DNA from: Eubacteriales bacterium
GTDB taxonomy: Bacteria > Bacillota > Clostridia > Oscillospirales > CAG-272
Assembly: GCA_045535375.1 (NCBI GenBank)
Contig: JAZSLM010000007.1
Location: forward strand, 15,322-79,321
Direction of reading: 5' to 3'
DNA: 64,000 nucleotides
Part shown: positions 1 through 64,000 of the stretch, in pieces
Layout: the number at the start of each line of letters is the position of its first letter
Position numbering within the stretch: position 1 is the first letter of the stretch
Translations under genes and position numbers: made by a program
The notes under the pieces: generated by a model
Told to the model about the DNA's origin: nothing
Databases searched by the model: none
The model's input: the letters and a program-made list of their open reading frames with translations, nothing else

Positions 1-1
1 C

Positions 2-949
2 TTTATCAACGCGATTCTGCGCTCATATCTGCGCGCGGATTCGATCAAATTCCCCGAAAAGCCCGATTCCGAGCGACTTTCGGTCATTTATTCGGCTCCC
101 CGCGAGCTTTGCGAGAAGTTTATTTCGCTTTTCGGTATAGAAAAGTCAGAAAGCATTCTCGCCTCATACCTTGAAACTCCCGCGCTGACTTTGCGCGTAA
201 ACACTTTGAAAACGACCCGCGACGGGCTTATCGAAGCTCTCAGATCCGAAGGATTTGAATGCGAACCCACTTCCGTTTCCCCTTACGGAATCAGAATTTA
301 CGGTTCGGGTCTGCCCGCTGCGATCGCCGAGGGGCTCTGCTACGTTCAGGACGAGTCCTCGCAGATCTCCTCGCTCGTACTCGATCCGCGCGAGGGCGAC
401 ATTCTGCTTGACGCCTGCGCCTGCCCCGGGGGAAAATCCTTCTCGGCGGCTATGCTGATGAACGATAAAGGCAGTATTACCTCGCGCGATCTGCACGCCT
501 CCAAGCTTCCGCTTATCTCATCGGGTGCTGAGCGTCTCGGTATTTCGATAATCAGGACCGAGGAGCGCGATTCTTCCCTTCCCACGGATGAAAAATACTC
601 GAAGATCATCTGCGACGTGCCCTGCTCAGGACTCGGCGTTGCGGCAAAGAAGACCGAGATCAAGTACCGTCCGCTCGAAAAGAACGCGGAGCTCCCCCCG
701 CTTCAGTACTCCATTCTCTGTGCCGTTGCAAATTCGCTCGAGATCGGCGGCACGCTCGTTTACTCGACCTGCACGATCCTGCCCGAGGAAAACGGAAATA
801 TCGTAGAAAAATTCCTATCCGAACATAAAGATTTTGAAGCCGTTCCCTTCACTGTCGGTGAACTTGACGCTCCCGCGGGTATGCTGACGCTTTATCCGAC
901 AGCCGAACACGACGGATTCTTCATTTCGAAACTCACAAGAAAGTCTTAA
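2..949 (+). CDS. rsmB: 16S rRNA (cytosine-C5)-methyltransferase RsmB/Sun, C-terminal part (5' end outside window)
   Basis: The frame is open from base 2. It carries the SAM motif DACACPGGKS, the PC motif CDVPCSGLG and the TC motif LVYSTCTI. It sits directly before rlmN, as in the Firmicute yloM-yloN arrangement. Confidence 0.85.
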   Translation, partial: FINAILRSYLRADSIKFPEKPDSERLSVIYSAPRELCEKFISLFGIEKSESILASYLETPALTLRVNTLKTTRDGLIEALRSEGFECEPTSVSPYGIRIYGSGLPAAIAEGLCYVQDESSQISSLVLDPREGDILLDACACPGGKSFSAAMLMNDKGSITSRDLHASKLPLISSGAERLGISIIRTEERDSSLPTDEKYSKIICDVPCSGLGVAAKKTEIKYRPLEKNAELPPLQYSILCAVANSLEIGGTLVYSTCTILPEENGNIVEKFLSEHKDFEAVPFTVGELDAPAGMLTLYPTAEHDGFFISKLTRKS

Positions 950-963
950 ATAAAGTCTTAAAT

Positions 964-2034
964 ATGGAAAACAAACAAACCGACCTGCTCTCCCTCTATC
1001 CCGAGGAGCTGCAGGAGCTTATCGTATCGCTCGGCGAGCCGAAATACCGCGCGGGACAGATATTTCCCGCACTGCACAAGGGTCTGCGCCCGGGCGCGAT
1101 GACGAATATATCCAAGGCGACCGCCGAAAAGATCGAATCGGCTCTGCCCTCGCGTATGCCCGAGATCGAGCAAAAGCTCGTCTCAAAAGTGGACGGCACG
1201 GTGAAATACCTCTTCCGCCTGCACGACGGCGAGTGCATCGAATCGGTCGTGATGCGCTACAACCACGGCAACACCATCTGCGTTTCCTCGCAGGTCGGAT
1301 GCCGTATGGGTTGCGCCTTCTGTGCCTCCACCATCGGCGGCAAGATACGCGACCTCAGCGCGGGCGAGATCCTCGGCCAGGTGATCGTGGCATCCGCCGA
1401 CATGGGTGAGCGCATTTCAAACATAGTACTTATGGGAATCGGCGAGCCGATGGACAATTACGAGAACGTCCTGCGCTTCCTGTGCCTTGTCAACGACGAG
1501 CGCGGTATCTGCATCGGCTACCGCCACATCTCGCTTTCGACCTGCGGACACGTAGACGGTATCCGCAAGCTGATGCGCGAAGATCTTCCCATCACCCTTT
1601 CGATCTCCCTCCACGCCGCAGATGACGAGGTGAGGGACAGGATAATGCCGATCAACCACCGATGGAACGTCTCCGAGCTTCTCTCCGCCTGCCTTGACTG
1701 GTGGCGCGCGACGGGACGGCGCATTTCCTTCGAATACACCCTCATCGACTCTCAGAACTCCTCGCCCGCAGATGCCGCCCACCTTGCACAAGTGCTGAAC
1801 TCCGCGCTTCGCGGCAAACCCTCTCGCGGTGAGAAATTCCCGATACACGTCAATCTCATCCCCGTTAATCCCGTCAAGGAAACGGGACTGATGCCCCCAT
1901 CCCCCGAAAAGATCGAGGCATTCCGCGCGGCTCTTGAAAAGAAGGGCATACGCGCAACGGTGCGCCGCAAGCTCGGCCCCGACATCAACGCTTCCTGCGG
2001 ACAGCTCAGACGACAGCATAAAGAAGAAAAATAA
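964..2034 (+). CDS. rlmN: 23S rRNA/tRNA (adenine-C2)-methyltransferase RlmN, radical SAM
   Basis: 356 aa with a CRMGCAFC radical-SAM cluster motif and a C-terminal CGQL motif. Position in the conserved operon fits. Confidence 0.9.
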   Translation: MENKQTDLLSLYPEELQELIVSLGEPKYRAGQIFPALHKGLRPGAMTNISKATAEKIESALPSRMPEIEQKLVSKVDGTVKYLFRLHDGECIESVVMRYNHGNTICVSSQVGCRMGCAFCASTIGGKIRDLSAGEILGQVIVASADMGERISNIVLMGIGEPMDNYENVLRFLCLVNDERGICIGYRHISLSTCGHVDGIRKLMREDLPITLSISLHAADDEVRDRIMPINHRWNVSELLSACLDWWRATGRRISFEYTLIDSQNSSPADAAHLAQVLNSALRGKPSRGEKFPIHVNLIPVNPVKETGLMPPSPEKIEAFRAALEKKGIRATVRRKLGPDINASCGQLRRQHKEEK

Positions 2035-2079
2035 GTCATTCAAACCAAGATCATTTTAACACGGTAGAAAGGTGTTCTC

Positions 2080-2853
2080 ATGAAATTTTACGGAAAGACC
2101 GACGTCGGCGTTCGACGCACAGAAAATCAGGATTGCTTCGGTATCTACGAGATCCTCCCCGGTGTCACTCTGCTTGCAGTTTGCGACGGTATGGGAGGAG
2201 TGGCGGGAGGCGCGATAGCCTCCAGGATCGCACTCGATACCTTTGCTCAGTCGATGCGCGAGCATATTCTGCCCGACAATCCCGAGGACGAGCCCGACCT
2301 TGGCAGTATAGGTCTGCGATTTGCTCTCTCGGCTTCGGCATCCGAGGCTAACCGCGCCGTTTACAAGGAAGCACGCGACTCGGACGGCAAGTACGACGAT
2401 ATGGGCACCACGCTCGTTGCGCTTCTTGTGGTTGAGAACACGCTTGCATATTCGCTGAACATCGGCGACAGCCGTATGTACGATATCTCGGACGGCAAGA
2501 TCACACAGCTGACGAAGGATCACTCCTATGTCCAGCAGCTTGTGGATATGGGTCAGCTTACATACGAGGAAGCCAAGACCTCGCCGATGAGAAACATCAT
2601 CACCCGCGCGGTCGGAATCGACGGCGACGTTGTTGCGGATATTCATTCCCTCAGCCCCGCCCCCGGCTTCCCCGATGCGCCTCGCTACCTCCTTCTCTGC
2701 TCGGACGGTCTTTGCGGTGTCGTAAGCGACGAGGAGATCGCTGAGATAGTCTGCTCCGAGGGTGAGCTGAACGAAAAGACCGAAAGGCTCGTTGCCGCCG
2801 CAAACAACGCGGGCGGTCCCGACAACATCACGGTGGTTATCGCCGAACTCTGA
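2080..2853 (+). CDS. stp: PP2C-family Ser/Thr phosphatase (Stp/PrpC)
   Basis: 257 aa with the AVCDGMGG and LLCSDGL metal-binding motifs. It lies immediately upstream of the PASTA kinase. Confidence 0.88.
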   Translation: MKFYGKTDVGVRRTENQDCFGIYEILPGVTLLAVCDGMGGVAGGAIASRIALDTFAQSMREHILPDNPEDEPDLGSIGLRFALSASASEANRAVYKEARDSDGKYDDMGTTLVALLVVENTLAYSLNIGDSRMYDISDGKITQLTKDHSYVQQLVDMGQLTYEEAKTSPMRNIITRAVGIDGDVVADIHSLSPAPGFPDAPRYLLLCSDGLCGVVSDEEIAEIVCSEGELNEKTERLVAAANNAGGPDNITVVIAEL

Positions 2854-2878
2854 AAATAACGGATAACAATTATAAATT

Positions 2879-5221
2879 ATGGAAAAGAACCTATCATACA
2901 AAGCTCTGGTCGGCACAACGCTCGACTCGAGATATAAAATAGAAAAATTCCTCGGAACCGGCGGAATGAGTGTCGTCTTCAAAGCGACCGATCTGAAAGA
3001 CGGTTCCCCGGTTGCGATAAAAATGCTTCGCGACGACGTTGCGGACGACCGCGAATCGCTCGAGATATTCACGAACGAGTCAAAGGTCGTTTCGATGCTT
3101 TCGCACCCCAACATCGTATCCATCCGCGCGGTATCCTTCAAGACCGAGAAGAAATATCTCGTCATGGAATATATCGACGGAATCTCTCTGCGAACCTATA
3201 TGGACAAGCGCGGTGCGCTTGATTTTGACGAATTCATCTCATTCTCGGAGCAGATCCTTGCCGCGCTTGAGCACGCGCACAGCCGCGGTGTCGTTCACCG
3301 CGACATCAAGCCGCAGAATATTCTCGTCCTTAAGGACGGTTTTATCAAGGTAACCGACTTCGGTATCGCAAAGGTGCCCGAGAAAAACAAGGGCAAAACG
3401 ATCTCCGATAACGCGATCGGCACCGTTTACTACATCAGCCCCGAGCAGGCGGCGGCGAAGTCGACAGACTCGCGCTCCGACCTTTACTCCTTCGGCGTTA
3501 TGATGTACGAAATGGCAACGGGCAAGCTCCCCTTCGACGACGAGCGCCCCATTTCGGTGCTTATGATGCAGATACACGACAAACCCCTGCCCCCGAGAAA
3601 GATCAACAGATCGATTCCCCGCGGGCTTGAGCAGTTGATACTCACCTGCATGGAAAAGGACCCTCGCCGACGTTATCAGACGGCGAAGGACATCTTCGTT
3701 CAGATACGCAGACTCGGACAGAATCCCCTCGCCGCAGTTCCTTCCCCGAAGCAGATGGCTGCCAACGCGCGCTCACATAAAAACCGCAAGGAAAGACCTC
3801 CGAGCCGCTCTTTCTTCCCCATCGCTCTCGGAATTGCCTGCGCAGTTTGCTTTGTCGGCCTCGTTTCGGTCTTTTACGGACTTGACGCGCTTGATTTCGG
3901 TGCTCCCGGCACCTCAAGCCTTAAGGTCCCCGACAGCGTCGGAGTAGCATACAGCGAAGAGCTTATAGAAGAGCTCGGTTTCAACGAGGAGGATTATATC
4001 GTCACCGTTGAATATCTGACCTCAAACACAGTAGAAAAAGGCACGGTCATCTCGCAGAAGCCGTCCGCAGGCGCTCGCAGAAAATCACCGTGTCACGTGA
4101 CGATCTCCGTCAGCCTCGGCCCCGAGCTTGTCACGTTCGGCGACTATCTTATGATGAACTGGCGCATAGCGCAGACAAAACTCCGTTCCGAGGGTTACGC
4201 GGTAAACATCATCCGTGAGGAAAACGCCGCGATCCCGGAGGGATACGTATACGCTACCGTACCGATGCCGGGTGAAAAGATCGAGCCCGGAAGCATGATC
4301 ACCGTCTACGTCAGCGCGGGAACCGAGCAGGTACTCGTTACTCTGCCCGAATTCGTCGGTATGAGCGAGCGCGAGGCAAAAACTTTCCTCGACGAGAACG
4401 CGCTTCTTGTCGGAGAGGTGACCTATACGCGCTCTCCCAAGAAAGCGGGAACTATCATTGCGACTTCGCACCAGGCGGGAACGGGTGCATACGCATACAC
4501 GACCGCGATAGACTTTACCGTAAGCGGCGGCAGCGGCTTTGCGCTGAACGTCTGCCCCGACGTTGTGGGAAAAGAAGTCGGTCCCTCAAAGAGCGAACTT
4601 GAAGGCTACGGCGTTCAGGTAACTCTTATCACGCTCAGGGACGAAGCCCCCGAAGGAACAGTTCTTATCCAGTCCCCGAGCGCGGAGGAAGCCGTTGCGA
4701 CCAATGCAGACTCCGTCACCCTGACGGTCAGCGGCGGTCCTACATACTCGCGCACAGTCAATATGGTGAATCTCGCGGGACAGTCGCTGAACGCTGCGCG
4801 CGCGATCCTCGACTATATGTTCGAGGGTGTCTGCGAATACAAGCTGAACGTGACCTATACCATGAGCCTCAGACCCAAGGATACCATCCTCTCGCATACT
4901 CCCGGTGCGGGTCAGATCGAGCTGACCACGGGTGTTCTTGAGATCAACCTCGTTCTCAGCGGCGGAACAAATTATACTCCGCCCGTCGTCAGCGTTATCG
5001 TGCCCGACGTGCTCGGCATGACTCTTGCCGAAGCCGAAGCGCGTCTGCTCTCCGCAGGCATCGTTGTCGGCGGTGTAAGCTATGTCCAAAGCTATTCTCC
5101 CGCGGGAACCGTCATCCTTCAGTCAACCGAAGCGGGACAGTTCATCACGGGACCGCAGGGCTGGATAACGATCGACCTTGTGATCAGCGAGGGCTTCGGA
5201 TCAACCGATATACCTCAATAA
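2879..5221 (+). CDS. pknB: Ser/Thr protein kinase with one TM segment and about six PASTA-like repeats (PknB/PrkC)
   Basis: Hanks kinase motifs are present: HRDIKPQNIL, DFGIA and YISPEQ. A TM helix (FFPIALGIACAVCFVGLVSVF) follows, then repeated PASTA-like units of about 65 aa. Confidence 0.9.
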   Translation: MEKNLSYKALVGTTLDSRYKIEKFLGTGGMSVVFKATDLKDGSPVAIKMLRDDVADDRESLEIFTNESKVVSMLSHPNIVSIRAVSFKTEKKYLVMEYIDGISLRTYMDKRGALDFDEFISFSEQILAALEHAHSRGVVHRDIKPQNILVLKDGFIKVTDFGIAKVPEKNKGKTISDNAIGTVYYISPEQAAAKSTDSRSDLYSFGVMMYEMATGKLPFDDERPISVLMMQIHDKPLPPRKINRSIPRGLEQLILTCMEKDPRRRYQTAKDIFVQIRRLGQNPLAAVPSPKQMAANARSHKNRKERPPSRSFFPIALGIACAVCFVGLVSVFYGLDALDFGAPGTSSLKVPDSVGVAYSEELIEELGFNEEDYIVTVEYLTSNTVEKGTVISQKPSAGARRKSPCHVTISVSLGPELVTFGDYLMMNWRIAQTKLRSEGYAVNIIREENAAIPEGYVYATVPMPGEKIEPGSMITVYVSAGTEQVLVTLPEFVGMSEREAKTFLDENALLVGEVTYTRSPKKAGTIIATSHQAGTGAYAYTTAIDFTVSGGSGFALNVCPDVVGKEVGPSKSELEGYGVQVTLITLRDEAPEGTVLIQSPSAEEAVATNADSVTLTVSGGPTYSRTVNMVNLAGQSLNAARAILDYMFEGVCEYKLNVTYTMSLRPKDTILSHTPGAGQIELTTGVLEINLVLSGGTNYTPPVVSVIVPDVLGMTLAEAEARLLSAGIVVGGVSYVQSYSPAGTVILQSTEAGQFITGPQGWITIDLVISEGFGSTDIPQ

Positions 5222-5252
5222 ATCTTATATAATAAAAAGGAAAGCAAAATTT

Positions 5253-6707
5253 ATGCCGAACTTTCAGAAAATCAAGGAAGCCATCAAACAGACCGACAGA
5301 AAAAAGTTAATACGGATCTCTGTTGCGGCAGTTTTTGTACTGCTTCTTTTGACAATGCTTCCCGCGGCAATGCCGGATACCGGCGAAAGTCTGACACTTC
5401 CGCCCTTCTCCTTCGACGACGAGATGCCCGAACTTGACGGCATCGCGGTCCCGAAACTTTTCCCCCATCTCGTTCTGGTCTATCCCGAAGCCGAAAGCTG
5501 GGGCGAGGAGCTGGCGGTACATATCAAAGCTGAGCTGCAAAGCCGTTTCCATGCGCATTTCGTCATTCTTTCCGACGGGGAGTATCTCGCGTTGGATGAA
5601 GATACGCTCGCGCTTTACAATGCGGATCCGACCTTGACTGTCAACCTTGGAATCACTGATCTTCTTGACGCCTCGTATCTGCAAATTCTTTCGCGCCTTG
5701 GCACCGAAGGACTCGAGATCGTCCGCGGCGGCAACCGCATCGACATTCTGGCGGCATCTTACACAAAGGTCAAAGAAGGAGTAAGCGCCTTCATTGATGC
5801 TTTGGAATACCGCAGCGGTTACGTCATCTCCGAGGAGCTTTACCGTTTCGATCTCCAACCCTCGGAGGAGAGCGCATACGCACCCGAGATCGTGACTGAT
5901 TCGTCGGTAAATATACTCACCTTCTCACATATCGACTCGAATTCCTATACTCTCCGCGCGCTTGAAGGCATCATTGCGGACGCAAAGCCCGATCTCGTTG
6001 TTTTCAACGGCGGCGTTGAAGGCGGAACAAAGAACCGTCAGGAGCTGACCGCGCTCTGGCAGAGCATTTCGGATATTCTGGCAAAGACTTCGACTCCCTG
6101 GTGCTTCACACCGGGTGAGCTTTCGGGCGATATCCCGCGCGTGACGGTCTGTGAGGTCATTTCCTCCTTCCCCGGATGCATCAAAAAGGTCACGGACGGA
6201 GCTTCCTATTCGATAACCGTCGGAAATCCGCAGGGTATCGTTACCGCAAGCATCTACGTTGCCGACGTATACGCCTCCACGAACGAGCTTTGCTCTTTGA
6301 TAGAGGCTGAAACCAAGCTTTTTGCCCGCGCATCCGATTACAAGCGTTCGGTCACCGCAATTCTGCCCGCGCCCTCAAAACAGATCGCGACCTCCGCTGA
6401 AGGCATCGAAAGCAAGTACGTATCCTCTGCCCTTTCCGACGTTTGCGACTCGCTGATGATCGCGGGAGCCGACACCTTTATCTGCGCGGCTGATCCCACG
6501 TCGCCCGCGCTTATAAGCTGTTCTGTTGGTAACGTTGCGCTCTGCGGCTCGATCGGTTTTGATCAGCTTGGCATCGGCGGAAGATTTGAATACAACCATT
6601 CCCTGCGCGGAGGAGTACTTCTGACGCTCGACTGCCGCCGTGCGGGATATACCGAAGCGGCAATTTCCTACGTTTACGCCGCCGCTCTCGGACTTACGGA
6701 GAGATGA
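5253..6707 (+). CDS. N-terminally anchored extracytoplasmic protein of unknown function (degenerate metallophosphoesterase-like C-terminal half)
   Basis: 484 aa with an N-terminal TM segment (ISVAAVFVLLLLTMLPAA). The stretch FSHID...DLVVFNGG...FTPGE resembles calcineurin-like phosphoesterase motifs I-III, but with substituted metal ligands. The gene is inserted between pknB and rsgA. Confidence 0.55.
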   Translation: MPNFQKIKEAIKQTDRKKLIRISVAAVFVLLLLTMLPAAMPDTGESLTLPPFSFDDEMPELDGIAVPKLFPHLVLVYPEAESWGEELAVHIKAELQSRFHAHFVILSDGEYLALDEDTLALYNADPTLTVNLGITDLLDASYLQILSRLGTEGLEIVRGGNRIDILAASYTKVKEGVSAFIDALEYRSGYVISEELYRFDLQPSEESAYAPEIVTDSSVNILTFSHIDSNSYTLRALEGIIADAKPDLVVFNGGVEGGTKNRQELTALWQSISDILAKTSTPWCFTPGELSGDIPRVTVCEVISSFPGCIKKVTDGASYSITVGNPQGIVTASIYVADVYASTNELCSLIEAETKLFARASDYKRSVTAILPAPSKQIATSAEGIESKYVSSALSDVCDSLMIAGADTFICAADPTSPALISCSVGNVALCGSIGFDQLGIGGRFEYNHSLRGGVLLTLDCRRAGYTEAAISYVYAAALGLTER

Positions 6708-6710
6708 CCG

Positions 6711-7721
6711 ATGGAATATAAAACTCAATGCCGCATTCTTCGCGGTGTAGGCGGACTTTATTACGTCAGCCTTGCTGATGCCGAGGAGCATTCCTCGCTC
6801 TACCCCGGAACGCCCTCGCCCCTTGCGGGCAGATCGCTCCTCACCCGCGCGCGCGGCTCGCTCCGCACGCCCGACGGCGGAAAGATCAAGGTCGGCGACA
6901 TCTGCGAATTCATTTATACAGACAATTCCTTCACCGAAGGCGGAATTCAGCAGGACGATTCTTCGGGGCTCCCCGAGGGCGCGGTTTCAGCTATCCTTCC
7001 GCGACGCAATTCGCTCATCCGCCCCCCGCTTTCGAATCTTGACATTCTCGTCATCGTTTGCGCATCGGCGGCTCCCGCCCCCGCGACCGAAACGATAGAC
7101 AAGCTCCTCTCGGTCGCCGAATACCACGGCATAGAGGCGATCGTCGTCATCGGCAAATGCGAGCTTGACGCGGAGGTTGCCGAAAAGCTCGAAAAAACGT
7201 ACAGATCCGCGCTCTATCCCACCTTCACCCTTTCCTGCTACGAGGGCGACGGTATCGAAGAATTTTCTTCCTATATAAAAGAGCGCTTGCACGGCAAAGT
7301 CGCCGCTTTTGCAGGTGCATCGGGTGTCGGAAAATCGACCCTGATAAACGCTCTTTTCCCCGAAATGAAGCTGGCGGCGGGCGAGATCAGCCGAAAGATC
7401 GCGAGAGGCAAGCACACCACCCGCCAGGCGGAGCTTTTCCCGCTTGAAGGCGGCGGATTCCTTGCCGACACGCCCGGTTTTTCGATGATAGACTTCGAAA
7501 ACTTCGATTTCTTCCCCTTTGACGCGCTCCCCGACACCATGCGCGAATTCCGCGAGCATTACGGCGAGTGCAAGTACCTTGACTGCTCGCACACCAAAGA
7601 GGAAGGCTGCGCCATCCTTGAAGCCATCGAGCGCGGTGAGATCGCGCCCTCGCGCCACGAAAGTTATCTTTCGATGTATAAAACCCTCAAAGCAAAACCC
7701 CGCTGGGAGAAAAGACAATGA
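6711..7721 (+). CDS. rsgA: Ribosome small-subunit-dependent GTPase A (RsgA/YloQ/CpgA)
   Basis: P-loop GASGVGKSTLINAL, DTPGF, and a C-terminal zinc knuckle CKYLDCSHTKEEGCA. Confidence 0.9.
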   Translation: MEYKTQCRILRGVGGLYYVSLADAEEHSSLYPGTPSPLAGRSLLTRARGSLRTPDGGKIKVGDICEFIYTDNSFTEGGIQQDDSSGLPEGAVSAILPRRNSLIRPPLSNLDILVIVCASAAPAPATETIDKLLSVAEYHGIEAIVVIGKCELDAEVAEKLEKTYRSALYPTFTLSCYEGDGIEEFSSYIKERLHGKVAAFAGASGVGKSTLINALFPEMKLAAGEISRKIARGKHTTRQAELFPLEGGGFLADTPGFSMIDFENFDFFPFDALPDTMREFREHYGECKYLDCSHTKEEGCAILEAIERGEIAPSRHESYLSMYKTLKAKPRWEKRQ

Positions 7722-8350
7722 AAGCATTCATCTACGTCGGCGGTAAGATCGACGTAAACTACATAACCGAACACCCGAAGGGCGAGGACATCACCGTTGC
7801 CGCCGATTCGGGCATCCGCAACGCGATCGCGCTCGGCGACCGCGTTGATATTGCCGTGGGCGATTTTGACTCCTTCCCCGAGCGCGAGATACCCGAGGGA
7901 GCAGAGATCATCCGCCTCAAGCCCGAAAAGGACATCACCGACGCACAGGCGGCGATCGAGATCGCCATCGAGCGCGGTGCTGATTCCTTCGTCATCATCG
8001 GCGGACTTTCGGGCAGACTCGACCACACGCTCGCGAATCTCTCCATCCTCGAGGACCTTGACGCGCGTCATCTCTACGCCATCGCGACCGACGGCTATTC
8101 CCGCGTTCACTTCGTAAACGGAGGCTCCGCGCTGATCGGACGCGGCGGCGGATACAAGTATTTCTCGCTCATCCCCGCATCCGACACCGTTAAGGGAGTT
8201 TCTATCGAGGGCGCGAAATATCCACTCAAGAATGCCAGACTTTCAAGAAAGAACGGCGGTTTTGCCACCTCGAATGAGATCGAGGGCAACTGCGCGCTCA
8301 TCTCGGTCAAAAAAGGCTCGCTTTATCTCATAGAATCGCGCGACGCGTGA
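7718..8350 (+). CDS. thiN: Thiamine pyrophosphokinase
   Basis: 210 aa with a GDFDSF motif. Its start overlaps rsgA by 4 nt (ATGA). The position matches yloS in Bacillus. Confidence 0.8.
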   Translation: MKAFIYVGGKIDVNYITEHPKGEDITVAADSGIRNAIALGDRVDIAVGDFDSFPEREIPEGAEIIRLKPEKDITDAQAAIEIAIERGADSFVIIGGLSGRLDHTLANLSILEDLDARHLYAIATDGYSRVHFVNGGSALIGRGGGYKYFSLIPASDTVKGVSIEGAKYPLKNARLSRKNGGFATSNEIEGNCALISVKKGSLYLIESRDA

Positions 8351-8406
8351 ACTTTTCCGCCCCTGACGCATATAATGTCATTGAAGACGATTTGCGGAGG
8401 TGGAAT

Positions 8407-8559
8407 ATGAGAGATTCAAGAAAGATGCGGCAAACTGTTGGTGTTCTTGCGCTGACCTTCGGCGCGGGGATACTGCTTGCCTTTCTTTTGCCCGGGAAGA
8501 TCCTCGCCTTTATCGAGGCGGCCGTCCTCCTCTGCGCGGGATTTATGCTCATCAAGTAG
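8407..8559 (+). CDS. Small hydrophobic protein (50 aa, two predicted TM segments), unknown function
   Basis: A GGAGGTGG Shine-Dalgarno sits 5 nt before the ATG at 8407. The product is hydrophobic: VGVLALTFGAGILLAFLLPGKILAFIEAAVLLCAGFMLI. Confidence 0.45.
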   Translation: MRDSRKMRQTVGVLALTFGAGILLAFLLPGKILAFIEAAVLLCAGFMLIK

Positions 8560-8567
8560 GAGGAAAT

Positions 8568-8651
8568 ATGAGGATCGTTCTGATGCGCCCGCCCGCCATT
8601 CTGGCATCGATTTTGCGAAAATTTTTCGGAATAAAAAAGGCCAAAAAATAG
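8568..8651 (+). CDS. spoVM: SpoVM-like 27-aa amphipathic sporulation peptide (below the ORF-track size cutoff)
   Basis: The product is MRIVLMRPPAILASILRKFFGIKKAKK, with an AGGAGG 6 nt upstream. It aligns to my recollection of B. subtilis SpoVM (MKFYTIKLPKFLGGIVRAMLGSFRKD) at P9, L12, I15, R17 and G21. Its position downstream of thiN/yloS is the same as in B. subtilis. Confidence 0.65.
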   Translation: MRIVLMRPPAILASILRKFFGIKKAKK

Positions 8652-8674
8652 TTTGTAAAAATTATAAGCCACGT

Positions 8675-9035
8675 GCTAACAAAACGTTCTGGGTGTCCCC
8701 TCATCACCCGCTGCGGCGGGAGCTTCTCCCAGGAGAAGCCTTGGGAACTCAGTTCGTGCGTACATTGCGAATAAAGTTGAAGTTGTAATTAAAATGATAT
8801 TCGCTATGTGAATCATATATGCTTCGTGTATGATATATTTCGCCAGGGACGAAATAGAAGGTAGAGGTTTGCTAAAGCAAATTTCAATTTATTAAAAAAC
8901 ACCATTACTTTTTCGGGATCAAATAATACGAAATACAGAAAATTCAAAACACAGTTGACAGTAACTTAAGGCTTCTCCTGGGAGAAGCTCCCGCCGCAGC
9001 GGGTGATGAGGGGACACCCAGAACGCTTTGTTCGC
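8675..9035. repeat. 361-bp element: 68-nt near-perfect terminal inverted repeats (8675-8742 and 8968-9035) flanking a 225-bp AT-rich core with no ORF
   Basis: The reverse complement of the right arm matches the left arm with 2 mismatches in 68 nt. Each arm holds internal hairpins (cccgc-tgcg-gcggg and cttctcc-ca-ggagaag). The core has TATGATATAT words plus small hairpins. Confidence 0.85.
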
Positions 9036-9087
9036 ACTCGCTTTTTGATAAAAATTTTCTATTTGACCATAATTCAGGAGATAAAAA

Positions 9088-11022
9088 ATGCTCGGAACAG
9101 AATTTCTTCCCATCACGCGCGCCGAAATGGAGGCGCGCGGGTGGGACAGACCCGATTTTGTATATATCACGGGGGATGCTTACGTCGATCATCCCTCTTT
9201 TGGCGTTGCCATCATCTCGCGCGTGCTTGAGGCGGCGGGATACCGCGTTGCTATCCTTGCACAGCCGAACTGGAAGACACTTGATGACGTCAAGCGTTTC
9301 GGCAAGCCGAGGCTAGGATTCCTCGTCACCGCGGGCAACGTTGACTCGATGGTATCGCACTACTCGGTCACCCGCCACCGCAGAGGATACGACTATTATT
9401 CCCCCGGCGGAAAGACGGGTCTGCGCCCCGACCGCGCGACTATCGTTTACTCGAACCTCATAAGACAGGCTTACGGCGACGTGCCGATAATCCTTGGAGG
9501 TCTTGAAGCCTCGCTTCGCCGCTTCGCCCACTACGATTATTGGGAGGACCGCATGCGCCGCTCGATGCTCATCGACAGCCGCGCAGATATTCTGACCTAC
9601 GGAATGGGTGAAAACATTCTCCTGCGCATAGCAGAACTTCTCGACAAAGGCGTGCCCGTCAAAAAGATCCGCGACGTGAGAGGCACCTGCTATCTCTGCC
9701 CCGCGGACAAGCTCGAGGTCCACTATCCCGTTGCCACGGAGCTTGACTGGGAAGAGCTCAAAGAGGGCGGACGCGCATATGCCGAGGCTTTCGGCGCGCA
9801 GTACCGCGAGCAGGACGCCATAGGCGGCAGAGCCATAATCGAGCACTACGGCGACAAGCTCCTCGTTCAGAATCCCCCGATGCCTCCGCTTGAAAGAAAA
9901 GAGCTTGACCGCGTTTACGCGCTTCCCTACACCCGAAAAGTCCATCCCGTTTACGACAAGGACGGCGGCGTGCCCGCGATCGCGGAGGTAGCATTCTCGA
10001 TAACGCACAACCGCGGATGCTTCGGTGCTTGCAACTTCTGCGCGCTTGCGTTCCATCAGGGACGAAGCGTGAGAAGCCGTTCGAAGGAAAGCGTTCTTGC
10101 CGAGGCGCGTGATATCGTCAAAATGCCCGATTTCAAGGGTTACATCCACGACGTTGGCGGCCCCACGGCAAATTTCCGCGCGCCCGCGTGCGACAAACAG
10201 CTTCAGCACGGCGTTTGCCCCAACCGCAAGTGCCTCGCCCCGAAGCCCTGCCCCAATCTCAAGGTCGATCACAAGGAATATTACGATCTGATCGAATCGG
10301 TTGAGAAAATTCCGGGCATCAAGAAGGTATTCATCCGCTCGGGAATCAGATTCGACTACCTTATGGCGGACCCCGACGATTCCTTCTTCCGCAAGCTCGT
10401 CCGCGACAACGTTTCGGGACAGCTAAAGGTCGCGCCCGAGCATTGCTCGGCAGGAGTTCTCGCCTATATGGGCAAGCCCGATTTCTCGGTCTATCGCCGT
10501 TTCCGCGAGAAATTCTTTGATCTTTGCCGCGCGTGCGGTAAGGAGCAGTACCTCGTTCCCTACCTTATGTCCAGCCACCCCGGCTCGACTCTGCACGACG
10601 CGATCGCCCTTGCGCTCTACTTAAAGCGCGAAAACCTCTCGCCCGAGCAGGTTCAGGATTTTTACCCCACCCCCGGCACGGCTTCGACCGTAATGTTCGC
10701 AACGGGAATCGATCCCTTCACGGGCAAAAAGGTCTACGTCGCCCGCGACCCGCGCGAAAAGAAGCTTCAGCGCGCGCTTCTGCAGTACGGCAAGCCCGAA
10801 AACGCTCCCTTCGTACGCGAGGCACTCATAGCCGCGCACCGCGAAGACCTCATTGGCACGGGCAAGGATTGCCTCGTCCGCCCCGAGAACACTTTCAAGC
10901 CTCAGGGTAAGAATCAAAATCAGCGCAATCAGAAAAATTCCCACCCGCAGAAAACCGCGAAAGGCTCAAAGCCCGCGGGAAACGGACAAAGGAATAACAA
11001 AAACAATAAGAAAAAAAGATAA
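9088..11022 (+). CDS. ygiQ: YgiQ-family radical SAM protein (UPF0313)
   Basis: 644 aa. The N-terminus FLPITRAEMEARGWDRPDFVYITGDAYVDHPSFG is typical of YgiQ. A CFGACNFC cluster motif and a Lys/Asn-rich tail are present. Confidence 0.85.
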   Translation: MLGTEFLPITRAEMEARGWDRPDFVYITGDAYVDHPSFGVAIISRVLEAAGYRVAILAQPNWKTLDDVKRFGKPRLGFLVTAGNVDSMVSHYSVTRHRRGYDYYSPGGKTGLRPDRATIVYSNLIRQAYGDVPIILGGLEASLRRFAHYDYWEDRMRRSMLIDSRADILTYGMGENILLRIAELLDKGVPVKKIRDVRGTCYLCPADKLEVHYPVATELDWEELKEGGRAYAEAFGAQYREQDAIGGRAIIEHYGDKLLVQNPPMPPLERKELDRVYALPYTRKVHPVYDKDGGVPAIAEVAFSITHNRGCFGACNFCALAFHQGRSVRSRSKESVLAEARDIVKMPDFKGYIHDVGGPTANFRAPACDKQLQHGVCPNRKCLAPKPCPNLKVDHKEYYDLIESVEKIPGIKKVFIRSGIRFDYLMADPDDSFFRKLVRDNVSGQLKVAPEHCSAGVLAYMGKPDFSVYRRFREKFFDLCRACGKEQYLVPYLMSSHPGSTLHDAIALALYLKRENLSPEQVQDFYPTPGTASTVMFATGIDPFTGKKVYVARDPREKKLQRALLQYGKPENAPFVREALIAAHREDLIGTGKDCLVRPENTFKPQGKNQNQRNQKNSHPQKTAKGSKPAGNGQRNNKNNKKKR

Positions 11023-11025
11023 AAT

Positions 11026-11058
11026 AAAGACGGCACCGAATTTCGGTGCCGTCTTTAT
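11026..11058. terminator. Bidirectional rho-independent terminator between ygiQ and the convergent gene
   Basis: Stem gacggcaccg / cggtgccgtc, flanked by an A-run upstream and a T-run downstream. Confidence 0.8.
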
Positions 11059-11062
11059 TGAT

Positions 11063-12124
11063 TCATTTTCTCTTTGAAATCACAAAAGCTGCCGCGATAA
11101 GCGGAATTATTGACGCTGATACGATCGCCGCGCATCCGCTTTCTTCGGGTACGGGCGCTGTTTCCGTCACGGGTTCGGTTTCGGGCACTGCCGTGGTTTC
11201 GGAAGCCGCGGTGGTTTCGGGTTCTGCAGTCGTTTCGGGAACCTTCAGCTCCTCGAAAACGGGTTCGACCGTGCCGGTATAAACGAGGATATTATCAACG
11301 TAGCCGTTAATCGTTCCGCCCGCCTTGAGAACGATCGCCTTTCCGCCGGTTTTGCGCCAATGCGAGCTTGTATATACTTCGTCGTCCTCACTGCCCGCGC
11401 GGGAAACGAGCACGAAATCGCCGCCCTCGGCTGTGTTTCTGATATAAACACGAGGGCCGATGTCGTATTTTTCGCAGACGATGCGGACGGTCAGTGTGAC
11501 GTTTTTGAGCAGCGGGCTTCCGTTATAATCCTTGCCGAGCACCTTCTTGACGATCGTGCTCGTACCGTCGGTATCATCCTGATCGGCGGCAAAATAGGGG
11601 CCCGCCGCATCAAAAGTAGTCCATTTGCCCGCGATTCGAGCCTGATTGTTCGCGGAACCGTTGATTCGGAGGTGGAAGGAATGATAATCGCCTTTGGCAG
11701 TGGGCTTATAATCCGTCAGAAGCGCGATATAGCGTGCGTTGTCGCCCGCAGAGGTCAGAGTGACGTCGAACTGAACGGTATAATCCCCCTGCCACGCGCC
11801 GTACATCTGCGCGTCGTTCAGAAGCATAAAATAGGAATCCTTGCCGCCGCTTTTGTTATTTTCAACGTAAAGCCTGCCGTCGATGATCGAAAGCTTCGCC
11901 GTCGGATCGTTGACCGCCGTCTTGTTGGCGTTTGAAAGCGCGGTCCATCCGAGAGCCTGCAGTACCTTTTCGTTGCCGCCCATATTGTCGTAATTAAATT
12001 CTTCGTAATAAACGATATTATATCCAACGCCCGGCTCCGCCTCGTCGCGCGGAGCGGCAGAGACCGAGGTGGTGAGAAGTGTCGAGATAAGAATAAAAGT
12101 GAAAGCCCTGAAGAGTTTTTTCAT
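11063..12124 (-). CDS. Secreted protein with a signal peptide, a jelly-roll/LamG-like body, a Thr/Pro/Glu linker and a C-terminal hydrophobic anchor
   Basis: The likely start is MKKLFRAFTFILISTLLTTSVSAAP at 12124; the ORF-track start at 12184 lacks an RBS. The C-terminus is PETTAEPETTAASETTAVPETEPVTETAPVPEESGCAAIVSASIIPLIAAAFVISKRK. Confidence 0.7.
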   Translation of the reverse strand: MKKLFRAFTFILISTLLTTSVSAAPRDEAEPGVGYNIVYYEEFNYDNMGGNEKVLQALGWTALSNANKTAVNDPTAKLSIIDGRLYVENNKSGGKDSYFMLLNDAQMYGAWQGDYTVQFDVTLTSAGDNARYIALLTDYKPTAKGDYHSFHLRINGSANNQARIAGKWTTFDAAGPYFAADQDDTDGTSTIVKKVLGKDYNGSPLLKNVTLTVRIVCEKYDIGPRVYIRNTAEGGDFVLVSRAGSEDDEVYTSSHWRKTGGKAIVLKAGGTINGYVDNILVYTGTVEPVFEELKVPETTAEPETTAASETTAVPETEPVTETAPVPEESGCAAIVSASIIPLIAAAFVISKRK

Positions 12125-12204
12125 CAAATTGCATCCTTTCGCTTGATATTTTATTTTACCATATATAAAAGGAATTGTCAACAAAAATTTTATTCAAAAA
12201 AGTC

Positions 12205-12232
12205 TTGACTTTTTCGGCACGTCGTGTATAAT
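12205..12232 (+). promoter_or_regulatory. SigA-type promoter for the phosphoribosyltransferase gene
   Basis: TTGACT (12205-12210), a 16-nt spacer ending in TG, then TATAAT (12227-12232). Confidence 0.6.
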
Positions 12233-12271
12233 TATATATGGAAGAAAAAATCACTCAAGGAGTTAAAAATC

Positions 12272-12835
12272 ATGGCAAAAACACACTACAATATGAACAT
12301 CGCGGGCTGCGACCGCGCGCTTCCTCTCTGCCCTCTCAACGAGAATCTGCAGATCGGTGCTTTCGTCATCTTCGGCGACCCCGAGCTGACCACGGCTTGC
12401 GCGCAGAAGATGCTCGATCTGGCACCCGAATACGACTACCTCATTTCCGCCGAAGCAAAGGGCATTCCGCTCGTTCACGAAATGGCGCGTCTTGCGGGAA
12501 ATCAGAAATACTTTCTCGCGCGCAAGGCGGCAAAGCTTTATATGACAGGCGTTTTCGAGGTCATCGTCAACTCGATCACCACCGCAAAGGAGCAGAAGCT
12601 TTATCTTGACAAGGCAGACGCCGATCTGATGAAGGGCAAAAAGATCCTCATCGTCGACGACGTTATCTCGACCGGCGAGAGCCTGCTTGCGATCGAAAAG
12701 CTTGTAAATGCCGCCGGAGGCAACATCTGCGGACGCATGGCGATCCTTGCCGAAGGCGACGCAACCAAGAGGGACGACCTCATTTATCTCGAAAAGCTGC
12801 CCCTCTTCGACAAAGAGGGCAACCCCATAGATTGA
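12272..12835 (+). CDS. Type I phosphoribosyltransferase-family protein (adenine/purine PRT-like)
   Basis: PRPP-binding motif KILIVDDVISTGESL. AAGGAG lies 9 nt before the ATG at 12272. The ORF-track start at 12224 lies inside the promoter. Confidence 0.7.
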   Translation: MAKTHYNMNIAGCDRALPLCPLNENLQIGAFVIFGDPELTTACAQKMLDLAPEYDYLISAEAKGIPLVHEMARLAGNQKYFLARKAAKLYMTGVFEVIVNSITTAKEQKLYLDKADADLMKGKKILIVDDVISTGESLLAIEKLVNAAGGNICGRMAILAEGDATKRDDLIYLEKLPLFDKEGNPID

Positions 12836-12842
12836 TACACCG

Positions 12843-14603
12843 ATGAAGAATAATTTCAAAAGATTATTATCCTTCTTCCTCCTTGCCTGCATGCTCTTCT
12901 CTGCGGTTGCGTGCACCGGCGGGATAGGGGAAGAAACCACTCAGCCGATCACGAACGCGATCACGGAAGCACCCGAAACCGAGGCTCCCGGATTCAACCT
13001 GCACGCGGATTTCAAGCTTTGCCGACCCGATGAAGCGGCGGACGAGGAAGTAGCGGCAATGCAGCTTCTCTCGCGCGGTCTTGAGAGCACATTCGGCTTC
13101 CGGTTTTCGATGTCGACAGACTTCACCAAGAAGGGCGCCGAGGTCAAGCCGGCCGAATTTGAGATCCTCATCGGACAAACCAACCGCGCGGATTCGGTCA
13201 GCGCACTCGAGGATCTGACCTATTACGATTGGACCTATAAGATCGTCAGCGAAAACGTCATCGTCATCTGCGGCGGCTCGCCCGAAGCAACCGTGACCGC
13301 TGCCAAAAGCTTCCTCAAAGATCTCTTCGGCTACGAAGAGGACGCCGACGGCAAGGTCCTTACCGCAGGAAGCGCTTCCGAGCTAAAGATCGGCACGGAA
13401 TTTCTTTACACCAAAGGCTACCCGATCACTTCGCTCAAGCTCGGTGACAGAGAAATCACCGAATACTCGATCGTCGACGCAACCAAGAACGGCAAGAACA
13501 CGGAATTGATCGTTCAGGGAATCAGCCGCGTTTGCGGTGTCAATCTCCCCGTTGTTCCTCTTGCCGAATACAATGGCGGACCCGCCATATTCTTCGGATG
13601 CGGAAAGACCGACGGAAACCACGGTGAGCACGAATATTTCGTATCTGCACGCTATTTCATCACCGAATCTGACGGAAATATCTTCATTGATTTCAAAACC
13701 GACTCGGCAGGCAGCAAGGCAGCCGAGCGATTCATATTCGAATATATGCCCGCCAGCGCTTCCGGTGAATACAAGATCGAGCTTTCGAACGACCGCGCTT
13801 ATTCGGGGCTCAACGTTCATACGGGAACCAACAAGCTCAGTGAGGTCAAAAAGACTTCAAAGGAAGTCGCGCCCGGCATTATTTATACCGAGATCCTTTA
13901 CGATGACAAGAATTCCGCGCCCGTGCGCGCTTACGCGATAAGCATCAAGAAGGGAGCGGCGACTATCCAAACCACTATGCCCTCCGACAGCGCGGAAAAG
14001 AAAGGAAGCGTTTCGAATATGAAGAATCAGCTCTCCGCCGCGATCTCGAACGGCAAAAACGTTCTTGCGGGTGTCAACGCCGACTTCTTCGATATGGGCG
14101 GAACGAACGTGATGCGCGGCCTTTGCATCAAGGACGGCACATTGATCAGCGGCACGGGCGACCGCCCCTGGTTCGGGATCACCGCCGAGGGCGATGCCGT
14201 TATGGGCACCTCCGACGAATACATTTCCTACAAAGACAAGCTCACCGCCGCAGTCGGCGGCTCGCACGTCTTGCTCAGAAACGGAGCGGTCGATAACGTT
14301 TCGGTCGGCACCGAATTTTCCGATACGCGCCATCCCCGCACCGCGGCGGGCGTCACAGCGGACGGAACCATCGTGCTTGTCGTCGTTGACGGCAGACAGC
14401 CCATCGTTTCGAACGGAGCTTCCCTGTCCGACCTCGCATACATTATGTCGACACTTGACTGCGTCAATGCGGTCAACCTTGACGGCGGCGGATCCTCCAC
14501 CTTCATACTTAAAAACGAAAAAGGCGAGCTTATCACAGAAAACAGCCCCTCGGACGGCTCTTTGCGTGCCGTTGCGAACGGACTGATGGTGGTTTTGCCG
14601 TAA
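12843..14603 (+). CDS. Lipoprotein with a C-terminal phosphodiester glycosidase (NAGPA/DUF2233) domain
   Basis: Lipobox LLACMLFSAVAC. The C-terminal block NADFFDMGG...RTAAGVTADGTIVLVVVDGRQ...NLDGGGSSTF is typical of the family. Confidence 0.75.
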   Translation: MKNNFKRLLSFFLLACMLFSAVACTGGIGEETTQPITNAITEAPETEAPGFNLHADFKLCRPDEAADEEVAAMQLLSRGLESTFGFRFSMSTDFTKKGAEVKPAEFEILIGQTNRADSVSALEDLTYYDWTYKIVSENVIVICGGSPEATVTAAKSFLKDLFGYEEDADGKVLTAGSASELKIGTEFLYTKGYPITSLKLGDREITEYSIVDATKNGKNTELIVQGISRVCGVNLPVVPLAEYNGGPAIFFGCGKTDGNHGEHEYFVSARYFITESDGNIFIDFKTDSAGSKAAERFIFEYMPASASGEYKIELSNDRAYSGLNVHTGTNKLSEVKKTSKEVAPGIIYTEILYDDKNSAPVRAYAISIKKGAATIQTTMPSDSAEKKGSVSNMKNQLSAAISNGKNVLAGVNADFFDMGGTNVMRGLCIKDGTLISGTGDRPWFGITAEGDAVMGTSDEYISYKDKLTAAVGGSHVLLRNGAVDNVSVGTEFSDTRHPRTAAGVTADGTIVLVVVDGRQPIVSNGASLSDLAYIMSTLDCVNAVNLDGGGSSTFILKNEKGELITENSPSDGSLRAVANGLMVVLP

Positions 14604-14673
14604 CAATTCCCGCCACAAACGGGAATTAGTGACTGGTGACTAGTAAAATGTGAATTATCAAATTTTTATAAAT

Positions 14674-14703
14674 AAAGCGGAGCGCAAGCTCCGCTTTATT
14701 TTT
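14674..14703. terminator. Bidirectional terminator
   Basis: Stem aaagcggagc, GCAA loop, gctccgcttt, followed by a T-run and preceded by an A-run. It lies between convergent genes. Confidence 0.8.
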
Positions 14704-14920
14704 ACATTGTAGCAGATTCCTCGTAATCATCGCGCGAGCGGAAGAGGAGCGTAACGCACCAAAGACCCGCAAGAGCAACGAGGGTATAAACGATTCGTGC
14801 TCCGAGGGTATCGTTGCCTCCGAAGAGCCAAGCCACGGTATCGAACTTAAAAAGTCCGACTCCGCCCCAGTTGAAAGCACCGACGATAGTCAGAATGAGA
14901 GCAATACGGTCGATTATCAT
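14702..14920 (-). CDS. DUF378-family small membrane protein
   Basis: 72 aa. IALILTIVGAFNWGGVGLFKFD is the DUF378 signature. AAGGAGG precedes the start. Confidence 0.8.
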   Translation of the reverse strand: MIIDRIALILTIVGAFNWGGVGLFKFDTVAWLFGGNDTLGARIVYTLVALAGLWCVTLLFRSRDDYEESATM

Positions 14921-15097
14921 AGGTAAGCCTCCTTATAATTTGCACAAGTTTTGCGCTCATGAGTATTATTTACCCGCGAAAAACAGTCTATTCACTCAAG
15001 ATAAAAAAGGAAAACATCTCCGTCACCGCTCATTCCCCGACTTTTTCAAAAAATCCAAAAAAATCGCATTTTTCTAAAACTTTTTTTCAAAAAGGTA

Positions 15098-15126
15098 TTG
15101 ACATTTCACAAAATATATGATATAAT
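15098..15126 (+). promoter_or_regulatory. Consensus SigA promoter driving the tRNA
   Basis: TTGACA (15098-15103), a 17-nt spacer with an extended TG, then TATAAT (15121-15126). It ends 18 nt before the tRNA. Confidence 0.8.
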
Positions 15127-15143
15127 ATTCAAGCATCAAACGT

Positions 15144-15218
15144 GGCCCATTGGTCAAGCGGTCAAGACGCTAGCCTCTCACGCTGGAAACTCGGGTTCGA
15201 TTCCCGGATGGGTCACCA
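15144..15218 (+). tRNA. tRNA-Glu (anticodon CUC), CCA encoded
   Basis: Hand-folded. Acceptor stem GGCCCAT/ATGGGTC. D-arm TGGTCAAGCGGTCAAGAC as in Firmicute tRNA-Glu. Anticodon stem CTAGC/GCTGG with loop CTCTCAC. T-arm TCGGG-TTCGATT-CCCGG. Ends in ACCA. Confidence 0.85.
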
Positions 15219-15220
15219 AT

Positions 15221-15258
15221 AAGAAAAGCACGACGCACAGCGTCGTGCTTTTCTTATT
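15221..15258 (+). terminator. Rho-independent terminator after the tRNA
   Basis: aagaaaagcacgacgc-acag-gcgtcgtgcttttctt, a perfect 16-bp stem followed by a T-rich tail. Confidence 0.8.
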
Positions 15259-15363
15259 GCTGAATTCAATGGAATCAGAACCCCGTGTAGTTGCGCTTGC
15301 GCAACTACACAAAACGTGCGGCGCACCTGTTTTCAGTTTAGCACAAATCAAATCCGCACGTGG

Positions 15364-15430
15364 GGGTTCAGATTCCCGGATGGGTCACCAAAAAAGAAAA
15401 ATCCGAACTCCGTTCGGATTTTTCTTTTTA
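15364..15430 (+). repeat. Duplicated tRNA-Glu 3' end (27 nt, one inserted base) plus a second terminator-like hairpin; no 5' half
   Basis: gggttcAgattcccggatgggtcacca matches tRNA positions 15192-15218. It is followed by aagaaaaatccgaac-tcc-gttcggatttttctt, which has the same AAGAAAA/TTTTCTT frame as the first terminator but a different stem core. Confidence 0.8.
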
Positions 15431-15432
15431 TT

Positions 15433-15600
15433 CAAGCCGCAGGCTTGGTATATCATCACGCGCAAGCGTGTATATCATCGCCGAAGGCGTATATCATCAC
15501 GCGTCTGCGTGTATCCCCTGCGGATTGATGATATACAATGCTGCGCATTGATGATATACCGCAACAGGTTGCGAATGATATACACGCCTTCGGCGTGATC
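15433..15600. repeat. Mirrored array of short GC hairpins punctuated by the word TATATCATC (3 forward copies, 3 reverse)
   Basis: Forward TATATCATC at 15449, 15471 and 15490. Reverse (G)ATGATATA at 15527, 15550 and 15575. Each copy adjoins a different 4-6 bp GC stem, for example cacgc-gcaa-gcgtg, cgcc-gaa-ggcg, caatgc-tgc-gcattg, cacgcc-ttc-ggcgtg. Confidence 0.8.
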
Positions 15601-15650
15601 AGGATGCGAGAGATTGCGTTTGCGGCCTTCTGCATGACTAAAATAAAACA

Positions 15651-15676
15651 ATAGCCCCGCGCGAAGCGGGGCTGCA
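15651..15676 (-). terminator. Terminator of the minus-strand corrinoid operon
   Basis: agccccgc-gcgaa-gcggggct, followed on the minus strand by attgttttatttt. Confidence 0.75.
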
Positions 15677-15681
15677 TTCAT

Positions 15682-17187
15682 TTATACCTCCTCAAACATC
15701 ATCCCCATCATAAAGTACTCGGAGAAGACTTTGTTGGTCGATAGTTCGAGTGTTTCTGCTTTTTCCGCCAGACCGCGCGCTTTTTCGCTCATATTCGCAT
15801 TGAGCAGGAGCATCGACGCGCCTTCGAGGGCGGCGTTGCCGACGGTTTCCGAATTTTTTGCAAGAGAGGTCGGCAAGAGTCCGATCTTTGCGGCGCTTTT
15901 TTTATTGAGATAATTTCCGAATCCGCCTGCGATATAAAGGATCGGAACGTCCTCGGGTTCGATGCCCGCGCTTTCGGTGAGGGTAAGAAGTCCCGCGCAG
16001 ATCGCGCTTTTGGCAAGCTGGAGCATTCGGATGTCCTGCGCGGTGACAGAAACGCCGTCGCAAAGCGTGAAGGGATCTTCGTCAAGTGCGCCTGTCTCAT
16101 CGATAATTTCGCAGTCGAGCATGCAAGCCGCGGCATCGACGAGTCCGCTTCCGCAGATTCCGATCGCTTTGCCTCCGCCGATGACGTGCGGATAGGGCTC
16201 GCCGTTGAGCAGGACCACTTTATCGATCGCACCGGCGGCGCCTCGCATACCCATCGAGATACCAACGCCCTCGAAAGCGGGGCCGGCGGCAGTTGAACAG
16301 ACGGTAAGTTTTCCTCCGTGCCGGATCGCCATCTCGCCGTTCGTTCCGATATCGACGAGCATTGCCATTTCACCGTCGCAAAGCCCCGTGGAAATCAAGG
16401 CGCAAACGGTATCCGCGCCGACAAAAGCCGAGATACAAGGCGGCAGATAAACCGCGGTTTCGGGGGAAAGGCTCGAAAGATCGAGCGCCTTCGCCGTCAA
16501 CGTTTCGCCAAACAGCCTTTTTGCCTCGAAAGGTGCGTGCGAGAAAGGCTCAACCGATTCGACGGTCAGCAGCGAAAGCATTACGGTGTTGCCGGTAACG
16601 GCAACGGCATCAATATTCTTTGAATCAATTTTTGCTTTTGAAGCAAGCTCCACGAGGATTTCATCCAGAGCCTTACGGATCGAATCGGCAAGCTCCTCGT
16701 CTTTTCCGCCGAGGGCGGCTTCTATTCGCGAAATGACGTCGGCACCAAACTCCGACTGTGGATTGAGGCGCGAAGACGTGGCAAGAATATTACCTTTTGC
16801 ATCGTAAAGCCTTGCCGCCAGAGTGGTGGTGCCGATATCTATCGCGGCGCCGTACTGCACAAAGATCGGGTTCAGATCAAACCCGATCCGCTTTCCTGCG
16901 GTAACTATCTGCGCATCCGAATCGGATGCGACGTTCTTCACCTCGGCATCACCCTCGGCGAAGGTACAGCAAGAAAGACGTATGCCTGCGGCAAGCTCTT
17001 CGTTTGTCAAAAGTTCGCGCTCGGCGGCGCTCGGCGGGGAAAGTTTGCCCTTTGCCCACACCTTGCATTTTCCGCATTTGCCGTGGCCGCCGCAGGGCTT
17101 TTCGCCCGCGATGATCTCGGAAAGTGCGGCACCGGCGAGGGCTCTGCGCTCCTCGCCGTTTACGATAACTTTAATATAATCACTCAT
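15682..17187 (-). CDS. Corrinoid activation/regeneration protein (RACo/AcsV-like): N-terminal 2Fe-2S ferredoxin domain plus ASKHA ATPase domain
   Basis: 501 aa. The plant-type ferredoxin motif CGGHGKCGKCKV...LSCC is followed by a DUF4445/ASKHA-like body (DIGTTT...VDIGTNGE). Confidence 0.75.
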   Translation of the reverse strand: MSDYIKVIVNGEERRALAGAALSEIIAGEKPCGGHGKCGKCKVWAKGKLSPPSAAERELLTNEELAAGIRLSCCTFAEGDAEVKNVASDSDAQIVTAGKRIGFDLNPIFVQYGAAIDIGTTTLAARLYDAKGNILATSSRLNPQSEFGADVISRIEAALGGKDEELADSIRKALDEILVELASKAKIDSKNIDAVAVTGNTVMLSLLTVESVEPFSHAPFEAKRLFGETLTAKALDLSSLSPETAVYLPPCISAFVGADTVCALISTGLCDGEMAMLVDIGTNGEMAIRHGGKLTVCSTAAGPAFEGVGISMGMRGAAGAIDKVVLLNGEPYPHVIGGGKAIGICGSGLVDAAACMLDCEIIDETGALDEDPFTLCDGVSVTAQDIRMLQLAKSAICAGLLTLTESAGIEPEDVPILYIAGGFGNYLNKKSAAKIGLLPTSLAKNSETVGNAALEGASMLLLNANMSEKARGLAEKAETLELSTNKVFSEYFMMGMMFEEV

Positions 17188-17755
17188 TGTTCTTATAAAG
17201 CACCGCGCCGAAATAGGTGACGGTGTTCTGACCGTTGATGTATTTCATATCCGCCGCCGCGGCAAGGCGCGAAACGTTGAAGCCGTATGCCTCGAGCGAA
17301 GCCATTGCAAGATCGGGGTGGCGGCATGCTTCATTCGTCCGCTTGGCGCAGACCTTGCAGACACCGCATCCGCCCGCACCGAGGTGCAGGACTTTTTCTA
17401 TGCCCGCCTCACGGAAAACTCCGCGGAGCTTTTGCGAGATCGGATAAAATTTCTTTTTCGCCTCGACCATACCCTCGAAATCGAAGCTGTCCTCAAGACC
17501 TGACACGGTCTGGTACACCAGGGCGTAATCGTATTCCCTGACCTCTGCCATCAGCGCGTCGATATCGCCGACGTCGGGCGGGCACATATAGCATTTGCCG
17601 TACATTCCGCAGCTGTTCGAGGCACAGATATCGCGGAAAACGCGGTCAAGCTCGATCTTGTCGGTGGTTATGATGCTCGCCTTGAACGCGCCGAGCGCGA
17701 GCGTTTCTTTTATCAGCTTATCAAATTTTTCCATAATATTCTTCATATGCGGCAA
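17180..17755 (-). CDS. DUF2284-family Cys-rich metal-binding protein
   Basis: About 185-191 aa with NSCGMYGKCYMCPP and GGCGVCKVC motifs. The start is ambiguous (Met at 17755, 17746 or 17734). The gene overlaps both neighbours. Confidence 0.65.
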   Translation of the reverse strand: MPHMKNIMEKFDKLIKETLALGAFKASIITTDKIELDRVFRDICASNSCGMYGKCYMCPPDVGDIDALMAEVREYDYALVYQTVSGLEDSFDFEGMVEAKKKFYPISQKLRGVFREAGIEKVLHLGAGGCGVCKVCAKRTNEACRHPDLAMASLEAYGFNVSRLAAAADMKYINGQNTVTYFGAVLYKNNE

Positions 17756-18725
17756 AGAATGCCTTTATGTTCTCCCAAGGAGTCATGGGCGGGATATCGC
17801 ATCCCGACGAGAGAAGGAAATTGGGATATTTTGAGCATTTTTCGAGCAGAGCAAGAGTTGCTGCACGGACTTTTTCCGGAGTTCCCATACGGAGCACGCC
17901 CGCGGGGTCGATGTTTCCCATAACGAGAACGTCGGCGGGGATCTTCTTGATAATATCCTCTTCCATATCAACGGCGTTGCCGAAATGGTAAGCCGCCGCG
18001 CCCGTCGAGAGGATCGATTCGAGCATTTTGGGCACGTTGTCGCCGCAGTTATGGTAGATCACCGAGAAGGAATCATCCTGAACGGCATCAACGATCTTTT
18101 TGACGTAAGGCGAGGAAAATTCCTCCTCGAGCGTGGGAGAAAGCAGGCCCGAAACCGGCTCCGCCATCACGATTCCCGCGGCGCCCGCGGATTTATATGC
18201 CTTTGCATATTCGATCAAAAATTCGGTCGCCTTGTCAAGCACGACGTGCACCATATCGGGGTCGTCGTAGCAATCCATCATGATCTCGGTGACGTCGAGA
18301 AGTCTTGCCGCGAGCGAGAAGGGACCGATGATGCCCGCAAAAACGGGGCGGTCGCTGATCTTCGCGGCGGCTTTTTTCACCGCTTCAATGTAAATCCCCG
18401 TGCGTCCGCTTCCGACGGCGGGAACAGCGAGAGCCTGTGCCTCATCCTCATCGGTGACAAGTCTGCCCTTGACAGTCGGAACCTCATCCTCCGAGAAGCT
18501 GACGGTCGCTCCGAAAGCCTCGGCTTCGAGAGAGAGATCCATAAAGCTGACAGATGCCGAAGCATCGACCGCCTCTGCCACCGCGAGCATACCTTTTGCC
18601 TGCAGATCGCTGTCCGAGATAAGCTCGCTGACCTTTACACCGAGCAGGCTGACCGAGGGGAAGGAAAGCAGAGGCATCGGTTTTTTATTGTTTTCGGACT
18701 TAAGTCCTTCGATCCAGATTTTCAT
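17721..18725 (-). CDS. MtaA/CmuA-family (URO-D fold) methylcobamide methyltransferase
   Basis: 334 aa. It shows family-typical zinc-ligand motifs YHNCGD and SSGCDIPP, and overall MtaA-like sequence. Confidence 0.75.
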   Translation of the reverse strand: MKIWIEGLKSENNKKPMPLLSFPSVSLLGVKVSELISDSDLQAKGMLAVAEAVDASASVSFMDLSLEAEAFGATVSFSEDEVPTVKGRLVTDEDEAQALAVPAVGSGRTGIYIEAVKKAAAKISDRPVFAGIIGPFSLAARLLDVTEIMMDCYDDPDMVHVVLDKATEFLIEYAKAYKSAGAAGIVMAEPVSGLLSPTLEEEFSSPYVKKIVDAVQDDSFSVIYHNCGDNVPKMLESILSTGAAAYHFGNAVDMEEDIIKKIPADVLVMGNIDPAGVLRMGTPEKVRAATLALLEKCSKYPNFLLSSGCDIPPMTPWENIKAFFAAYEEYYGKI

Positions 18726-18726
18726 T

Positions 18727-19851
18727 TTACACCCTTATCTTCTTGATCTCTTCCGCATAATACTGCACGAGCTCGAACTTCGAACCGGGCATAAGTCTGT
18801 GGTCGGGGCAGGGGATGAAGCCGCCGAGGCCAAAGAGACGCTTGATGCGCTCAAGCTCTGCGTCGACCGCCGCTCGATCCTTGCGGAACGCGGTCTTATC
18901 CATACCGCCGACACCGAGGATCTCCTTGCCGTATTTCTTTCGCGCGGGCTCAAACTGATCGCCCCAAACACCGACCTCGATCGGGAACAGGACGTTTACG
19001 CCCGTCTCAATCCAAGTGGGAATGAGCTTTTCGGTCACTCCGTCGCAGTCGAGCGAAATGATGTCAATACCGTGCTTATGAAGCAGATCGTTTCGCTTCT
19101 TGTAGTGCTTGCGGCAGAGCTCGTCGAACACCTCGGGCGAGATCAGCGGGCTGCTCTTGAAGCAGATATCTTCCCAATAATGACCGAAATCAAATTTCAG
19201 CCCTGTTTTAAGTGCCGCTTCAACGCATTTATATTGCATCTCCGCATAGGCATCCACGATATCCGCAAAAAGCTCTTCATCCTCATCGTACATAAGGTAG
19301 CTCATACCCATAACGGTCGTAATATCACGGATATCACCCAACACGCTTCCGACCCTGAGTCCTATCGGGGCATCGTATTCGAGTTTTCCATTATACTGTC
19401 TGATAAGATCCTCGCTCTTTGCACGATCTTCCGAATATTGCATTTTGGGCAGGAAGAACTCCTCGAAGGCTTCTCTGTCCTTCAGAAGATAATCATCCTC
19501 GGAGGGGATCGAAACTATTCCTGGCTTGAATTTTTCAATCACGCCCTTGTCGGTGAGCACTCTTTGAGAGCCGTCGGGAAGAGTCTCGATGACCTTTCTT
19601 TGAAAAGCGGGATAAAGACCCAATTTGGGATACACGCAATTATGCCAGGTGCAATCCCAGCCGATGATCTTGTCAAGCTCCCCCTGTACCCTAGAACCGT
19701 CGTGGACGGCGCCCTTTGCCATCTCCATAGAAATATGTCCCTGCTCTGCCCATTCGACGAGCAGTTCTCCCCAATAGCCGAAATGCACGGCGGGGATGCG
19801 GTCGGTGTCCTTATAATGAAGGATATTCATACAACGTTCGCGTGTGGTCAT
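18727..19851 (-). CDS. Uroporphyrinogen-decarboxylase-family protein, putative substrate:corrinoid methyltransferase
   Basis: 374 aa. The N-terminus MTTRERCMNILHYKDTDRIPAVHFGYW is typical of the bacterial URO-D-like methyltransferase group. It lies in the operon with the corrinoid protein. Confidence 0.6.
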   Translation of the reverse strand: MTTRERCMNILHYKDTDRIPAVHFGYWGELLVEWAEQGHISMEMAKGAVHDGSRVQGELDKIIGWDCTWHNCVYPKLGLYPAFQRKVIETLPDGSQRVLTDKGVIEKFKPGIVSIPSEDDYLLKDREAFEEFFLPKMQYSEDRAKSEDLIRQYNGKLEYDAPIGLRVGSVLGDIRDITTVMGMSYLMYDEDEELFADIVDAYAEMQYKCVEAALKTGLKFDFGHYWEDICFKSSPLISPEVFDELCRKHYKKRNDLLHKHGIDIISLDCDGVTEKLIPTWIETGVNVLFPIEVGVWGDQFEPARKKYGKEILGVGGMDKTAFRKDRAAVDAELERIKRLFGLGGFIPCPDHRLMPGSKFELVQYYAEEIKKIRV

Positions 19852-19865
19852 ATATTTTATCCCTT

Positions 19866-21101
19866 TCAGATTCTATCATAATATTTATCAAGCACGTCGC
19901 TGACCGTTTGTGCCCAGACTATCAGATTTTCGGGTCTGCACGAAACCGTACTTATGTCCTTGAGCACGATATCGTAAGGGCATCCGTATTTGATACAAGC
20001 CTTCACGGTCTCTTCGGTCTCTCGTCTGATAAGGTCGGGGTCGGTGCTGATCGCAACGTGCGCGGGGTTCGGCTTTCTTGAAAGCACGTAGTCGCCCCTG
20101 ATCTGCTCGGCGCATCTTTCGACGTTTGCCCAAGGGGAACAGCCGATCTTGCGCAGATTGGGTATCTTTTTGATCACGCTGATCTTGTCGTCAAGGGGTT
20201 CGCAGCAGCCATAGTAAGTATAGGCAAACCTATCCGCCACGGCAAGGAGATACTGCACCTCGAACTCATCGAACATCTCGGGCGATATAACGCCGAATGT
20301 CTGCGCCATACTGCGGCACCATGTTGCCTTCAGGCCCGTATCTGCCAGACCCGACACCGCACCGGGTGTGCAATGGAGCGACGGAGGCAAAGAAACGTCG
20401 AGATTCTTTTCCACAAAATCAAGCTCGGCGTGTGCCGCACAGACGAATTTTTTGATGATCTCGTGCAAATATTCGGGGCGGTCGTACATATCCATAAGGA
20501 TCGGCTCGACTCCGCGCAGGCGGGTGATCTTATCCCACGGGGCGAAATAAAAGTAGCCGTAACCGTAAAGCTGCACGGGAATCGTATCCCCAAGCAGATC
20601 GGTGTAAAATTCCATTCTTGCGGCATCCTTTTCGGGACTGAGCGTGAGCACGGGATCGTGCATCGCCTCAAGCGCGGACTCATCCTCAAGGATATCCTCA
20701 AATTCGCGAGATACGATATTGTTGATGCTATCGGTCCGCTTCATATCCGCGGTGACGGGATCGAGTCCTATTCCGGTTGACTCCACGGCACGCTTGACAC
20801 GAAATACGGGTTCATAGAGATTATCCGCCTTGAAGTGCTTTATGTAATAGATAGCCTTTCTGAAATAGAGCTCGACATTGCGCGCGCCCTTGTGCTCGCA
20901 TACGAGGGTAAGCTCGCCGTCCATATCCATCTGATACCACGGGATCTCGTCGAGAATGACCGGCGGACGGCCGGGCTTCAGATCGTTGGTATCGCGGAAT
21001 CTGCGAACCATTTTCTCCTGCTTCTCCGTGCAGACCAAAGACATATATATCTTTGCGAGCTCTCTTACGACGGATTTATCCTTTTCGGTCATTACAATCA
21101 C
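19866..21101 (-). CDS. URO-D-like protein, putative second substrate:corrinoid methyltransferase
   Basis: 411 aa. The C-terminal half (YYGCCEPLDDKISVIKKIPNLRKIGCSPWANV) resembles the URO-D/MtaA TIM barrel. It is adjacent to the corrinoid protein. Confidence 0.45.
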   Translation of the reverse strand: MIVMTEKDKSVVRELAKIYMSLVCTEKQEKMVRRFRDTNDLKPGRPPVILDEIPWYQMDMDGELTLVCEHKGARNVELYFRKAIYYIKHFKADNLYEPVFRVKRAVESTGIGLDPVTADMKRTDSINNIVSREFEDILEDESALEAMHDPVLTLSPEKDAARMEFYTDLLGDTIPVQLYGYGYFYFAPWDKITRLRGVEPILMDMYDRPEYLHEIIKKFVCAAHAELDFVEKNLDVSLPPSLHCTPGAVSGLADTGLKATWCRSMAQTFGVISPEMFDEFEVQYLLAVADRFAYTYYGCCEPLDDKISVIKKIPNLRKIGCSPWANVERCAEQIRGDYVLSRKPNPAHVAISTDPDLIRRETEETVKACIKYGCPYDIVLKDISTVSCRPENLIVWAQTVSDVLDKYYDRI

Positions 21102-21126
21102 CCTCCGAATAACGGCTCGCGGATCT

Positions 21127-21762
21127 TTATTCCTTGCAGAAAGCTACTGCGACGTCTGCGGCGCTTGCGGCGTCAACGGTGTATGCGTCCGCGCCGATCT
21201 TCTTGCAGTATTCCTCGCTTACGGGAGCGCCGCCAACCATAATTTTTACTTTATCGCGAATACCCGCAGCCTCTGCCGCTTTTACTACCTCTTCCATAAC
21301 TCCCATAGTGGTGGTGAGAAGCGCAGAACAGCAGATCACACGGCAATTCTGCTCGATAGCGGTCTGAACGAACGCATCGGGAGAAACGTCGGTGCCAAGG
21401 TCAACGACCTCGAGGCCCTTGCCCTCCATCATCATCTTTACAAGATTCTTGCCGATGTCGTGAAGGTCGCCCTGAACGGTACCAATGCAGACCTTTCCGG
21501 TCGCCTTGACGCCCTCAGCGGCAAGAAGGGGCTTGATTATCTGAACGCCCATGTTCATTGCGCGCGCGGCAACGAGGACCTCGGGAACGTAAATTTCATT
21601 GTTCTTGAACTTTTCGCCGACGATATTCATACCTGCAAGCAGACCTTCGTTAAGGATCTGCTCGGGGCTGACGCCCTCCTCGACCGCCTGCGCGACGAGT
21701 TCCTTTACTATTTTCGATTTACCCTTTTGGAGATTTTCACAAATTTCAACTAAAATGCTCAT
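21127..21762 (-). CDS. Corrinoid (cobalamin-binding) protein, MtaC/MtbC-like
   Basis: 211 aa with a B12-binding_2 helical cap and a Rossmann domain. It carries the DxHxxG motif (GDLHDIG), SALLTTT and MVGGAP. Confidence 0.85.
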   Translation of the reverse strand: MSILVEICENLQKGKSKIVKELVAQAVEEGVSPEQILNEGLLAGMNIVGEKFKNNEIYVPEVLVAARAMNMGVQIIKPLLAAEGVKATGKVCIGTVQGDLHDIGKNLVKMMMEGKGLEVVDLGTDVSPDAFVQTAIEQNCRVICCSALLTTTMGVMEEVVKAAEAAGIRDKVKIMVGGAPVSEEYCKKIGADAYTVDAASAADVAVAFCKE

Positions 21763-21860
21763 AGTTTGCTCCTTATATAATTTATTGTATTAATTATATA
21801 CTAAATTGCACAAAAATTCAATAGAAAAAGAGAAAAAATATATCCGATTCAACATTTCAC

Positions 21861-21889
21861 TTGATATTTATATGCAGTTGTGTTATAAT
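21861..21889 (+). promoter_or_regulatory. SigA-type promoter for the glycan locus
   Basis: TTGATA (21861-21866), 17-nt spacer, TATAAT (21884-21889), in a 160-bp AT-rich divergent region. Confidence 0.6.
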
Positions 21890-21921
21890 TAACATAACAA
21901 CATCTAAAAGAGGTTCAGCCC

Positions 21922-23292
21922 ATGAGATCTGCCGAAAGCTGGAGCTATCCGCGCTATCTGCCCTTGCACGAAAAGGCGCGCGCACGCTCGCCCTATATTT
22001 GCCGAATTGCACCGTCTGCGGGCGGTTTTGAATTTGATTTTACAGACAGCGCCGCAAACGCAAAATATCAACTTATCCTGAGAGAAAGAGATTCCGAAGA
22101 AGCTCACGTTCTCGATCTTGATTCCTTTACGGGCAAGGTCGACGGGCTTGAATGCGGCAAGGATTACGCCTTCCGCGTCCGGCGCGACGACGGTACTTCA
22201 TCGACCGAAAGGCTTGTCCGCACAGGTGAGGCGGCGGGTGTCGTTGTCAATTATCTTCACCCCGATGACCCCGAATACGCTTTTTCGGGCAGATATCTCT
22301 GCTCGCCCTCGCTGATCCGCCTCGAAAACGGCGATCTGCTCGCATCGATGGACCTTTACGCAAGCGGCGCGCCGCAGAATCTCACACTCATATACGTTTC
22401 GCACGATGACGGCGCGACTTGGGAGCATCACGCGGAGCTTTTCCCCTGCTTCTGGGGCAAGATGTTCCTTTCGGGCGGCGCGCTTTATATGCTCGGCTGC
22501 TCGACGGAATACGGCGACGTGCTGATCGGGCGCTCGGATGACGGCGGAAAGAATTGGACGAAGCCGACCGTGCTCCTCCGCGGATGCTGTCACCCGCGCC
22601 AGGTGGGATGGCACCGCGCGCCGATGCCCGTGCTTATCAAGGACGGGCGCGTTATGACCGACGTTCAGTACGGCGCGTGGTCGGAGAAGGTTTTCTGCGA
22701 CGCCGTGCTTTCCGCCCCCGCCGACAGCGACCTTCTTTGCGCGGATAATTGGGTCTGCACCGAGCTTTTTGATGCTCGCGAGCACATCTCTCCGCTCCCC
22801 GAGAAGATCTGGGGCGGTATCGAGGGCAACGTGATCGAAACGCCCGACGGGAAGATCATAGATTTCCTTCGATTTGCAGATAAAACTGCACTTATTCTTA
22901 ACTACGATCCCGAAAACCCCGAGGCTGAGCCTACTCTCGATTCGGTGATCGACTTCCCCGCCACCGCGTCGAAATTCAACATCGTTTTCGATGAAGTAAC
23001 GAAAAAATATTACACGATCGTAAGCTACGCGCTCGACGAGCCGATGACGAAGCGCAACCTGCTCTCGCTCATTTGCTCGGAAGATCTCGTCAACTGGGAG
23101 CTTTGCCGTCACCTGATCGACCGCCGAAACGACGAGCCGAAGGAGGTCGGCTTCCAATACGTCGATTTCTTCATTGAGGGCGAGGACATTCTCTACCTTT
23201 GCCGCACTGCGGTGAACGGCGCGAACAACTTCCACAACTCGAATTTCACCACTTTCCACAGAATAAAAAATTTCCGCGAGGTGCAGAAATGA
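21922..23292 (+). CDS. BNR/Asp-box repeat protein, sialidase-like (GH33-like), no signal peptide
   Basis: 456 aa with Asp-boxes SHDDGATW and RSDDGGKNW. No N-terminal hydrophobic segment is present. Confidence 0.6.
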   Translation: MRSAESWSYPRYLPLHEKARARSPYICRIAPSAGGFEFDFTDSAANAKYQLILRERDSEEAHVLDLDSFTGKVDGLECGKDYAFRVRRDDGTSSTERLVRTGEAAGVVVNYLHPDDPEYAFSGRYLCSPSLIRLENGDLLASMDLYASGAPQNLTLIYVSHDDGATWEHHAELFPCFWGKMFLSGGALYMLGCSTEYGDVLIGRSDDGGKNWTKPTVLLRGCCHPRQVGWHRAPMPVLIKDGRVMTDVQYGAWSEKVFCDAVLSAPADSDLLCADNWVCTELFDAREHISPLPEKIWGGIEGNVIETPDGKIIDFLRFADKTALILNYDPENPEAEPTLDSVIDFPATASKFNIVFDEVTKKYYTIVSYALDEPMTKRNLLSLICSEDLVNWELCRHLIDRRNDEPKEVGFQYVDFFIEGEDILYLCRTAVNGANNFHNSNFTTFHRIKNFREVQK

Positions 23293-23741
23293 TCTACGGT
23301 AAAATTGCAAACCTTCCCTTTTGGGCGGAGAAGATACCCTCTCTCGGATATGCGCTAACCGAATCGAAGAAGATCGCCGACGCTCCCTTTGCCCTCGGCA
23401 AGGTCGTCATCGACGGCGACGCGCTTTTCGCATCCTCCTCGGAATACACGGCGGAATCGAGAGAAACCAAAATTTTTGAAAACCATCACGCATACATAGA
23501 CGTGCAAATGATGATCGATGGAGAGGAACAGATAGACGTTATCATTCCCGAGGAAGCTCCCAAAGCGGAATATTCCGCGGAAAAAGATATTGAATTTGCC
23601 TCTTTCGATAAGAATTATTCGACGCTCACCCTCCGCGCGGGGGATTTTCTCCTGCTTCTGCCCGGTGAGTGGCACCGCCCCGGCGTGGCTATCGGCGAAG
23701 GTGCAAAATGCCGGAAGACCGTCGTCAAGATCAGAAAATAA
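23289..23741 (+). CDS. YhcH/YjgK/YiaL-family protein (NanQ-like sugar anomerase/epimerase family)
   Basis: 150 aa starting at MIYGKIANL; the ATG overlaps the upstream stop. The HHAYIDVQMMIDGEEQID block is typical of the family. The ORF-track start at 23199 lies inside the upstream gene. Confidence 0.65.
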   Translation: MIYGKIANLPFWAEKIPSLGYALTESKKIADAPFALGKVVIDGDALFASSSEYTAESRETKIFENHHAYIDVQMMIDGEEQIDVIIPEEAPKAEYSAEKDIEFASFDKNYSTLTLRAGDFLLLLPGEWHRPGVAIGEGAKCRKTVVKIRK

Positions 23742-23756
23742 GGAAGGTATTTATAA

Positions 23757-24704
23757 ATGAAGGATTTTAAGGTAGTCAAGGGCGTTTACCCTACGATGAT
23801 AACGCCCTACAAGAACGGCGAGATCGACGAGGATGCAGTGCGCGAGCTCGTCAGATTCTATTGGAAAAGCGGATGCGACGGCATTTTCGCCGCTTGCCAG
23901 TCGAGCGAGATAATGTTCCTCTCGATCGAGGAGCGTGTTCTGCTCGTACGCCTTGTTGTTGACGAGGCAAAGAAGCTCGCCGAAGCCGACAAGAGCCGCG
24001 CGCCTCTGATGATCGTTGCATCGGGACATATTTCGGACAGCCTTGACGATCAGGCAGAAGAGCTTTGCCGAGTTGCCGCGGAGGGACCCGATGCGGTTAT
24101 TCTCATCTCGAACAGACTTGATATCGCAAATACTACCGACGAGGCTTGGATAGCAGACGCTGAAAAGCTTATCGCGAAGCTTCCTCCCGATATGCCCCTC
24201 GGTATTTATGAATGCCCGAAGCCTTATAAGCGTTTGCTCACCGATGCGATGCTCCGTTGGTGCATCGAAACAGAGCGTTTCTACTTCATCAAGGACACCT
24301 GTTGCGACGCCGATCTGATCGCGCACAGACTCGATATCTGCCGCGGCTCGCGACTTGAGATCTTCAACGCCAATGCTCAGACACTTCTGCCCACTCTCAA
24401 AAACGGTTGCTCGGGCTATTGCGGAGTCATGGCGAACATCCACCCCGAGCTTTACGTCAGACTCTGGCGCGCCGATTGGGAAAGCCGCGAGGCTTCTCTG
24501 TTGCAGGACTACCTCGGTCTTGCCGCGACAGCCGAGTCGCTGACCTATCCTTGCTGCGCGAAGGATTACCTCAACCGTTACCGCGGAATCAAGATGGACA
24601 CCTACGCAAGAAGTGCCGACGAGGCGAATTACACGCCCTATCAGCGCGGATGTATAGATCAATTTGCAGAGCTTAGTCATTATATTACAAAAGGAGAATT
24701 CTGA
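23757..24704 (+). CDS. DapA/NanA (DHDPS)-family aldolase/lyase
   Basis: 315 aa with class I aldolase family features, including the Schiff-base-type FIKDT block. It is divergent in the GxTGE region. Confidence 0.65.
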
Positions 24705-26512
24705 TGAGAAACAGAACTATCGGACAGTACCCCGCGATCGGCATCCGTCCCGTTATCGACGGCAGACGCGGCGCGCTTAAAGTGCGCGAATCTCTTGAAG
24801 ATCAGACTATGGGTATGGCGGAACGCGCCGCAGCCCTCTTCCGCGAAAATCTCCGCTACGCCGACGGAAGCCCCGTCCGCGTTGTTATAGCCGACACCAC
24901 TATCGGCCGTGTCGGTGAAGCCGCCGCTTGCGCAGATAAATTCAAGCGCGAGGGCGTTGCCGTCACCTTGACCGTCACCCCCTGCTGGTGCTACGGCTCG
25001 GAAACCATGGACACAGACCCGAACACCATCAAGGGCGTTTAGGGATTCAACGGCACCGAGCGTCCCGGCGCGGTCTATCTCGCATCCGTCCTCGCCGCGC
25101 ACGCACAAAAAGGCTTGCCCGCATTCGGAATTTACGGTCACGACGTTCAGGATGCCGATGACACCACCATTCCCGATGACGTGCGCGCGAAACTTCTCCG
25201 CTTCGGACGCGCCGCTATTGCCGCCGCTTCGATGGAGGGACGCTCCTACCTGCAGATCGGCGCGATGTGCATGGGTATCGCGGGCTCGCTGATCGATCCC
25301 GATTTCTTCGAGGACTATCTCGGTATGCGCGTTGAATCGGTCGACGAGGTAGAGATCCTGCGCCGAATCGACAAGGGCATTTACGATCACGAGCTTTACG
25401 AAAAAGCCCTCGCTTGGACACGCGCAAACTGCCCCGAGGGACTCGACAAGAATCCCGAATTCATCCGCAAATCCGATGAGGAAAAGGCGGCGGACTGGGA
25501 ATTCACCGTCAAGACCGCACTCATAATTCAGGATCTGATGTCGGGCAACAACAATCTCCCCGAAGGATGCGAGGAAGAGATGGTCGGTCACAACGCGATC
25601 GCCGCGGGCTTCCAGGGTCAGCGTCAGTGGACCGATGCATACCCCAACGCCGACTTCCCCGAGGCTATACTCAACAGCTCCTTCGACTGGAACGGCGCAC
25701 GCGAACCCTTCGTGCTTGCCACCGAAAACGATACTCTCAACGGCATCTCGATGCTTCTGATGAAGCTTCTGACCAACCGCGCACAGCTTTTTGCCGACGT
25801 CCGCACCTTCTGGTCGGCTGACGCTCTGCGCCGCGCGGCGAATTACGAGCTTGAAGGTCACGCTCTTGAGGCGGGAGGCTTCATCCATCTCATCAACTCC
25901 GGAGCGGGTGCACTCGACTATTGCGGAAAATCGACCGACGAGGACGGAAAAGCAACCGTCAAGCCTTGGTACGACGTTACCGAGGACGATATTTCCGCTA
26001 TGACAAAGGCGACCGAATGGTGCGCCGCCGACAACGGCTACTTCCGCGGCGGAGGATATTCCTCGCGCTTCGTCACCGAGACCGAAATGCCCTGCACGAT
26101 GATGCGACTCAACATCGTCAAGGGGCTCGGACCCGTGGTTCAGCTCGTTGAAGGCTGGACGGTCAAGCTTCCCGAAGAGGTCACCGACATCCTCTGGAAA
26201 CGTACCGACTACACCTGGCCCTGCACCTGGTTTGCTCCGCGCTGTGACGGAGTTGATGGCTCGCCCTTCGCGACCGCATACGACGTTATGAACAACTGGG
26301 GCGCAAATCACGGCGCGATCAGCTACGGCCACATCGGCGCGGACATCATCACCCTCTGCTCGATGCTTCGCATACCCGTCTGTATGCACAACGTGCCCGC
26401 ATCCGACGTCTTCCGCCCCGCATCCTGGAATGCGTTCGGAATGGATAAGGAAGGTCAGGACTACCGCGCCTGCCATGCCTACGGCCCCCGCTTCGGCAAA
26501 GGAAAAAGATAA
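24704..26512 (+). pseudogene. fucI: L-fucose isomerase interrupted by a single in-frame TAG (25040-25042)
   Basis: It appears collinear with my recollection of E. coli FucI over the whole length: [72 protein letters not shown]. The TAG sits where I recall Trp in ...IWGFNGTE..., a one-base change from TGG. Confidence 0.85.
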
Positions 26513-26515
26513 TAA

Positions 26516-26544
26516 TTGACACACGCCTCTCTTTATGGTATAAT
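26516..26544 (+). promoter_or_regulatory. SigA-type promoter embedded in the fucI terminator hairpin
   Basis: TTGACA (26516-26521), 17-nt spacer, TATAAT (26539-26544). The hairpin cctctctttatg...cataaagagagg plus a T-run spans 26526-26565. Confidence 0.55.
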
Positions 26545-26640
26545 TATCATAAAGAGAGGTTTTTGTTATCTCATCCCACTGACAATTATCAATCTTGTCC
26601 TGTCGATAATTTTTGAATTCAATTAAGAAAGGTTTTTATT

Positions 26641-27933
26641 ATGACACTCAAAAAAATCATCTCCGTATTCCTCATCATCTGCACTCTTCTCTCCTTTTCC
26701 GCCTGCAAGCCGGAGGACGCCGATCTGACCACGGCTCCCGTGCTTGAAACCGATGCGCCCGAGGCGGAAAAGCTTGTCTTTATCGATAACGGCAAGACCG
26801 ATTTCAAAACCATTCGCTCGGAAAACGCCGAGGGTTATTACCTTGACACCGCGCGCATCATCTACCGCAAGCTGAAGGACGAATATTCCTCCGATTTCAA
26901 GCAAGGTGAGGACTGGATAAATCCCCTCGAACCCGATCCTGCCAAGGCACACGAGGTCCTTCTTTTTGACACTGCCCGTGCGGAATCGGTTGCCGCAATG
27001 GCAGATCTGACCTCCCCGGGCTACATCATCCGGGTCACCGACTGCAAGATCGTCATCGTCGGCTCGGGGATCTCGCAGTGCAACGCGGCGCTGAATGAAT
27101 TTTTCTATAAGATCATCCCCGAGAACACCGCGGACGGCGTGACCGCTCTTCCCGTTGGTCTTGAGGTCAAAAAAGAACTTGCAAACGAAGCCTTCGACTT
27201 TTCCGCCGCGCTTTCTGCCGGCAAGAAGATCGGCGCGCACATCAGCGAGGTCTTCAAATATTCGGGGAGCGACGGTTTCACCTCCTCCCAGGGCGTAGCG
27301 AGCGACGGAAAATACGTTTATATCGCCACTAAAAAGAAGGATGGCGACACAGAAACCGACAAGATCGTCAAGGTCGATGCCGCATCGTGGGAAATAGTCA
27401 AGATCAGTGAGGAGCTTCCGCTCGATCACGCAAACGACATGACCTACGACCCCGTGCGCGGTCAGCTTGCCGTCGTCAACATGGTTGGCGGAGTTATATC
27501 CTTTGTTGATACCGAAACCCTGACCGTTATAAAAGCGCCGAGCCACCCCTTCTTCACAAGTGCGATCGAGTATATCGAGGAGGACGGTCAGTATCTTCTC
27601 CGCGCCGGAAACGGCTTCATTTACACCGACGGGGATCTGAATCAGCTTTCTTACCACGAAGTTAAAGGCTACCCCGCCGAGCTCGACAAATACACGGGCC
27701 AGGGCATGTACGCCGACACCAAGTACCTTTACATCCCCCGCAGCCCCACGGCGGGACTTACCGATAATATCATCATCATCTGCGATCGCGGAGGCGAATA
27801 TCTGACGACCGTAACCCTCGCAACCAAAATGGAATCCGAAACCATATTTACCGTGGGCGAAAAATTCTACGTCAGCTTCAACAAGAGCTGCAACGTGATC
27901 TGCGAAATGGAATTTTACGAGGTTTTTGAATAA
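26641..27933 (+). CDS. Lipoprotein, unknown function (N-terminal alpha/beta module shared with 5253 and 12843; propeller-like C-terminal part)
   Basis: Lipobox LLSFSAC, 430 aa. Confidence 0.7.
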   Translation: MTLKKIISVFLIICTLLSFSACKPEDADLTTAPVLETDAPEAEKLVFIDNGKTDFKTIRSENAEGYYLDTARIIYRKLKDEYSSDFKQGEDWINPLEPDPAKAHEVLLFDTARAESVAAMADLTSPGYIIRVTDCKIVIVGSGISQCNAALNEFFYKIIPENTADGVTALPVGLEVKKELANEAFDFSAALSAGKKIGAHISEVFKYSGSDGFTSSQGVASDGKYVYIATKKKDGDTETDKIVKVDAASWEIVKISEELPLDHANDMTYDPVRGQLAVVNMVGGVISFVDTETLTVIKAPSHPFFTSAIEYIEEDGQYLLRAGNGFIYTDGDLNQLSYHEVKGYPAELDKYTGQGMYADTKYLYIPRSPTAGLTDNIIIICDRGGEYLTTVTLATKMESETIFTVGEKFYVSFNKSCNVICEMEFYEVFE

Positions 27934-27938
27934 AATAT

Positions 27939-27962
27939 AAGGACTGCCCGCGGGCAGTCCTT
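27939..27962. terminator. Bidirectional terminator
   Basis: aaggactgcccg/cgggcagtcctt palindrome between convergent genes. Confidence 0.75.
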
Positions 27963-27968
27963 GTTATT

Positions 27969-29393
27969 TTAATATCTTCCTATTCTGTTCTGTCCCGGTC
28001 TTTGAACGACTGCGGCGACGTCGAAGGATTTTTTGAGCATATTGAAGCGAAGCTCGGTATAGGCGGGGTCATACCAGAGGTTATGCTCCTCGCGGGGGTC
28101 GGCTTCCATATCGTAAAGCTCACCCGTTTCGATTCCGTGGTAGACCACTAGCTTATATCGGCGGTCGCGGAACATTGTGGCGTAAGCCGCGGGTCTGCCG
28201 GGGCCCATACAGGACCAATAATACTCTGTGCGAACGTAGTCGCGCTCGATTCCCTCTCCGCCATCCTCCGAAAGCGCGGCACAGAGCGAATGGCCGTGCG
28301 TATCGGGAAACTCGATGCCGCAAAGCTCCGCGATCGTGGGCGCGATATCGGTATATTCGGTGATTCCCTTCACCACCTTGCCCGAGGCAAAGCGCGCGGG
28401 GCAGGAGAAGATGAGCGGCACGCGAACCGCGCCGTCATAGAAGCGGCAGCCCTTGTGAGTCAGTCCGTGGTCGCCGAGCATCTCGCCGTGATCGGAGGAG
28501 AATATGATGACGGTATCGTCGCGCAGACCGAGCTCGTCGATGACGTCGATGATTCTGCCGTAATGCGTGTCAACGATCTCGCAGGTGCCGTAATACGACG
28601 CCTTGTTGCGGCGCATCACGTCATCGGGGGCGTTGACGCCCTTCGACTGGTGGTAAGCAAGCGCAAGTTGCTCGCCGAGGGTGTAGTCGGATTCGTTGAA
28701 AATGGGATCGGGGATGTTACGCGCGAGGTATTTTTCGATCAGGTGCGTCGGCGCGTCGTAGGGTGGATGCGGGTCGAAGCAGTTGACCGAAAGAAGCCAC
28801 GGCTCATCCGACTCCGCACGCTCGCGGATGAATTTTTCGGCTTCCTCCGCCATCCAAGCGGTCTGCCGCAACTCGACGGGCGCGTCCTCGCGGTACCAGA
28901 AATAGTCGCTCTTGCCGCTGTCGTTGGTCATGATGTCGCGGAAATTGATGTCCTTGCGCTTCAGCCACTCGCGGTATTCGTTGACACCCGATTCCATCTG
29001 GTGACCGCCCGAGAGGCTGTAAATGAAGGTTTCGTAGCCATCCTCGCCGCGCTCCTCGTAGCCTCGCCAAGCGGTGGTGATGTGGAGCTTGCCGATGTTT
29101 CCGCAATGGTATCCCGCGTCCGCAAGAGCCTTGGTGATAAGTGTGCAATGCTCGGGCAGGTTGTCGCCGCCGAGGATGTTTGCGTTGATCGACGAGGGAT
29201 ATTTGCCCGTCAGAAAGCTCGAACGGCTCGGCGTGCAGACGGGATTCTGAACGTACGCCTTGTCGAAAGCAACGCCCTCGCGGCAGAGGCGGTCGAGATT
29301 CGGTGTATCTATGTATTCGTTGCCGAGCGCACGGATGGTGTCATACCGTTGCTGATCGGCGCAAAGCCAGAGAATATTAGGTCGTTTTTTCAT
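27969..29393 (-). CDS. Cys-type sulfatase (arylsulfatase family), cytoplasmic or lacking an obvious signal peptide
   Basis: 474 aa. It has the N-terminal PNILWLCADQQR block and the formylglycine motif CTPSRSSFLTG. Confidence 0.85.
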   Translation of the reverse strand: MKKRPNILWLCADQQRYDTIRALGNEYIDTPNLDRLCREGVAFDKAYVQNPVCTPSRSSFLTGKYPSSINANILGGDNLPEHCTLITKALADAGYHCGNIGKLHITTAWRGYEERGEDGYETFIYSLSGGHQMESGVNEYREWLKRKDINFRDIMTNDSGKSDYFWYREDAPVELRQTAWMAEEAEKFIRERAESDEPWLLSVNCFDPHPPYDAPTHLIEKYLARNIPDPIFNESDYTLGEQLALAYHQSKGVNAPDDVMRRNKASYYGTCEIVDTHYGRIIDVIDELGLRDDTVIIFSSDHGEMLGDHGLTHKGCRFYDGAVRVPLIFSCPARFASGKVVKGITEYTDIAPTIAELCGIEFPDTHGHSLCAALSEDGGEGIERDYVRTEYYWSCMGPGRPAAYATMFRDRRYKLVVYHGIETGELYDMEADPREEHNLWYDPAYTELRFNMLKKSFDVAAVVQRPGQNRIGRY

Positions 29394-29635
29394 TTTTCGG
29401 TCTCCATCAGATTTATTGGTTATATTATAGCATACAGCGGCAGTTTTTTCAATATCGAACAGAAAGAAAAAACTCGTGATGAGAAAACTGCCGCGGTCTC
29501 AAATAGATAACAGAGTGGTCGCTTGCATTGCAAACTAAATCTCTATGATGAACATAAAAATCACCAAATTCCGCGCAAATTACGGTTGCAAACCCAAATG
29601 CAACCGCAGGTTGCGCGGATTCCACTGTTTATTGG

Positions 29636-29664
29636 TTGAAATCGTGGCGTGTTTGTGGTATAAT
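29636..29664 (+). promoter_or_regulatory. SigA-type promoter for the XRE regulator
   Basis: TTGAAA, 17-nt spacer, TATAAT (29659-29664). Confidence 0.55.
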
Positions 29665-29696
29665 TTGTTCAAAATCACACGAAAGGAATTTTTTCA

Positions 29697-30626
29697 ATGG
29701 AAAAAGCTGCTACGCTTGGCGAAAGAATTTATAAATACCGCACCGCGCGGGGGCTCTCACAGCTCGAGCTTTCCGAGCTTCTCGAGGTCTCGCGCCAATC
29801 GATCTCGAAATGGGAGACCGACGCCGCCGTCCCCGAGCTTTCAAAACTCGTCAAAATGGCAGAGGTTTTTGATATCAGCCTTGACACGCTCGTTCTCGGC
29901 AAAGAGGACGAAGCAAAGGAAGAACCAATCAAAGAAGAACTCGCACCCGCCGCGCCGATCGCGGAGATTCGCGAGAGAAGCCGCCTCAAGCTCGGATTCG
30001 GATTCTGTTTTCTCGGCGTGGGTATTCTGATTTCATTTCTCCTATTACTCCTTGCAGGCGACTTTCTCGCCGCGCTGATCGTCTTTGTTCCATTCGGAGT
30101 ATCGGCTTTCTTCTGCCTCAAACAATTCCGCCACGCCGCGCTTTGGTGCTTTGAGGCGTGGTATTGCTGGATCGCGGCGTACTTTTACTATGCAACGGGA
30201 TGTCATTGGAACGCATGGCTGCCGAGGCTCATACATTTTTCCAAATCCGGCATTGATATTCAGACAATAATATCGTTCGGATTCTTCCTTTTGCTCGTTT
30301 TCTTCATCTGCATGACGGTTTTCGTCCACCGCAAGGAAAGATTTGAATTTTCGAAGAAAAAGCATATAGTTCTTGCCGTTATCACAGCACTTGCGATCCC
30401 CGTCAAGCACCTTGCGCTCTGGCTTATGCAGAGTTTTTGGTTCAACGTCGTGGCAAACGGTGACACGGATTATTACGCTCGCGTGATCGCCAGGAACTAC
30501 CGCGCGCTCATCCCGACCCTCGAATTCCTCGTCGACCTCGCCTTCACCGTCATCTTCACCGCCTGCCTTGTCCCGACGTTTTATTGGATTCGCGCGCTAA
30601 TAAAAGAAAAGAAAGCAAACAAATAA
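29697..30626 (+). CDS. XRE-family HTH regulator fused to a polytopic membrane domain
   Basis: The HTH is LGERIYKYRTARGLSQLELSELLEVSRQSISKWETD. About six hydrophobic segments follow. Confidence 0.8.
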   Translation: MEKAATLGERIYKYRTARGLSQLELSELLEVSRQSISKWETDAAVPELSKLVKMAEVFDISLDTLVLGKEDEAKEEPIKEELAPAAPIAEIRERSRLKLGFGFCFLGVGILISFLLLLLAGDFLAALIVFVPFGVSAFFCLKQFRHAALWCFEAWYCWIAAYFYYATGCHWNAWLPRLIHFSKSGIDIQTIISFGFFLLLVFFICMTVFVHRKERFEFSKKKHIVLAVITALAIPVKHLALWLMQSFWFNVVANGDTDYYARVIARNYRALIPTLEFLVDLAFTVIFTACLVPTFYWIRALIKEKKANK

Positions 30627-30637
30627 TACCTTCACCT

Positions 30638-30667
30638 AAAAACAGCGGTTTTTCCACCGCTGTTTTG
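30638..30667 (+). terminator. Rho-independent terminator
   Basis: aaaacagcggt-ttttcc-accgctgtttt followed by a T-run. Confidence 0.75.
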
Positions 30668-30672
30668 TTTTC

Positions 30673-30701
30673 TTGACAAATTTTCCGCAATATGATAAAA
30701 T
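30673..30701 (+). promoter_or_regulatory. SigA-type promoter upstream of sigma module 1
   Basis: TTGACA (30673-30678), 17-nt spacer with TG, TAAAAT (30696-30701). Confidence 0.6.
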
Positions 30702-30766
30702 AAATTATAATAATCTGTTACCTGCGCGGGAGACTTTTCGTCTTATAGGATGAAGGAGGAATGACG

Positions 30767-31324
30767 ATGGACGACAAAAGAATAATTGAACTCTTTTTTG
30801 CCCGCGACGAGCGCGCCCTTCGCGAGGTAACGAAAAAGTACGGCAAACTTTGCATGCATATTGCCGAAAACTTCCTTTCCAGCCGCGAGGACCGCGAGGA
30901 ATGTCAGAGCGACGTTCTGCTCGAGCTGTGGAATCGCATTCCGCCGGAAGAACCCAACGATCTGCGGGCATACGTCGCCGCGATAATCCGGAGTCGCGCG
31001 ATAGATAAGCTCCGCCGTGATTCCGCGGGAAAGCGCGGCGGAAACGTGCTCATCGTCAGCGACGAACTGATTTCCGACCTCGCTGACGGCACCTCTCTTG
31101 CGGAAGAATACGAATCGACACGCGCGGGCGAGGTCATAAACAAGTTCCTCGACTCGCAACAAAAGTGTGAACGCGCAGTCTTCATCATGCGCTATTACCT
31201 AATGGAGAGCATCAAGGACATCTCCGCCCGCACGGGATTTTCCGAGGGTAAGATCAAGATGATGCTGATGAGAATGCGCCGCAGACTTGAAGAAGATTTA
31301 AGAAAGGAAGGAATACTGCTTTGA
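30767..31324 (+). CDS. ECF-type sigma-70-family factor (module 1)
   Basis: About 185 aa with only region 2 (REDREECQSDVLLELWNRIPPEEP) and region 4 (ERAVFIMRYY...ISARTGFSEGKIKMMLMRMRRRL). The start is MDDKRII, with GAAGGAGG 7 nt upstream; the track start at 30761 is too close to the SD. Confidence 0.8.
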   Translation: MDDKRIIELFFARDERALREVTKKYGKLCMHIAENFLSSREDREECQSDVLLELWNRIPPEEPNDLRAYVAAIIRSRAIDKLRRDSAGKRGGNVLIVSDELISDLADGTSLAEEYESTRAGEVINKFLDSQQKCERAVFIMRYYLMESIKDISARTGFSEGKIKMMLMRMRRRLEEDLRKEGILL

Positions 31325-32556
31325 AAAACAAAAATGAAAAGCTGATGTCGGCTTTCGACCACATCGACTCGCGCTACATAGGCGAGGCGATGGAATATTA
31401 CGGTGAAAAGTCCGCCAAGAAGCCCGTTTTCGCCAAAAGAATTAACCGCTACGTCGCCGTAGCATCGGCAGCCGCCGCGTGCCTTTTGATCATCGCGCTC
31501 GCGCTCCCCTCTTTGCTGATCGAAAGAGGCGCGGACAGCTACACCCCCACCGACGTCCGCGCGGAGGACACTGATACAAAAGTTCAGACCCCGCCCGAGC
31601 ATGACGGCAGTAAAGGACTTCTTTACGAGATCAACGAGGACGGCAAGAGTGCATCCTTCGTTGGCTTCGGTACTTGCACCGAGGAAACTGTCGTGATTGC
31701 AAGCACATATGACGGTCTGCCGGTTACGAGAATGTATAATAAAGGATATTGGGAAGCTGAAACTATTCCTGTCGACCACGATTTCAACAGTAAGTATCTC
31801 AAACGTCTTGTTATTTCGGATACCGTACAGACCGTTGATTTTGAATGTATCCGCCAGTGCCCGAATATCGAAAGCATATATTTTGGCTCAAGAGTGAATC
31901 ATATTGGAGCGCTTTTCTTCGGTCCCGGCTATGGGGAAAACTTTTCCTCGGTAGAGGTTTCTCCCGACAACAAGTATTTTTCCGATAAAGGAAATTGTAT
32001 TGTGGACCTGAGAACGGGGGCTCTCGTCTTGGCAACTCCCACGACCGTTATCCCCAATGACGGAAGTGTTAAGATCATAGGTAATTCGGCTTTTGGCTCC
32101 GCAAGACGGCATCTTACCTCTATCGTCATCCCGGAGGGCGTGAGGATGATCGACCACGGCGCGTTCCGCGAGTGCCAGAAGCTTGAGAACATTGTGCTTC
32201 CAAATAGTCTTGAGATCATTGAATCCTGTGCGTTTGATGGTTGCCACAGCCTTAAGACTCTTGAACTCGGCGTAGGGCTGAAGGTGTATAATCAAGATGT
32301 CTTTTTCACCTGTATCCCAAAAACACAAATAATCTATAAGGGTACCGTGGCGCAGTGGGAGTCGATAGCGAAGAACGATGACTCTCCGGAACTTGTTGAC
32401 GGCACCCCACAAGACCCTATTGTCAGTACGGTATACTGTACCGACGGTGAAACTTACAGCAACGCAGGTAATCTGGAACAGTATAGATGGTGGTTTATGC
32501 CGGAGTACAGCACATATTGGGAGATCCAATATTTAACACCGGCAGAAACCGATTGA
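31321..32556 (+). CDS. Single-pass membrane protein: short cytoplasmic N-domain (putative anti-sigma), TM segment, one extracellular BspA-type LRR cassette (module 1)
   Basis: A TTG start overlaps the sigma stop by 4 nt. The N-terminus MKNKNEKLMSAFDHIDSRYIGEAMEYY is homologous to the other four partners. The TM segment is YVAVASAAAACLLIIALALPSLLI. LRR units follow (IPxxVxxIGxxAFxxC). Confidence 0.75.
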   Translation: MKNKNEKLMSAFDHIDSRYIGEAMEYYGEKSAKKPVFAKRINRYVAVASAAAACLLIIALALPSLLIERGADSYTPTDVRAEDTDTKVQTPPEHDGSKGLLYEINEDGKSASFVGFGTCTEETVVIASTYDGLPVTRMYNKGYWEAETIPVDHDFNSKYLKRLVISDTVQTVDFECIRQCPNIESIYFGSRVNHIGALFFGPGYGENFSSVEVSPDNKYFSDKGNCIVDLRTGALVLATPTTVIPNDGSVKIIGNSAFGSARRHLTSIVIPEGVRMIDHGAFRECQKLENIVLPNSLEIIESCAFDGCHSLKTLELGVGLKVYNQDVFFTCIPKTQIIYKGTVAQWESIAKNDDSPELVDGTPQDPIVSTVYCTDGETYSNAGNLEQYRWWFMPEYSTYWEIQYLTPAETD

Positions 32557-32567
32557 TAAAAGAAAAC

Positions 32568-32601
32568 GGGGCTGATTCATTAAGCAAGATGAATCAGCCC
32601 C
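32568..32601. terminator. Hairpin terminator between convergent genes (T-run on the minus strand)
   Basis: ggggctgattcat-taagcaag-atgaatcagcccc. Confidence 0.7.
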
Positions 32602-32609
32602 ACTCTATC

Positions 32610-34451
32610 TTATCTTCTCATCGCCCTTATCGCGTTGAGCACGGCGATGACCATGACTCCGACGTCGGCGAAGATTCCGAGCCACATGTTGGCGAGTCCT
32701 GCGGCGACGAGCGCGAGGCAGCCGAATTTGACGGCGAGCGAGAAGATTATGTTCTGTTTAACGATGGACAGGCATTTGCGCGAGATTGCGACGGCCTTGG
32801 CAATATCGCGCGGGTCGTCCTTCATCAGCACGACGTCCGCCGCCTCGATCGCGGCATCCGAGCCCATCGCGCCCATTGCGATTCCGACGTCGGCGCGCGC
32901 AAGCACGGGGGCGTCGTTGATTCCGTCGCCGACAAAGGCGACCTTTTTGCCCTCCGAAAGAAGCGCCTCGACCTCCGTGATCTTATCCGCGGGCAGGAGC
33001 GCGGCGCGGTATTCGGCAATTCCGAGCTTTTCGCTGACCGCTTTTGCGATGGCCTCGCCGTCGCCCGTCAGCATCACGCATTTTTCGATACCGATCTTGT
33101 CAAGTTCCGCGATCGCCTCGCGCGATTCCTCCTTGACGGCATCGGCAACAAGGATGATTCCCGCAAATTCACCGCCGACGGCAACGTAAACCGCCGCCCG
33201 GGCGCCCGTATACTCGGGTGCGTTCGGTATCAGCTTGCGGTTTCCGACGGCGACTTCGATCCCGTCTACCTCGCAGGTGACACCGAGACCGCCGATCTCG
33301 CGAATATCCTTCACACGCGCGCGGTCGATCTCGCCACCGTAAGCCGAAACTAGGCTTTTTGCGATCGGATGCGAGGAGGATGCCTCGGCATGCGCGGCAA
33401 ATCCGAGCAGTTCTTCTTTTTCTATCTTATTTTCGATGATCTCGGTGACCTCAAAAGTACCGCGGGTCAGCGTGCCGGTCTTATCAAGGGCGACAATTTT
33501 GACCTCGGCAAGCGCCTCGAGGTAGTTAGAACCTTTGACAAGTATTCCCTCGCGGCTCGCGCCGCCGATCCCCGCAAAAAACGTCAGCGGAATGCTGATA
33601 ACAAGTGCGCAGGGACAGCTGATAACGAGGAATGTCAGCGCGCGGTAGAGCCAGACCGACCACTCGCCTAGTCCGCAAAGGGGCGGAATGACGGCAAGAG
33701 CGAGCGCGGAAGCGCATACTGCGGGAGTATAAACACGGGCAAATTTTGAGATAAATTTTTCCGATCTCGATTTGCGCGAGCTTGCGTTTTCAACGAGCTC
33801 GAGAATGCGCGAAACCGTCGATTCCGGGAATTCCTTTTCGGTACGGATTCGCAAAAGTCCCGTAAGACTCACGCAGCCGCTGATGACGGAATCTCCCGCC
33901 GCGATCTCGCGCGGCACGCTCTCGCCCGTCAGCGCCGAGGTGTCAAGCGTGCTTTCGCCCTCGATCACCACGCCGTCGATCGGGATCCTCTCACCGGGGC
34001 GGACAATTATGATCTCTCCGAGCGCAACTTCGGCGGGGTCGACTTCGATCAGTTCCCCGTCACGTTCAACGTTCGCCGAATCGGGGCGGATATCCATCAG
34101 CTCAGCAATATTTTTGCGGCTCTTACCTACCGCGATCGACTGAAAGAGCTCGCCCGTCTGGTAAAAGAGCATAACGGCAACCGCCTCGTTGTAGTCGCCG
34201 CTTTTCGTATAGACAGCAAGCGCGAACGCGCCGACGGTGGCTATTGCCATGAGGAAATTTTCATCGAGGAACTGACGGTTCCAAAGTCCGCACAGAGCCT
34301 CCCAAAGGATGTCGTAACCGATCAGAAGATAGAGCGCGGTGAAAAGCGCAAGTCGGAGAATGCCTTCGATCGGCAAAATATTGAGCAAAAGCGTGCCCGC
34401 CGCGGCGGTGATTATCCGCGCGAGCATTATCTTGTGCCGTTTTTTCATCAC
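32610..34451 (-). CDS. P1B-type heavy-metal-translocating ATPase (Cd/Zn/Co-type) lacking a fused metal-binding domain
   Basis: 613 aa with CPC (SCPCALVISIP), DKTGTLT, SSHPIA and GDGINDAP. Confidence 0.88.
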   Translation of the reverse strand: MMKKRHKIMLARIITAAAGTLLLNILPIEGILRLALFTALYLLIGYDILWEALCGLWNRQFLDENFLMAIATVGAFALAVYTKSGDYNEAVAVMLFYQTGELFQSIAVGKSRKNIAELMDIRPDSANVERDGELIEVDPAEVALGEIIIVRPGERIPIDGVVIEGESTLDTSALTGESVPREIAAGDSVISGCVSLTGLLRIRTEKEFPESTVSRILELVENASSRKSRSEKFISKFARVYTPAVCASALALAVIPPLCGLGEWSVWLYRALTFLVISCPCALVISIPLTFFAGIGGASREGILVKGSNYLEALAEVKIVALDKTGTLTRGTFEVTEIIENKIEKEELLGFAAHAEASSSHPIAKSLVSAYGGEIDRARVKDIREIGGLGVTCEVDGIEVAVGNRKLIPNAPEYTGARAAVYVAVGGEFAGIILVADAVKEESREAIAELDKIGIEKCVMLTGDGEAIAKAVSEKLGIAEYRAALLPADKITEVEALLSEGKKVAFVGDGINDAPVLARADVGIAMGAMGSDAAIEAADVVLMKDDPRDIAKAVAISRKCLSIVKQNIIFSLAVKFGCLALVAAGLANMWLGIFADVGVMVIAVLNAIRAMRR

Positions 34452-34666
34452 ATATCAATAGAAAAATGGCGCTCGACCTTGCGGCAGGTCTTGAGGACAT
34501 CTTTAAGTACCTTTGCCTCATCCGCGCCGTCGGCGAAAACGACGGTCATTTTCTGCGTCATAAAGTTGATAGCAAGGTCGGCAACTCCCGCGACCTTCTT
34601 TGCGGCGTCCTCCGCCTTCGCGGCGCAATGCGCGCAGTCAACCTCGATTTTGTAGATCTTCTTCAT
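34448..34666 (-). CDS. Stand-alone heavy-metal-associated (HMA) domain protein
   Basis: 72 aa, MKKIYKIEVDCAHCAAKAE..., with a CxxC motif. Its stop overlaps the ATPase start by 4 nt. The track start at 34756 lacks support. Confidence 0.75.
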   Translation of the reverse strand: MKKIYKIEVDCAHCAAKAEDAAKKVAGVADLAINFMTQKMTVVFADGADEAKVLKDVLKTCRKVERHFSIDM

Positions 34667-34814
34667 TATGTAAATCTCCTTGGATTGTTTTTTTACAATT
34701 AAACGCTTGTTTAATCGTTCCGAAAGTATTATACTATTTATAGGGCAAAAAATCAACGATTTTCGATCCTAAACGACCAAAAAGGCAAATTATGTTTCCA
34801 AAAAGGAGAAAGCC

Positions 34815-35465
34815 GTGGCACACCTTCATTCTCACATCGACAACGAAAATTTTGAGACCGCCGCAGAGTTTTTCAAGATGCTCGGCGACGGCACGCGGAT
34901 AAAAATATTCTGGCTTCTTTGCCACAGCGAGGAATGCGGAGTCGGACTTTCCGAAAAGCTCGGCATTTCGGGTCCCGCGGTGGCGCATCACCTGCGCGTC
35001 CTTCGCGAATGCGGGCTGATCGACTCGCGCCGCGAGGGCAAGGAGGTCTATTACCGGATCGCCGACAACGAGGTAAGCCTTGCGATGCACACGGCGGTCG
35101 AGGGCGTAATGGAGGTCGCCTGCCCCGAAAGCGAGGGCGGACGGACAAGCGCGGAGACCGTGCGTATGGTGCACGATTACTTGCTCGAGCACATCTCCGA
35201 GCGCGTGACGATCGAGGAGCTCTCGAGACAATTCCACATCAACCCGACGACGCTCAAAAAGGCTTTCAAGGAGGAATACGGCTCCTCGATCGCGGCACAC
35301 ACCAAGGAGCATCGAATGGAACGCGCCGAAATGCTGCTTCGCGAGGGCTCGGGAAGTGTCAGCGACGTCGCCCGCGCCGTCGGATTTGACAGCGCGAGCA
35401 GGTTTACCTCGGCTTTCAGGGAGAAATACGGCATCTCACCGAGCGATTATAAGAGGAAAAAATAA
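34815..35465 (+). CDS. Fusion regulator: ArsR/SmtB-type HTH (N-terminal) plus AraC-type HTH (C-terminal)
   Basis: GTG start with AAGGAG 6 nt upstream. The ArsR part is FKMLGDGTRIKIFWLLCHSEECGVGLSEKLGISGPAVAHHLRVLRECGLI. The AraC part is ...INPTTLKKAFKEEYG...VSDVARAVGFDSASRFTSAFREKYGISPSDY. Confidence 0.75.
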   Translation: MAHLHSHIDNENFETAAEFFKMLGDGTRIKIFWLLCHSEECGVGLSEKLGISGPAVAHHLRVLRECGLIDSRREGKEVYYRIADNEVSLAMHTAVEGVMEVACPESEGGRTSAETVRMVHDYLLEHISERVTIEELSRQFHINPTTLKKAFKEEYGSSIAAHTKEHRMERAEMLLREGSGSVSDVARAVGFDSASRFTSAFREKYGISPSDYKRKK

Positions 35466-35476
35466 AAAATAAAACC

Positions 35477-35513
35477 GCGGCGAATATCGGTAAAATGCTC
35501 CGATATTCGCCGC
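35477..35513. terminator. Bidirectional terminator
   Basis: gcggcgaatatcgg-taaaatgct-ccgatattcgccgc between convergent genes. Confidence 0.75.
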
Positions 35514-35520
35514 ATAGGTT

Positions 35521-37026
35521 TTATTCAAATTTGACTGCGGGGATAAAATCGATCTCTCCCGTTTTGAGGTTGAGGGCGGCAAAGCCGCTGTCGAGGATCC
35601 TTGTCTCGTATTTTGAAGCCTTTCTCAGATAGCCGATGATATGGTCACCCACACGGCGGTAAGGAATAAAGTCGATATTTTCTCCTTCGAAAACAAGGGC
35701 TTGGTTCCCGCCGCGGGCATCGGTGAGGTAGAATTGCATCTCCACCTTGCAATTGAGTTTGATCTCGGTTTCGCTTTTCAGCTTCGAGATCTTGTCGGGG
35801 TCGGTCACGTTCGGATAGTTCTTCGCGATATAGGCGTCGGGGTCCTTTTTGTAGGAGTTATATTCCTCTATACGCGAAGTTGTGGTGAATCCTAGCTCTC
35901 CCGAATCCAGATAAACGTATTGGATACTGCCGAAATCGATCGTTGATACCGAATCTGTCGCAAGATCATAAGCAAGCACGGTGCTGTTTTCGCCGGCACC
36001 GTATGCAATCGTTCCGCAGACAAACAAGGGAACAAAATTGAAGTTCGCCATCTTTCTGTAATTCTCGCCCGAATAGTCGCAGGACCAGATCTCGGAATCA
36101 TAATGTATCTCAACGAACGGATCTTTACTGAAAAAGAAGCGCTTGTTGGTCACGCCGACAAGATACATCTTTGCAGGGATGTCAACCATCTTTTCGGTCG
36201 TGTCTGTCGCGGGATCGTAGCAGACAATATAATCGCGGCGCGTTCCCATGGTGAGTCCTGCGTCCGATACACTCAAATACACCTTTCCGTCCATAGCAAA
36301 AGCGGCTTCGGGAGTCGGGTGGACACTATCGTCCTGGTTCTTTTCCGCAATCACTCTCTTCTCGCCGGTCTTCATGTTGTAAAGGCATACCTTTGTGCTT
36401 CCGGAATCTTCATCGGCAGCTTGAGTGCTCGATATCTGATACATACACCAATAGTCAAAAACGGTGATGGAGTCAATAAGCCACCCTACGGGTATGAAAG
36501 CGGGGCAGCTTTCGTCCGTATGCTTACAGGCAGAGTCGATGCAAAGACTCGTGCTCGTTTTTGCCACGGGATCGTATTTATAAAGATATTCGAAAAATTC
36601 CATCTTTGTTCCCGTGAGGTTTTTGTATGCCGCTGATTTGTGAATCCAACACCCATCATATTCAACGCCGAGGAAGTAGGAGGGATAGGACAAAAATCCC
36701 TCTCCTGCCGTAAAATATTCCTCGGGCAGGTTATTATTTTCGGGCGGTTCGTTCGTTTCAAGAACATTCGATTCGTTCGCGGTGCCCGCGGGATTGAAAA
36801 GCTCGGGGATGAGCCCGACGAGCCTTCCCGCAAGCGGGATCGCCGCGCCGAGAAGCAAGAGGCAGGCGGCAAGCAGCGCGACCTGCTTGATGATCTTTTT
36901 CTTATTTGCGCCGCGCTCATGGACTCCTTCCGCGCGCGGCTTGATCCTTTTTGCGGCGGATTCGATGTATTTGTCATCAATATGATCGATCGCGCCGATC
37001 AATCGCTTGTCGTTTTTGTTTTTCAT
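35521..37026 (-). CDS. Single-pass membrane protein: putative anti-sigma N-domain, TM segment, propeller-like ectodomain (module 2)
   Basis: 501 aa. The N-terminus is MKNKNDKRLIGAIDHIDDKYIESAAKRIKP. The TM segment is VALLAACLLLLGAAIPLAG. The start overlaps the sigma stop by 4 nt. Confidence 0.75.
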   Translation of the reverse strand: MKNKNDKRLIGAIDHIDDKYIESAAKRIKPRAEGVHERGANKKKIIKQVALLAACLLLLGAAIPLAGRLVGLIPELFNPAGTANESNVLETNEPPENNNLPEEYFTAGEGFLSYPSYFLGVEYDGCWIHKSAAYKNLTGTKMEFFEYLYKYDPVAKTSTSLCIDSACKHTDESCPAFIPVGWLIDSITVFDYWCMYQISSTQAADEDSGSTKVCLYNMKTGEKRVIAEKNQDDSVHPTPEAAFAMDGKVYLSVSDAGLTMGTRRDYIVCYDPATDTTEKMVDIPAKMYLVGVTNKRFFFSKDPFVEIHYDSEIWSCDYSGENYRKMANFNFVPLFVCGTIAYGAGENSTVLAYDLATDSVSTIDFGSIQYVYLDSGELGFTTTSRIEEYNSYKKDPDAYIAKNYPNVTDPDKISKLKSETEIKLNCKVEMQFYLTDARGGNQALVFEGENIDFIPYRRVGDHIIGYLRKASKYETRILDSGFAALNLKTGEIDFIPAVKFE

Positions 37027-37580
37027 ACCAAAATACCCTCCTTTTGAAGTTTTTCCGCAAATTTGCGGCGTGTGCGGAAAAGGATCGTTTTCACTTTTCC
37101 CTCGCTGAATCCCATATCGGCGGCGACGTGAGCGACCTTTTCGCCGAAATAGTGGTGCAGGACGAAGACGTCGCGCTCGTGCTCGGGCAGGCTTTCAAGA
37201 AGCTCGTTGAGTATCTCGCCCGCGCGGGCGGTTTCGAACTGCGCGATAAGGTCATAGGTGTCGGGGATCGATGCGACAAATTCCTCGCCGATCTCGGTGA
37301 AGCTCTTGCACCTGCGCCATACGTTTTCCGAGCGCGTTTTCTTCATGGCGAGGTTGCGCACGATCTTTGCAATATAGGCTTTCAGATTCTGCGGTCTTTC
37401 GGGCGGAATGTTGTTCCAGAGCGCCAGAAGAAGATCGTTGAGGCATTCCTCGCGGTCCTCGCGCAAGGAAAGAATATTCGACGCGACCGTGTGGCAAAAG
37501 TTCCCGTACTTCGCCTGCGTTTCCTCAAGCGCCTTTTCATCACGCTCAAAAAGCATTTCGATTATCTTCTCATCTTGCAT
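37023..37580 (-). CDS. ECF-type sigma-70-family factor (module 2)
   Basis: 185 aa from MQDEKIIEMLFERDE, with AGGAGG 8 nt upstream. The track start at 37622 is a GTG inside the conserved leader motif. Confidence 0.8.
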   Translation of the reverse strand: MQDEKIIEMLFERDEKALEETQAKYGNFCHTVASNILSLREDREECLNDLLLALWNNIPPERPQNLKAYIAKIVRNLAMKKTRSENVWRRCKSFTEIGEEFVASIPDTYDLIAQFETARAGEILNELLESLPEHERDVFVLHHYFGEKVAHVAADMGFSEGKVKTILFRTRRKFAEKLQKEGILV

Positions 37581-37730
37581 CAGCTTCGCCTCCTTGTCAG
37601 TTTTTTCAAAGGGTCCCTTCACCTATCAAGTACCACCAAGGTGTATTTGGGTTTCAATCTTTTCGACAATTTTCAAAATTTTGTGGACTTGCACAAAGTG
37701 CCAAGCCTTATTTTGTGCAACTTCACAAAT

Positions 37731-37759
37731 ATAATAGCATATTATTTTTGATTTGTCAA
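37731..37759 (-). promoter_or_regulatory. SigA-type promoter for sigma module 2
   Basis: On the minus strand: TTGACA (37759-37754), 17-nt spacer, TATTAT (37736-37731). Confidence 0.55.
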
Positions 37760-37770
37760 TAAAAAGAACG

Positions 37771-37792
37771 CCCGCAGGCAAAAGCCTGCGGG
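37771..37792 (-). terminator. Terminator of the giant LRR gene
   Basis: cccgcaggc-tttt-gcctgcggg followed by a T-run on the minus strand. Confidence 0.8.
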
Positions 37793-37801
37793 AAAAAGTT
37801 T

Positions 37802-40800
37802 TTAATTCAGCGGATATCTTTCAAAAGGGTACCAGGTCACTTCGGTTGTTGAGATTATACCCGCCATATTGAGATATCGATCAAGCGACGAAAGACTACC
37901 ATGGACGTAATATTTCGCGTTTTCGGTTCCATCGCCTATGACGTGGCAGATATTATTGATCTTACAATCGCCGTCAGAAAATTCGAGCCTTGCATCGCCG
38001 TAGGAAATACCCTCTGCGGTATTGTCGTTCCACTCGAAAGTGCCGTCGATCTTGATATCGTCCATGTTCCTAAACGTAAAAGCATAGCCGTGGACCCTGC
38101 CTTTTTCCTCGTGAAGGACGAGCATATCGCCCACATCGCCGGTCACCACGACCTCTACCTCACCGTCAACATCCATATCTACAACGGTATATTTCACGTC
38201 GTCGCAATAAGCGATCTCTTTTCCGTTATAGGGGAACTCGAACTCATCAAGGAAAATCTCGTTTGAATCAAGAATGAACTTCGATTCGTTATTGAGCACC
38301 ATGCGGTATGCATCGGGAAGATTCGCAAGATCGGCATAACCTGCCATAACGTCTCCATCAGAGCATCGTATAACGGTGAAGGGACAGTTTTCGTTCCAGC
38401 CATCTTGCTTTTCGATAGCAGTCCACTCGGCAAGCGTGCCGGCAAAGTTAAAATCTGTAAGGCTCGTACAATTTTTGAAGCAAGATCCCTTTATTTCGGT
38501 AACGCTTCGCGGAATCGTGATGCTAGCAAGAGAAATGCAATCTGTGAAAGCCGAATAATTTATACTCGTCAAGGTATCGGGAAGTGTCACGCTCTTAAGA
38601 CTTGTGCAACCTTCAAAGATATAATTCAGCAATGTCGTTCCAGAAGGTACAACAACACTTTCAAGACTCGTGCATCCCTTGAAGGCAGATGCGGAAAGCT
38701 TACCCGTTTTCGGAAGATCGATATTCTTCAACGAGGTACAATTTATAAAACCGCCGACCCGTTCCATTTTGGAAGGCAATTCGATATACTCAAGCGACGT
38801 GCATCCACTGAAAGCACTGTTTATCTTCGTCAGACTGTCGGGGATCTTTATCTTTTTAAGGTTGACGCAGTTCTCGAATGCACCGTCATAGATAATGAGC
38901 ACCCCGTCGGGGATCGTTAATTCAGTAATAGCGCTACATCCGGCAAAAGCTCTGTCACCTATTCTTAAAACGCTTCCATCGCTCGGTATAACACTGCCGT
39001 TGCAGCCCATAAAGATCGTTTGGCTTTCTTCATGAATAATACAATTATCAACGCTGTAATATTGAGGGTGATCAGAATCGATCTCCAGCTCTTTAAGATT
39101 ACGGCAGTTTAAAAATGTGTCCGGAAAGAAAGTGGATATTGTAGCAGGAATATAAACTCCCGTGATATTCTGATTATTCTGAAAAGCCGTTCTGTCGATC
39201 GCAGTCACGGGAAGTCCGTTGAAGGAGGAAGCAATAACTAAACGTTTATCGGTACACGTTCCTATACCGACGAGAGTCGCGCTCTTTTTGTCTTCATTGA
39301 TCTTATATTTAAGCCCTGCGCTAACATTGTATTCGGGCTCGGAGTAGAGTTTGACATCGCCGTCAGTGCAGAAGACCTTGGTTGCGGGGATTCCCCGATA
39401 CCATTCCGAATTCCATTCTGCACCCTCTTTTCCGACACGGCTCCACTCAGTCGTGGTTCCACCATATGACACGCTTGCAAGCTTTGTGCAACCGTCGAAC
39501 GATGCAGCGGCAAGAAGCTTAAGTCCGCGCGGGAATCTGACGCTTTTAAGCGAGGCGCAGTTCATAAAAGCATTTTCCTGGATCTGCTCAAGACCCTCGC
39601 CGAGAGTGAGCGTGGAAAGCTTTGCGCAATCGCTGAAGGCGCGCTGCCCTATCCACTTGGCGCTGTCGGGAATGAGGATGCTTTCAAGGCTCTCGCAATT
39701 CGCAAACGCCCAGTCCTGAATATACTCGAGAGTCGAGGGCAGAGTGACCTTTTTGAGGCTCTTGCAAAGGTAAAACGCCTCGTCCCCAATGATGGTCACA
39801 CCCTCGGGGATGGCGATCTCCTTGAGAGAGGAACAGCCGCTGAAGGTATGCGATCCGATTTCCGTAATGCCCGCGGGGATATTGATGCTCGTAAGAGCAG
39901 TGCAGCCGTTAAACGCGTCGGAGCCGAGAGTTTTGAGATTCTCGGGCATAACGACACTCTCGAGCGAGGTGCAGAACGCAAAGGCATCCTCTCCGATATA
40001 CTTAATCGCGTTCGGAATACTAATGCTTCGGATGTTTTTATTGCTTCGGAATACCCCATCCGCAATGGCATACACGGGTACGCCGTTGTAGGTTGCGGAA
40101 ATAACGATATCTTTATCGGTACAGGTGCCGATACCCTCAAGCACCGCATACGAATCGTATTGAACATACAGAAGCCCGCGGCTGCCGTCGTATTCGTAGA
40201 GTTCAAGGTCTCCGTCCGAGCAATGAATAACGGAAAATGCCGCGCCGTCGCTCCACATCTCTGTTTTTTCGATAGCCTTCCATTCCGCCATCGTGCCCTC
40301 ATAGCTAACCTTTGTAAGCGATTTGCACTCAAAAAATGCAAGCGCGCATAAAAGCTTGGTCGTTTTCGGGAACGTCAGCTCCATAAGCTTCGGACAATCC
40401 TCAAATACCGAGCCGCTCAAGGTTTCCAAACTGCTTCCTAAGCTGATGGTTTCGAGAGACTCACATGAGGAAAACGCACCAAATCCGAGATAAGTAAGAC
40501 TATCGGGCAAGTTGACTTTCTTGAGCGACTCACATCCGGCGAACGCATAGGCATCGATCCGTTCAATTCCTTCGGGAATAGTCAGCTCGGTCAGCCAATC
40601 ACAGCCGTGAAAGGAGAATTCGCCTATCACAGTGACGCTTCCGTCCGTGGGAATAACGCTTCCCTTACAACCGTGAACGATGGTTTTTGTTGCCTTTTCG
40701 ATAAGGCAATTTCCTGACGACATATATTTCGGATTGTCTTTGTCAACCTCTATAATTACGAGGTTCGGACAGCCGATCAATGATTCGGGATTTATTCCGG

Positions 40801-42685
40801 TAACATTTTTTGAAAAATAGACGCTGACGAGATCGGGCATATTGTCAATTCCGCCGACAGTCAGAACCGAATCGGATAAAGTCATGCTCGTGACATTGCT
40901 GATTTTTGAAAAGCTGTAATCAACGGAGGTCACCGGCAGACCGTTATAGGTAGAAGCGACGATGATCTCTTTGTCGGTGCAAGTGCCAATACCTACAAGC
41001 ACGGCGTGATCTCCCTCAATTCGGTATTCAAGTCCGCGCGAGCCGTCGTATTCGATGATCAGATTGACGTCACCGTCGGAACAATGGATGACGGTGAAGG
41101 GACAGCCATCGCTCCATTCATTTCCTTTGGCAAGCTTCAACCACTCGTTTACAGTACCGTCAAACGAAAACTTTGTAAGTGATCTGCAATTCTTGAAGGC
41201 ATAATGCGATATGTCTATGCATTTTCCGGAAATAACTATGTTGTTAAGCTTGACACAATCCTCAAAGGCACTTGTATCGATACTGCCTACACCCTTCATA
41301 ACGATGCTTTCAAGAGAAGTGCAACCCTTGAAGGTTTCTACGCCGAGATAATTCATACCGTCGGGCAGAACAATGGTTTTGAGAGAGGTGCAGTTTTTGA
41401 AGGTTTCAGCTTCGCCGAAATTTTTTAAGCCGGAGGGGAGCGTTATTCTTTGGAGAGAACTGCAGTTTGCGAATGCGCGTTCTTCTATAAAGGTAACGCT
41501 CTCGGGGATGATAACACTGACTATCTGCGAATTACCGTTGAAAGCATTGTAGAATATTTCCGTAACGGGTAAACTGTTATAGGTGGAAGCGACAACGATC
41601 TCGGTATCGGTACAGGTTCCGATCCCGAAAAGCGAGGCGGTTTTACCATCGTTGTTTACCTTATACTCAAGCCCTTGCGAGCCGTCGTATTCGGGTTCAT
41701 CGGCATTATAAGGTGAAATTTCAACATCACCGTCGGTGCAGTGGACTACGGTGATCGCGCTCTTTGCATTCCAATCCAAGTCCTTTTGGATCTTGTTCCA
41801 TTCTGTCTTTGTGCCGAGGTAATGGAGCTCGCGCAAGGCGGAACAATCATAAAATGCACCCAAAACGATTCTTTCGACTTCGTTTCCGATAATAACCTTT
41901 TGGAGATTGATGCAATTCGCAAAAAGTCCGGTCTGGATCCATTCGAGCGACTTCGGGAGGGTGATCTCCGTAAGCGCAACACAGTTTTCAAATGCGTCTG
42001 CGCCGATGTAAGAGATGCCATCGTGCAGTTTAACACTTTCAAGCCCCGTGCAGTTCTTGAAGGCGCGCATATCTATCACGGTTACGCTTTCTGGGATCGT
42101 TACGGTCTTGTATTTGACATATTCGGCTAAAGCCGCCTCGCTTATGCGAGTGACGGGTACGCCGTTCCAGACCGATGCGACGATGACGTTTTCATCCGTG
42201 CATATCCCGCGATGGAAGAGCATCGCGCTCTTTCCGTCCTCGTTCATCTTGTATTCAAGACCATAGCTTCCATCGTGCTCGGGTTCGGGCTCAGCCGTCG
42301 TGCCGTCGTAGAGGGGCGCGGTGGTTTCGGGGTCGGTATTGACCGAGGTTTCGGGCGCGGGGACAGTGGTTTCCACGGGCGGGGTCTCGGGGTGGGTCAG
42401 CTCGGGGTCGGTATCGGTGGTCTCGTCGCCGGTGAAGAATGCGACGATGTCGGGAAGATGGTTCGCAAGATAGGTTATTGTGGGTATGGCGGCGACAAGC
42501 AGGGCTATGCAAGCCGCAAGCGCAAGTAACTGCTGCAGGGTCCTTTTGCGGCTGGGTGTGGCAAAATAGACCTGACCCGTCGGGCGGGGCTTGATCTTCT
42601 CGGCGGCTTCCTCGATGAAGCGGACGTCGATGTATTCAAGTGCCTCGATCAGCCTTGCGGTTTTATGGTTCTTTTGCCGTTTCAT
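37802..42685 (-). CDS. Giant (1627 aa) single-pass membrane protein: putative anti-sigma N-domain, TM segment, five BspA-type LRR cassettes, C-terminal DxDxDG-containing domain (module 3)
   Basis: The N-terminus is MKRQKNHKTARLIEALEYIDVRFIEEAAEKIKPRP. The TM segment is LLALAACIALLVAAIPTITYL. Five cassettes are each bounded by YDGSxGLEY...GTCTD...YNGLPVT and ...EWxxIxKxxxW...VIHCSDGDV. Confidence 0.85.
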   Translation of the reverse strand: MKRQKNHKTARLIEALEYIDVRFIEEAAEKIKPRPTGQVYFATPSRKRTLQQLLALAACIALLVAAIPTITYLANHLPDIVAFFTGDETTDTDPELTHPETPPVETTVPAPETSVNTDPETTAPLYDGTTAEPEPEHDGSYGLEYKMNEDGKSAMLFHRGICTDENVIVASVWNGVPVTRISEAALAEYVKYKTVTIPESVTVIDMRAFKNCTGLESVKLHDGISYIGADAFENCVALTEITLPKSLEWIQTGLFANCINLQKVIIGNEVERIVLGAFYDCSALRELHYLGTKTEWNKIQKDLDWNAKSAITVVHCTDGDVEISPYNADEPEYDGSQGLEYKVNNDGKTASLFGIGTCTDTEIVVASTYNSLPVTEIFYNAFNGNSQIVSVIIPESVTFIEERAFANCSSLQRITLPSGLKNFGEAETFKNCTSLKTIVLPDGMNYLGVETFKGCTSLESIVMKGVGSIDTSAFEDCVKLNNIVISGKCIDISHYAFKNCRSLTKFSFDGTVNEWLKLAKGNEWSDGCPFTVIHCSDGDVNLIIEYDGSRGLEYRIEGDHAVLVGIGTCTDKEIIVASTYNGLPVTSVDYSFSKISNVTSMTLSDSVLTVGGIDNMPDLVSVYFSKNVTGINPESLIGCPNLVIIEVDKDNPKYMSSGNCLIEKATKTIVHGCKGSVIPTDGSVTVIGEFSFHGCDWLTELTIPEGIERIDAYAFAGCESLKKVNLPDSLTYLGFGAFSSCESLETISLGSSLETLSGSVFEDCPKLMELTFPKTTKLLCALAFFECKSLTKVSYEGTMAEWKAIEKTEMWSDGAAFSVIHCSDGDLELYEYDGSRGLLYVQYDSYAVLEGIGTCTDKDIVISATYNGVPVYAIADGVFRSNKNIRSISIPNAIKYIGEDAFAFCTSLESVVMPENLKTLGSDAFNGCTALTSINIPAGITEIGSHTFSGCSSLKEIAIPEGVTIIGDEAFYLCKSLKKVTLPSTLEYIQDWAFANCESLESILIPDSAKWIGQRAFSDCAKLSTLTLGEGLEQIQENAFMNCASLKSVRFPRGLKLLAAASFDGCTKLASVSYGGTTTEWSRVGKEGAEWNSEWYRGIPATKVFCTDGDVKLYSEPEYNVSAGLKYKINEDKKSATLVGIGTCTDKRLVIASSFNGLPVTAIDRTAFQNNQNITGVYIPATISTFFPDTFLNCRNLKELEIDSDHPQYYSVDNCIIHEESQTIFMGCNGSVIPSDGSVLRIGDRAFAGCSAITELTIPDGVLIIYDGAFENCVNLKKIKIPDSLTKINSAFSGCTSLEYIELPSKMERVGGFINCTSLKNIDLPKTGKLSASAFKGCTSLESVVVPSGTTLLNYIFEGCTSLKSVTLPDTLTSINYSAFTDCISLASITIPRSVTEIKGSCFKNCTSLTDFNFAGTLAEWTAIEKQDGWNENCPFTVIRCSDGDVMAGYADLANLPDAYRMVLNNESKFILDSNEIFLDEFEFPYNGKEIAYCDDVKYTVVDMDVDGEVEVVVTGDVGDMLVLHEEKGRVHGYAFTFRNMDDIKIDGTFEWNDNTAEGISYGDARLEFSDGDCKINNICHVIGDGTENAKYYVHGSLSSLDRYLNMAGIISTTEVTWYPFERYPLN

Positions 42686-43239
42686 ACGATGATCCCCTCC
42701 TTTCCGAGTCTGTCCGCAAGCCGCTGGCGCGTGCGCATCAAGAGCGACTTAACCTTGCTTACCGAAAAATCCATATCCTCGGCGACTGCACTCACGCTTT
42801 CGCCGAAATAATAGCGGAGGACGAAGACCTGACGCTCGTGTGCGGGGAGCGAGGCGAGGAAATCGTTGATGATCTCGCCCGCGCGGGCAGCCTCAAACTG
42901 CTCGGCGAGGTCGGCGGTGTCGGGAATCGTTTCAAGAAACTCGTCCCCCACCGTCAAAAAGCTTGCGCATCTCTTCCAGGTGCTCATTGCCCTCGTTTTG
43001 TTATAAGCTATGTTGCGAACTATTCTTGAAATGTATGATCTCAGACTTTCGGGTCGCTCGGGCGGGATCGCGTTCCAGAGCGCAAGCAGCACGTCGTTGA
43101 CGCACTCCTCGCGGTCCTCGCGGATAGCAAGGATATTCGCCGCGACCGTGTGGCAAAACGCCGAATATTTCTTCTCGATCTCGCCAAGCGCCGCTTCGTC
43201 GCGCTCAAAAAGCATCTCGATGATTTTTTCGTCAGTCAT
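42682..43239 (-). CDS. ECF-type sigma-70-family factor (module 3)
   Basis: 185 aa, MTDEKIIEMLFERDEAAL..., roughly 60% identical by eye to the module 2 sigma. Confidence 0.85.
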   Translation of the reverse strand: MTDEKIIEMLFERDEAALGEIEKKYSAFCHTVAANILAIREDREECVNDVLLALWNAIPPERPESLRSYISRIVRNIAYNKTRAMSTWKRCASFLTVGDEFLETIPDTADLAEQFEAARAGEIINDFLASLPAHERQVFVLRYYFGESVSAVAEDMDFSVSKVKSLLMRTRQRLADRLGKEGIIV

Positions 43240-43333
43240 AAGTTCGCCTCCTTTCGTAAAGTTCCCTTCACTTTACAAGTAACTAAAAAACGGGGATCGG
43301 TTGCAGGGTTTTGAGAAAAAAGTTGAAAAATTT

Positions 43334-45472
43334 TTATCCGCCGGGGTAGTAAGCGCGGATCGGATAGATCGCGAGGTGTTCGTAAACCGCTTTTTCGCCC
43401 AAGAGAAGCACCTCGCGTGCCTCAAATTCCTCTTTTGTGGCTTTTTCGTTGTCGACAAAGTAAGTCACGCTTCCGTCCTCACCCATCTCTTTTCGCGTTA
43501 TGTCGTGCCAAACGACCTCGACACCGTCGAAGCTGAGCCTTGCGGTGCCGTGCGTTCTGCCCGCGTTTGAGGTGAAATCGACGTTTCCGTTTGTTTTAAG
43601 GTTCAAAAATGATCTGAAATCGAACAAATACCCGTAAACCTTACCCTCAAATTCGCGCAGGACGATCTCGTACTGCAGTGAGGAAAGGATGAGCTCGGGA
43701 TCCAAGTCGCCGTCAAGATCGCAGACGGCATAATTGTAAGAGCCGATTTCCGCGCTCGGATAATCAAGTATGGTGTCCTTGAAGTATCCCTCCGGCTGAA
43801 AACCGAATTTGGGAATGTACGTTGTTTCATTGAGAAGGACCTTGAGGAAGACCTCGGGTATGTCGGGGTAGGTCAGGCGGGGTACGCTGATCTCGCACGT
43901 GTAGCGGTCGATGTAGATCCTGTCCTCGACTGCTTCATCGGGGCGAACGAGAAGATACATTTCATCGGTTGCATAACGGACGAAATAACCGCTTTTTATC
44001 GGTGCCCAATACTGACGTGCGAGCTCGATAGCCGCATCATGGGAGATCGACTCCGCAAGGACTTCGCCGTCCGAGCATTTTGTGGACTCAAAGGCAGCGC
44101 CCTCGTTCCATCTTTCCTGCGTGGCAACCCATTTCCACTCTGCAACGCTTCCCCCAAAGCGAAGTTCCTTGAGCGCAGTGCAGTCCTTGAAGGTATACAT
44201 TCCGATATATTTAAGGCTCGCGGGCAGATCGATGACCTCAAGCGAGGTACAGCCCGCGAAGGTGTGACCGACAAAGCGCTCAAATCCGTCGGGCAGAGTG
44301 ACGGCTTTCAGCATCTCGCACTCGGCAAAAGCCGCGCCGAGTTCTGTCACGCCTGAGGGAATTACGATATTTTCAACTGCGCAACCCTTGAAGGCTTCGC
44401 TGTCGATCAGGGTAAGATTTTTCGAGAGAGTGACGTTTTTCAGATTTTTGCAATCGGAGAACGCACCGTTGTATATCTCTGTGACCGAGTCGGGAATAAC
44501 TATCGAGGTAAGCGCGGTGCATCCCTTAAATGCCGATTGACGGATGGTTTTCAGAGTTGTCGGCAGAGTTACGCTCGCAAGATTCGTGCAACCCTCGAAA
44601 GCCGAGGTGTGAATATCGGTCACGCCCTCGGGAATATTGACCGATTTCAGCAGAAGATTGCCCGCGAAAGCGTGCGCACCGATCGATTTGACGCTTCCGT
44701 CAGCGGGAATTTCAGCCTTTCCGCCGCCGAGGACAAGCTTGCCCGTCGATTTTTCGATCAAACAATTGTTTTTAGCAAAATATTTCTCGTTGCCCTCAGC
44801 AACCTCGATGAACTTAAGCGCGGGGCAATTCATAAATCCGATGCTGAGGCTTCCCGTGACGTTCTCAAGCGACGCGGGGAGAAAGATCTCGCTCAGATAG
44901 GGGCAGTTCAGAAACGCTTCGCTTTCGATATAGGTCACGCCCTCGGGGATCGTCACAGAGGTCATACCCTTGACTTCGAAAAACGCTCTGTCCCATATCT
45001 CGGTGACAGGCAGACCGTTGTATGTTGCGGGAATGATGACCTCGCTGTCTTTGCAGGTGCCGATGCCGACCAAGACGGCGTAGTCTGAAAACTGGCGGAA
45101 TTCGAGACCTTCCGAAGCCTCGGGTTCACCCGATATACCGCAAATAGTACAAGTATTATTGACAAACCTGTGACCGTAAGGGGGCTGGGGTTCGTGCTTG
45201 GTGTAACCACAAAGGTGGCAGTAGGATTCTATATTGTATATTTCGGTACAATTCGGCACGATCTCTCTAGTGATCATATCAGGATGAGTGCATTCCGTTG
45301 TTTCAGACACGGAAGTGCTTCCTTCGGCAGTAGTTTCAGGCGAAGTTGTTACCGTCGGGGATGCGGTAACGGACGGAGGCGCGGTCGTGTCCTCGCCGCC
45401 CTCGCCGCGACAGCCTGTAAATACAAGCGCAAGCGCGAGCAGTATAACTAAGGTGATATTTATTTTTTTCAT
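43334..45472 (-). CDS. Lipoprotein with a Cys-rich zinc-ribbon-like segment, one BspA-type LRR cassette and the same C-terminal domain as the giant protein
   Basis: The start is MKKINITLVILLALALVFTGC at 45472, with AAGGAG 8 nt upstream. The 940-aa track ORF is an antisense extension. The C-terminal 200 aa align with the C-terminus of 37802..42685. Confidence 0.8.
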   Translation of the reverse strand: MKKINITLVILLALALVFTGCRGEGGEDTTAPPSVTASPTVTTSPETTAEGSTSVSETTECTHPDMITREIVPNCTEIYNIESYCHLCGYTKHEPQPPYGHRFVNNTCTICGISGEPEASEGLEFRQFSDYAVLVGIGTCKDSEVIIPATYNGLPVTEIWDRAFFEVKGMTSVTIPEGVTYIESEAFLNCPYLSEIFLPASLENVTGSLSIGFMNCPALKFIEVAEGNEKYFAKNNCLIEKSTGKLVLGGGKAEIPADGSVKSIGAHAFAGNLLLKSVNIPEGVTDIHTSAFEGCTNLASVTLPTTLKTIRQSAFKGCTALTSIVIPDSVTEIYNGAFSDCKNLKNVTLSKNLTLIDSEAFKGCAVENIVIPSGVTELGAAFAECEMLKAVTLPDGFERFVGHTFAGCTSLEVIDLPASLKYIGMYTFKDCTALKELRFGGSVAEWKWVATQERWNEGAAFESTKCSDGEVLAESISHDAAIELARQYWAPIKSGYFVRYATDEMYLLVRPDEAVEDRIYIDRYTCEISVPRLTYPDIPEVFLKVLLNETTYIPKFGFQPEGYFKDTILDYPSAEIGSYNYAVCDLDGDLDPELILSSLQYEIVLREFEGKVYGYLFDFRSFLNLKTNGNVDFTSNAGRTHGTARLSFDGVEVVWHDITRKEMGEDGSVTYFVDNEKATKEEFEAREVLLLGEKAVYEHLAIYPIRAYYPGG

Positions 45473-45589
45473 ATTTTTCTCCTTGAATGTAAGTCGAAAA
45501 AGCATCAGCCTTCTTCTCACTAAAATTATATAATATCCGCGCGCCCTTGTCAATAGTTTTTTACTTGAGGGAAATAAAGGCAGTTTACA

Positions 45590-45618
45590 TTGACAAATCG
45601 GGGTCGGAGTGGTATAAT
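45590..45618 (+). promoter_or_regulatory. Consensus SigA promoter for the FAD oxidoreductase
   Basis: TTGACA (45590-45595), 17-nt spacer, TATAAT (45613-45618). Confidence 0.7.
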
Positions 45619-45652
45619 TATATCGAAAATATCTTTGGAGGACATTATAATA

Positions 45653-47512
45653 ATGAAGAGAATTGCCGAAAGATTTGCAGAAAAAAGCTATGACTTCATC
45701 GTTGTCGGCGGCGGAATGTCGGGAGTTTGTGCCGCTATTGAGGCAGCTCGCTCGGGTGCGAGAACCGCGCTCATCCACGCTCGTCCCGTTCTCGGCGGCA
45801 ATGCATCGAGCGAGATCAGAGTACACATTTCGGGCGCCGATCACGGTATGGAGAAGCCCGACTACGCCGAAAGCGGTCTGCTTTACGAGCTGATGCTCGA
45901 AAATAAGGCGCGGAACGAGCATTTTTCCTACTCGATCTGGGATATGATCCTCTTTGAGGCGGCAAAAAACACCGAAAATCTCACCGTTTACTATAACACC
46001 GTCCTCTACGACTGCGAGACCGAGGGCGACCGCATCACCGCCGCGCTCTGCGTTCAGGAGACGACCGAGATGCGATACCGTCTGACAGCGCCCCTCTTCG
46101 CCGACTGCACGGGCAACGGCACGCTCGGCTACTACGCGGGTGCGGAATACCGCCAAGGAAGCGAATCAAAGGCTGAAACCGGCGAGATCGACGCCCCCGA
46201 GGTAGGAAACAACGAGCGAATGGGCAACACCATCTACTTCCGCGCTCGGAATATGGGGCATCCCGTCAAGTTTACGCCTCCGTCCTTTGCCAAAAAATAC
46301 ACCGAACACGATCTGCGATTCCGCATGCACTGCGCGAACCACAAGGTCGATTACTCGGGCTGCAAGGACCCCGAAAAGAACGAGGCTTGCGGCGGAGTTT
46401 CGGCTCGCGGAGTCGATTACGGCTACTTCTGGATCGAGCTGATGGGCGACAAGGACGACATCATCACCGATTACGAAAACATCCGCGACGAGCTTGTCGC
46501 GTCGCTTTACGGCGTCTGGGATCACATCAAGAACGGCGGCGACCACGGCGCGGAGAATCACGAGCTTGAATGGGTCGGAATGCTCCCCGGCACGCGCGAA
46601 TCGCGCAGGCTTATGGGTGATTATATCCTCGACGAAACCGATATTCTTGAAAACCGTATTTTTGACGATGCAGTCGCCTACGGCGGTTGGTGCGTCGATC
46701 TTCATTGCCCGCACGGTCTGCTCGACACCGACATCATGCCCTCGGGCGACTGCCGCTTCTACGACGGCGTTTACACGATCCCCTACCGCTGTTACTACTC
46801 GAAAAACATTGAAAACCTCTTTATGGCGGGCAGAAATATATCCGCGACCAAGCTCGGAATGTGTTCGACGCGCATTATCGGCTGCTGCGCGATCGGCGGA
46901 CAGGCTGTCGGCGCGGCTGCCGCGCTCTGCACGAAATACTCCTGCGACCCGCGCGGACTCGCTCCCCATATTTCCGAGCTCCAACAGCTTCTTCTCCGCC
47001 GCGACTGCTTTATTCCCGGATTCAAGAATGAAGACGGGCTCGATCTCGCAAGAGATGCAAAATTTACCGCGACCTCGCAGAAAGAAAACTGCGAGCCCGC
47101 GAAAGTCACCGACGGCATCTCTCGCCGACTTGGCGAGGACTCGCACGGCTGGGTCTCCGACGGAATCCGCGAGAGCGGCGAGGTGCTTACGATGTCGTTT
47201 GACTCGGCAAAAGCTCTTTCCGAGATCGCGCTGACCTTTGAGTCGGATTTCAACTACCCCATCCGCGTGACGATGGCGCCGAACCGCCAGGTTCAGCAGC
47301 GCCCCGGCGTCCCTGCCGAGCTTGTCAAGGATTATGATATCGTTTTCAAGAAGGACGGCGAGCGCGTAAAGACTATCGAAATTCGCGATAATCATCAAAG
47401 ACATAACGTACATAAATTTGACTCTACCGAGTGCGATAGCGTCGAGTTCCGCATTTATTCGACCAACGGCGCGAAGGATATTACGATTTTTGAGGTAAGA
47501 GCTTACGAATAA
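45653..47512 (+). CDS. FAD-dependent oxidoreductase (pfam12831-like) with a C-terminal discoidin/F5-8-type-C-like domain
   Basis: The start is MKRIAERF, with GGAGG 9 nt upstream. The dinucleotide-binding motif is DFIVVGGGMSGVCAAIEAARSG. The C-terminal beta-sandwich-like segment ends ...ITIFEVRAYE. Confidence 0.75.
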   Translation: MKRIAERFAEKSYDFIVVGGGMSGVCAAIEAARSGARTALIHARPVLGGNASSEIRVHISGADHGMEKPDYAESGLLYELMLENKARNEHFSYSIWDMILFEAAKNTENLTVYYNTVLYDCETEGDRITAALCVQETTEMRYRLTAPLFADCTGNGTLGYYAGAEYRQGSESKAETGEIDAPEVGNNERMGNTIYFRARNMGHPVKFTPPSFAKKYTEHDLRFRMHCANHKVDYSGCKDPEKNEACGGVSARGVDYGYFWIELMGDKDDIITDYENIRDELVASLYGVWDHIKNGGDHGAENHELEWVGMLPGTRESRRLMGDYILDETDILENRIFDDAVAYGGWCVDLHCPHGLLDTDIMPSGDCRFYDGVYTIPYRCYYSKNIENLFMAGRNISATKLGMCSTRIIGCCAIGGQAVGAAAALCTKYSCDPRGLAPHISELQQLLLRRDCFIPGFKNEDGLDLARDAKFTATSQKENCEPAKVTDGISRRLGEDSHGWVSDGIRESGEVLTMSFDSAKALSEIALTFESDFNYPIRVTMAPNRQVQQRPGVPAELVKDYDIVFKKDGERVKTIEIRDNHQRHNVHKFDSTECDSVEFRIYSTNGAKDITIFEVRAYE

Positions 47513-47595
47513 CACAGCGAAAAGTTTTGATCAAACTTTTTCAGAAAAGTGTGTTTGCCTTCGGCAAACGGCGGAGTATGAGGCAGAGCCTCATT

Positions 47596-47690
47596 TCAAT
47601 GCGAAGTGCGGCTCTGGCGGTTTTCCGAAGGAAAATGGAGGCGTGAGCCGACAAGACAGAGTCGTCATTTGCCGAAGGTAAATATTTCAG
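47596..47690 (+). ncRNA. Copy A of a structured repeat of about 85 nt (candidate small RNA or REP-like element)
   Basis: About 85% identical to 56081-56165. It has three helices (outer gcggctcTg/cAgagtcgt; ttttcC-gaa-Ggaaaa; atttgcc-gaa-ggtaaat). Differences between the copies are compensatory or wobble-compatible. Confidence 0.45.
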
Positions 47691-47831
47691 CTTTTGCTTC
47701 AATGCTTCGAAAATCTGAAGCTCTGCTTCTGATTTTCGGACAGAGTCGATACTTCCCGAATGTAGGGAAGTATCGACTTTGTCACCCCACCGCATCGGTT
47801 GAATAATACAAGCTTATCGAGGAGAATGTAC

Positions 47832-48539
47832 ATGGAAATCACCGAATCCAGACTTGCATCTCTTTTTACCGAACTATCAGCGCAAGGACTGCAACAATAT
47901 GAAGAAATCTTAAAAAATAAAGACGGAATTCTCCAAAGCTGCACTTCCTTCAAATATGGAATCGGAGGATTAAATCTGCCCGCACGCGGATATTTTTGTC
48001 CGTCTCTTATTATGGATACAGTTGTCGGTAACTGTTCAAGAGGACGGCTTGTCTGTAAGCCGAAAAGCACTACACATCCCGATTTCAAATACGGATTCAC
48101 AAAAGAGGGCGAGCTTGTCTATATTGAAAGCCTTTACGAAGGCAAAAAAGTTTTAACCGAGTACATTTTGCGCGAGAATAACGTAATAACAGGCTTTACC
48201 TTTAACGACGAAGATGTATTGGTAAACTACTCACGCGAACAATACCAAAACGGAAGACTTATTGCTTATTCGCTTGTCTTTTATGACGAAATACTAGGAA
48301 AAGCGTACAGCCTTCACAACGAAACTTACAATATAAATGACCGCCGAATGACGGCAAGCTTTTTTGACTACGAGCCGAAAACGGGTAAACTTTCAAGCTC
48401 ATGCCGTGGGGATTATTATTGCTTTTATATTGATAACGAAGGTTATTTAATGTCATATTATCCCTCAAAAAACGGAATCGACCCTATTGATGATCGCGTG
48501 TTTGAATGCGCACCGAAACGTAGGCGCATAATTGAATAA
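47832..48539 (+). CDS. Low-GC orphan protein, unknown function
   Basis: 235 aa from MEITESRL, with GAGGAG 7 nt upstream. Codon third positions are A/T-rich, unlike the neighbours. I recognise no motif. Confidence 0.55.
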   Translation: MEITESRLASLFTELSAQGLQQYEEILKNKDGILQSCTSFKYGIGGLNLPARGYFCPSLIMDTVVGNCSRGRLVCKPKSTTHPDFKYGFTKEGELVYIESLYEGKKVLTEYILRENNVITGFTFNDEDVLVNYSREQYQNGRLIAYSLVFYDEILGKAYSLHNETYNINDRRMTASFFDYEPKTGKLSSSCRGDYYCFYIDNEGYLMSYYPSKNGIDPIDDRVFECAPKRRRIIE

Positions 48540-48568
48540 CTTTATTTAGAACGACAAATAAAAGATTC

Positions 48569-49010
48569 GTGCTCTCAGACTTCCCCCTTCCGGTTTACGG
48601 AAGGGGGAGTGAGGGGGATGGTCCCGTGCGGATTCGGCGGTTTTCCGTAGGAAAACGGCGGTGTTTAACCGCCGAGACGGATTCGCCGCTTGCCGAAAGG
48701 CAAGCATTTTGCCGACACAAAATTATTAGGATATCGGCAAAGATTCTGAGCAGGCGCAAAATTATCTCCGAGGCCCCGCAGGAAGAATAAAATCGCTGTA
48801 GATTAGCGCGCCCGAATGGGCGCGCGGGGTGAAGGAGCGAAAACCTCCCGCGAGGGGAGGTTTTACTCCTTCCAAACGGTCGGCAGGGGCGCCGCCCGTT
48901 TGAAGCACGGAGAGTGTTTCGCCCTCTGCGGAGGGCGACTAAAGAAACTTTTTGAAAAAAGTTTCTTTAGAATCTTCAAAAACTTCCCGCTGATTTCTGT
49001 CGAATGAAAG
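48569..49010. repeat. Dense array of at least eight unrelated GC hairpins, including divergent copy C (48625-48716) of the structured repeat
   Basis: Examples: cttcccccttccg-gttta-cggaagggggag, ttttcc-gta-ggaaaa, cggcgg-tgtttaa-ccgccg, cttgcc-gaaa-ggcaag, gcgcgccc-gaat-gggcgcgc, aaacctcccc-gcga-ggggaggttt, cgccctc-tgcg-gagggcg, aaagaaacttttt-gaaa-aaagtttcttt. Confidence 0.75.
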
Positions 49011-49019
49011 GAAAAATTT

Positions 49020-50300
49020 ATGGACATTTCCGCAATTCTTAAAAATCTTGAGCACTGCCCTTGCGGCAGGGTGCACACCGTAAACATCAAAGCCGTCGAG
49101 ATCGGCGATGGTGTGCTTGCGCGAACTGCCGAAATCTTGCGCGGTGCGGGATTTCCCCGCCGAATTCTTGCCGTTGCTGACAAAAACACTCTTGCGGCTT
49201 CGGGAAATATCATAAATATACTCGAAAACGGCGGTTTTTCGGTAAAGCTCAAGCTTTACGACGATCTGCGCGAGCCGACTGTCGAGCGAGTGAATGAAAT
49301 TTGTAAACTTTGCGCCGATGTCGAAGCCATTCTTTCGATCGGCACGGGATCGCTCAACGACATCTGCCGCCGCGCGGCGCTCCTATGTGACCGTGAATTC
49401 GCGATCTTTGCAACCGCGCCCTCGATGGACGGTTTCGCTTCGGGAACCTCGCCGATAATCGAAAACGGCTTCAAGGCGACTCTTCCCGCGCGTCAGCCTT
49501 CGGTCATCATTGCCGACACCGCCATCCTCGCCGCCGCGCCCGCGCATCTCAAAGCCGCGGGATTCGGCGACATTATCGGAAAATTCACCGCCCTTGTCGA
49601 TTGGCGCGTGGCGCATCTGACCGTCGGTGAATACTATTGCGAAAATATCGCGAATCTCGTCCGCGAGGCGCTTCGCAGAATTTGCTCGATGGCTCACCGC
49701 GTTTCCGCAGAAGATGCCGAAACCGCGGGCACGATCATGGAGATCCTCGTTTTCACGGGACTTGCAATGAAGCTTGCCGAAGCCTCCCGTCCCGCCTCCG
49801 GCGCGGAGCACATGATCTCGCACATGATCGGCATGCGCCGGCTCGCCGAGGGTAAGATCTCGGATTTTCACGGCAAAAAGGTCGGCGTCGCCACCGTGAC
49901 CCTTTGCGATCTGTATCATAAGTCAACCGAAATTACACCGAATTTCCGTCCCGACACTCCCGATTGGGAGCGCGTTTACACCGCGTTTGGCGAAAACATC
50001 AAGGGAAACATCATCCGCGAGAATTCGCCGCCTATCACCGACCGCCTCGATCCCGCAGTCATAGCTTCGCAGTGGCAGGAAATCGGCAAGATCGTCCGCG
50101 AGGAGCTGCCAACGCAGGCTGAACTTCTCGAGATTATGCACGCGGCAGGCGCGGCAACGACCTACGCAGAGATCGATACCGACGAAGCTCTCGCCCGCGA
50201 CTGCATCGTCTATCATCCCTACATGCGCGACAAGATCGTCCTCTCGCGCATCCTCCGCATGACAGATATTGATCCCGCGGAGTTTGTAAGATTCAAATAA
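49020..50300 (+). CDS. Iron-containing alcohol dehydrogenase-family protein, sn-glycerol-1-phosphate dehydrogenase-like (AraM/EgsA-like)
   Basis: 426 aa with GTGSLNDICR and ASGAEHMISHMIG metal-site motifs. Confidence 0.6.
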   Translation: MDISAILKNLEHCPCGRVHTVNIKAVEIGDGVLARTAEILRGAGFPRRILAVADKNTLAASGNIINILENGGFSVKLKLYDDLREPTVERVNEICKLCADVEAILSIGTGSLNDICRRAALLCDREFAIFATAPSMDGFASGTSPIIENGFKATLPARQPSVIIADTAILAAAPAHLKAAGFGDIIGKFTALVDWRVAHLTVGEYYCENIANLVREALRRICSMAHRVSAEDAETAGTIMEILVFTGLAMKLAEASRPASGAEHMISHMIGMRRLAEGKISDFHGKKVGVATVTLCDLYHKSTEITPNFRPDTPDWERVYTAFGENIKGNIIRENSPPITDRLDPAVIASQWQEIGKIVREELPTQAELLEIMHAAGAATTYAEIDTDEALARDCIVYHPYMRDKIVLSRILRMTDIDPAEFVRFK

Positions 50301-50304
50301 TGAC

Positions 50305-50340
50305 AAAATCGGCTTCATCCTTCGATGAAGCCGATTTTTT
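50305..50340. terminator. Bidirectional terminator
   Basis: aaaatcggcttcatc-cttc-gatgaagccgatttt plus a T-run. Confidence 0.8.
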
Positions 50341-50341
50341 G

Positions 50342-52453
50342 TTAATTATAAAGCTCCGGATGTGCCGCGCGGTAGGTTTCCCAGATTTCTTTGAGCTGTT
50401 CGTCGGATATATATTTGCTGTCATACGCGTAATTCAGGCTGAATTCTTTGCTATACCCCCAGAAGAAGCCGAGTCTTTGCGTTGTGGGATAGATAAACTC
50501 ATATTCACCGACTCTATCGACGGTCACAGTCGCTTCGTAGGTCTTATCAGTGCAATCGAGAAAAGCCACGCATCCTGCGTCGGTTTTGCCGTAGCAACGG
50601 ATCGAATAGACCGCTCCATTTTCGTGCGCCGCGCCGAATTCGACCTCCGAATGTATAATAGCCTTGATATCCTGCTCTGAAAGCTCAATCGGTGCGGTTA
50701 CTTTGTCGTAGGAATAGGGCGCGCTCTTGCTCCACTCGATAGCGGCGACGTTATCCTCGCTGATGATGCCGAGCTCGTATGCCTTGAGAATACTGTAAAA
50801 AACACCGTCCTTGTATATATACATCTGCTGACCGTCGGGGAAATAGAAAACGTATCCGCAGATATTTTCGTATCTTATCGCCATAGTATACATCCAGGGT
50901 CCGTCGAGCATAACGGCGTAGGCATCACCGAATTTGCCGTAACAACGCACGAAATAGCTATAATCAAGTTCCGATTCCGACGACGGCGCGATATATTCCC
51001 AAACGATCTCGCGCATTTTCTCTTCGCTGAGCTTTATGGGAGATTCTCGGTAAGCCTCGCCTATCTTCAGCCTTGCGGGAGGAGCGATCTCCTCGATGCC
51101 GCCAACGAGATTTTTGCTGTACTCAAGATGCCTTTCGTGCGCGAGGGCGACTTCGGATTTTGTTACGATTCCTTTTTCGTAAGCCTCGGCGAGAGGTGTG
51201 ATCTTGCCGTTTTCATAGACCAGAGGATCACAGTCGCTTCCGTCAAGTACGAATTTATATCCCGCGATCTCAACGACTGTCAGAGTATCATAGCTGTTTT
51301 GCGTTGCGATAAAGATTTTTGAACCTCTCTTGCCCCAATACTGATAATCCTCAAGTCGCTCCTCGTGGAAAAAGCGGTGCGGGTCGCGGCCCATTATCGA
51401 ATATGCGGCGCTGTCGGCGCTTTCTGCGGCATTTTCGGGGGTAAATTGAGCCGCAATATACATTTCGTAATATTCCGCATATCTCCGCTCGTAATTCCAC
51501 GCTTCGTAGGCTTCGTTTATCTTCCGCATCTCGTCTTCTGTGAGCTTTTCGAGATCGGAGGTGAATTCAAGAGCGACATAAGGATCGGATTGGAGGGGCA
51601 GATAATACTCGGTGTAATGCTCGTAAAACGCCTTTATTTCCTCATCGGTCATGATCTTTGCGCTTTCCGCCTCTTCGCCTATATAAATGCCCGTCGGATC
51701 ATAGAAGAAAATACCTCCGCTGAAAAAATCGAAATCGTAGCCGCCGAGAGTAAAATCCGTGCTGTTAAAGTAGTGCCGTGCCGACCAGATAATGACTGTG
51801 TCGCCGAATTTGCCGAAATAATAGCCGCGGTCCTTTATTCTCTGCGTGGCAATCTCGAGCGTGTCAAATAACTTGTACGTATCCTTGGCGTCAATTCTTT
51901 TCGCGTAAGTCAGATTCAAGGCGTCAAGCTCGGCTTGTGTGATAACGTACTCGCCCTCTCCCAGGACTATTTCGGGCTTGAAATGACGATAGGTATTGGC
52001 ATAATAATCATAAAACGCGCCTAAATGATCGGGAGTGAAGACCTCCGTGAGCGCAATTTCGCTCTGTGTATATACCTTATCGCCGTTGACGAAATACAAA
52101 TGACCGCGCGGAAATACGAACGTATATCCGTTCCATTCGAAATCCATATCCCATTCATACGAATATCGGTAAAAAACGAAAGTTCTGCCGTATCTGCCGA
52201 AATAGAAATTGCCCTGTTCGCTTCTCTTCATCGCCTCTTTTGGCGTGGCGGAGAAATCCCTGCCGAACTCGGCGCGCCAGAGCTTGTTTATAGCAGAAAG
52301 CTCCGCGTCGGTAATGACGTGTTCGGTGTCGATCTCGGAGTTGTAAACGAAATCTTCAAGTTTCGGCTCGACATCGGGGGCTTCATCGCAGGCGGCGAAA
52401 AAGCAGATAAGTGCGAGCAGAAGCGAAAGGATCGCGTTTTTTCGTAGTTTCAT
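50342..52453 (-). CDS. Lipoprotein built from five copies of a module of about 110-130 aa (YGKFG...GYxFxF...YxDG...AYExGII)
   Basis: Lipobox LLLALICFFAAC, 703 aa. Modules 2-4 are collinear with the C-terminal half of 52649..55180. Confidence 0.8.
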   Translation of the reverse strand: MKLRKNAILSLLLALICFFAACDEAPDVEPKLEDFVYNSEIDTEHVITDAELSAINKLWRAEFGRDFSATPKEAMKRSEQGNFYFGRYGRTFVFYRYSYEWDMDFEWNGYTFVFPRGHLYFVNGDKVYTQSEIALTEVFTPDHLGAFYDYYANTYRHFKPEIVLGEGEYVITQAELDALNLTYAKRIDAKDTYKLFDTLEIATQRIKDRGYYFGKFGDTVIIWSARHYFNSTDFTLGGYDFDFFSGGIFFYDPTGIYIGEEAESAKIMTDEEIKAFYEHYTEYYLPLQSDPYVALEFTSDLEKLTEDEMRKINEAYEAWNYERRYAEYYEMYIAAQFTPENAAESADSAAYSIMGRDPHRFFHEERLEDYQYWGKRGSKIFIATQNSYDTLTVVEIAGYKFVLDGSDCDPLVYENGKITPLAEAYEKGIVTKSEVALAHERHLEYSKNLVGGIEEIAPPARLKIGEAYRESPIKLSEEKMREIVWEYIAPSSESELDYSYFVRCYGKFGDAYAVMLDGPWMYTMAIRYENICGYVFYFPDGQQMYIYKDGVFYSILKAYELGIISEDNVAAIEWSKSAPYSYDKVTAPIELSEQDIKAIIHSEVEFGAAHENGAVYSIRCYGKTDAGCVAFLDCTDKTYEATVTVDRVGEYEFIYPTTQRLGFFWGYSKEFSLNYAYDSKYISDEQLKEIWETYRAAHPELYN

Positions 52454-52602
52454 AGCGGTGTGCCTCCTTTTTTATTTCTTCATATATTTCATATATAGAC
52501 GGTTTTTGCGCAGTAAAAGTTTCACTTTCTTTGAAAATTTCTCCGATTTTATTATATCATATAGGAAAAGAGATGTCAAGTGCATCGAAAAATATATAAT
52601 TC

Positions 52603-52635
52603 ATTAAAAAATGGGCGGGATGAAGGATCCCGCCC
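52603..52635 (-). terminator. Terminator of the module 4 operon
   Basis: gggcggga-tccttca-tcccgccc followed by TTTTTT on the minus strand. Confidence 0.75.
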
Positions 52636-52648
52636 TAAAAAATACGTA

Positions 52649-55180
52649 TCAATCAGCAATCAGGGTTTTACTCCACTGAATTTCCGCAACATCATCTTTG
52701 CTTATAATATCCCTTGCATAAGCTTCGGCAAGCCTATAGAAAACGCCGTCTTTGTAAATATACATAGGCTGGCTGTTCGGGAAACTAAATCTGTAACCGG
52801 CAACATCCTCGGTCTCGATCATCTGCGAATACATATACGGTCCATCGATCATTACAGCATACGCGCCTCCATCAAACTTTCCGTAGCATCTTACGCCAAA
52901 GGTATATTTCAGTTCCTTGTCGTTTTCGATATGCTCCCAAACTATCTCGCGCTTCTCGGCATCGGTCAGTTCGATGGGGGAAGGGTTTTCGGGGTTATCC
53001 GCAATCTTTAATTCATCGGGTATCGGCTCTTCCTTACGGCCGCCGGTGAAACAGTAGTAGTAATAAGCCAGATGCCTCTCGTGCGCCTTGGCAACCTCCT
53101 GCTCGCTGACAATGCCCCGCTCATAAGCTACCGAAAGCTCTGTAACAACACCGTCCGAATATACAAGAGGTAACGAATCATATCCTCCAAGAACAAATCT
53201 GTAACCTGCAATTTCGGTCGTGGTGAAAGCTATTGCAATATCCCTTTCTTTTGCTATAAATATCTTTCCGCCTATCTTTCCGTAATAATGGTACTCATCA
53301 AATTTCGATGATCTGAAAAACCTGTGCGGGTGATAGCCTATGCTGCTGTAGGTGTATTCATAAGCCTTGTCATAGTCTTTGGTAGATTCAAATCTCTTCT
53401 CAACGTACCACTTTTCGTAAGCCTCGTTGACGCTCTTCATTTCGTCTTCCTCGAGCGTTTCAATATCGGGCGTGAAAGAAAGGATGTCATAATCGTAAGT
53501 GATAAGCGGGAGATAATGCTCGGTGAAAGCATCGTGAAAGGCTTTGGCTTCTTCCGGAGTGAGCAGGTCATCGGGCACGTTGGCGTTTTCATACCATTTG
53601 TAACCCTTTATGAACCATACTCTTCCTTCATAAAAGTCAAAATCATACCCACACAGACTAAAGTTGCATTTTCCCGACATATTCTCTAAGATTATAAAAG
53701 TATTGCCGTACTTTCCGAAATAATAATGTGTCCACGGGGTTCTTCTCATAGCCCTTTCCACATCGGAGAAACGGCGGAAGTTTTTGCTCTTACCGGGATA
53801 AGTTGCATTCCACGCATCATTTATCCGCTCAAGGTCCTCCTCGGTTATAACGTAATCGTAACCCGTCGGCTTGATCTCTTTGATATCGCCGCTTTCAAGA
53901 TCGATCTCGACCCAAACACGTCCGCTGTCTATTCCAAGCTCGGGGAAGGTGCCGCAGAAATCGCCTATCATTTTTCCGCAGGCAATGATCTGTTCGGAAG
54001 GAGGAATACTTGCTATTTTCTCGTTTTTATATATCTCGCGGTCATCCTTACCGTCAAGAGCGCAATAACGCAGCACGTCGGATTCGGTTGTTCCATAAGG
54101 ATCAGAGATTGGAGTGTTTGACAGAAGGTAATTCACCCCGCGATGTTCGAAAGGATAGTAATATATGCCGTCGTTCATAAGCCAATAGCTCGCGATCCCA
54201 CTGATAAGGATTTTTGATCTTCCGCTCTTGACGTCAACGGCAATAAGATCATAACCTATACGTTTGCTTGCAAGAAAATACAGCTTGCCGTCAAGGTATG
54301 AGGGATTTGTCGCTCTCTCGTAATCGGTCTTCTCACCGTTCCAAAGTATTCGTTCGTTTCCGGTTTCGATATTATATGATTTGATCACCGATTTTTCCGT
54401 GATAGTGTCGACGGAAACTTCAGAACGGGTCTTGATGGTTATGATCTCCCCGTCCGCGATCACAACGAGCTCTTCTTCTGCTTCGAAAGTTTTGACAATC
54501 TCTTCCTCACCGCCCAAGAGCGGAATTCTGCATAACTGACCCCGCGAATTTATGATGTTGAGCGATCTGAAGTAGTAGTAATAATCGCCGTAAACATAGC
54601 CTTTTCCGACGGTATATTGATATGAGATCTTGCAGAGATCGACAGATTGCATCGTTAAAAGATCAAGTGCCGCGACGTAGCAGTAACGCTCGTCAATCGG
54701 AAGGGAACTGTCCTCATAAATATAGTAAAGCTTTCCGTCCGCGATCTGGGAAAGACATTTGACCTCTTTGGCAGGCATCCCTTCAGCCTTGCCGCTGAGA
54801 TCGCGGAACTCGCCCGTTTCGGGCAAATAGCGTGTAAGGTGTCCTTTATCAAGGAAATAGACCTCATCACCGAAGACCTGATAACCCGTTCTGATCACTT
54901 CTGACGAATCGGTGCTTTCCGAGGTCGTGATCGAGCCGGGATCGAGATCGATAATGCCCATGATATAGGATACGATCGGAAACACCGCGCCTATAAGCAT
55001 AACGCAGGCAGCGAGGAGGGCGGCGTATTTGACCGAGCGGAGGATCGTTCTTTTGCGCGGTGCGGGCGCGGCGGTGTCGGGAATCGAGATGTCGGAGAGC
55101 ACGTCGGCAAGGACTTCCTCGTCGATATAATACAGAGCCTCGAGCAGGCGTCTGTTTTCGGGTTTTATATTGCTTCTCAT
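52649..55180 (-). CDS. Single-pass membrane protein: putative anti-sigma N-domain, TM segment, propeller-like domain, three copies of the YGKFG/GYxF module (module 4)
   Basis: 843 aa. The N-terminus is MRSNIKPENRRLLEALYYIDEEVLADVL. The TM segment is YAALLAACVMLIGAVFPIVSYIMGI. The start overlaps the sigma stop by 4 nt. Confidence 0.8.
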   Translation of the reverse strand: MRSNIKPENRRLLEALYYIDEEVLADVLSDISIPDTAAPAPRKRTILRSVKYAALLAACVMLIGAVFPIVSYIMGIIDLDPGSITTSESTDSSEVIRTGYQVFGDEVYFLDKGHLTRYLPETGEFRDLSGKAEGMPAKEVKCLSQIADGKLYYIYEDSSLPIDERYCYVAALDLLTMQSVDLCKISYQYTVGKGYVYGDYYYYFRSLNIINSRGQLCRIPLLGGEEEIVKTFEAEEELVVIADGEIITIKTRSEVSVDTITEKSVIKSYNIETGNERILWNGEKTDYERATNPSYLDGKLYFLASKRIGYDLIAVDVKSGRSKILISGIASYWLMNDGIYYYPFEHRGVNYLLSNTPISDPYGTTESDVLRYCALDGKDDREIYKNEKIASIPPSEQIIACGKMIGDFCGTFPELGIDSGRVWVEIDLESGDIKEIKPTGYDYVITEEDLERINDAWNATYPGKSKNFRRFSDVERAMRRTPWTHYYFGKYGNTFIILENMSGKCNFSLCGYDFDFYEGRVWFIKGYKWYENANVPDDLLTPEEAKAFHDAFTEHYLPLITYDYDILSFTPDIETLEEDEMKSVNEAYEKWYVEKRFESTKDYDKAYEYTYSSIGYHPHRFFRSSKFDEYHYYGKIGGKIFIAKERDIAIAFTTTEIAGYRFVLGGYDSLPLVYSDGVVTELSVAYERGIVSEQEVAKAHERHLAYYYYCFTGGRKEEPIPDELKIADNPENPSPIELTDAEKREIVWEHIENDKELKYTFGVRCYGKFDGGAYAVMIDGPYMYSQMIETEDVAGYRFSFPNSQPMYIYKDGVFYRLAEAYARDIISKDDVAEIQWSKTLIAD

Positions 55181-55734
55181 ACCGTGATACCTCCCTTTTT
55201 CAGCTCCTCGGCGAGCTTTTTTCTTGTGCGGAGAAGCGACATTTTGATGCGGCTCTCGCCGTAGCCGGTGAGCGCGGTGATCTGATTGATCTCAAGACCC
55301 ATCCAATAGCGCAGGACGAAGATCTTTTTGTCGCTTTTATTCAGCTTTTGCAGGGCGTCGCTGATGAGCTTGCCCGCGCGCTTTGCCTCGAATTCGGCGG
55401 CGAGGTCGGTGCCGTCATCGAGCATCGAGAGGAATTCGTCGCCCACGATCTGCACTCTGCCGCCTCGCTTCCAGGCATTCTGACCGCGCGAGATCTCGTG
55501 GGCGCGGTTTCGCACCGATTTTCCTATGTAAGCACGCAGGTCGCGCGGGCAGTCGGGCGGAATATTCTGCCAGAGCGCGAGCATAACGTCGCTGACGCAT
55601 TCCTCGGCATCCTCGCGGATGGCAAGAATGTTCGAGGCGATGTATCTGCAAAGCGCGCCGTATTTCTTTTCGGTCTGCGCGAGCGCTTCCTCATCACGTG
55701 CAAAGAAGAGTTCTATTATTCTTTTGTCATCCAT
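55177..55734 (-). CDS. ECF-type sigma-70-family factor (module 4)
   Basis: 185 aa from MDDKRIIELFFARDEEAL. The alternative Met at 55743 abuts the SD. Confidence 0.8.
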   Translation of the reverse strand: MDDKRIIELFFARDEEALAQTEKKYGALCRYIASNILAIREDAEECVSDVMLALWQNIPPDCPRDLRAYIGKSVRNRAHEISRGQNAWKRGGRVQIVGDEFLSMLDDGTDLAAEFEAKRAGKLISDALQKLNKSDKKIFVLRYWMGLEINQITALTGYGESRIKMSLLRTRKKLAEELKKGGITV

Positions 55735-55900
55735 TTTTGTCATCTCCTTTCACTAAACAAGAAGCGTTTTGCCGAGCCCGCGTCACCGATATTTTCAAAT
55801 TTCAGCTTTCTGCATAAATCTTCACGGCGTTTTTTGTGCAATTTGTTGTTCTGATATTATATTATCATATTTTTTTGGAGTTGTCAAGAGGATTTGATTT

Positions 55901-56215
55901 GCGACCTCTGCGGAGGTCGCGCGATATGCTCGCTTCGCGAGCGTGATATATCTTCGACACGATATGCCTTACGGCACGATATATTTCGCCGCGGCGAAAT
56001 GTTTCGGTGAATTTCCGCGGAGCGGAAATTTTCCTATTAATATCACGTTCGCCTGCGGCGAACATATCGTATCGCCATAAGCCGTGCGGCTCCGGCGGTT
56101 TTCTGCAAGAAAATGGAGGCGGAAGCCGACAAGCCGGAGTCGTAATTTGCCGAAGGCAAGTATTATATCGTGTGCCAACATATCGTATGAGCGCAGCGAA
56201 TATATCGTGTTTACA
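55901..56215. repeat. Hairpin array with the word TATATCGTG in divergent orientation, surrounding copy B (56081-56165) of the structured repeat
   Basis: Reverse copies: GTGATATATC at 55943, CACGATATG at 55958, CACGATATAT at 55975. Forward copies: ATATCGT at 56064 and 56180, TATATCGTG at 56164 and 56201. Interleaved hairpins: gcgacctc-tgc-ggaggtcgc, gctcgc-ttc-gcgagc, ttcgcc-gc-ggcgaa, tttccgc-gga-gcggaaa, gttcgcc-tgc-ggcgaac. Confidence 0.75.
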
Positions 56216-56306
56216 CATCTGATAATATAATATTTCCGTATGGAATATTGATCTCTGTAACGCCCAATTATATTATTGCAATTTACTTTGCCAACACGTA
56301 CAGATT

Positions 56307-56468
56307 AAATTATCATTGTAGGGGAGGGCGTCTCGACCTCCCGAGCCCAATGACGGGGTTGATGTGTCAAAATCAAGAAAAACTCGTGCAGTTTTTCTGT
56401 ATTTTATCAGCAAAATTATATCGCTCAGTCCGGGAGGTCGAGGACGCCCTCCCCTACAATGATAATTT
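56307..56468. repeat. 162-bp element: 37/38-nt inverted repeats flanking an 86-bp AT-rich core
   Basis: The left arm aaattatcattgtaggggagggcgtctcgacctcccg (56307-56344) matches the reverse complement of 56431-56468 except for one indel. Confidence 0.8.
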
Positions 56469-56544
56469 TATTATTACATATTGATATCGTTTTGCTATTT
56501 TTCGATATTCAAAAAGCCGAATAATGAAGTTTGCAATCTAAAAC

Positions 56545-56580
56545 AGAAAAAGCAGGATCGCCCGAGGTAGGGATCCTGCT
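56545..56580 (-). terminator. Terminator of the module 5 operon
   Basis: agcaggatc-(12-nt loop)-gatcctgct followed by a T-run on the minus strand. Confidence 0.7.
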
Positions 56581-56599
56581 TTGAGTGAATATATTGGTT

Positions 56600-57955
56600 T
56601 TAAGGCTTTGCGATGCCGTCGGAGCAAACGATCTCCCTGAGGGGGGATTCGGGATACTCAATGGGGTACACGAACCATTCGGGATCCTTTTCAATCTCAT
56701 TCCACTGTGCTACCGTTCCGCTGTAATAAACAGTTGCTTTCCATGGAGTTCCCGCAAAAGCATGCTTGCCAATGCTTTCGAGAGAGGTTCCAAAACACAC
56801 ACTTGTAAGACAGTTGCAAGCGTTAAAAGCCGATCTACCTATTTCAGTCACATACTCAAGACCCTTGATTTCAGAAAGAGCCGATGCACCGCTGAACGCA
56901 GATTCGGGAACTTTTGTAAATCCGTTAAGATCAACCGACTTGAGGCTTGAGCAAGCTTCGAATGCCCCTACACCCAAATATTCCAGATTTTTCGGTAATA
57001 CTATACACTCGAATACGTTGCAACCTGCAAAAGCATGATATTCTATTCTCTTGATACAATCGGGAATAACTATCGGATTCACGGGCTTGAGGCAGTAAAA
57101 TGCACTATCGCCGATTATCTCCACACTTCCGTCGTCGGGTATAACCGAGTTTTTGCAAGCAACGATCAAAGTCTTGCTCTGCTTCTCAATAAGACAGTTT
57201 CCGTTGTCCGAAAAATAGATATTATCGGGCGATACTTTGAACTCTGCAAGAATATGCCCTTCCCACGTGTTGGCAACGAATGGTCTTATAAAATTGACAT
57301 TTGTACCGATATAAATACTTTCAAGATTCGGGCAGAGGTCAAATATTCCTTGATAGATCTCCTCTACCGTGTCAGACACAGTAATGCTTTTAGCATAGTT
57401 GCTTCCGCAATACTGCGCATCGACTCCGCAGAGCAAGGCTTCGTTTCTCATCTGCGTGACGGGAAGACCCATAAAGGTGGTTGCGATAACGACATTCTCT
57501 TCCGTACAGGTTCCAAATCCGATAAAGGACGCACTCTCACCGTCGGCATTTACCTGATATTCAAGCCCTTCGCTACCGTCACTTACACGCTCGGTCGGAG
57601 CGCCTGTTTCCTCTGCGCCGTTGCTTTCATCCGTTAAACTATCGTGTTCGGTTTCGAGATTCTCGCTCTCTCCGCCCGAGGGCGAAATACCCTCGCCGGG
57701 ATTAGTTCCGGTGGGATTAATATTTCCAACGAGCATCGATATTGCGGGAATTATCGCGCCCATCAGGAGCGCGCAGGCGACGAGGGCGGCGGCTTGCTTC
57801 CAGGCGGTGAAGACCTTTGTCTTTTTCGATTGCTCGGCTTCGCGTTTCGGCGCGGCGGGCGGGCGGATCTTATCGGCGGTCTCGGCTATAAGATCGCTGT
57901 CGATATGGTCGATGGCGTCAAGCAGTCTTGTGTCCTTGAAAAACTCGTTTTTCAT
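56600..57955 (-). CDS. Single-pass membrane protein: putative anti-sigma N-domain, TM segment, one BspA-type LRR cassette (module 5)
   Basis: 451 aa. The N-terminus is MKNEFFKDTRLLDAIDHIDSDLIAETADKIRPP. The TM segment is AAALVACALLMGAIIPAISML. The cassette is bounded by SDGSEGLEYQVN...GTCTE and AQWNEIEKDPEW...IVCSDG. Confidence 0.8.
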   Translation of the reverse strand: MKNEFFKDTRLLDAIDHIDSDLIAETADKIRPPAAPKREAEQSKKTKVFTAWKQAAALVACALLMGAIIPAISMLVGNINPTGTNPGEGISPSGGESENLETEHDSLTDESNGAEETGAPTERVSDGSEGLEYQVNADGESASFIGFGTCTEENVVIATTFMGLPVTQMRNEALLCGVDAQYCGSNYAKSITVSDTVEEIYQGIFDLCPNLESIYIGTNVNFIRPFVANTWEGHILAEFKVSPDNIYFSDNGNCLIEKQSKTLIVACKNSVIPDDGSVEIIGDSAFYCLKPVNPIVIPDCIKRIEYHAFAGCNVFECIVLPKNLEYLGVGAFEACSSLKSVDLNGFTKVPESAFSGASALSEIKGLEYVTEIGRSAFNACNCLTSVCFGTSLESIGKHAFAGTPWKATVYYSGTVAQWNEIEKDPEWFVYPIEYPESPLREIVCSDGIAKP

Positions 57956-58509
57956 ACCATTATACCTTCCTTTTTAAGATAATCCGCAAGCTTTTTGCGG
58001 GTGCGGAAGAGCTTCATTTTGATCCTGCTCTCGCCGCTGTGCATTTGTTTTGCGATGTCGGAGGGACTCATGTCAAAGAAATAGCGCATTATGAAGATCT
58101 GCCGCTCGCCCTCGCCGAGTCCGCGCAGAAATTTGCTTATCAGCTCGCCCGCGCGGCGCGATTCGTAAAGCTCGGAAAGGTCGGTGCCGTCGTCAAGCAT
58201 CGAGAGCAGCTCCTCGTTGACTATCTTGACCTGCCCGCCGCGCTTCCAGGCGTTGTTTGAGCGGGATTTCTTCATTGCCTGACGGCGCGTGATCTCGGAG
58301 ATATACGCCGAAAGACTCGCGGGTTCGGTTGGCGGGATCGAATTCCAGAGTGCGAGGTAGACGTCATTGACGCACTCTTCCCTATCCTCGCGCAGGGCGA
58401 GAAAATTCGAGGCGATATAGTAGATCAAATCGCCGTATTTTTTGTCGATCTCTTCAAGCGCCCTCTCGTCGCGCGAGAAGAAAAGCTCAATTATCTTTTC
58501 GTCCTTCAT
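57952..58509 (-). CDS. ECF-type sigma-70-family factor (module 5)
   Basis: 185 aa from MKDEKIIELFFSRDERAL, with AAAGGAG 8 nt upstream. The track start at 58566 runs through the leader motif. Confidence 0.8.
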   Translation of the reverse strand: MKDEKIIELFFSRDERALEEIDKKYGDLIYYIASNFLALREDREECVNDVYLALWNSIPPTEPASLSAYISEITRRQAMKKSRSNNAWKRGGQVKIVNEELLSMLDDGTDLSELYESRRAGELISKFLRGLGEGERQIFIMRYFFDMSPSDIAKQMHSGESRIKMKLFRTRKKLADYLKKEGIMV

Positions 58510-58615
58510 TACGCTCTCCTTTCCACGGTTCTTTGTCCCTTCACTTAATAAGTACCCTTTCGACACCCGCGGTCACGCTTTTTTGCGAAAAAAGGAAAGT
58601 ATTTTTTGGAGTGCT

Positions 58616-59341
58616 TTATTCCGATGCCACGGTGAAAGTAAAAACGTTGCGGTCAACGGGATAATAGCTCTCGCAATACTCGACCACTCTTCCGTCTTTG
58701 TCGTACAAACGCGTTGTCATAAGAAAGAACAGATCGTCCTCATTCGCAGAAAGCCAACGGCACTCACGCGGAGGCAGGCGCGTCGCAGAGATCTTATGTA
58801 TGCTTTGCACCCACACTATACGGTGGCTTTTCCGCACCTGGTAAAGAGAAAATTTTTCATAGTCGCAGTCGAGTATCTGCGCGCCGATGTCCTCGGGGAA
58901 ATATGAGGTCATGAGCGTGATCGGTCCGTGCTCTCCTTTCTCCTCGGAGTAGCGAAGACGCTTTAGCTTCATCGCCGACGCTCCGATCGGAATACCGAGC
59001 CCCTGCGCGACCTTTTCGTCGCTCACACGGAGCATTCGGAGCTCAAGCACCTCGGTCTTGCAGGTCAAACCCTGCGAGCGGAGCTCCTCGGCAAAGCTAT
59101 GAGTAAATAAGGTAGTCTTTTCAAATATCTGCGGACGGCTCACGAAGGTGCCCGTTCCCTTGATCCTTTTCAGCTTTCCCTCCTCGGCAAGTGTCGAGAG
59201 AGCGCGGCGCATCGTGGTTCGGCTCACATCAAATTCGCGACAGAGATCGACCTCGCGCGGGAGCTTATAGCCCACCGACCACTTGCCGCTATCGATCCTC
59301 TCTTCCACGGTCCGTCTTACCTCAAGATAACGTTTTGACAT
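58616..59341 (-). CDS. GntR-family (HutC/UTRA subtype) transcriptional regulator
   Basis: The wHTH is LPREVDLCREFDVSRTTMRRALSTLAEEGKLKRIKGTGTFV. A UTRA-like C-terminal half follows. Confidence 0.85.
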   Translation of the reverse strand: MSKRYLEVRRTVEERIDSGKWSVGYKLPREVDLCREFDVSRTTMRRALSTLAEEGKLKRIKGTGTFVSRPQIFEKTTLFTHSFAEELRSQGLTCKTEVLELRMLRVSDEKVAQGLGIPIGASAMKLKRLRYSEEKGEHGPITLMTSYFPEDIGAQILDCDYEKFSLYQVRKSHRIVWVQSIHKISATRLPPRECRWLSANEDDLFFLMTTRLYDKDGRVVEYCESYYPVDRNVFTFTVASE

Positions 59342-59577
59342 TGTTTCGTCCTCCTGTTAAATATTACTTTCAGTATAGCAGATCTGCGTAAATTTGTCAA
59401 TACATACAAGGCATTATGTATCTGTTACGTAAAAGATTTTAGATACATACATTCTTTTTTGTTCTTTTATATTGACAAACCGCCTTTTTCGCGTGTAAAA
59501 TAATCCCAAGCAACACAATGTATTACCTTAAAGGTTTTCACACGATTTTGAATGCTGCGTAACCGCAGCGGAAAGGA

Positions 59578-60693
59578 ATGGATAAAAAAATGAAGGTTGA
59601 CAAGAATTTTGTAAGCGGCAACATTGAGGTTCTGGATATTCAGGGCGACACAGTCACATTGGCGAACGAGCTACGCGATACGAGACTCGACCGCGACTGG
59701 TTTTATTGGGCGTTTCGTGTAAGAGGCGCAGAGGGACGAACCGTTACCTTCCAATTCCCGCACATAAAACGCGTGGGCTATTGGGGCGCGGCAGTATCAA
59801 GCGATCTCATTTCGTGGAAATGGACGGGCGGACGAAAGGAATGGACAGCCGAGGATGGCACGCCCTACGAGGCATTCACCTATACCTTTGGAGCAGAAGA
59901 GGACGAGGTGTTTTTCTGCTACGACCTGCTCTATACGCCGGCGCGCTTTGAGGTATTTTGCGAAAGAAACGGGTTGAAGGTCGAGCCGCTTTGTATCTCC
60001 AACAAAGGCAGAAGCGTGCCTTGCGTTCGTGTGGGAAAGGGTGAGAAAAAGATCCTTATCACCTCGCGCCACCATGCGTGCGAAAGCACCGGAACCTACG
60101 TAATGGAAGCTATTATTCGATCACTGCTCAAGGAACCACTCGAGGGTTACGAGCTCCTTTGCATCCCCTTCGTAGATATCGACGGTGTTATGGAAGGAGA
60201 TCAAGGCAAGCATCGCCTGCCCCACGACCATTGGATCGATTATCCGTGCGATGGTGAAAGCCTCTATAACTCTTGCACCGCGTTGCGTCAAATTATTGAC
60301 AATAACGACGTGGCATATCTGTTTGACATCCATGCGCCCAAGCATTTTGGAGATATCAACGACAAGGTACATATCCCTTACAACGTGGCAGAAGGAACTC
60401 CCCGTTTGGATCTTTTCTCAAAAATTTTCCAAAGCAAGATCCTCCCGGGCTCCATCCCATTTGATCCGGGGAACAACATCGCTGCCGATGACGGTTGGAA
60501 CAAGATCTCCATGCCCACTTTGCCGCGCTACGCAACACGCAAACCGGCAAGCCAGCTTTCTTTCTGTTGCGAAGTTCCCTACTTTGGCGAAGAAGATGGC
60601 AGCGTGGTAGTAACGGAGGAAACGTTGCGTTCGTTTGGTGAAGCATTTGCGGATGCACTTCGCGAGTATGACAAAACGGCGCCAAGACGGTAA
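59578..60693 (+). CDS. M14-like zinc carboxypeptidase-family protein (cytosolic type with an N-terminal beta domain)
   Basis: 371 aa. An HxxE zinc motif lies in ITSRHHACESTG, followed by IPFVDIDG. An alternative start is at 59590. Confidence 0.5.
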   Translation: MDKKMKVDKNFVSGNIEVLDIQGDTVTLANELRDTRLDRDWFYWAFRVRGAEGRTVTFQFPHIKRVGYWGAAVSSDLISWKWTGGRKEWTAEDGTPYEAFTYTFGAEEDEVFFCYDLLYTPARFEVFCERNGLKVEPLCISNKGRSVPCVRVGKGEKKILITSRHHACESTGTYVMEAIIRSLLKEPLEGYELLCIPFVDIDGVMEGDQGKHRLPHDHWIDYPCDGESLYNSCTALRQIIDNNDVAYLFDIHAPKHFGDINDKVHIPYNVAEGTPRLDLFSKIFQSKILPGSIPFDPGNNIAADDGWNKISMPTLPRYATRKPASQLSFCCEVPYFGEEDGSVVVTEETLRSFGEAFADALREYDKTAPRR

Positions 60694-60743
60694 CCGAAAA
60701 GGATCGAAACAGGGCAATCACGAATATTGAAAGGAAACTCATC

Positions 60744-61541
60744 ATGAGAAAGCTTGGTATAAATTACGGCGCGGAGCGGCCCCAGGGGATGACGGACGAG
60801 GATCGTCTGTGCCGACTCGCCGAATACGGCTTCGGCGCGATCTTTACGGGAATAGGCAAGCCCGAAGCTATCGACGCACTTGCACCGAAGGTACGCGCGG
60901 CAGGGATCGACTACGATTTCATCCACGCGCCATTCGACGGCATAAATCATATGTGGACGGAAGGCGAGCAGGGCGACACTATGCTCAATCGCCTGATCGT
61001 CGTCGCAGAAACCTGCGCGCGCAACGAGATCCCGATCATGGTCATCCATCTGTCGTCGGGCGACAATGCCCCCTGTGTCAACGATTGCGGCATCGCGCGC
61101 TTTGATGCGCTCGTGAAAAGGTCGGGCGAGCTCGGTGTTAAGGTTGCCATCGAGAATCAGAGAAAGATCGGTAACATCGCTTGCCTGATGGAGCGTTACC
61201 TTGGTGAATCCCACGTTGGCTTCTGCTGGGATAACGGCCACGAGGCTTGCTATGCTTATGGCCGCGAGTATATGCCGTGGTTCGGAGACCGTCTCATCTG
61301 TCTTCACATACATGATAATCTCAAGATCTACAACGGTGACAGCCACTACCTGCCGTTCGACGGGCTGATCGACTTTGGTCACGTTGCGGATCAGATCCGC
61401 GCATCGGGATATATGGGCTCTTTGATGCTCGAAACAGGCGGCCGCGGCAACCCGCTTTATGCAGGACTGAGCGACGTTGATTTTCTTAAACGCGCGTATA
61501 TGCAGGGAGACCGTCTCCGCAAATTGATCGACGGGGAATAA
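60744..61541 (+). CDS. Sugar phosphate isomerase/epimerase (xylose-isomerase-like TIM barrel)
   Basis: 265 aa with HAPF, IENQ and HIHDN metal-site blocks. Confidence 0.75.
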   Translation: MRKLGINYGAERPQGMTDEDRLCRLAEYGFGAIFTGIGKPEAIDALAPKVRAAGIDYDFIHAPFDGINHMWTEGEQGDTMLNRLIVVAETCARNEIPIMVIHLSSGDNAPCVNDCGIARFDALVKRSGELGVKVAIENQRKIGNIACLMERYLGESHVGFCWDNGHEACYAYGREYMPWFGDRLICLHIHDNLKIYNGDSHYLPFDGLIDFGHVADQIRASGYMGSLMLETGGRGNPLYAGLSDVDFLKRAYMQGDRLRKLIDGE

Positions 61542-61680
61542 GGAAAATATTATTTTGCTTCCTTTTATATAATAGTATCGTTGCGCGGGGTTGTCAATCG
61601 ATAACGTTAATTATGCCAAACGTATTGCCAAGCGGGCGCTTTTGTGCTATAATTATCTTAAAAAAACGGAGGACCACACA

Positions 61681-62937
61681 ATGTACTGTCCCTTTTGCGG
61701 AAAAGAACTGAGCGGTGAGTACAAATTCTGCTATTTTTGCGGCGGAAGGCTTACCGAGCCCGAAAAGCCAAAGCCAAATACCAAAATGAAGGCTATCTGC
61801 TGGGCTTTCGGCGCTTTGCTGATACTTTGCGGAATTATGCCTTACGTTATGCAGGAAAGCCTTGCTGATTACAACAGTTACCTCTCGCGGTTTTACGCAA
61901 AGCTCCCCGGTGAAGATGCCGTTGCGGCGGTATCAGCACTTGTGCAATTCGCCAATTTGCCAAGTAATTTGTTTTATTTTTCCTCCTCTATGCTCGCCGT
62001 TTTTGCGGGGCTTTTGCTCCTGCGCCGCGAGTTGAAGGCCACCATTGCGCTTATTGCTTGCGCGGCATTCAATCTTCTGTCGATCGTCAGTACGTTTTTT
62101 ACCAATATTCTGGTCTGCTATGCACCCGGTGCGGTAATATCGATCTATGCAAATGACAATGACATCATCGAAGCGGGTATCGAGCTGATCAAGGATGATA
62201 TCAGATTCTTATCCTATAGTCAGGATCTGGCATTCAAGCGCATCTTCCTTTCAATCGTTGCCATCGCGATATCGCTCTTGTTTGTGCTTTTGAAGCGCAA
62301 GCTCACCGATGCAAATGCACTGCAAGAGAACAATATCTCTGCCGCGGGCGGTGCTTTGATGATACTTGCCCTCTCCTCGCTCTCCTTTTTGCGAAGCAAC
62401 GTTTCATTTGTGCTTATTTCCAAATTCTTCGGTCTGCAAGCAACAATAGTAAGTTCATTGTCGCACTCCACATTCAGTCAATACTTTCTCCCCGTTTGCA
62501 TATATGCGGCATTCTTTATCCTTGCCGTCGCGGTGCTCTCAGGCAAGATCCCCGCTTGGATCGTCGCCGTGCCCACATCCTTCTTGATCATACTGCTTGG
62601 CGGGGTCGGATTTTTGGCGGCAAAGCCAATATTAGTCGAAGCTGATACCTATGATTACATTTTTTCATACGTACTGAACAATCTCCGCTCGATCACCATC
62701 TGCGCCGCGTTGATACTTATCGCATTCACCTTGTGGATGTGCGCGATATCGCGAGGAAAGCTCCCGCTTGGGCTGCAGATAGCCCTGCCCGTCGCAATTC
62801 CGATCGTTTATATCATACTCGAATTTTTCTTTAAGATTATCCTCATATGGAACATGCGCATACCATTCAGCGTGATCGTCATCGCTCTTGCCATCTCGCT
62901 GATCTCTGCATTTGTTGATTGCAGAAAGAAGAAGTAA
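61681..62937 (+). CDS. Zinc-ribbon domain protein with about ten TM segments
   Basis: The start is MYCPFCGKELSGEYKFCYFCGG, with GGAGG 8 nt upstream. The rest is polytopic and hydrophobic. Confidence 0.7.
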   Translation: MYCPFCGKELSGEYKFCYFCGGRLTEPEKPKPNTKMKAICWAFGALLILCGIMPYVMQESLADYNSYLSRFYAKLPGEDAVAAVSALVQFANLPSNLFYFSSSMLAVFAGLLLLRRELKATIALIACAAFNLLSIVSTFFTNILVCYAPGAVISIYANDNDIIEAGIELIKDDIRFLSYSQDLAFKRIFLSIVAIAISLLFVLLKRKLTDANALQENNISAAGGALMILALSSLSFLRSNVSFVLISKFFGLQATIVSSLSHSTFSQYFLPVCIYAAFFILAVAVLSGKIPAWIVAVPTSFLIILLGGVGFLAAKPILVEADTYDYIFSYVLNNLRSITICAALILIAFTLWMCAISRGKLPLGLQIALPVAIPIVYIILEFFFKIILIWNMRIPFSVIVIALAISLISAFVDCRKKK

Positions 62938-63033
62938 GGCAAAATGCGCGGATGACATTGCAAACTTTTCGTGAACTTTCCGAAAAAAGATCATCATTTT
63001 TGCCGAAATGACAAAAAATTTCCGCAATACCCC

Positions 63034-63063
63034 TTGACAAAAGGGGGTAATTAATATTATAAT
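63034..63063 (+). promoter_or_regulatory. SigA-type promoter for rpmH
   Basis: TTGACA (63034-63039), 18-nt spacer, TATAAT (63058-63063). Confidence 0.6.
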
Positions 63064-63169
63064 ATACGATGTCATTGTGTGTGAGCGTAGTTGGCAGCAT
63101 TCAGAATCGTCGCTGCCTTTGGCATTAAACCCAAACGCTTCCGAATAATCACTCAAGGAGGTGCCACAA

Positions 63170-63304
63170 ATGTTCAGAACCTATCAGCCCAAAAAGCGTC
63201 AGCGCAAGAAGGAGCATGGCTTCAGAAAGAGAATGAGAACTCGTGACGGCAGAGAAGTACTCAAGAGACGTCGCGCAAAAGGCAGAAAGCGCCTTACCTA
63301 TTAA
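63170..63304 (+). CDS. rpmH: 50S ribosomal protein L34 (44 aa, below the ORF-track cutoff)
   Basis: Hand translation gives [51 protein letters not shown] lies 8 nt upstream. Confidence 0.95.
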
Positions 63305-63430
63305 TTAAAGTTTTCAATTTACGCTAAATCGCTATCGAAATAACCGGCGGGTGCCGACATCCATTGTCTGCTGCGCCGGTTATTTCGACGAAAAAAACAA
63401 AAATTTCTTTTCAACGGAAGCACAAGGACA

Positions 63431-63832
63431 ATGAAAAATACACCCATCAAAGAAAATCACCTTTATCAGAAGGCTTATTCGAAGGGCAAGTCGGCACCCG
63501 GTAAATACGTTGTCGTCTATACTCTTCCCGACCGTCAGAACCACCGCTTCGTCAAGGCAGACCCCTGCCACCGCCCACTCAACCGCCTGGGTCTTACCAC
63601 GGGCAAGAAGATCGGCGGAGCCGTCGTCCGCAGCCGCGCGCGCAGACTTATGCGCGAGGCATACAGACTCATCGAGGACGAGGGACGGCTCCTGCACGGC
63701 AATCTCATCGTGATCGCCGCGCGTGCAAAAATAGCGGATGCATCGATGCAGGACGTCAAAAAGGACCTCCTTTGGTGCTTAAAGCGCGTCGGACTTATCG
63801 AAAAGCCTGCACCCAAAGATGAAATTCAATGA
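63431..63832 (+). CDS. rnpA: Ribonuclease P protein component
   Basis: 133 aa. It follows rpmH and carries a basic RNR-like block (KKIGGAVVRSRARRLMREAYR). Confidence 0.9.
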   Translation: MKNTPIKENHLYQKAYSKGKSAPGKYVVVYTLPDRQNHRFVKADPCHRPLNRLGLTTGKKIGGAVVRSRARRLMREAYRLIEDEGRLLHGNLIVIAARAKIADASMQDVKKDLLWCLKRVGLIEKPAPKDEIQ

Positions 63833-64000
63833 AATATCTGTGTATCGCTCTTATAAAATTCTACAGAAAATATCTTTCAAGACTGAAATCGAATCCCACT
63901 TGTCGGTTCACGCCGACATGCTCTGCCTATGCACTTGAGGCATATCAGAAACGAGGCTTTATCGTAGGAACCATTCTGACGGTATGGCGCATCCTCCGTT
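63829..64000 (+). CDS. yidD: Membrane protein insertion efficiency factor YidD (3' end outside window)
   Basis: [44 protein letters not shown]... The start overlaps the rnpA stop (ATGA). Confidence 0.85.
   Translation, partial: [57 protein letters not shown]

Follow-up and report, generated by a model that had tools for sequence, protein, structure and literature searches.

Apparent module exchange between a lipoprotein gene and the gene for a giant putative anti-sigma protein at an ECF-type sigma factor locus of ruminant-gut Clostridia

Gene organization of the locus

The locus described here comes from an uncultured Clostridia of the ruminant gut (hindgut) and combines genes for a sigma factor, for a giant membrane sensor with five LRR cassettes and for a neighbouring lipid-anchored relative. 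Its features are given below, with two further genes that enter the comparison, in coordinates of the whole 64-kb stretch of DNA that was analysed (the window).

45525..45553 (-): sigma-A-type promoter of the lipoprotein gene, TTGACA-17-TATAAT, 12/12 matches, also present in relatives L002-L005
43334..45472 (-): lipoprotein gene, 712 aa, apparently mosaic relative to related genomes
43240..43333 (-): 94-nt gap from the lipoprotein stop to the sigma 3 start, lacking both a terminator and a sigma-A promoter
43263..43305 (-): ECF-type promoter-like motif, TGCAAC-N17-TTACTT then AAGTGAAGGGA, once in the window
42682..43239 (-): sigma 3, ECF-type, sigma-70 family, 185 aa, regions 2 and 4 (Pfam Sigma70_r2, Sigma70_r4_2; TIGR02937)
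37802..42685 (-): giant putative anti-sigma protein, 1627 aa, its start overlapping the sigma 3 stop by 4 nt
42467..42529 (-): predicted single TM helix of the giant protein, aa 53-73, LLALAACIALLVAAIPTITYL, read from the sequence and kept across the paralogous family
37771..37792 (-): intrinsic terminator-like hairpin, 9 pairs (8 G-C) and a T run, directly 3' of the giant-protein stop, at the end of the unit
31321-32556 (+): anti-sigma partner of sigma 1, carrying a single LRR cassette
56600-57955 (-): anti-sigma partner of sigma 5, carrying a single LRR cassette

Sigma 3 scores 82.4 bits against TIGR02937 (cut-off 42.9). The giant protein consists, from its N-terminus, of a conserved cytoplasmic helix, the TM helix, a Thr/Pro/Glu-rich linker, five LRR_5 cassettes and a C-terminal domain. 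Pfam and NCBIfam yield no recognised anti-sigma domain in its N-terminus; it is the putative anti-sigma partner of sigma 3 on the basis of gene coupling, topology and family conservation, and we infer that its short, family-conserved cytoplasmic N-terminus holds sigma 3. Five ECF-type sigma/membrane-protein pairs lie within the window, each with a 4-nt overlap, and the five membrane partners have in common an N-terminal R-L-L-x-A-L-D-Y-I-D-x-x-Y-I-x-E followed by a TM helix. Furthermore, 79 related sigma loci were found in ruminant-gut Clostridia MAGs. A single genome holds several of them, and in every case a membrane protein with a variable ectodomain is encoded downstream. Orthologues of the anti-sigma protein measure 950, 1457, 1627, 1659, 1740 and 2130 aa.

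The lipoprotein begins with a signal peptide and lipobox (LVFTG-C21), continues through a Thr/Pro-rich linker, a Cys-rich stretch, an LRR_5 cassette and a 62-aa middle region, and ends in a C-terminal domain. The initial annotation had called it a free version of the ectodomain, which is correct in that no sigma-binding segment is attached, but the lipobox anchors it to the membrane by lipid, and it is thus free only with respect to that segment. The Cys-rich stretch that had been noted before the cassette is present; no family match was found for it, and the N-terminal 117 aa that include it are 60-74% identical in the relatives' lipoproteins. The middle region carries a faint PepSY-like hint, in homologues only.

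45122..45295 (-): Cys-rich stretch of the lipoprotein, aa 60-117 (CTHPDM..C..CHLCGY..CTICG), seen in the sequence
43877..44062 (-): lipoprotein middle region, aa 471-532; the segment before the C-terminal domain in the relatives' anti-sigma proteins is 74-76% identical to it
43337..43876 (-): lipoprotein C-terminal domain, aa 533-712, loop DLDGDLDPE, 71-72% identical to the anti-sigma C-termini of L003, L004, P0006 and P0007
37805..38335 (-): giant-protein C-terminal domain, aa 1451-1627, loop DMDVDGEVE, AlphaFold2 model with pLDDT 96.5

LRR cassettes

Eight bounded LRR cassettes had been proposed, of which the 1627-aa protein would have five and the lipoprotein and the partners of sigma 1 and sigma 5 one each, and this tally is borne out. 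Regex and cap-HMM scans of every window ORF >=80 aa long recover exactly eight entry and eight exit caps, cassette-like sequence was found in no other window ORF, and Pfam LRR_5 (BspA type) matches all four cassette proteins (E 7.8e-199, 1.6e-60, 6.5e-23 and 9.8e-32). The proposed cap anatomy is also real, but the motifs themselves do not fit every copy: the lipoprotein entry cap begins EASEGLEF, not (Y/H)DGSxGL, and the exit variants KVFCTDGD, STKCSDGE and IVCSDGI deviate.

41726-42277 (-): G1, aa 137-320, 97% identical to L003 anti-sigma aa 136-319
41069-41689 (-): G2, aa 333-539, 95% identical to L004 anti-sigma aa 332-538
40208-41050 (-): G3, aa 546-826, at most 47% identical to the relatives' best, with no close counterpart
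39356-40192 (-): G4, aa 832-1110, best matches 51-52% identical
38351-39331 (-): G5, aa 1119-1445, best full-length match (46%) the last cassette of the relatives' lipoproteins
44063-45121 (-): lipoprotein cassette, aa 118-470, matching the first cassette of the relatives' upstream lipoprotein at ~80-83% identity
31600-32451 (+): single cassette of the sigma 1 partner
56612-57583 (-): single cassette of the sigma 5 partner

Pairwise, the cassettes are only 27-38% identical (E 1e-17 to 1e-76) and are thus old duplicates. A segment of ~270 nt in G4 is 73-82% identical to the lipoprotein gene of relatives.

The shared end domain

The C-termini of the giant protein and the lipoprotein had been described as homologous over some 200 aa. 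BLASTP aligns them at 29% identity over 119 aa (E 6e-12), the full alignment spans ~175 aa, and a profile built without either protein matches the giant C-terminus at E 5e-58 and that of the lipoprotein at E 2e-33; the homology is thus upheld by profile comparison, over ~175 aa. The family is large and unannotated, with 2093 representative clusters. Its best 150 matches comprise lipoproteins, anti-sigma-like proteins and four BlaR1/M56 sensors, and 104 of the 150 have lipoprotein-like N-termini; the end domain is a common lipoprotein domain, found mostly on small lipoproteins.

The domain is beta-rich and has one acidic DxDxD loop. An FG-GAP/VCBS-like calcium site had been suggested, and the loop does resemble that of FG-GAP blades (integrin alpha, CRTAC1 9ETN, YesW 2Z8R) in its strand-DxDxDGxxE-strand motif; the family profile matches the loops of CRTAC1 and YesW, and 16 of 32 family members give weak FG-GAP_3 matches. 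The resemblance does not extend to the whole domain, however: there is one loop per 175-aa domain, with no repeated blades or internal duplication detectable, whole-domain structure comparison of the confident predicted fold found no PDB neighbour, and FG-GAP models match no window protein at E <=0.01.

Within the window, only the giant protein and the lipoprotein carry this domain. Such confinement would fit a functional partnership, in which the lipoprotein acts as decoy, co-receptor or competitor for the same ligand or sensor via the end domain and is co-expressed from one operon, and so would the occurrence of the domain on BlaR1/M56 sensor-transducers, which is consistent with a sensing or interaction role. 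We regard this explanation as distinctly unlikely. With end domains 26-29% and cassettes about 33-37% identical, a shared ligand is not implied, and the two ectodomains are, as judged from these identities, probably not versions of the same binding surface.

Promoters and the intergenic gap

Promoters and terminators are treated here as consensus matches. The promoter at 45525..45553 is the only one of sigma-A type in the window for the lipoprotein, sigma 3 and anti-sigma genes, and read-through into sigma 3 is thus plausible. As the initial annotation had stated, there is no terminator between the first two genes: no terminator-like site was found in 43240-43333, where the RNA fold is less stable than that of shuffled sequence (z = +1.9), and the only terminator of the gene string follows the giant gene. 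At the microhomology GAT(A/C)AAA, the lipoprotein stop codon directly adjoins the conserved 5' leader of the sigma gene. Most of the ~60 paralogous sigma genes compared have the ECF-type motif of the gap conserved upstream of them, in -35 and -10 versions that differ by clade; sigma 3 probably has its own start site too. No other sigma 3-type promoter was found in the 64 kb.

The single transcription unit that had been proposed is thereby plausible for the window itself, but as a derived arrangement. In all four relatives (L002-L005) a sigma-A promoter stands between lipoprotein and sigma, and at least three of them also have a hairpin ahead of it; the window has lost both, together with the gap sequence upstream of that promoter. 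Co-transcription of lipoprotein and sigma 3 would thus be plausible but derived, and only one assembly shows it. The terminator-free gap speaks for a functional partnership, but relatives transcribe the lipoprotein separately, and its promoter has the housekeeping-type consensus, not the sigma 3-type motif.

Synteny and mosaic structure

The four related MAGs retain the same gene order: FAD-oxidoreductase (-), then lipoprotein, sigma and anti-sigma. At the DNA level, window 45700..44060 matches the 5' part of the relatives' lipoprotein gene, 44077..43333 matches the 3' end of their anti-sigma gene, and 43335..41024 matches their leader, sigma gene and the 5' part of the anti-sigma gene.

44060..44077 (-): crossover zone in the cassette exit cap (..CSDGE/VLAE..), where DNA homology switches from lipoprotein-gene type to anti-sigma-3'-end type

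The transferred module is 72% identical, compared with 95% for the flanking sigma, and the donor was thus not an L003/L004-like copy. Compared as proteins, G1 and G2 show 95-97% identity to the relatives' sequences, while G3-G5 and the giant end domain reach at most 58%. On these alignments, the lipoprotein appears to be a mosaic with a lipoprotein-type 5' part and a 3' part like the relatives' anti-sigma genes, and both genes appear to be recombination mosaics between which modules have been swapped.

The mosaic lipoprotein and the giant protein each form a singleton cluster known from a single contig of 81,336 nt, and the junctions are therefore without independent confirmation. It could be that metagenome assembly created both the lipoprotein-sigma junction and the mosaic gene, with strains or paralogous cassettes joined into a chimeric contig, as might happen in a repeat-rich locus whose relatives are all MAGs. 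This is highly improbable. Positions 37700-45700 contain no long exact repeats (repeat families are 60-87% identical and <=55 nt), the sequence shared at the junctions, 18 nt and ~7 nt, is too short for k-mer joins, and reading frames are intact across both. All mosaic parts are, moreover, 12-23% diverged from every relative, and are thus not copies of another sampled strain.

The two proteins might also be functionally uncoupled, independent surface proteins made adjacent by local duplication, with module exchange a by-product of similarity and read-through an accident of deletion. The pairing is limited to one orthologous locus, L006 (sigma 90% identical to sigma 3) lacks the upstream lipoprotein, and the separate promoters in relatives and the mostly stand-alone lipoprotein nature of the end domain point the same way. 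We nevertheless find such independence rather unlikely, since synteny survives divergence of the anti-sigma N-terminus to 57-60% identity in L005, and since in L003 and L004 the anti-sigma gene is followed by one more lipoprotein gene, which encodes the same signal peptide; this suggests that the association is maintained. Adjacency kept in five genomes and the movement of modules between the two genes also favour a functional partnership; against it, the other end-domain-bearing anti-sigma paralogues (L007, L016, L021 and L022) have no such lipoprotein neighbour.

Comparison with known systems

First of all, in classical Bacillota ECF pairs such as B. subtilis SigW-RsiW and SigV-RsiV, a sigma with regions 2 and 4 only is co-transcribed with a translationally coupled membrane partner, and an AAC-type -35 motif lies upstream of the sigma gene. 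Sigma 3 shares the two-region architecture, the coupled partner and the -35 motif. It differs in that the cytoplasmic segment of the giant protein is ~50 aa and matches no known anti-sigma domain, the anti-sigma ectodomain is huge and modular, and most paralogues have a strong sigma-A-type promoter upstream of the ECF-type motif.

Second, Clostridium thermocellum SigI/RsgI and sigma24C/Rsi24C are polysaccharide-sensing sigma/anti-sigma pairs (PMC3990059). The present family resembles them in having multiple paralogous sigma/membrane anti-sigma pairs per Clostridia genome, a different extracellular sensing module on each anti-sigma, sigma genes that appear autoregulated, and a plant-fibre or gut habitat. 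Unlike SigI/RsgI, sigma 3 fits the generic ECF model and no RsgI_N domain was found in the window partner; in place of CBM, PA14 or GH modules there are BspA-type LRR arrays and an unannotated domain, in ectodomains that are cassette-shuffled and up to 2130 aa long.

Third, the cassettes have the same 23-residue repeat core as BspA/TpLRR/LRR_5 proteins (PDB 4FS7, 4GT6, 4H09, 6MLX TpLRR, 4CP6 PcpA), with matches at E 7.7e-46 to 4.6e-18 that cover the core only and leave the caps uncovered; NCBIfam HupY/LrrG models match partially, far below cut-off. Unlike in those proteins, capped cassettes here stand in tandem on a sigma-linked TM protein, with one more on a lipoprotein. Finally, the end domain lies in the extracellular part of the four M56 proteins of BlaR1/MecR1 type among its best 150 matches, and thus recurs on membrane signal transducers; the window proteins differ in lacking an M56 domain, and their transducing part would be the putative sigma-binding N-terminus.

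A model for the locus

The explanation that we prefer, and that taken as a whole we judge moderately probable, is that the membrane-proximal parts of both genes are orthologous to those of relatives, while distal modules have been replaced or exchanged between lipoprotein and anti-sigma genes, with the exchange crossover in the conserved cassette cap. One recombination event would have given the window lipoprotein its anti-sigma-type distal module, and the hairpin/promoter region found upstream of sigma in relatives would have been lost from the intergenic gap in the same event or in a separate one. Sigma 3 and its partner would then most likely be expressed by read-through from the lipoprotein sigma-A promoter and from the retained, autoregulated ECF-type promoter, with sigma 3 translationally coupled to the 1627-aa membrane protein. 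An extracellular ligand, surface or partner may engage the LRR and end-domain ectodomain, upon which the anti-sigma would be inactivated, probably by regulated proteolysis, and released sigma 3 would transcribe from TGCAAC-N17-TTACTT promoters, its own included. The lipoprotein would be a surface-displayed relative built from the same module set, namely a single LRR domain, then a linker and an end domain of the same kind, and the locus would be one member of a heavily expanded family of ECF-type sigma/single-pass anti-sigma pairs in uncultured ruminant-hindgut Clostridia.

Sigma 3 and the sigma/membrane-partner pairs

The locus comprises a sigma gene, the gene of a putative anti-sigma partner and a lipoprotein gene, and the window holds four other ECF-type sigma/membrane-partner pairs:

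42682-43239 (-): sigma 3 ORF, 185 aa
37802-42685 (-): giant protein ORF, 1627 aa
43334-45472 (-): lipoprotein ORF, 712 aa, N-terminus MKKINITLVILLALALVFTGC
30761-32556 (+): sigma/membrane-partner pair
35521-37622 (-): sigma/membrane-partner pair
52649-55743 (-): sigma/membrane-partner pair
56600-58566 (-): sigma/membrane-partner pair

Sigma 3 contains regions 2 and 4 (Pfam Sigma70_r2, E 7.1e-8; Sigma70_r4_2, E 5.4e-13), lacks regions 1 and 3, as is characteristic of ECF (group 4) members of the sigma-70 family, and scores 82.4 bits against the ECF model TIGR02937 (cut-off 42.9). There are five sigma genes in the window, with 49-65% identity to sigma 3, and each overlaps the downstream gene of a single-pass membrane protein by 4 nt (ATGA; five of five pairs). 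The partners share an N-terminal segment, R-L-L-x-A-L-D-Y-I-D-x-x-Y-I-x-E, followed by about 25 variable residues and the helix ALAACLLLL..P; in the giant protein the single hydrophobic helix occupies aa 53-73, behind this segment. The 4-nt overlap, the single membrane passage and the cytoplasmic N-terminus are the coupling and topology of a membrane anti-sigma factor. From coupling, topology and conservation we infer that the window partners are putative anti-sigma factors. No recognised anti-sigma domain (ASD/zf-HC2, RskA, RsgI_N and others) was detected in the N-terminus with Pfam or NCBIfam at E up to 10. A word-indexed homologue search with this N-terminus returned short fragments only.

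The ectodomains of the partners differ. LRR_5 arrays are present in three of the five window pairs, and the 501-aa and 843-aa partners, which have non-LRR ectodomains, gave no NCBIfam match and, for the 843-aa protein, no Pfam match either. A genome scan with sigma 3 found 79 loci, at which the downstream partners range from 193 to 2130 aa. The closest relatives are from the hindgut of goat, yak and cattle, in MAGs of uncultured Clostridia/Eubacteriales with several loci per genome. At 39-44% identity, remoter matches fall in Ruminiclostridium, Ruminococcus flavefaciens and other Bacillota MAGs. The neighbouring genes (P-type ATPase, FAD oxidoreductase, Fe-ADH, HTH regulator and GntR regulator) gave no functional hint, and an exact-sequence contig look-up returned no record for the lipoprotein or sigma 3.

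Among the modes of bacterial signal transduction, ECF sigma/anti-sigma pairs rank as the third major one, and the inputs of most of them are, to our knowledge, unknown. The window locus is a variant of this known kind of sensor. Its closest functional counterparts are found in C. thermocellum, which has several SigI/RsgI and sigma24C/Rsi24C pairs whose anti-sigma ectodomains sense polysaccharides (PMC3990059). Membership of the SigI/RsgI class itself was considered and rejected. First of all, the anti-sigma factor of that class carries an RsgI N-terminal domain, whereas the giant protein has none, since Pfam gave no N-terminal match on it. Second, generic ECF models fit the sigma factor best, and third, the sensors are built of LRR_5. 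Our literature search found no description of LRR or BspA anti-sigma factors.

Capped LRR cassettes

Pfam assigns LRR_5 (PF13306, BspA-type) to the giant protein (E 7.8e-199), the lipoprotein (E 1.6e-60) and the window proteins at 31321 and 56600, and the scores in these four proteins (650, 203, 81.5 and 110 bits) lie above the gathering cut-off of 27.7. Together with the 23-residue repeat, which can be read directly (e.g. LESVKLHDGISYIGADAFENCVA / LTEITLPKSLEWIQTGLFANCIN), this identifies BspA-type LRRs, with PDB relatives including 4FS7 and 6MLX. The initial annotation had counted eight capped cassettes, and regular expressions and small cap HMMs applied to all window ORFs recover the same number: eight entry caps and eight exit caps, five cassettes (G1-G5) in the giant protein and one in each of three others. 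No cassette-like sequence was found in the remaining window ORFs. The cassettes are 184-353 aa long and only 27-38% identical in pairs, which rules out recent duplicates; they are therefore old copies.

The lipoprotein and the shared end domain

The signal peptide of the lipoprotein ends in MKKINITLVILLALALVFTG-C21, a lipobox with an invariant Cys that is kept in relatives and conforms to what we take to be the lipobox pattern, [LIVMF..]2-[..T..]-[AGS]-C. Signal peptide and lipobox together identify a bacterial lipoprotein, with predicted lipidation. A Pfam scan of its Cys-rich stretch and middle region gave nothing above threshold. PepSY (PF03413) was considered for the middle region and rejected: the window sequence has no match, and the score of one homologue (E 0.028, 15.2 bits) falls below the gathering cut-off of 24.

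The proposed homology between the C-termini of the lipoprotein and the giant protein is borne out. BLASTP aligns them with 29% identity over 119 aa (E 6e-12), and a three-way alignment with the first-found close homologue carries the similarity to the last residues. An independent profile of 29 homologues, which omitted both window proteins and P0004, a close homologue of the giant protein, matches both C-termini end to end (E 4.7e-58 and 1.8e-33, with the database size set nominally to a million sequences). The refuting outcome named in the initial annotation, a profile comparison without significance, is thus not seen, and the homology is real. Among all window ORFs, only these two carry the end domain.

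No Pfam family covers this domain. Of the homologue searches only one was informative, a HMMER scan run exhaustively over 1.84 billion cluster representatives, which gave 2093 proteins at E <=0.001 and 710 at <=1e-10; word-indexed searches gave one match with a single sequence and three with a 32-sequence profile. Among the best 150 of the 2093 matches, 104 have lipoprotein-like N-termini, eight have an anti-sigma-like N-terminus and four are BlaR1-type M56 sensor-transducers in which the end domain is extracellular. Domains that co-occur in the family include LRR_5 and, in lipoproteins, PepSY and the lysozyme-inhibitor families PliI and LprI; two full-length members have genuine PepSY matches. 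The source of these associations is:

P0009, P0012, P0096, P0109 and members of alignment A3: end-domain proteins with BlaR1/M56, PliI, LprI or PepSY

Such company hints at a role of the end domain in sensing cell-wall-active agents.

Half of 32 end-domain members give weak FG-GAP_3 matches, limited to the stretch yavvDmDgDgkvEvv. In the PDB, the end-domain profile reaches nothing beyond the FG-GAP loops of CRTAC1 and YesW, and FG-GAP models gave no match to the window proteins at E <=0.01. The acidic residues of the loop, D56, D60 and E64 (numbering of the aligned giant-protein segment), are near-invariant, and the loop is reasonably regarded as an FG-GAP-like candidate calcium site. AlphaFold2 modelled the end domain with pLDDT 96.5 and pTM 0.91 from a 32-sequence alignment (a three-sequence alignment gave a pLDDT of only 40.7) and predicts about eleven strands, with a helix at either terminus. 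Foldseek found nothing at E <=0.001 in PDB or BFVD; PDB matches reach E 0.07 at best, with TM <=0.30, and are mostly to part of a propeller. Internal duplication was undetected (hhalign of half against half, probability 2%). A true FG-GAP/VCBS propeller is thus rejected, given a single motif, no repeats and no structural match, and we take the end domain to be a Bacillota module for extracytoplasmic sensing or interaction that lacks annotation.

Mosaic structure of the locus

Four related loci in other MAGs, L002-L005, have sigma 3 orthologues with 90-95% identity and the gene order FAD-oxidoreductase (-), lipoprotein, sigma, anti-sigma. Their lipoproteins match that of the window in promoter, signal peptide and, at about 80% identity, first cassette; the Cys-rich region is also present in L003-L005. 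With 993-1437 aa these lipoproteins are longer, carry between two and four cassettes and have another type of end domain. The anti-sigma orthologues vary in length as well (950, 1457, 1627, 1659, 1740 and 2130 aa). DNA comparison divides the window locus into three segments:

45700..44060: matches the lipoprotein 5' part of L002-L004, 79-87%
44077..43333: matches the anti-sigma gene 3' end of L003 and L004, 77-78%
43335..41024: matches the leader, sigma and anti-sigma 5' part of L002-L004, 88-91%

In its DNA, then, the window locus is a mosaic. At the protein level, the middle region and end domain of the lipoprotein are 71-76% identical to the anti-sigma C-terminus of L003, L004, P0006 and P0007, versus only about 34% to the end domains of the relatives' lipoproteins. 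P0006 joins, in one anti-sigma protein, a part like aa 1-514 of the giant protein (52%) to a part like aa 110-712 of the lipoprotein (58%); it sits on a 3.6-kb contig without useful context. The giant protein itself is orthologous in its N-terminus, in G1 (97% to L003) and in G2 (95% to L004), while G3-G5 and its end domain have counterparts of <=58% identity, and G5, over its full length, is matched best by the cassette that comes last in the relatives' lipoproteins. These matches indicate that distal modules have been replaced, and exchanged between sigma-tethered and lipid-anchored genes. One crossover falls in a cassette exit cap, between CSDGE and VLAE (44060-44077), and at the G2-exit/G3-entry boundary (41117..40929) the identity to the best-matching cassette boundary in L003-L005 is 87-94%, with cassette cores beside it that are not conserved. 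The cassette caps are thus likely recombination joints. A recent copy from an L003-like genome is not the source, because the transferred module has diverged further than the sigma gene beside it.

A chimeric assembly could give the same picture, and each of the two proteins forms a singleton cluster, found on one 81-kb NCBI contig, so that the junctions are known only from that contig. The locus has no long exact repeats, however, the junction overlaps are only 18 nt and about 7 nt, and the reading frames are unbroken across them, which makes a chimera unlikely.

Transcription signals

The predicted signals that flank the three genes are:

45553..45525 (-): perfect sigma-A promoter upstream of the lipoprotein gene
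37792..37771 (-): strong terminator behind the giant gene

As the initial annotation had stated for the terminator, the 94-nt gap between the lipoprotein gene and sigma 3 contains neither a terminator nor a sigma-A promoter that we could find, and its RNA structure is weaker than in shuffled sequence. With this layout, lipoprotein, sigma 3 and anti-sigma could in this genome be transcribed together, as one predicted unit, from the promoter of the lipoprotein gene. A TTGACAA..TG(A/C)TA(A/T)(A/T)AT promoter of its own precedes each of sigma 1, sigma 2 and sigma 4 in the window, and likewise the sigma 3 orthologues (L004 at 9866-9894, L005 at 8009-8037); before the orthologues' sigma promoter lies a hairpin in L002, L004 and L005 and a long inverted repeat in L003. 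In the alignment the window gap is without the relatives' promoter and hairpin, and the lipoprotein stop codon adjoins the conserved sigma leader at GAT(A/C)AAA. The promoter-less state is derived, since L005, which stands furthest from the window among the four relatives with a lipoprotein, has the promoter. Rfam gave no match at E <=1 across 36500-46500.

Downstream of the sigma-A-type promoters, most of about 60 paralogues compared share the motif TTTCAAAA-nn-TGnAAC(C)-N16-17-(G)TnCTT or GTCTA, then TAAGTGAAGGGAC, in which the -35 and -10 variants follow the sigma clades. The motif is retained in the window gap (43305..43263) and absent elsewhere in the window. It looks like a putative ECF-type autoregulated promoter, which would give a second, inducible transcription start inside the 94-nt gap. 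No regulon can be named, as no other sigma 3-type promoter was found within the window.

Several further features of these regions were observed. Perfect TTGACA-17-TATAAT promoters stand back to back, at 45525-45553 (-) towards the lipoprotein gene and at 45590-45618 (+) towards a divergent FAD-dependent oxidoreductase gene (45656-47512), also in L004 and L005. A 28-nt palindrome, GCACAAA-N14-TTTGTGC, occurs at 37691-37718 (chance expectation in the window 0.01) and in 29 of 80 fetched loci, e.g. L017 (9884-9911) and L049 (9889-9916), where the sigma gene starts at 10001. Many paralogous sigma genes have it about 90-130 nt upstream, with the sigma-A-type promoter on one side of it and the ECF-type motif on the other; the sigma 3 clade is without it. 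It may serve as a repressor operator or form an RNA hairpin. In L003 the lipoprotein-sigma gap (9485-10001) holds a long, near-perfect inverted repeat (GCTGTCATCCTGAGCGGAGCGAAGCGGAGTCGAAGGACCTCG and its reverse complement) that looks like a small MITE-like insertion. On the strand of sigma 5, a GntR/HutC-family regulator gene (58616-59341, -) stops about 50 nt before it, and sigma 5, too, may be read through from an upstream gene.

The lipoprotein as a possible partner of the sensor

The initial annotation had taken the lipoprotein and the giant protein as free and sigma-tethered versions from one transcription unit, in a decoy or co-receptor arrangement. This interpretation is partly supported, in that the shared domain and the terminator-free gap stand; that the lipoprotein might be a decoy or co-receptor of the giant sensor stays hypothetical. 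A link between the two is favoured by synteny across five genomes and by a second lipoprotein with the same signal peptide behind the anti-sigma gene in L003 and L004. The relatives' separate promoters, the low identity between the shared domains and the housekeeping type of the lipoprotein promoter weigh against a specific decoy or co-receptor role; moreover, the related locus L006 has no lipoprotein, and four other anti-sigma paralogues have the end domain without such a neighbour. The second lipoproteins are large LRR proteins (L003 15106-19644, L004 17123-20557), each with its own promoter and with a signal peptide 83-89% identical over 54 aa to that of the upstream lipoprotein; in the window, sigma 2 occupies their position.

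A fuller scheme can be drawn, which we consider distinctly improbable as a whole: a pool of modules shuffled at the caps, with a new, Ca2+-dependent, blade-like end domain. In this scheme, recombination at cap-coding boundaries would move modules between the sigma-tethered sensor and lipid-anchored paralogues, and the lipoprotein would associate with the sensor via the end domain and tune signalling as co-receptor or decoy. If true, cassette shuffling would diversify the input specificity of a transcriptional switch.

Significance

The locus alone opens no long-standing question. Three features deserve note: a sensor made of capped LRR cassettes, an end-domain family that is large and unannotated, and modules exchanged with the lipoprotein next to it. 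For the last of these, the locus is a clear natural case, between a signalling receptor and a lipoprotein. The end domain is widespread, with more than 2000 representative clusters. It is missing from Pfam, its fold is predicted with confidence and has no neighbour among solved structures, and its presence on lipoproteins, anti-sigma-like proteins and BlaR1-type sensors makes it a reasonable structural and ligand target. The BspA-type LRR fold is otherwise associated with adhesion to host and microbial surfaces. Here it forms the sensors of a large, previously undescribed expansion in ruminant-gut Clostridia, which suggests that these bacteria couple surface recognition directly to transcription.

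Follow-up and report, generated by a model that had tools for sequence, protein, structure and literature searches.

A probable non-autonomous, single-strand-folded repeat in the intergenic mosaic of uncultured ruminant-gut Clostridia

A structured repeat unit of 80–82 nt, present in three copies in the window (the whole stretch of 64,000 nucleotides that was analyzed), is probably a non-autonomous, single-strand-folded interspersed repeat and a module of a lineage-specific mosaic in uncultured ruminant-gut Clostridia. The decisive result is its presence or absence at orthologous loci, where the element is gained or lost as one exact, seamless unit. The identity of the element lies in the fold adopted by one strand only, and the mosaic repeat system in which it occurs makes up much of the long intergenic regions in this Clostridia group. 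It represents a new family within the broad class of bacterial interspersed structured repeats and is not a demonstrated regulatory RNA. Such repeats are well studied in Proteobacteria (REP/REPIN–RAYT) and in a few Firmicutes (bcr, BOX, RUP), but in the uncultured Clostridia that predominate in the gut of ruminants they are practically uncharted.

Copies in the window and their predicted fold

All three copies in the window were on the plus strand:

47606–47685, plus strand: copy A, short-P3 form, covariance model match of 94.7–97.5 bits
48626–48707, plus strand: copy C, long-P3 form, covariance model match of 92–99 bits
56084–56163, plus strand: copy B, short-P3 form with a GGAA loop, covariance model match of 91–93 bits

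The initial annotation had described copies A and B as aligning end to end at roughly 85% identity and had mentioned a third, more divergent copy. Copies A and B were recovered within a few bases of where it had placed them, with 83% identity over 92 nt and 86% over 81 nt, and the third copy corresponds to copy C, which has 74–76% identity to each of them. The 17-base core pattern matched three times in the window, against 0.27 matches expected by chance. The edges of the element were located by the depth of blastn matches from other loci, which jumps at 47606–47608 and falls at 47682–47685.

Each copy folds on the plus strand into a three-way junction (P1–P3) with an abutting 3' hairpin (P4). 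The predicted fold of copy A, with the general form of each part given after the semicolon, is as follows:

47608–47616 / 47657–47665, plus strand: P1; 9 bp, in copy A GCGGCUCUG / CAGAGUCGY
47617–47620, plus strand: J1/2, GCGG; NCGG, unpaired
47621–47626 / 47630–47635, plus strand: P2, loop GAA; UUUUCC-NNN-GGAAAA, 6 bp with a triloop
47636–47642 / 47647–47653, plus strand: P3, tandem G.A/A.G and GUGA loop; 7 bp, two forms
47654–47656, plus strand: J3/1, AGA; AGR, unpaired
47667–47673 / 47677–47683, plus strand: P4, loop GAA; YUUGCC-GNA-GGCAAR, 7 bp, then AY

The first form of P3, UGGAGGC-loop-GCCGACA, includes tandem G.A/A.G and has a GNRA loop in 17/18 cases, while the second, CGGCGGU-GUUYA-RCCGCCG, is paired at all positions, as in copy C (CGGCGGU-GUUUA-ACCGCCG, paired throughout). 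The loops of P2 and P4 are mainly GAA, GUA or GCA. The ends of the unit are 5'-GYGCGG ... GGCAARY-AY-3', P4 included; the pairing partner of the 5' end is internal (positions 55–64), not the 3' end. Downstream of P4 come AY and mixed sequence; there is neither a U tract nor a canonical terminator.

The compensatory changes pointed out in the initial annotation were present in the alignment: the closing pair of P2 changes from C:G to U:A (UUUUCU-GCA-AGAAAA in copy B), one pair of P1 from U:A to C:G, and P4 shows changes from G.U to G:C and from U:A to U.G. In copy C, P1 has A:U and C:G replacements and P4 is GCUUGCC-GAAA-GGCAAGC. Single-sequence RNA folds of the plus strand of the three copies gave z-scores of –2.5, –3.8 and –3.9, and the minus-strand fold was weaker for copies A and B. 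Parameters for DNA produced the same fold as those for RNA. From a plain MAFFT alignment, not fitted to the structure, RNAalifold recovered P1, P2, the core of P3 and P4.

A coding reading was rejected: the 66-aa GTG open reading frame at 47606–47806 over copy A is not kept, because one P3 form is 1 nt longer than the other. Mechanical open reading frames (66–117 aa) also span the hairpin arrays and copies A and B (47606–47806, 55865–56218 and 56007–56222); these are repeat artefacts that could be mis-annotated as genes.

Extent of the family and covariation of the helices

When one genome of each species was scanned with a strict pattern, 13 true copies were recovered; they belong to MAGs of uncultured Clostridia/Eubacteriales obtained from the guts of goats and sheep and from related samples. 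A looser pattern added 15 copies from metagenome contigs, and a covariance model search of the same loci found additional ones. The sampling obtained in this way is phylogenetically narrow and pattern-biased. Altogether 36 full copies and one truncated copy scored 75–107 bits and the next match 23.5 bits, leaving no covariance model match between 75 and 24 bits, and the family is therefore sharply bounded. A second-round covariance model detected no more distant or decayed copies in 364 kb of sampled loci; their absence is not what purely selfish DNA usually shows, and it is consistent with a host function. The strict pattern matched one to three times per MAG, at least five copies were present in MAG JAZQXP01, and three in the 64-kb window.

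No similarity to the element was found in plasmid and phage collections, and the single viral pattern match (L048) fails the covariance model. A scan against Rfam, suggested as a check in the initial annotation, gave no family on the copies: with Rfam 15 at the gathering threshold the whole window contained only a tRNA, and at E ≤ 10 no match over 47400–49100 overlapped the copies.

Pairing statistics were calculated from 32 distinct sequences among the 35 aligned. In these, 93.1% of the helix cells were paired, compared with 31–48% when the partners were slid, and double-sided changes occurred at eight pairs. The non-Watson–Crick cells included 56 G.T/T.G against one A.C/C.A, and the fold is thus specific to one strand. 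Also the G.U pairs that had been proposed to exist only in the plus-strand RNA proved real and one-stranded, the P1 wobble G8.U60 being present in 29 of the 32 copies. Paralogues at only 74–86% identity retain the fold; the fold of one strand is kept among copies as diverged as orthologous genes of different species, and in the most divergent copy (L017) P1 and P4 are preserved by multiple double changes. P2 varies at its closing pair only, though the metagenome pattern had left its inner three pairs free.

The helix alleles are reshuffled: all four P3 × P4 combinations are present, and the P2 variant UCUGCAAGA is found on both P3 backgrounds. The covariation therefore largely consists of a few alternative helix 'alleles' recombined among copies, and there are fewer independent compensatory events than the cell counts suggest. 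It is real, but weaker evidence for selection at the RNA level than its appearance implies.

Several of these properties are shared with families of paralogous small RNA genes or processed stable RNAs, in which the junction would carry the function and P4 would serve for termination or for protection of the 3' end, and which would be duplicated and lost like multicopy sRNAs. The one-strand fold with G.U far in excess of A.C, the GNRA loops and conserved P1 wobble, the fold kept in old paralogues and the lack of decayed copies all agree with such an origin. So do the tandem copies, in the same orientation within one intergenic region, of four loci (L004, L006, L014 and L027), which resemble tandem sRNA paralogues. 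However, the copies have no conserved upstream promoter: information in the flanks reaches background at –4 and +3, the 5' flank holds at most 0.3 bit per position beyond –3 and is heterogeneous from –4, and another module often abuts the element within 0–10 nt. A sigma-70 scan found no plus-strand promoter directly 5' of copies A, B or C, P4 leads into AY and mixed sequence instead of a U tract, orthologous sites do not conserve copies, and Rfam has no match. The sRNA option of the initial annotation has thus gained no support so far, and we consider an sRNA family unlikely.

Still less probable is a new RNA that is catalytic or that binds a ligand or a protein; a self-cleaving ribozyme, like those present in multiple dispersed copies in Clostridia, would be an example. 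The compact junction with near-invariant unpaired nucleotides and a near-invariant G.U pair would suit such a molecule, as would loop sequences that are free within GNRA and GNA and a dispersed, multi-copy, orientation-independent distribution like that of small ribozymes. Against this, no Rfam ribozyme model matched even at E ≤ 10, and since not only the pairing but also the sequence of P1 and P2 is conserved, the junction does not stand out by its conservation; the narrow and pattern-biased sampling also bears on how that conservation is read.

Three further candidates were rejected. Group II intron ends share a GUGCG start and an AY end, but 80 nt cannot hold domains I–VI, the features of domain V are missing from P3 and the GU at the start varies. 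For the hammerhead, twister-sister, pistol and hatchet ribozymes there was neither an Rfam match nor a matching junction consensus. The integron attC reading was discarded, as the element has no R''/R' core sites (RYYYAAC ... GTTRRRY), its ends being GYGCGG ... AY, and the window contains no recombinase or integrase.

Orthologous sites, intergenic mosaic and genomic context

Homologues of the Fe-ADH/G1PDH gene of the window led to seven orthologous loci with 82–88% nucleotide identity to the window. The local gene map was set by these loci together with a codon model:

45590–47512, plus strand: FAD-dependent oxidoreductase
47832–48539, plus strand: 235-aa gene
49020–50300, plus strand: Fe-ADH

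Copy A is in the 3' region of the oxidoreductase gene and copy C in that of the 235-aa gene. Copy A begins approximately 90 nt past the stop codon of the oxidoreductase and upstream of the predicted promoter of the next gene, while copy C has the 235-aa gene on one side and a terminator-like module (module T, below) on the other.

In two of the orthologous loci, L045 and L046, the gene order and the other intergenic sequence are the same as in the window, and copies A and C are exactly absent. A comparison of insertion sites had been proposed with the initial annotation for strains; between these related genomes it supplied filled and empty versions of both sites:

Site A, filled (window): CAATGCGAA[80 nt]TTCAGC; empty (L045, L046): CAATGCAAA-AGC-TTCAGC
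Site C, filled (window): GGTCCCG[80 nt]ATTTTGCC; empty (L045, L046): GGTCCCG-ATTTGCC

At site A three nucleotides (AGC) replace the copy in both loci. None of the seven orthologous loci (L044–L047, L049–L051) had a copy at site A or site C, and in L049 a copy lies in an adjacent intergenic region instead. Junctions of the C type are also present at paralogous places, empty in L002 and L014 (GGTCCCG|ATTTGC) and filled in L006 and L007; the flanks of the latter two are 91% identical and their module content is different. Comparison of filled with empty sites showed no duplication of the target, the flanks have no repeat in common, and the unit lacks both a terminal inverted repeat and a target consensus. 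The direction of the change at sites A and C, insertion or deletion, was assigned by parsimony only.

The 235-aa open reading frame at 47832–48539, between copies A and C, has no Pfam match, shows atypical codon usage and is an indel in its own right: L044 and L049 lack it, L047 has a 374-aa open reading frame in its place, and L045 and L046 have a homologous gene of 241 aa between inverted copies of module M.

The intergenic regions 47508–47787 and 48539–49018 were covered end to end by blastn matches from loci with unrelated genes, and the order and orientation of the matching modules vary from locus to locus. The element is one module of this mosaic, and it often occurs in tandem and beside one of a few recurrent partners. 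The others in the window are:

47515–47573, minus strand: module K with a P4-like hairpin and no three-way junction, GTTTGCC-GAAG-GCAAAC then ACTTTTCTGAAAAAGTTTGATCAAAACTTTT
47686–47787, plus strand: module M, directly 3' of copy A, with a 19-bp hairpin at 47739–47783
48545–48625, plus strand: C-rich/G-rich hairpin module, directly 5' of copy C, ending ..GGTCCC
48826–48944, no strand assigned: module T, blastn depth of about 20 from other loci
48945–48985, no strand assigned: module H, A/T-rich palindrome CTAAAGAAACTTTTTGAAAAAAGTTTCTTTAG, blastn depth of about 15
55899–56210, plus strand: array of a short word (GATAT / ATATCG) and varied GC-rich hairpins, with copy B embedded and homologous flanks in L002 and L014

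Module T ranks second among the modules in how widely it is shared, and elsewhere it is often directly adjacent to the element. It consists of nested hairpins, including a bidirectional terminator-like stem (GAAGGAG..AAAACCUCCC-GCGA-GGGGAGGUUUU..CUCCUUC) and a hairpin with a CUGCGG loop. The hairpin module at 48545–48625 forms the left half of a recurrent insertion site and is common to L002, L006, L007, L013, L014, L045 and L046. Module M was found in L044–L047, L049, L050 and L014, in either orientation. The sequence of module K follows P4 in 13 of 33 copies elsewhere, and a weak covariance model match of 22–23.5 bits lies on the minus strand at 47549–47624. Within this region the 17-nt hairpin 47553–47569 (GTTTGCC-TTCG-GCAAAC) is an insertion relative to the orthologous L045; an indel can thus consist of one hairpin alone. 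On the minus strand, this hairpin resembles P4 of the element followed by module K.

Many copies are embedded in arrays in which a short conserved word is followed each time by a different GC-rich hairpin, with a period of 20–24 nt. The word differs by locus: it is ATATCG around copy B and in L002 and L014, ATCATCATTC in L004, L005, L009, L018 and L027, GTGAAGT/TTCAC in L010, and GTTAAT also in L014. The hairpins have GNA or UNCG loops, and their stems differ yet stay paired. Arrays are located at 55899–56080 and 56164–56210 in the window, at 1550–1640 in L004, at 3610–3995 in L010 and at 5570–5665 in L014. To our knowledge no equivalent has been described for such arrays of a word and variable hairpins.

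No copy overlapped an open reading frame accepted by a self-trained codon model (0/36). Of the genes 5' of the element, 16 have its orientation and 12 the opposite one; for the genes 3' of it the numbers are 16 and 13, and a cruder gene map led to the same result. The neighbouring open reading frames showed no enrichment, 83 of them having matches to 74 different Pfam families, and no linkage to a gene family was seen. L007 carries copies on both strands, and the element strand split about evenly with the sign of the local GC skew, a noisy measure in loci of at most 8 kb; at that resolution a replication-strand bias was not seen. Because of these context and orientation data across the family, a leader or riboswitch is excluded, and the plus-strand bias seen in the window, which the initial annotation had pointed out, is not a property of the family.

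The same data weigh on the explanation as a cis-acting regulatory RNA (riboswitch, leader or attenuator) for the downstream gene. The conserved junction nucleotides NCGG and AGR and the sense position of copies A and C within a plus-strand gene run would be compatible with it. However, only 16 of 29 downstream genes share the orientation of the element, the neighbours span 74 Pfam families, and copy A is situated upstream of the predicted promoter of the next gene. Copy B, flanked by two minus-strand genes (ECF sigma 55177–55743 and BspA-LRR 56600–57955), is antisense to both. Furthermore, tandem copies are spaced 127–181 nt apart and orthologous genes do without the element. A cis-regulator is close to refuted, and we assign it the lowest probability of all the explanations.

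The window is ordinary chromosome, with genes for RsmB, a PASTA kinase, RsgA, rpmH–rnpA, ECF sigma/anti-sigma/BspA-LRR units, a GntR regulator and Fe-ADH. A gene for a transposase, a recombinase or an HUH protein was found neither in the window nor, among the Pfam families listed, in approximately 360 kb of sampled loci, and there was no RAYT gene among the open reading frames of the window and 26 loci.

Some other features of the window were recorded alongside. In several paralogous units, the gene for an ECF-type sigma factor precedes one for a large protein, putatively an anti-sigma factor or a leucine-rich-repeat protein of the BspA type:

30761–32556: ECF sigma/anti-sigma/BspA unit
37023–42685: ECF sigma/anti-sigma/BspA unit
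42682–46156: ECF sigma/anti-sigma/BspA unit
55177–55743 with 52649–55180: ECF sigma/anti-sigma/BspA unit
57952–58566 with 56600–57955: ECF sigma/anti-sigma/BspA unit

A 70-nt inverted repeat (8673–8742 / 8968–9037; 97% complementary, with a 225-nt AT-rich spacer) lies just upstream of the gene at 9088 and is common to one other locus; it could be a MITE or an invertible segment. The 3' end (15193–15227) of the tRNA gene at 15144–15215 is repeated about 170 nt downstream at 15364–15400 with 92% identity, which is the pattern left by integration at a tRNA gene. The genes rpmH (63171–63305) and rnpA (63431–63832) are at the right end of the window and the GC skew of the plus strand is negative across nearly its whole length, which together suggest an origin-proximal chromosomal region replicating leftwards.

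Possible routes of mobility and comparison with known repeat families

Clean filled and empty sites that lack the usual transposon signatures pose a concrete question, namely how the element moves. The fold may be the feature recognized when the unit is copied or removed, and two routes appear equally possible. In the first, the element would be mobilized as a single strand by a nuclease or transposase acting in trans. The seamless sites, the one-strand fold and the stable GNA/GNRA loops favour this route; such loops are very stable in ssDNA and RNA alike, and d(GCGAAGC)-type minihairpins are exceptionally stable in ssDNA. The missing flanking consensus and skew bias speak against it, as does the lack of a candidate enzyme in the sampled loci. 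In the second, gene conversion would take place between paralogous mosaic arrays with repeat flanks. This agrees with the repeat flanks themselves, with the same junction being filled and empty at paralogous places and with the reshuffled helix versions, but a few flanks look unique, for example the upstream one of L043, and L017. Our search of the literature on the minihairpin and on mosaic repeats in Clostridia found nothing specific.

If co-transcribed in the sense direction, the element would give a very stable structured block that, by analogy with REP/BIME and bcr1 (PMC3733652, PMC3184786), might act as a 3' exonuclease barrier or transcript insulator. Any such effect would not be general, because copy B is antisense to both of its neighbours. 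In either form, as RNA or as ssDNA, the one-strand fold with its GNRA and GNA loops is a specific, testable feature.

In a bolder and rather doubtful reading, a hairpin-module system that is specific to this lineage and has not been described before would build and remodel intergenic regions via a structure-recognizing single-strand enzyme, with the element as perhaps its most striking product; alternatively, the element would be a mobile new class of functional RNA, protein-binding or catalytic. It is prompted by the arrays of words and GNA/UNCG-loop hairpins, the indels of whole hairpins and the seamless 80-nt unit with a three-way junction. The reading as a non-autonomous repeat and mosaic module remains the preferred one. 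In practice, such mosaics break MAG assemblies and create spurious open reading frames, and they can serve as strain markers.

Of the known families, MITEs (such as Correia/nemis, ERIC, RUP and BOX) are likewise short, non-coding, structured and intergenic with presence/absence polymorphism, and BOX is also modular; unlike them, the element is without terminal inverted repeats and target-site duplication. The miniature derivatives of IS200/IS605 (PATEs) share seamless insertion and excision, a structure on one strand and stable GNA/GNRA-loop hairpins. However, their insertion point is 3' of a fixed tetra- or pentanucleotide, with a bias to the lagging-strand template, whereas the flanks of the element have no consensus and its strand no association with skew (in the noisy loci of at most 8 kb), and no TnpA was seen in the sampled loci.

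The closest relatives by behaviour are two. One is bcr1, an interspersed repeat of about 155 bp in the Bacillus cereus group. Its distribution is not conserved between related genomes, and compensatory changes maintain its multi-helix fold at the single-strand (RNA) level (PMC3184786). Like the element, it is a small non-coding repeat of Firmicutes chromosomes with a patchy genomic distribution and compensatory changes preserving the fold. The differences are that bcr1 is flanked by 5-bp direct repeats (target duplication), of which there are none at the element, that it is about twice as long and forms two independent stem-loops instead of a three-way junction and hairpin, and that it is known to be transcribed while the element is known here from sequence alone; the two have no sequence similarity.

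The other is REP/REPIN and BIME of Enterobacteria, Pseudomonas and Stenotrophomonas, mobilized by RAYT. These too are strictly extragenic, GC-rich structured repeats, clustered with other motifs into mosaics of variable order and orientation; neither they nor the element have terminal inverted repeats or target duplication, and both are thought to act as single-stranded folds. Roles of REPs in mRNA stabilization and termination are documented (PMC3733652, PMC3184786). Yet a REP is a single imperfect palindrome of 20–40 nt with a GTAG or CGTC tag, while the element has 80–82 nt, four helices and no tag, the CGTC within it being a chance occurrence inside P1 in two copies only. REPs have tens to hundreds of copies per genome, and the element apparently tens at most, not hundreds (three in the 64-kb window, at least five in one MAG); no RAYT was seen in the window and 26 loci. 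In the survey of GTAG/CGTC repeats (PMC3733652), the words Firmicutes and Clostridia have no occurrences. The 'sRNA / REP-like' label of the initial annotation consequently stands in its REP-like part as far as function is concerned, i.e. for a mobile hairpin that is extragenic, multi-copy, exactly present or absent and folded on one strand, and does not stand for REP as defined by its tag and its 20–40 nt palindrome. The element lies outside the defining features of each named family, and in function it is like REP/BIME and bcr1.
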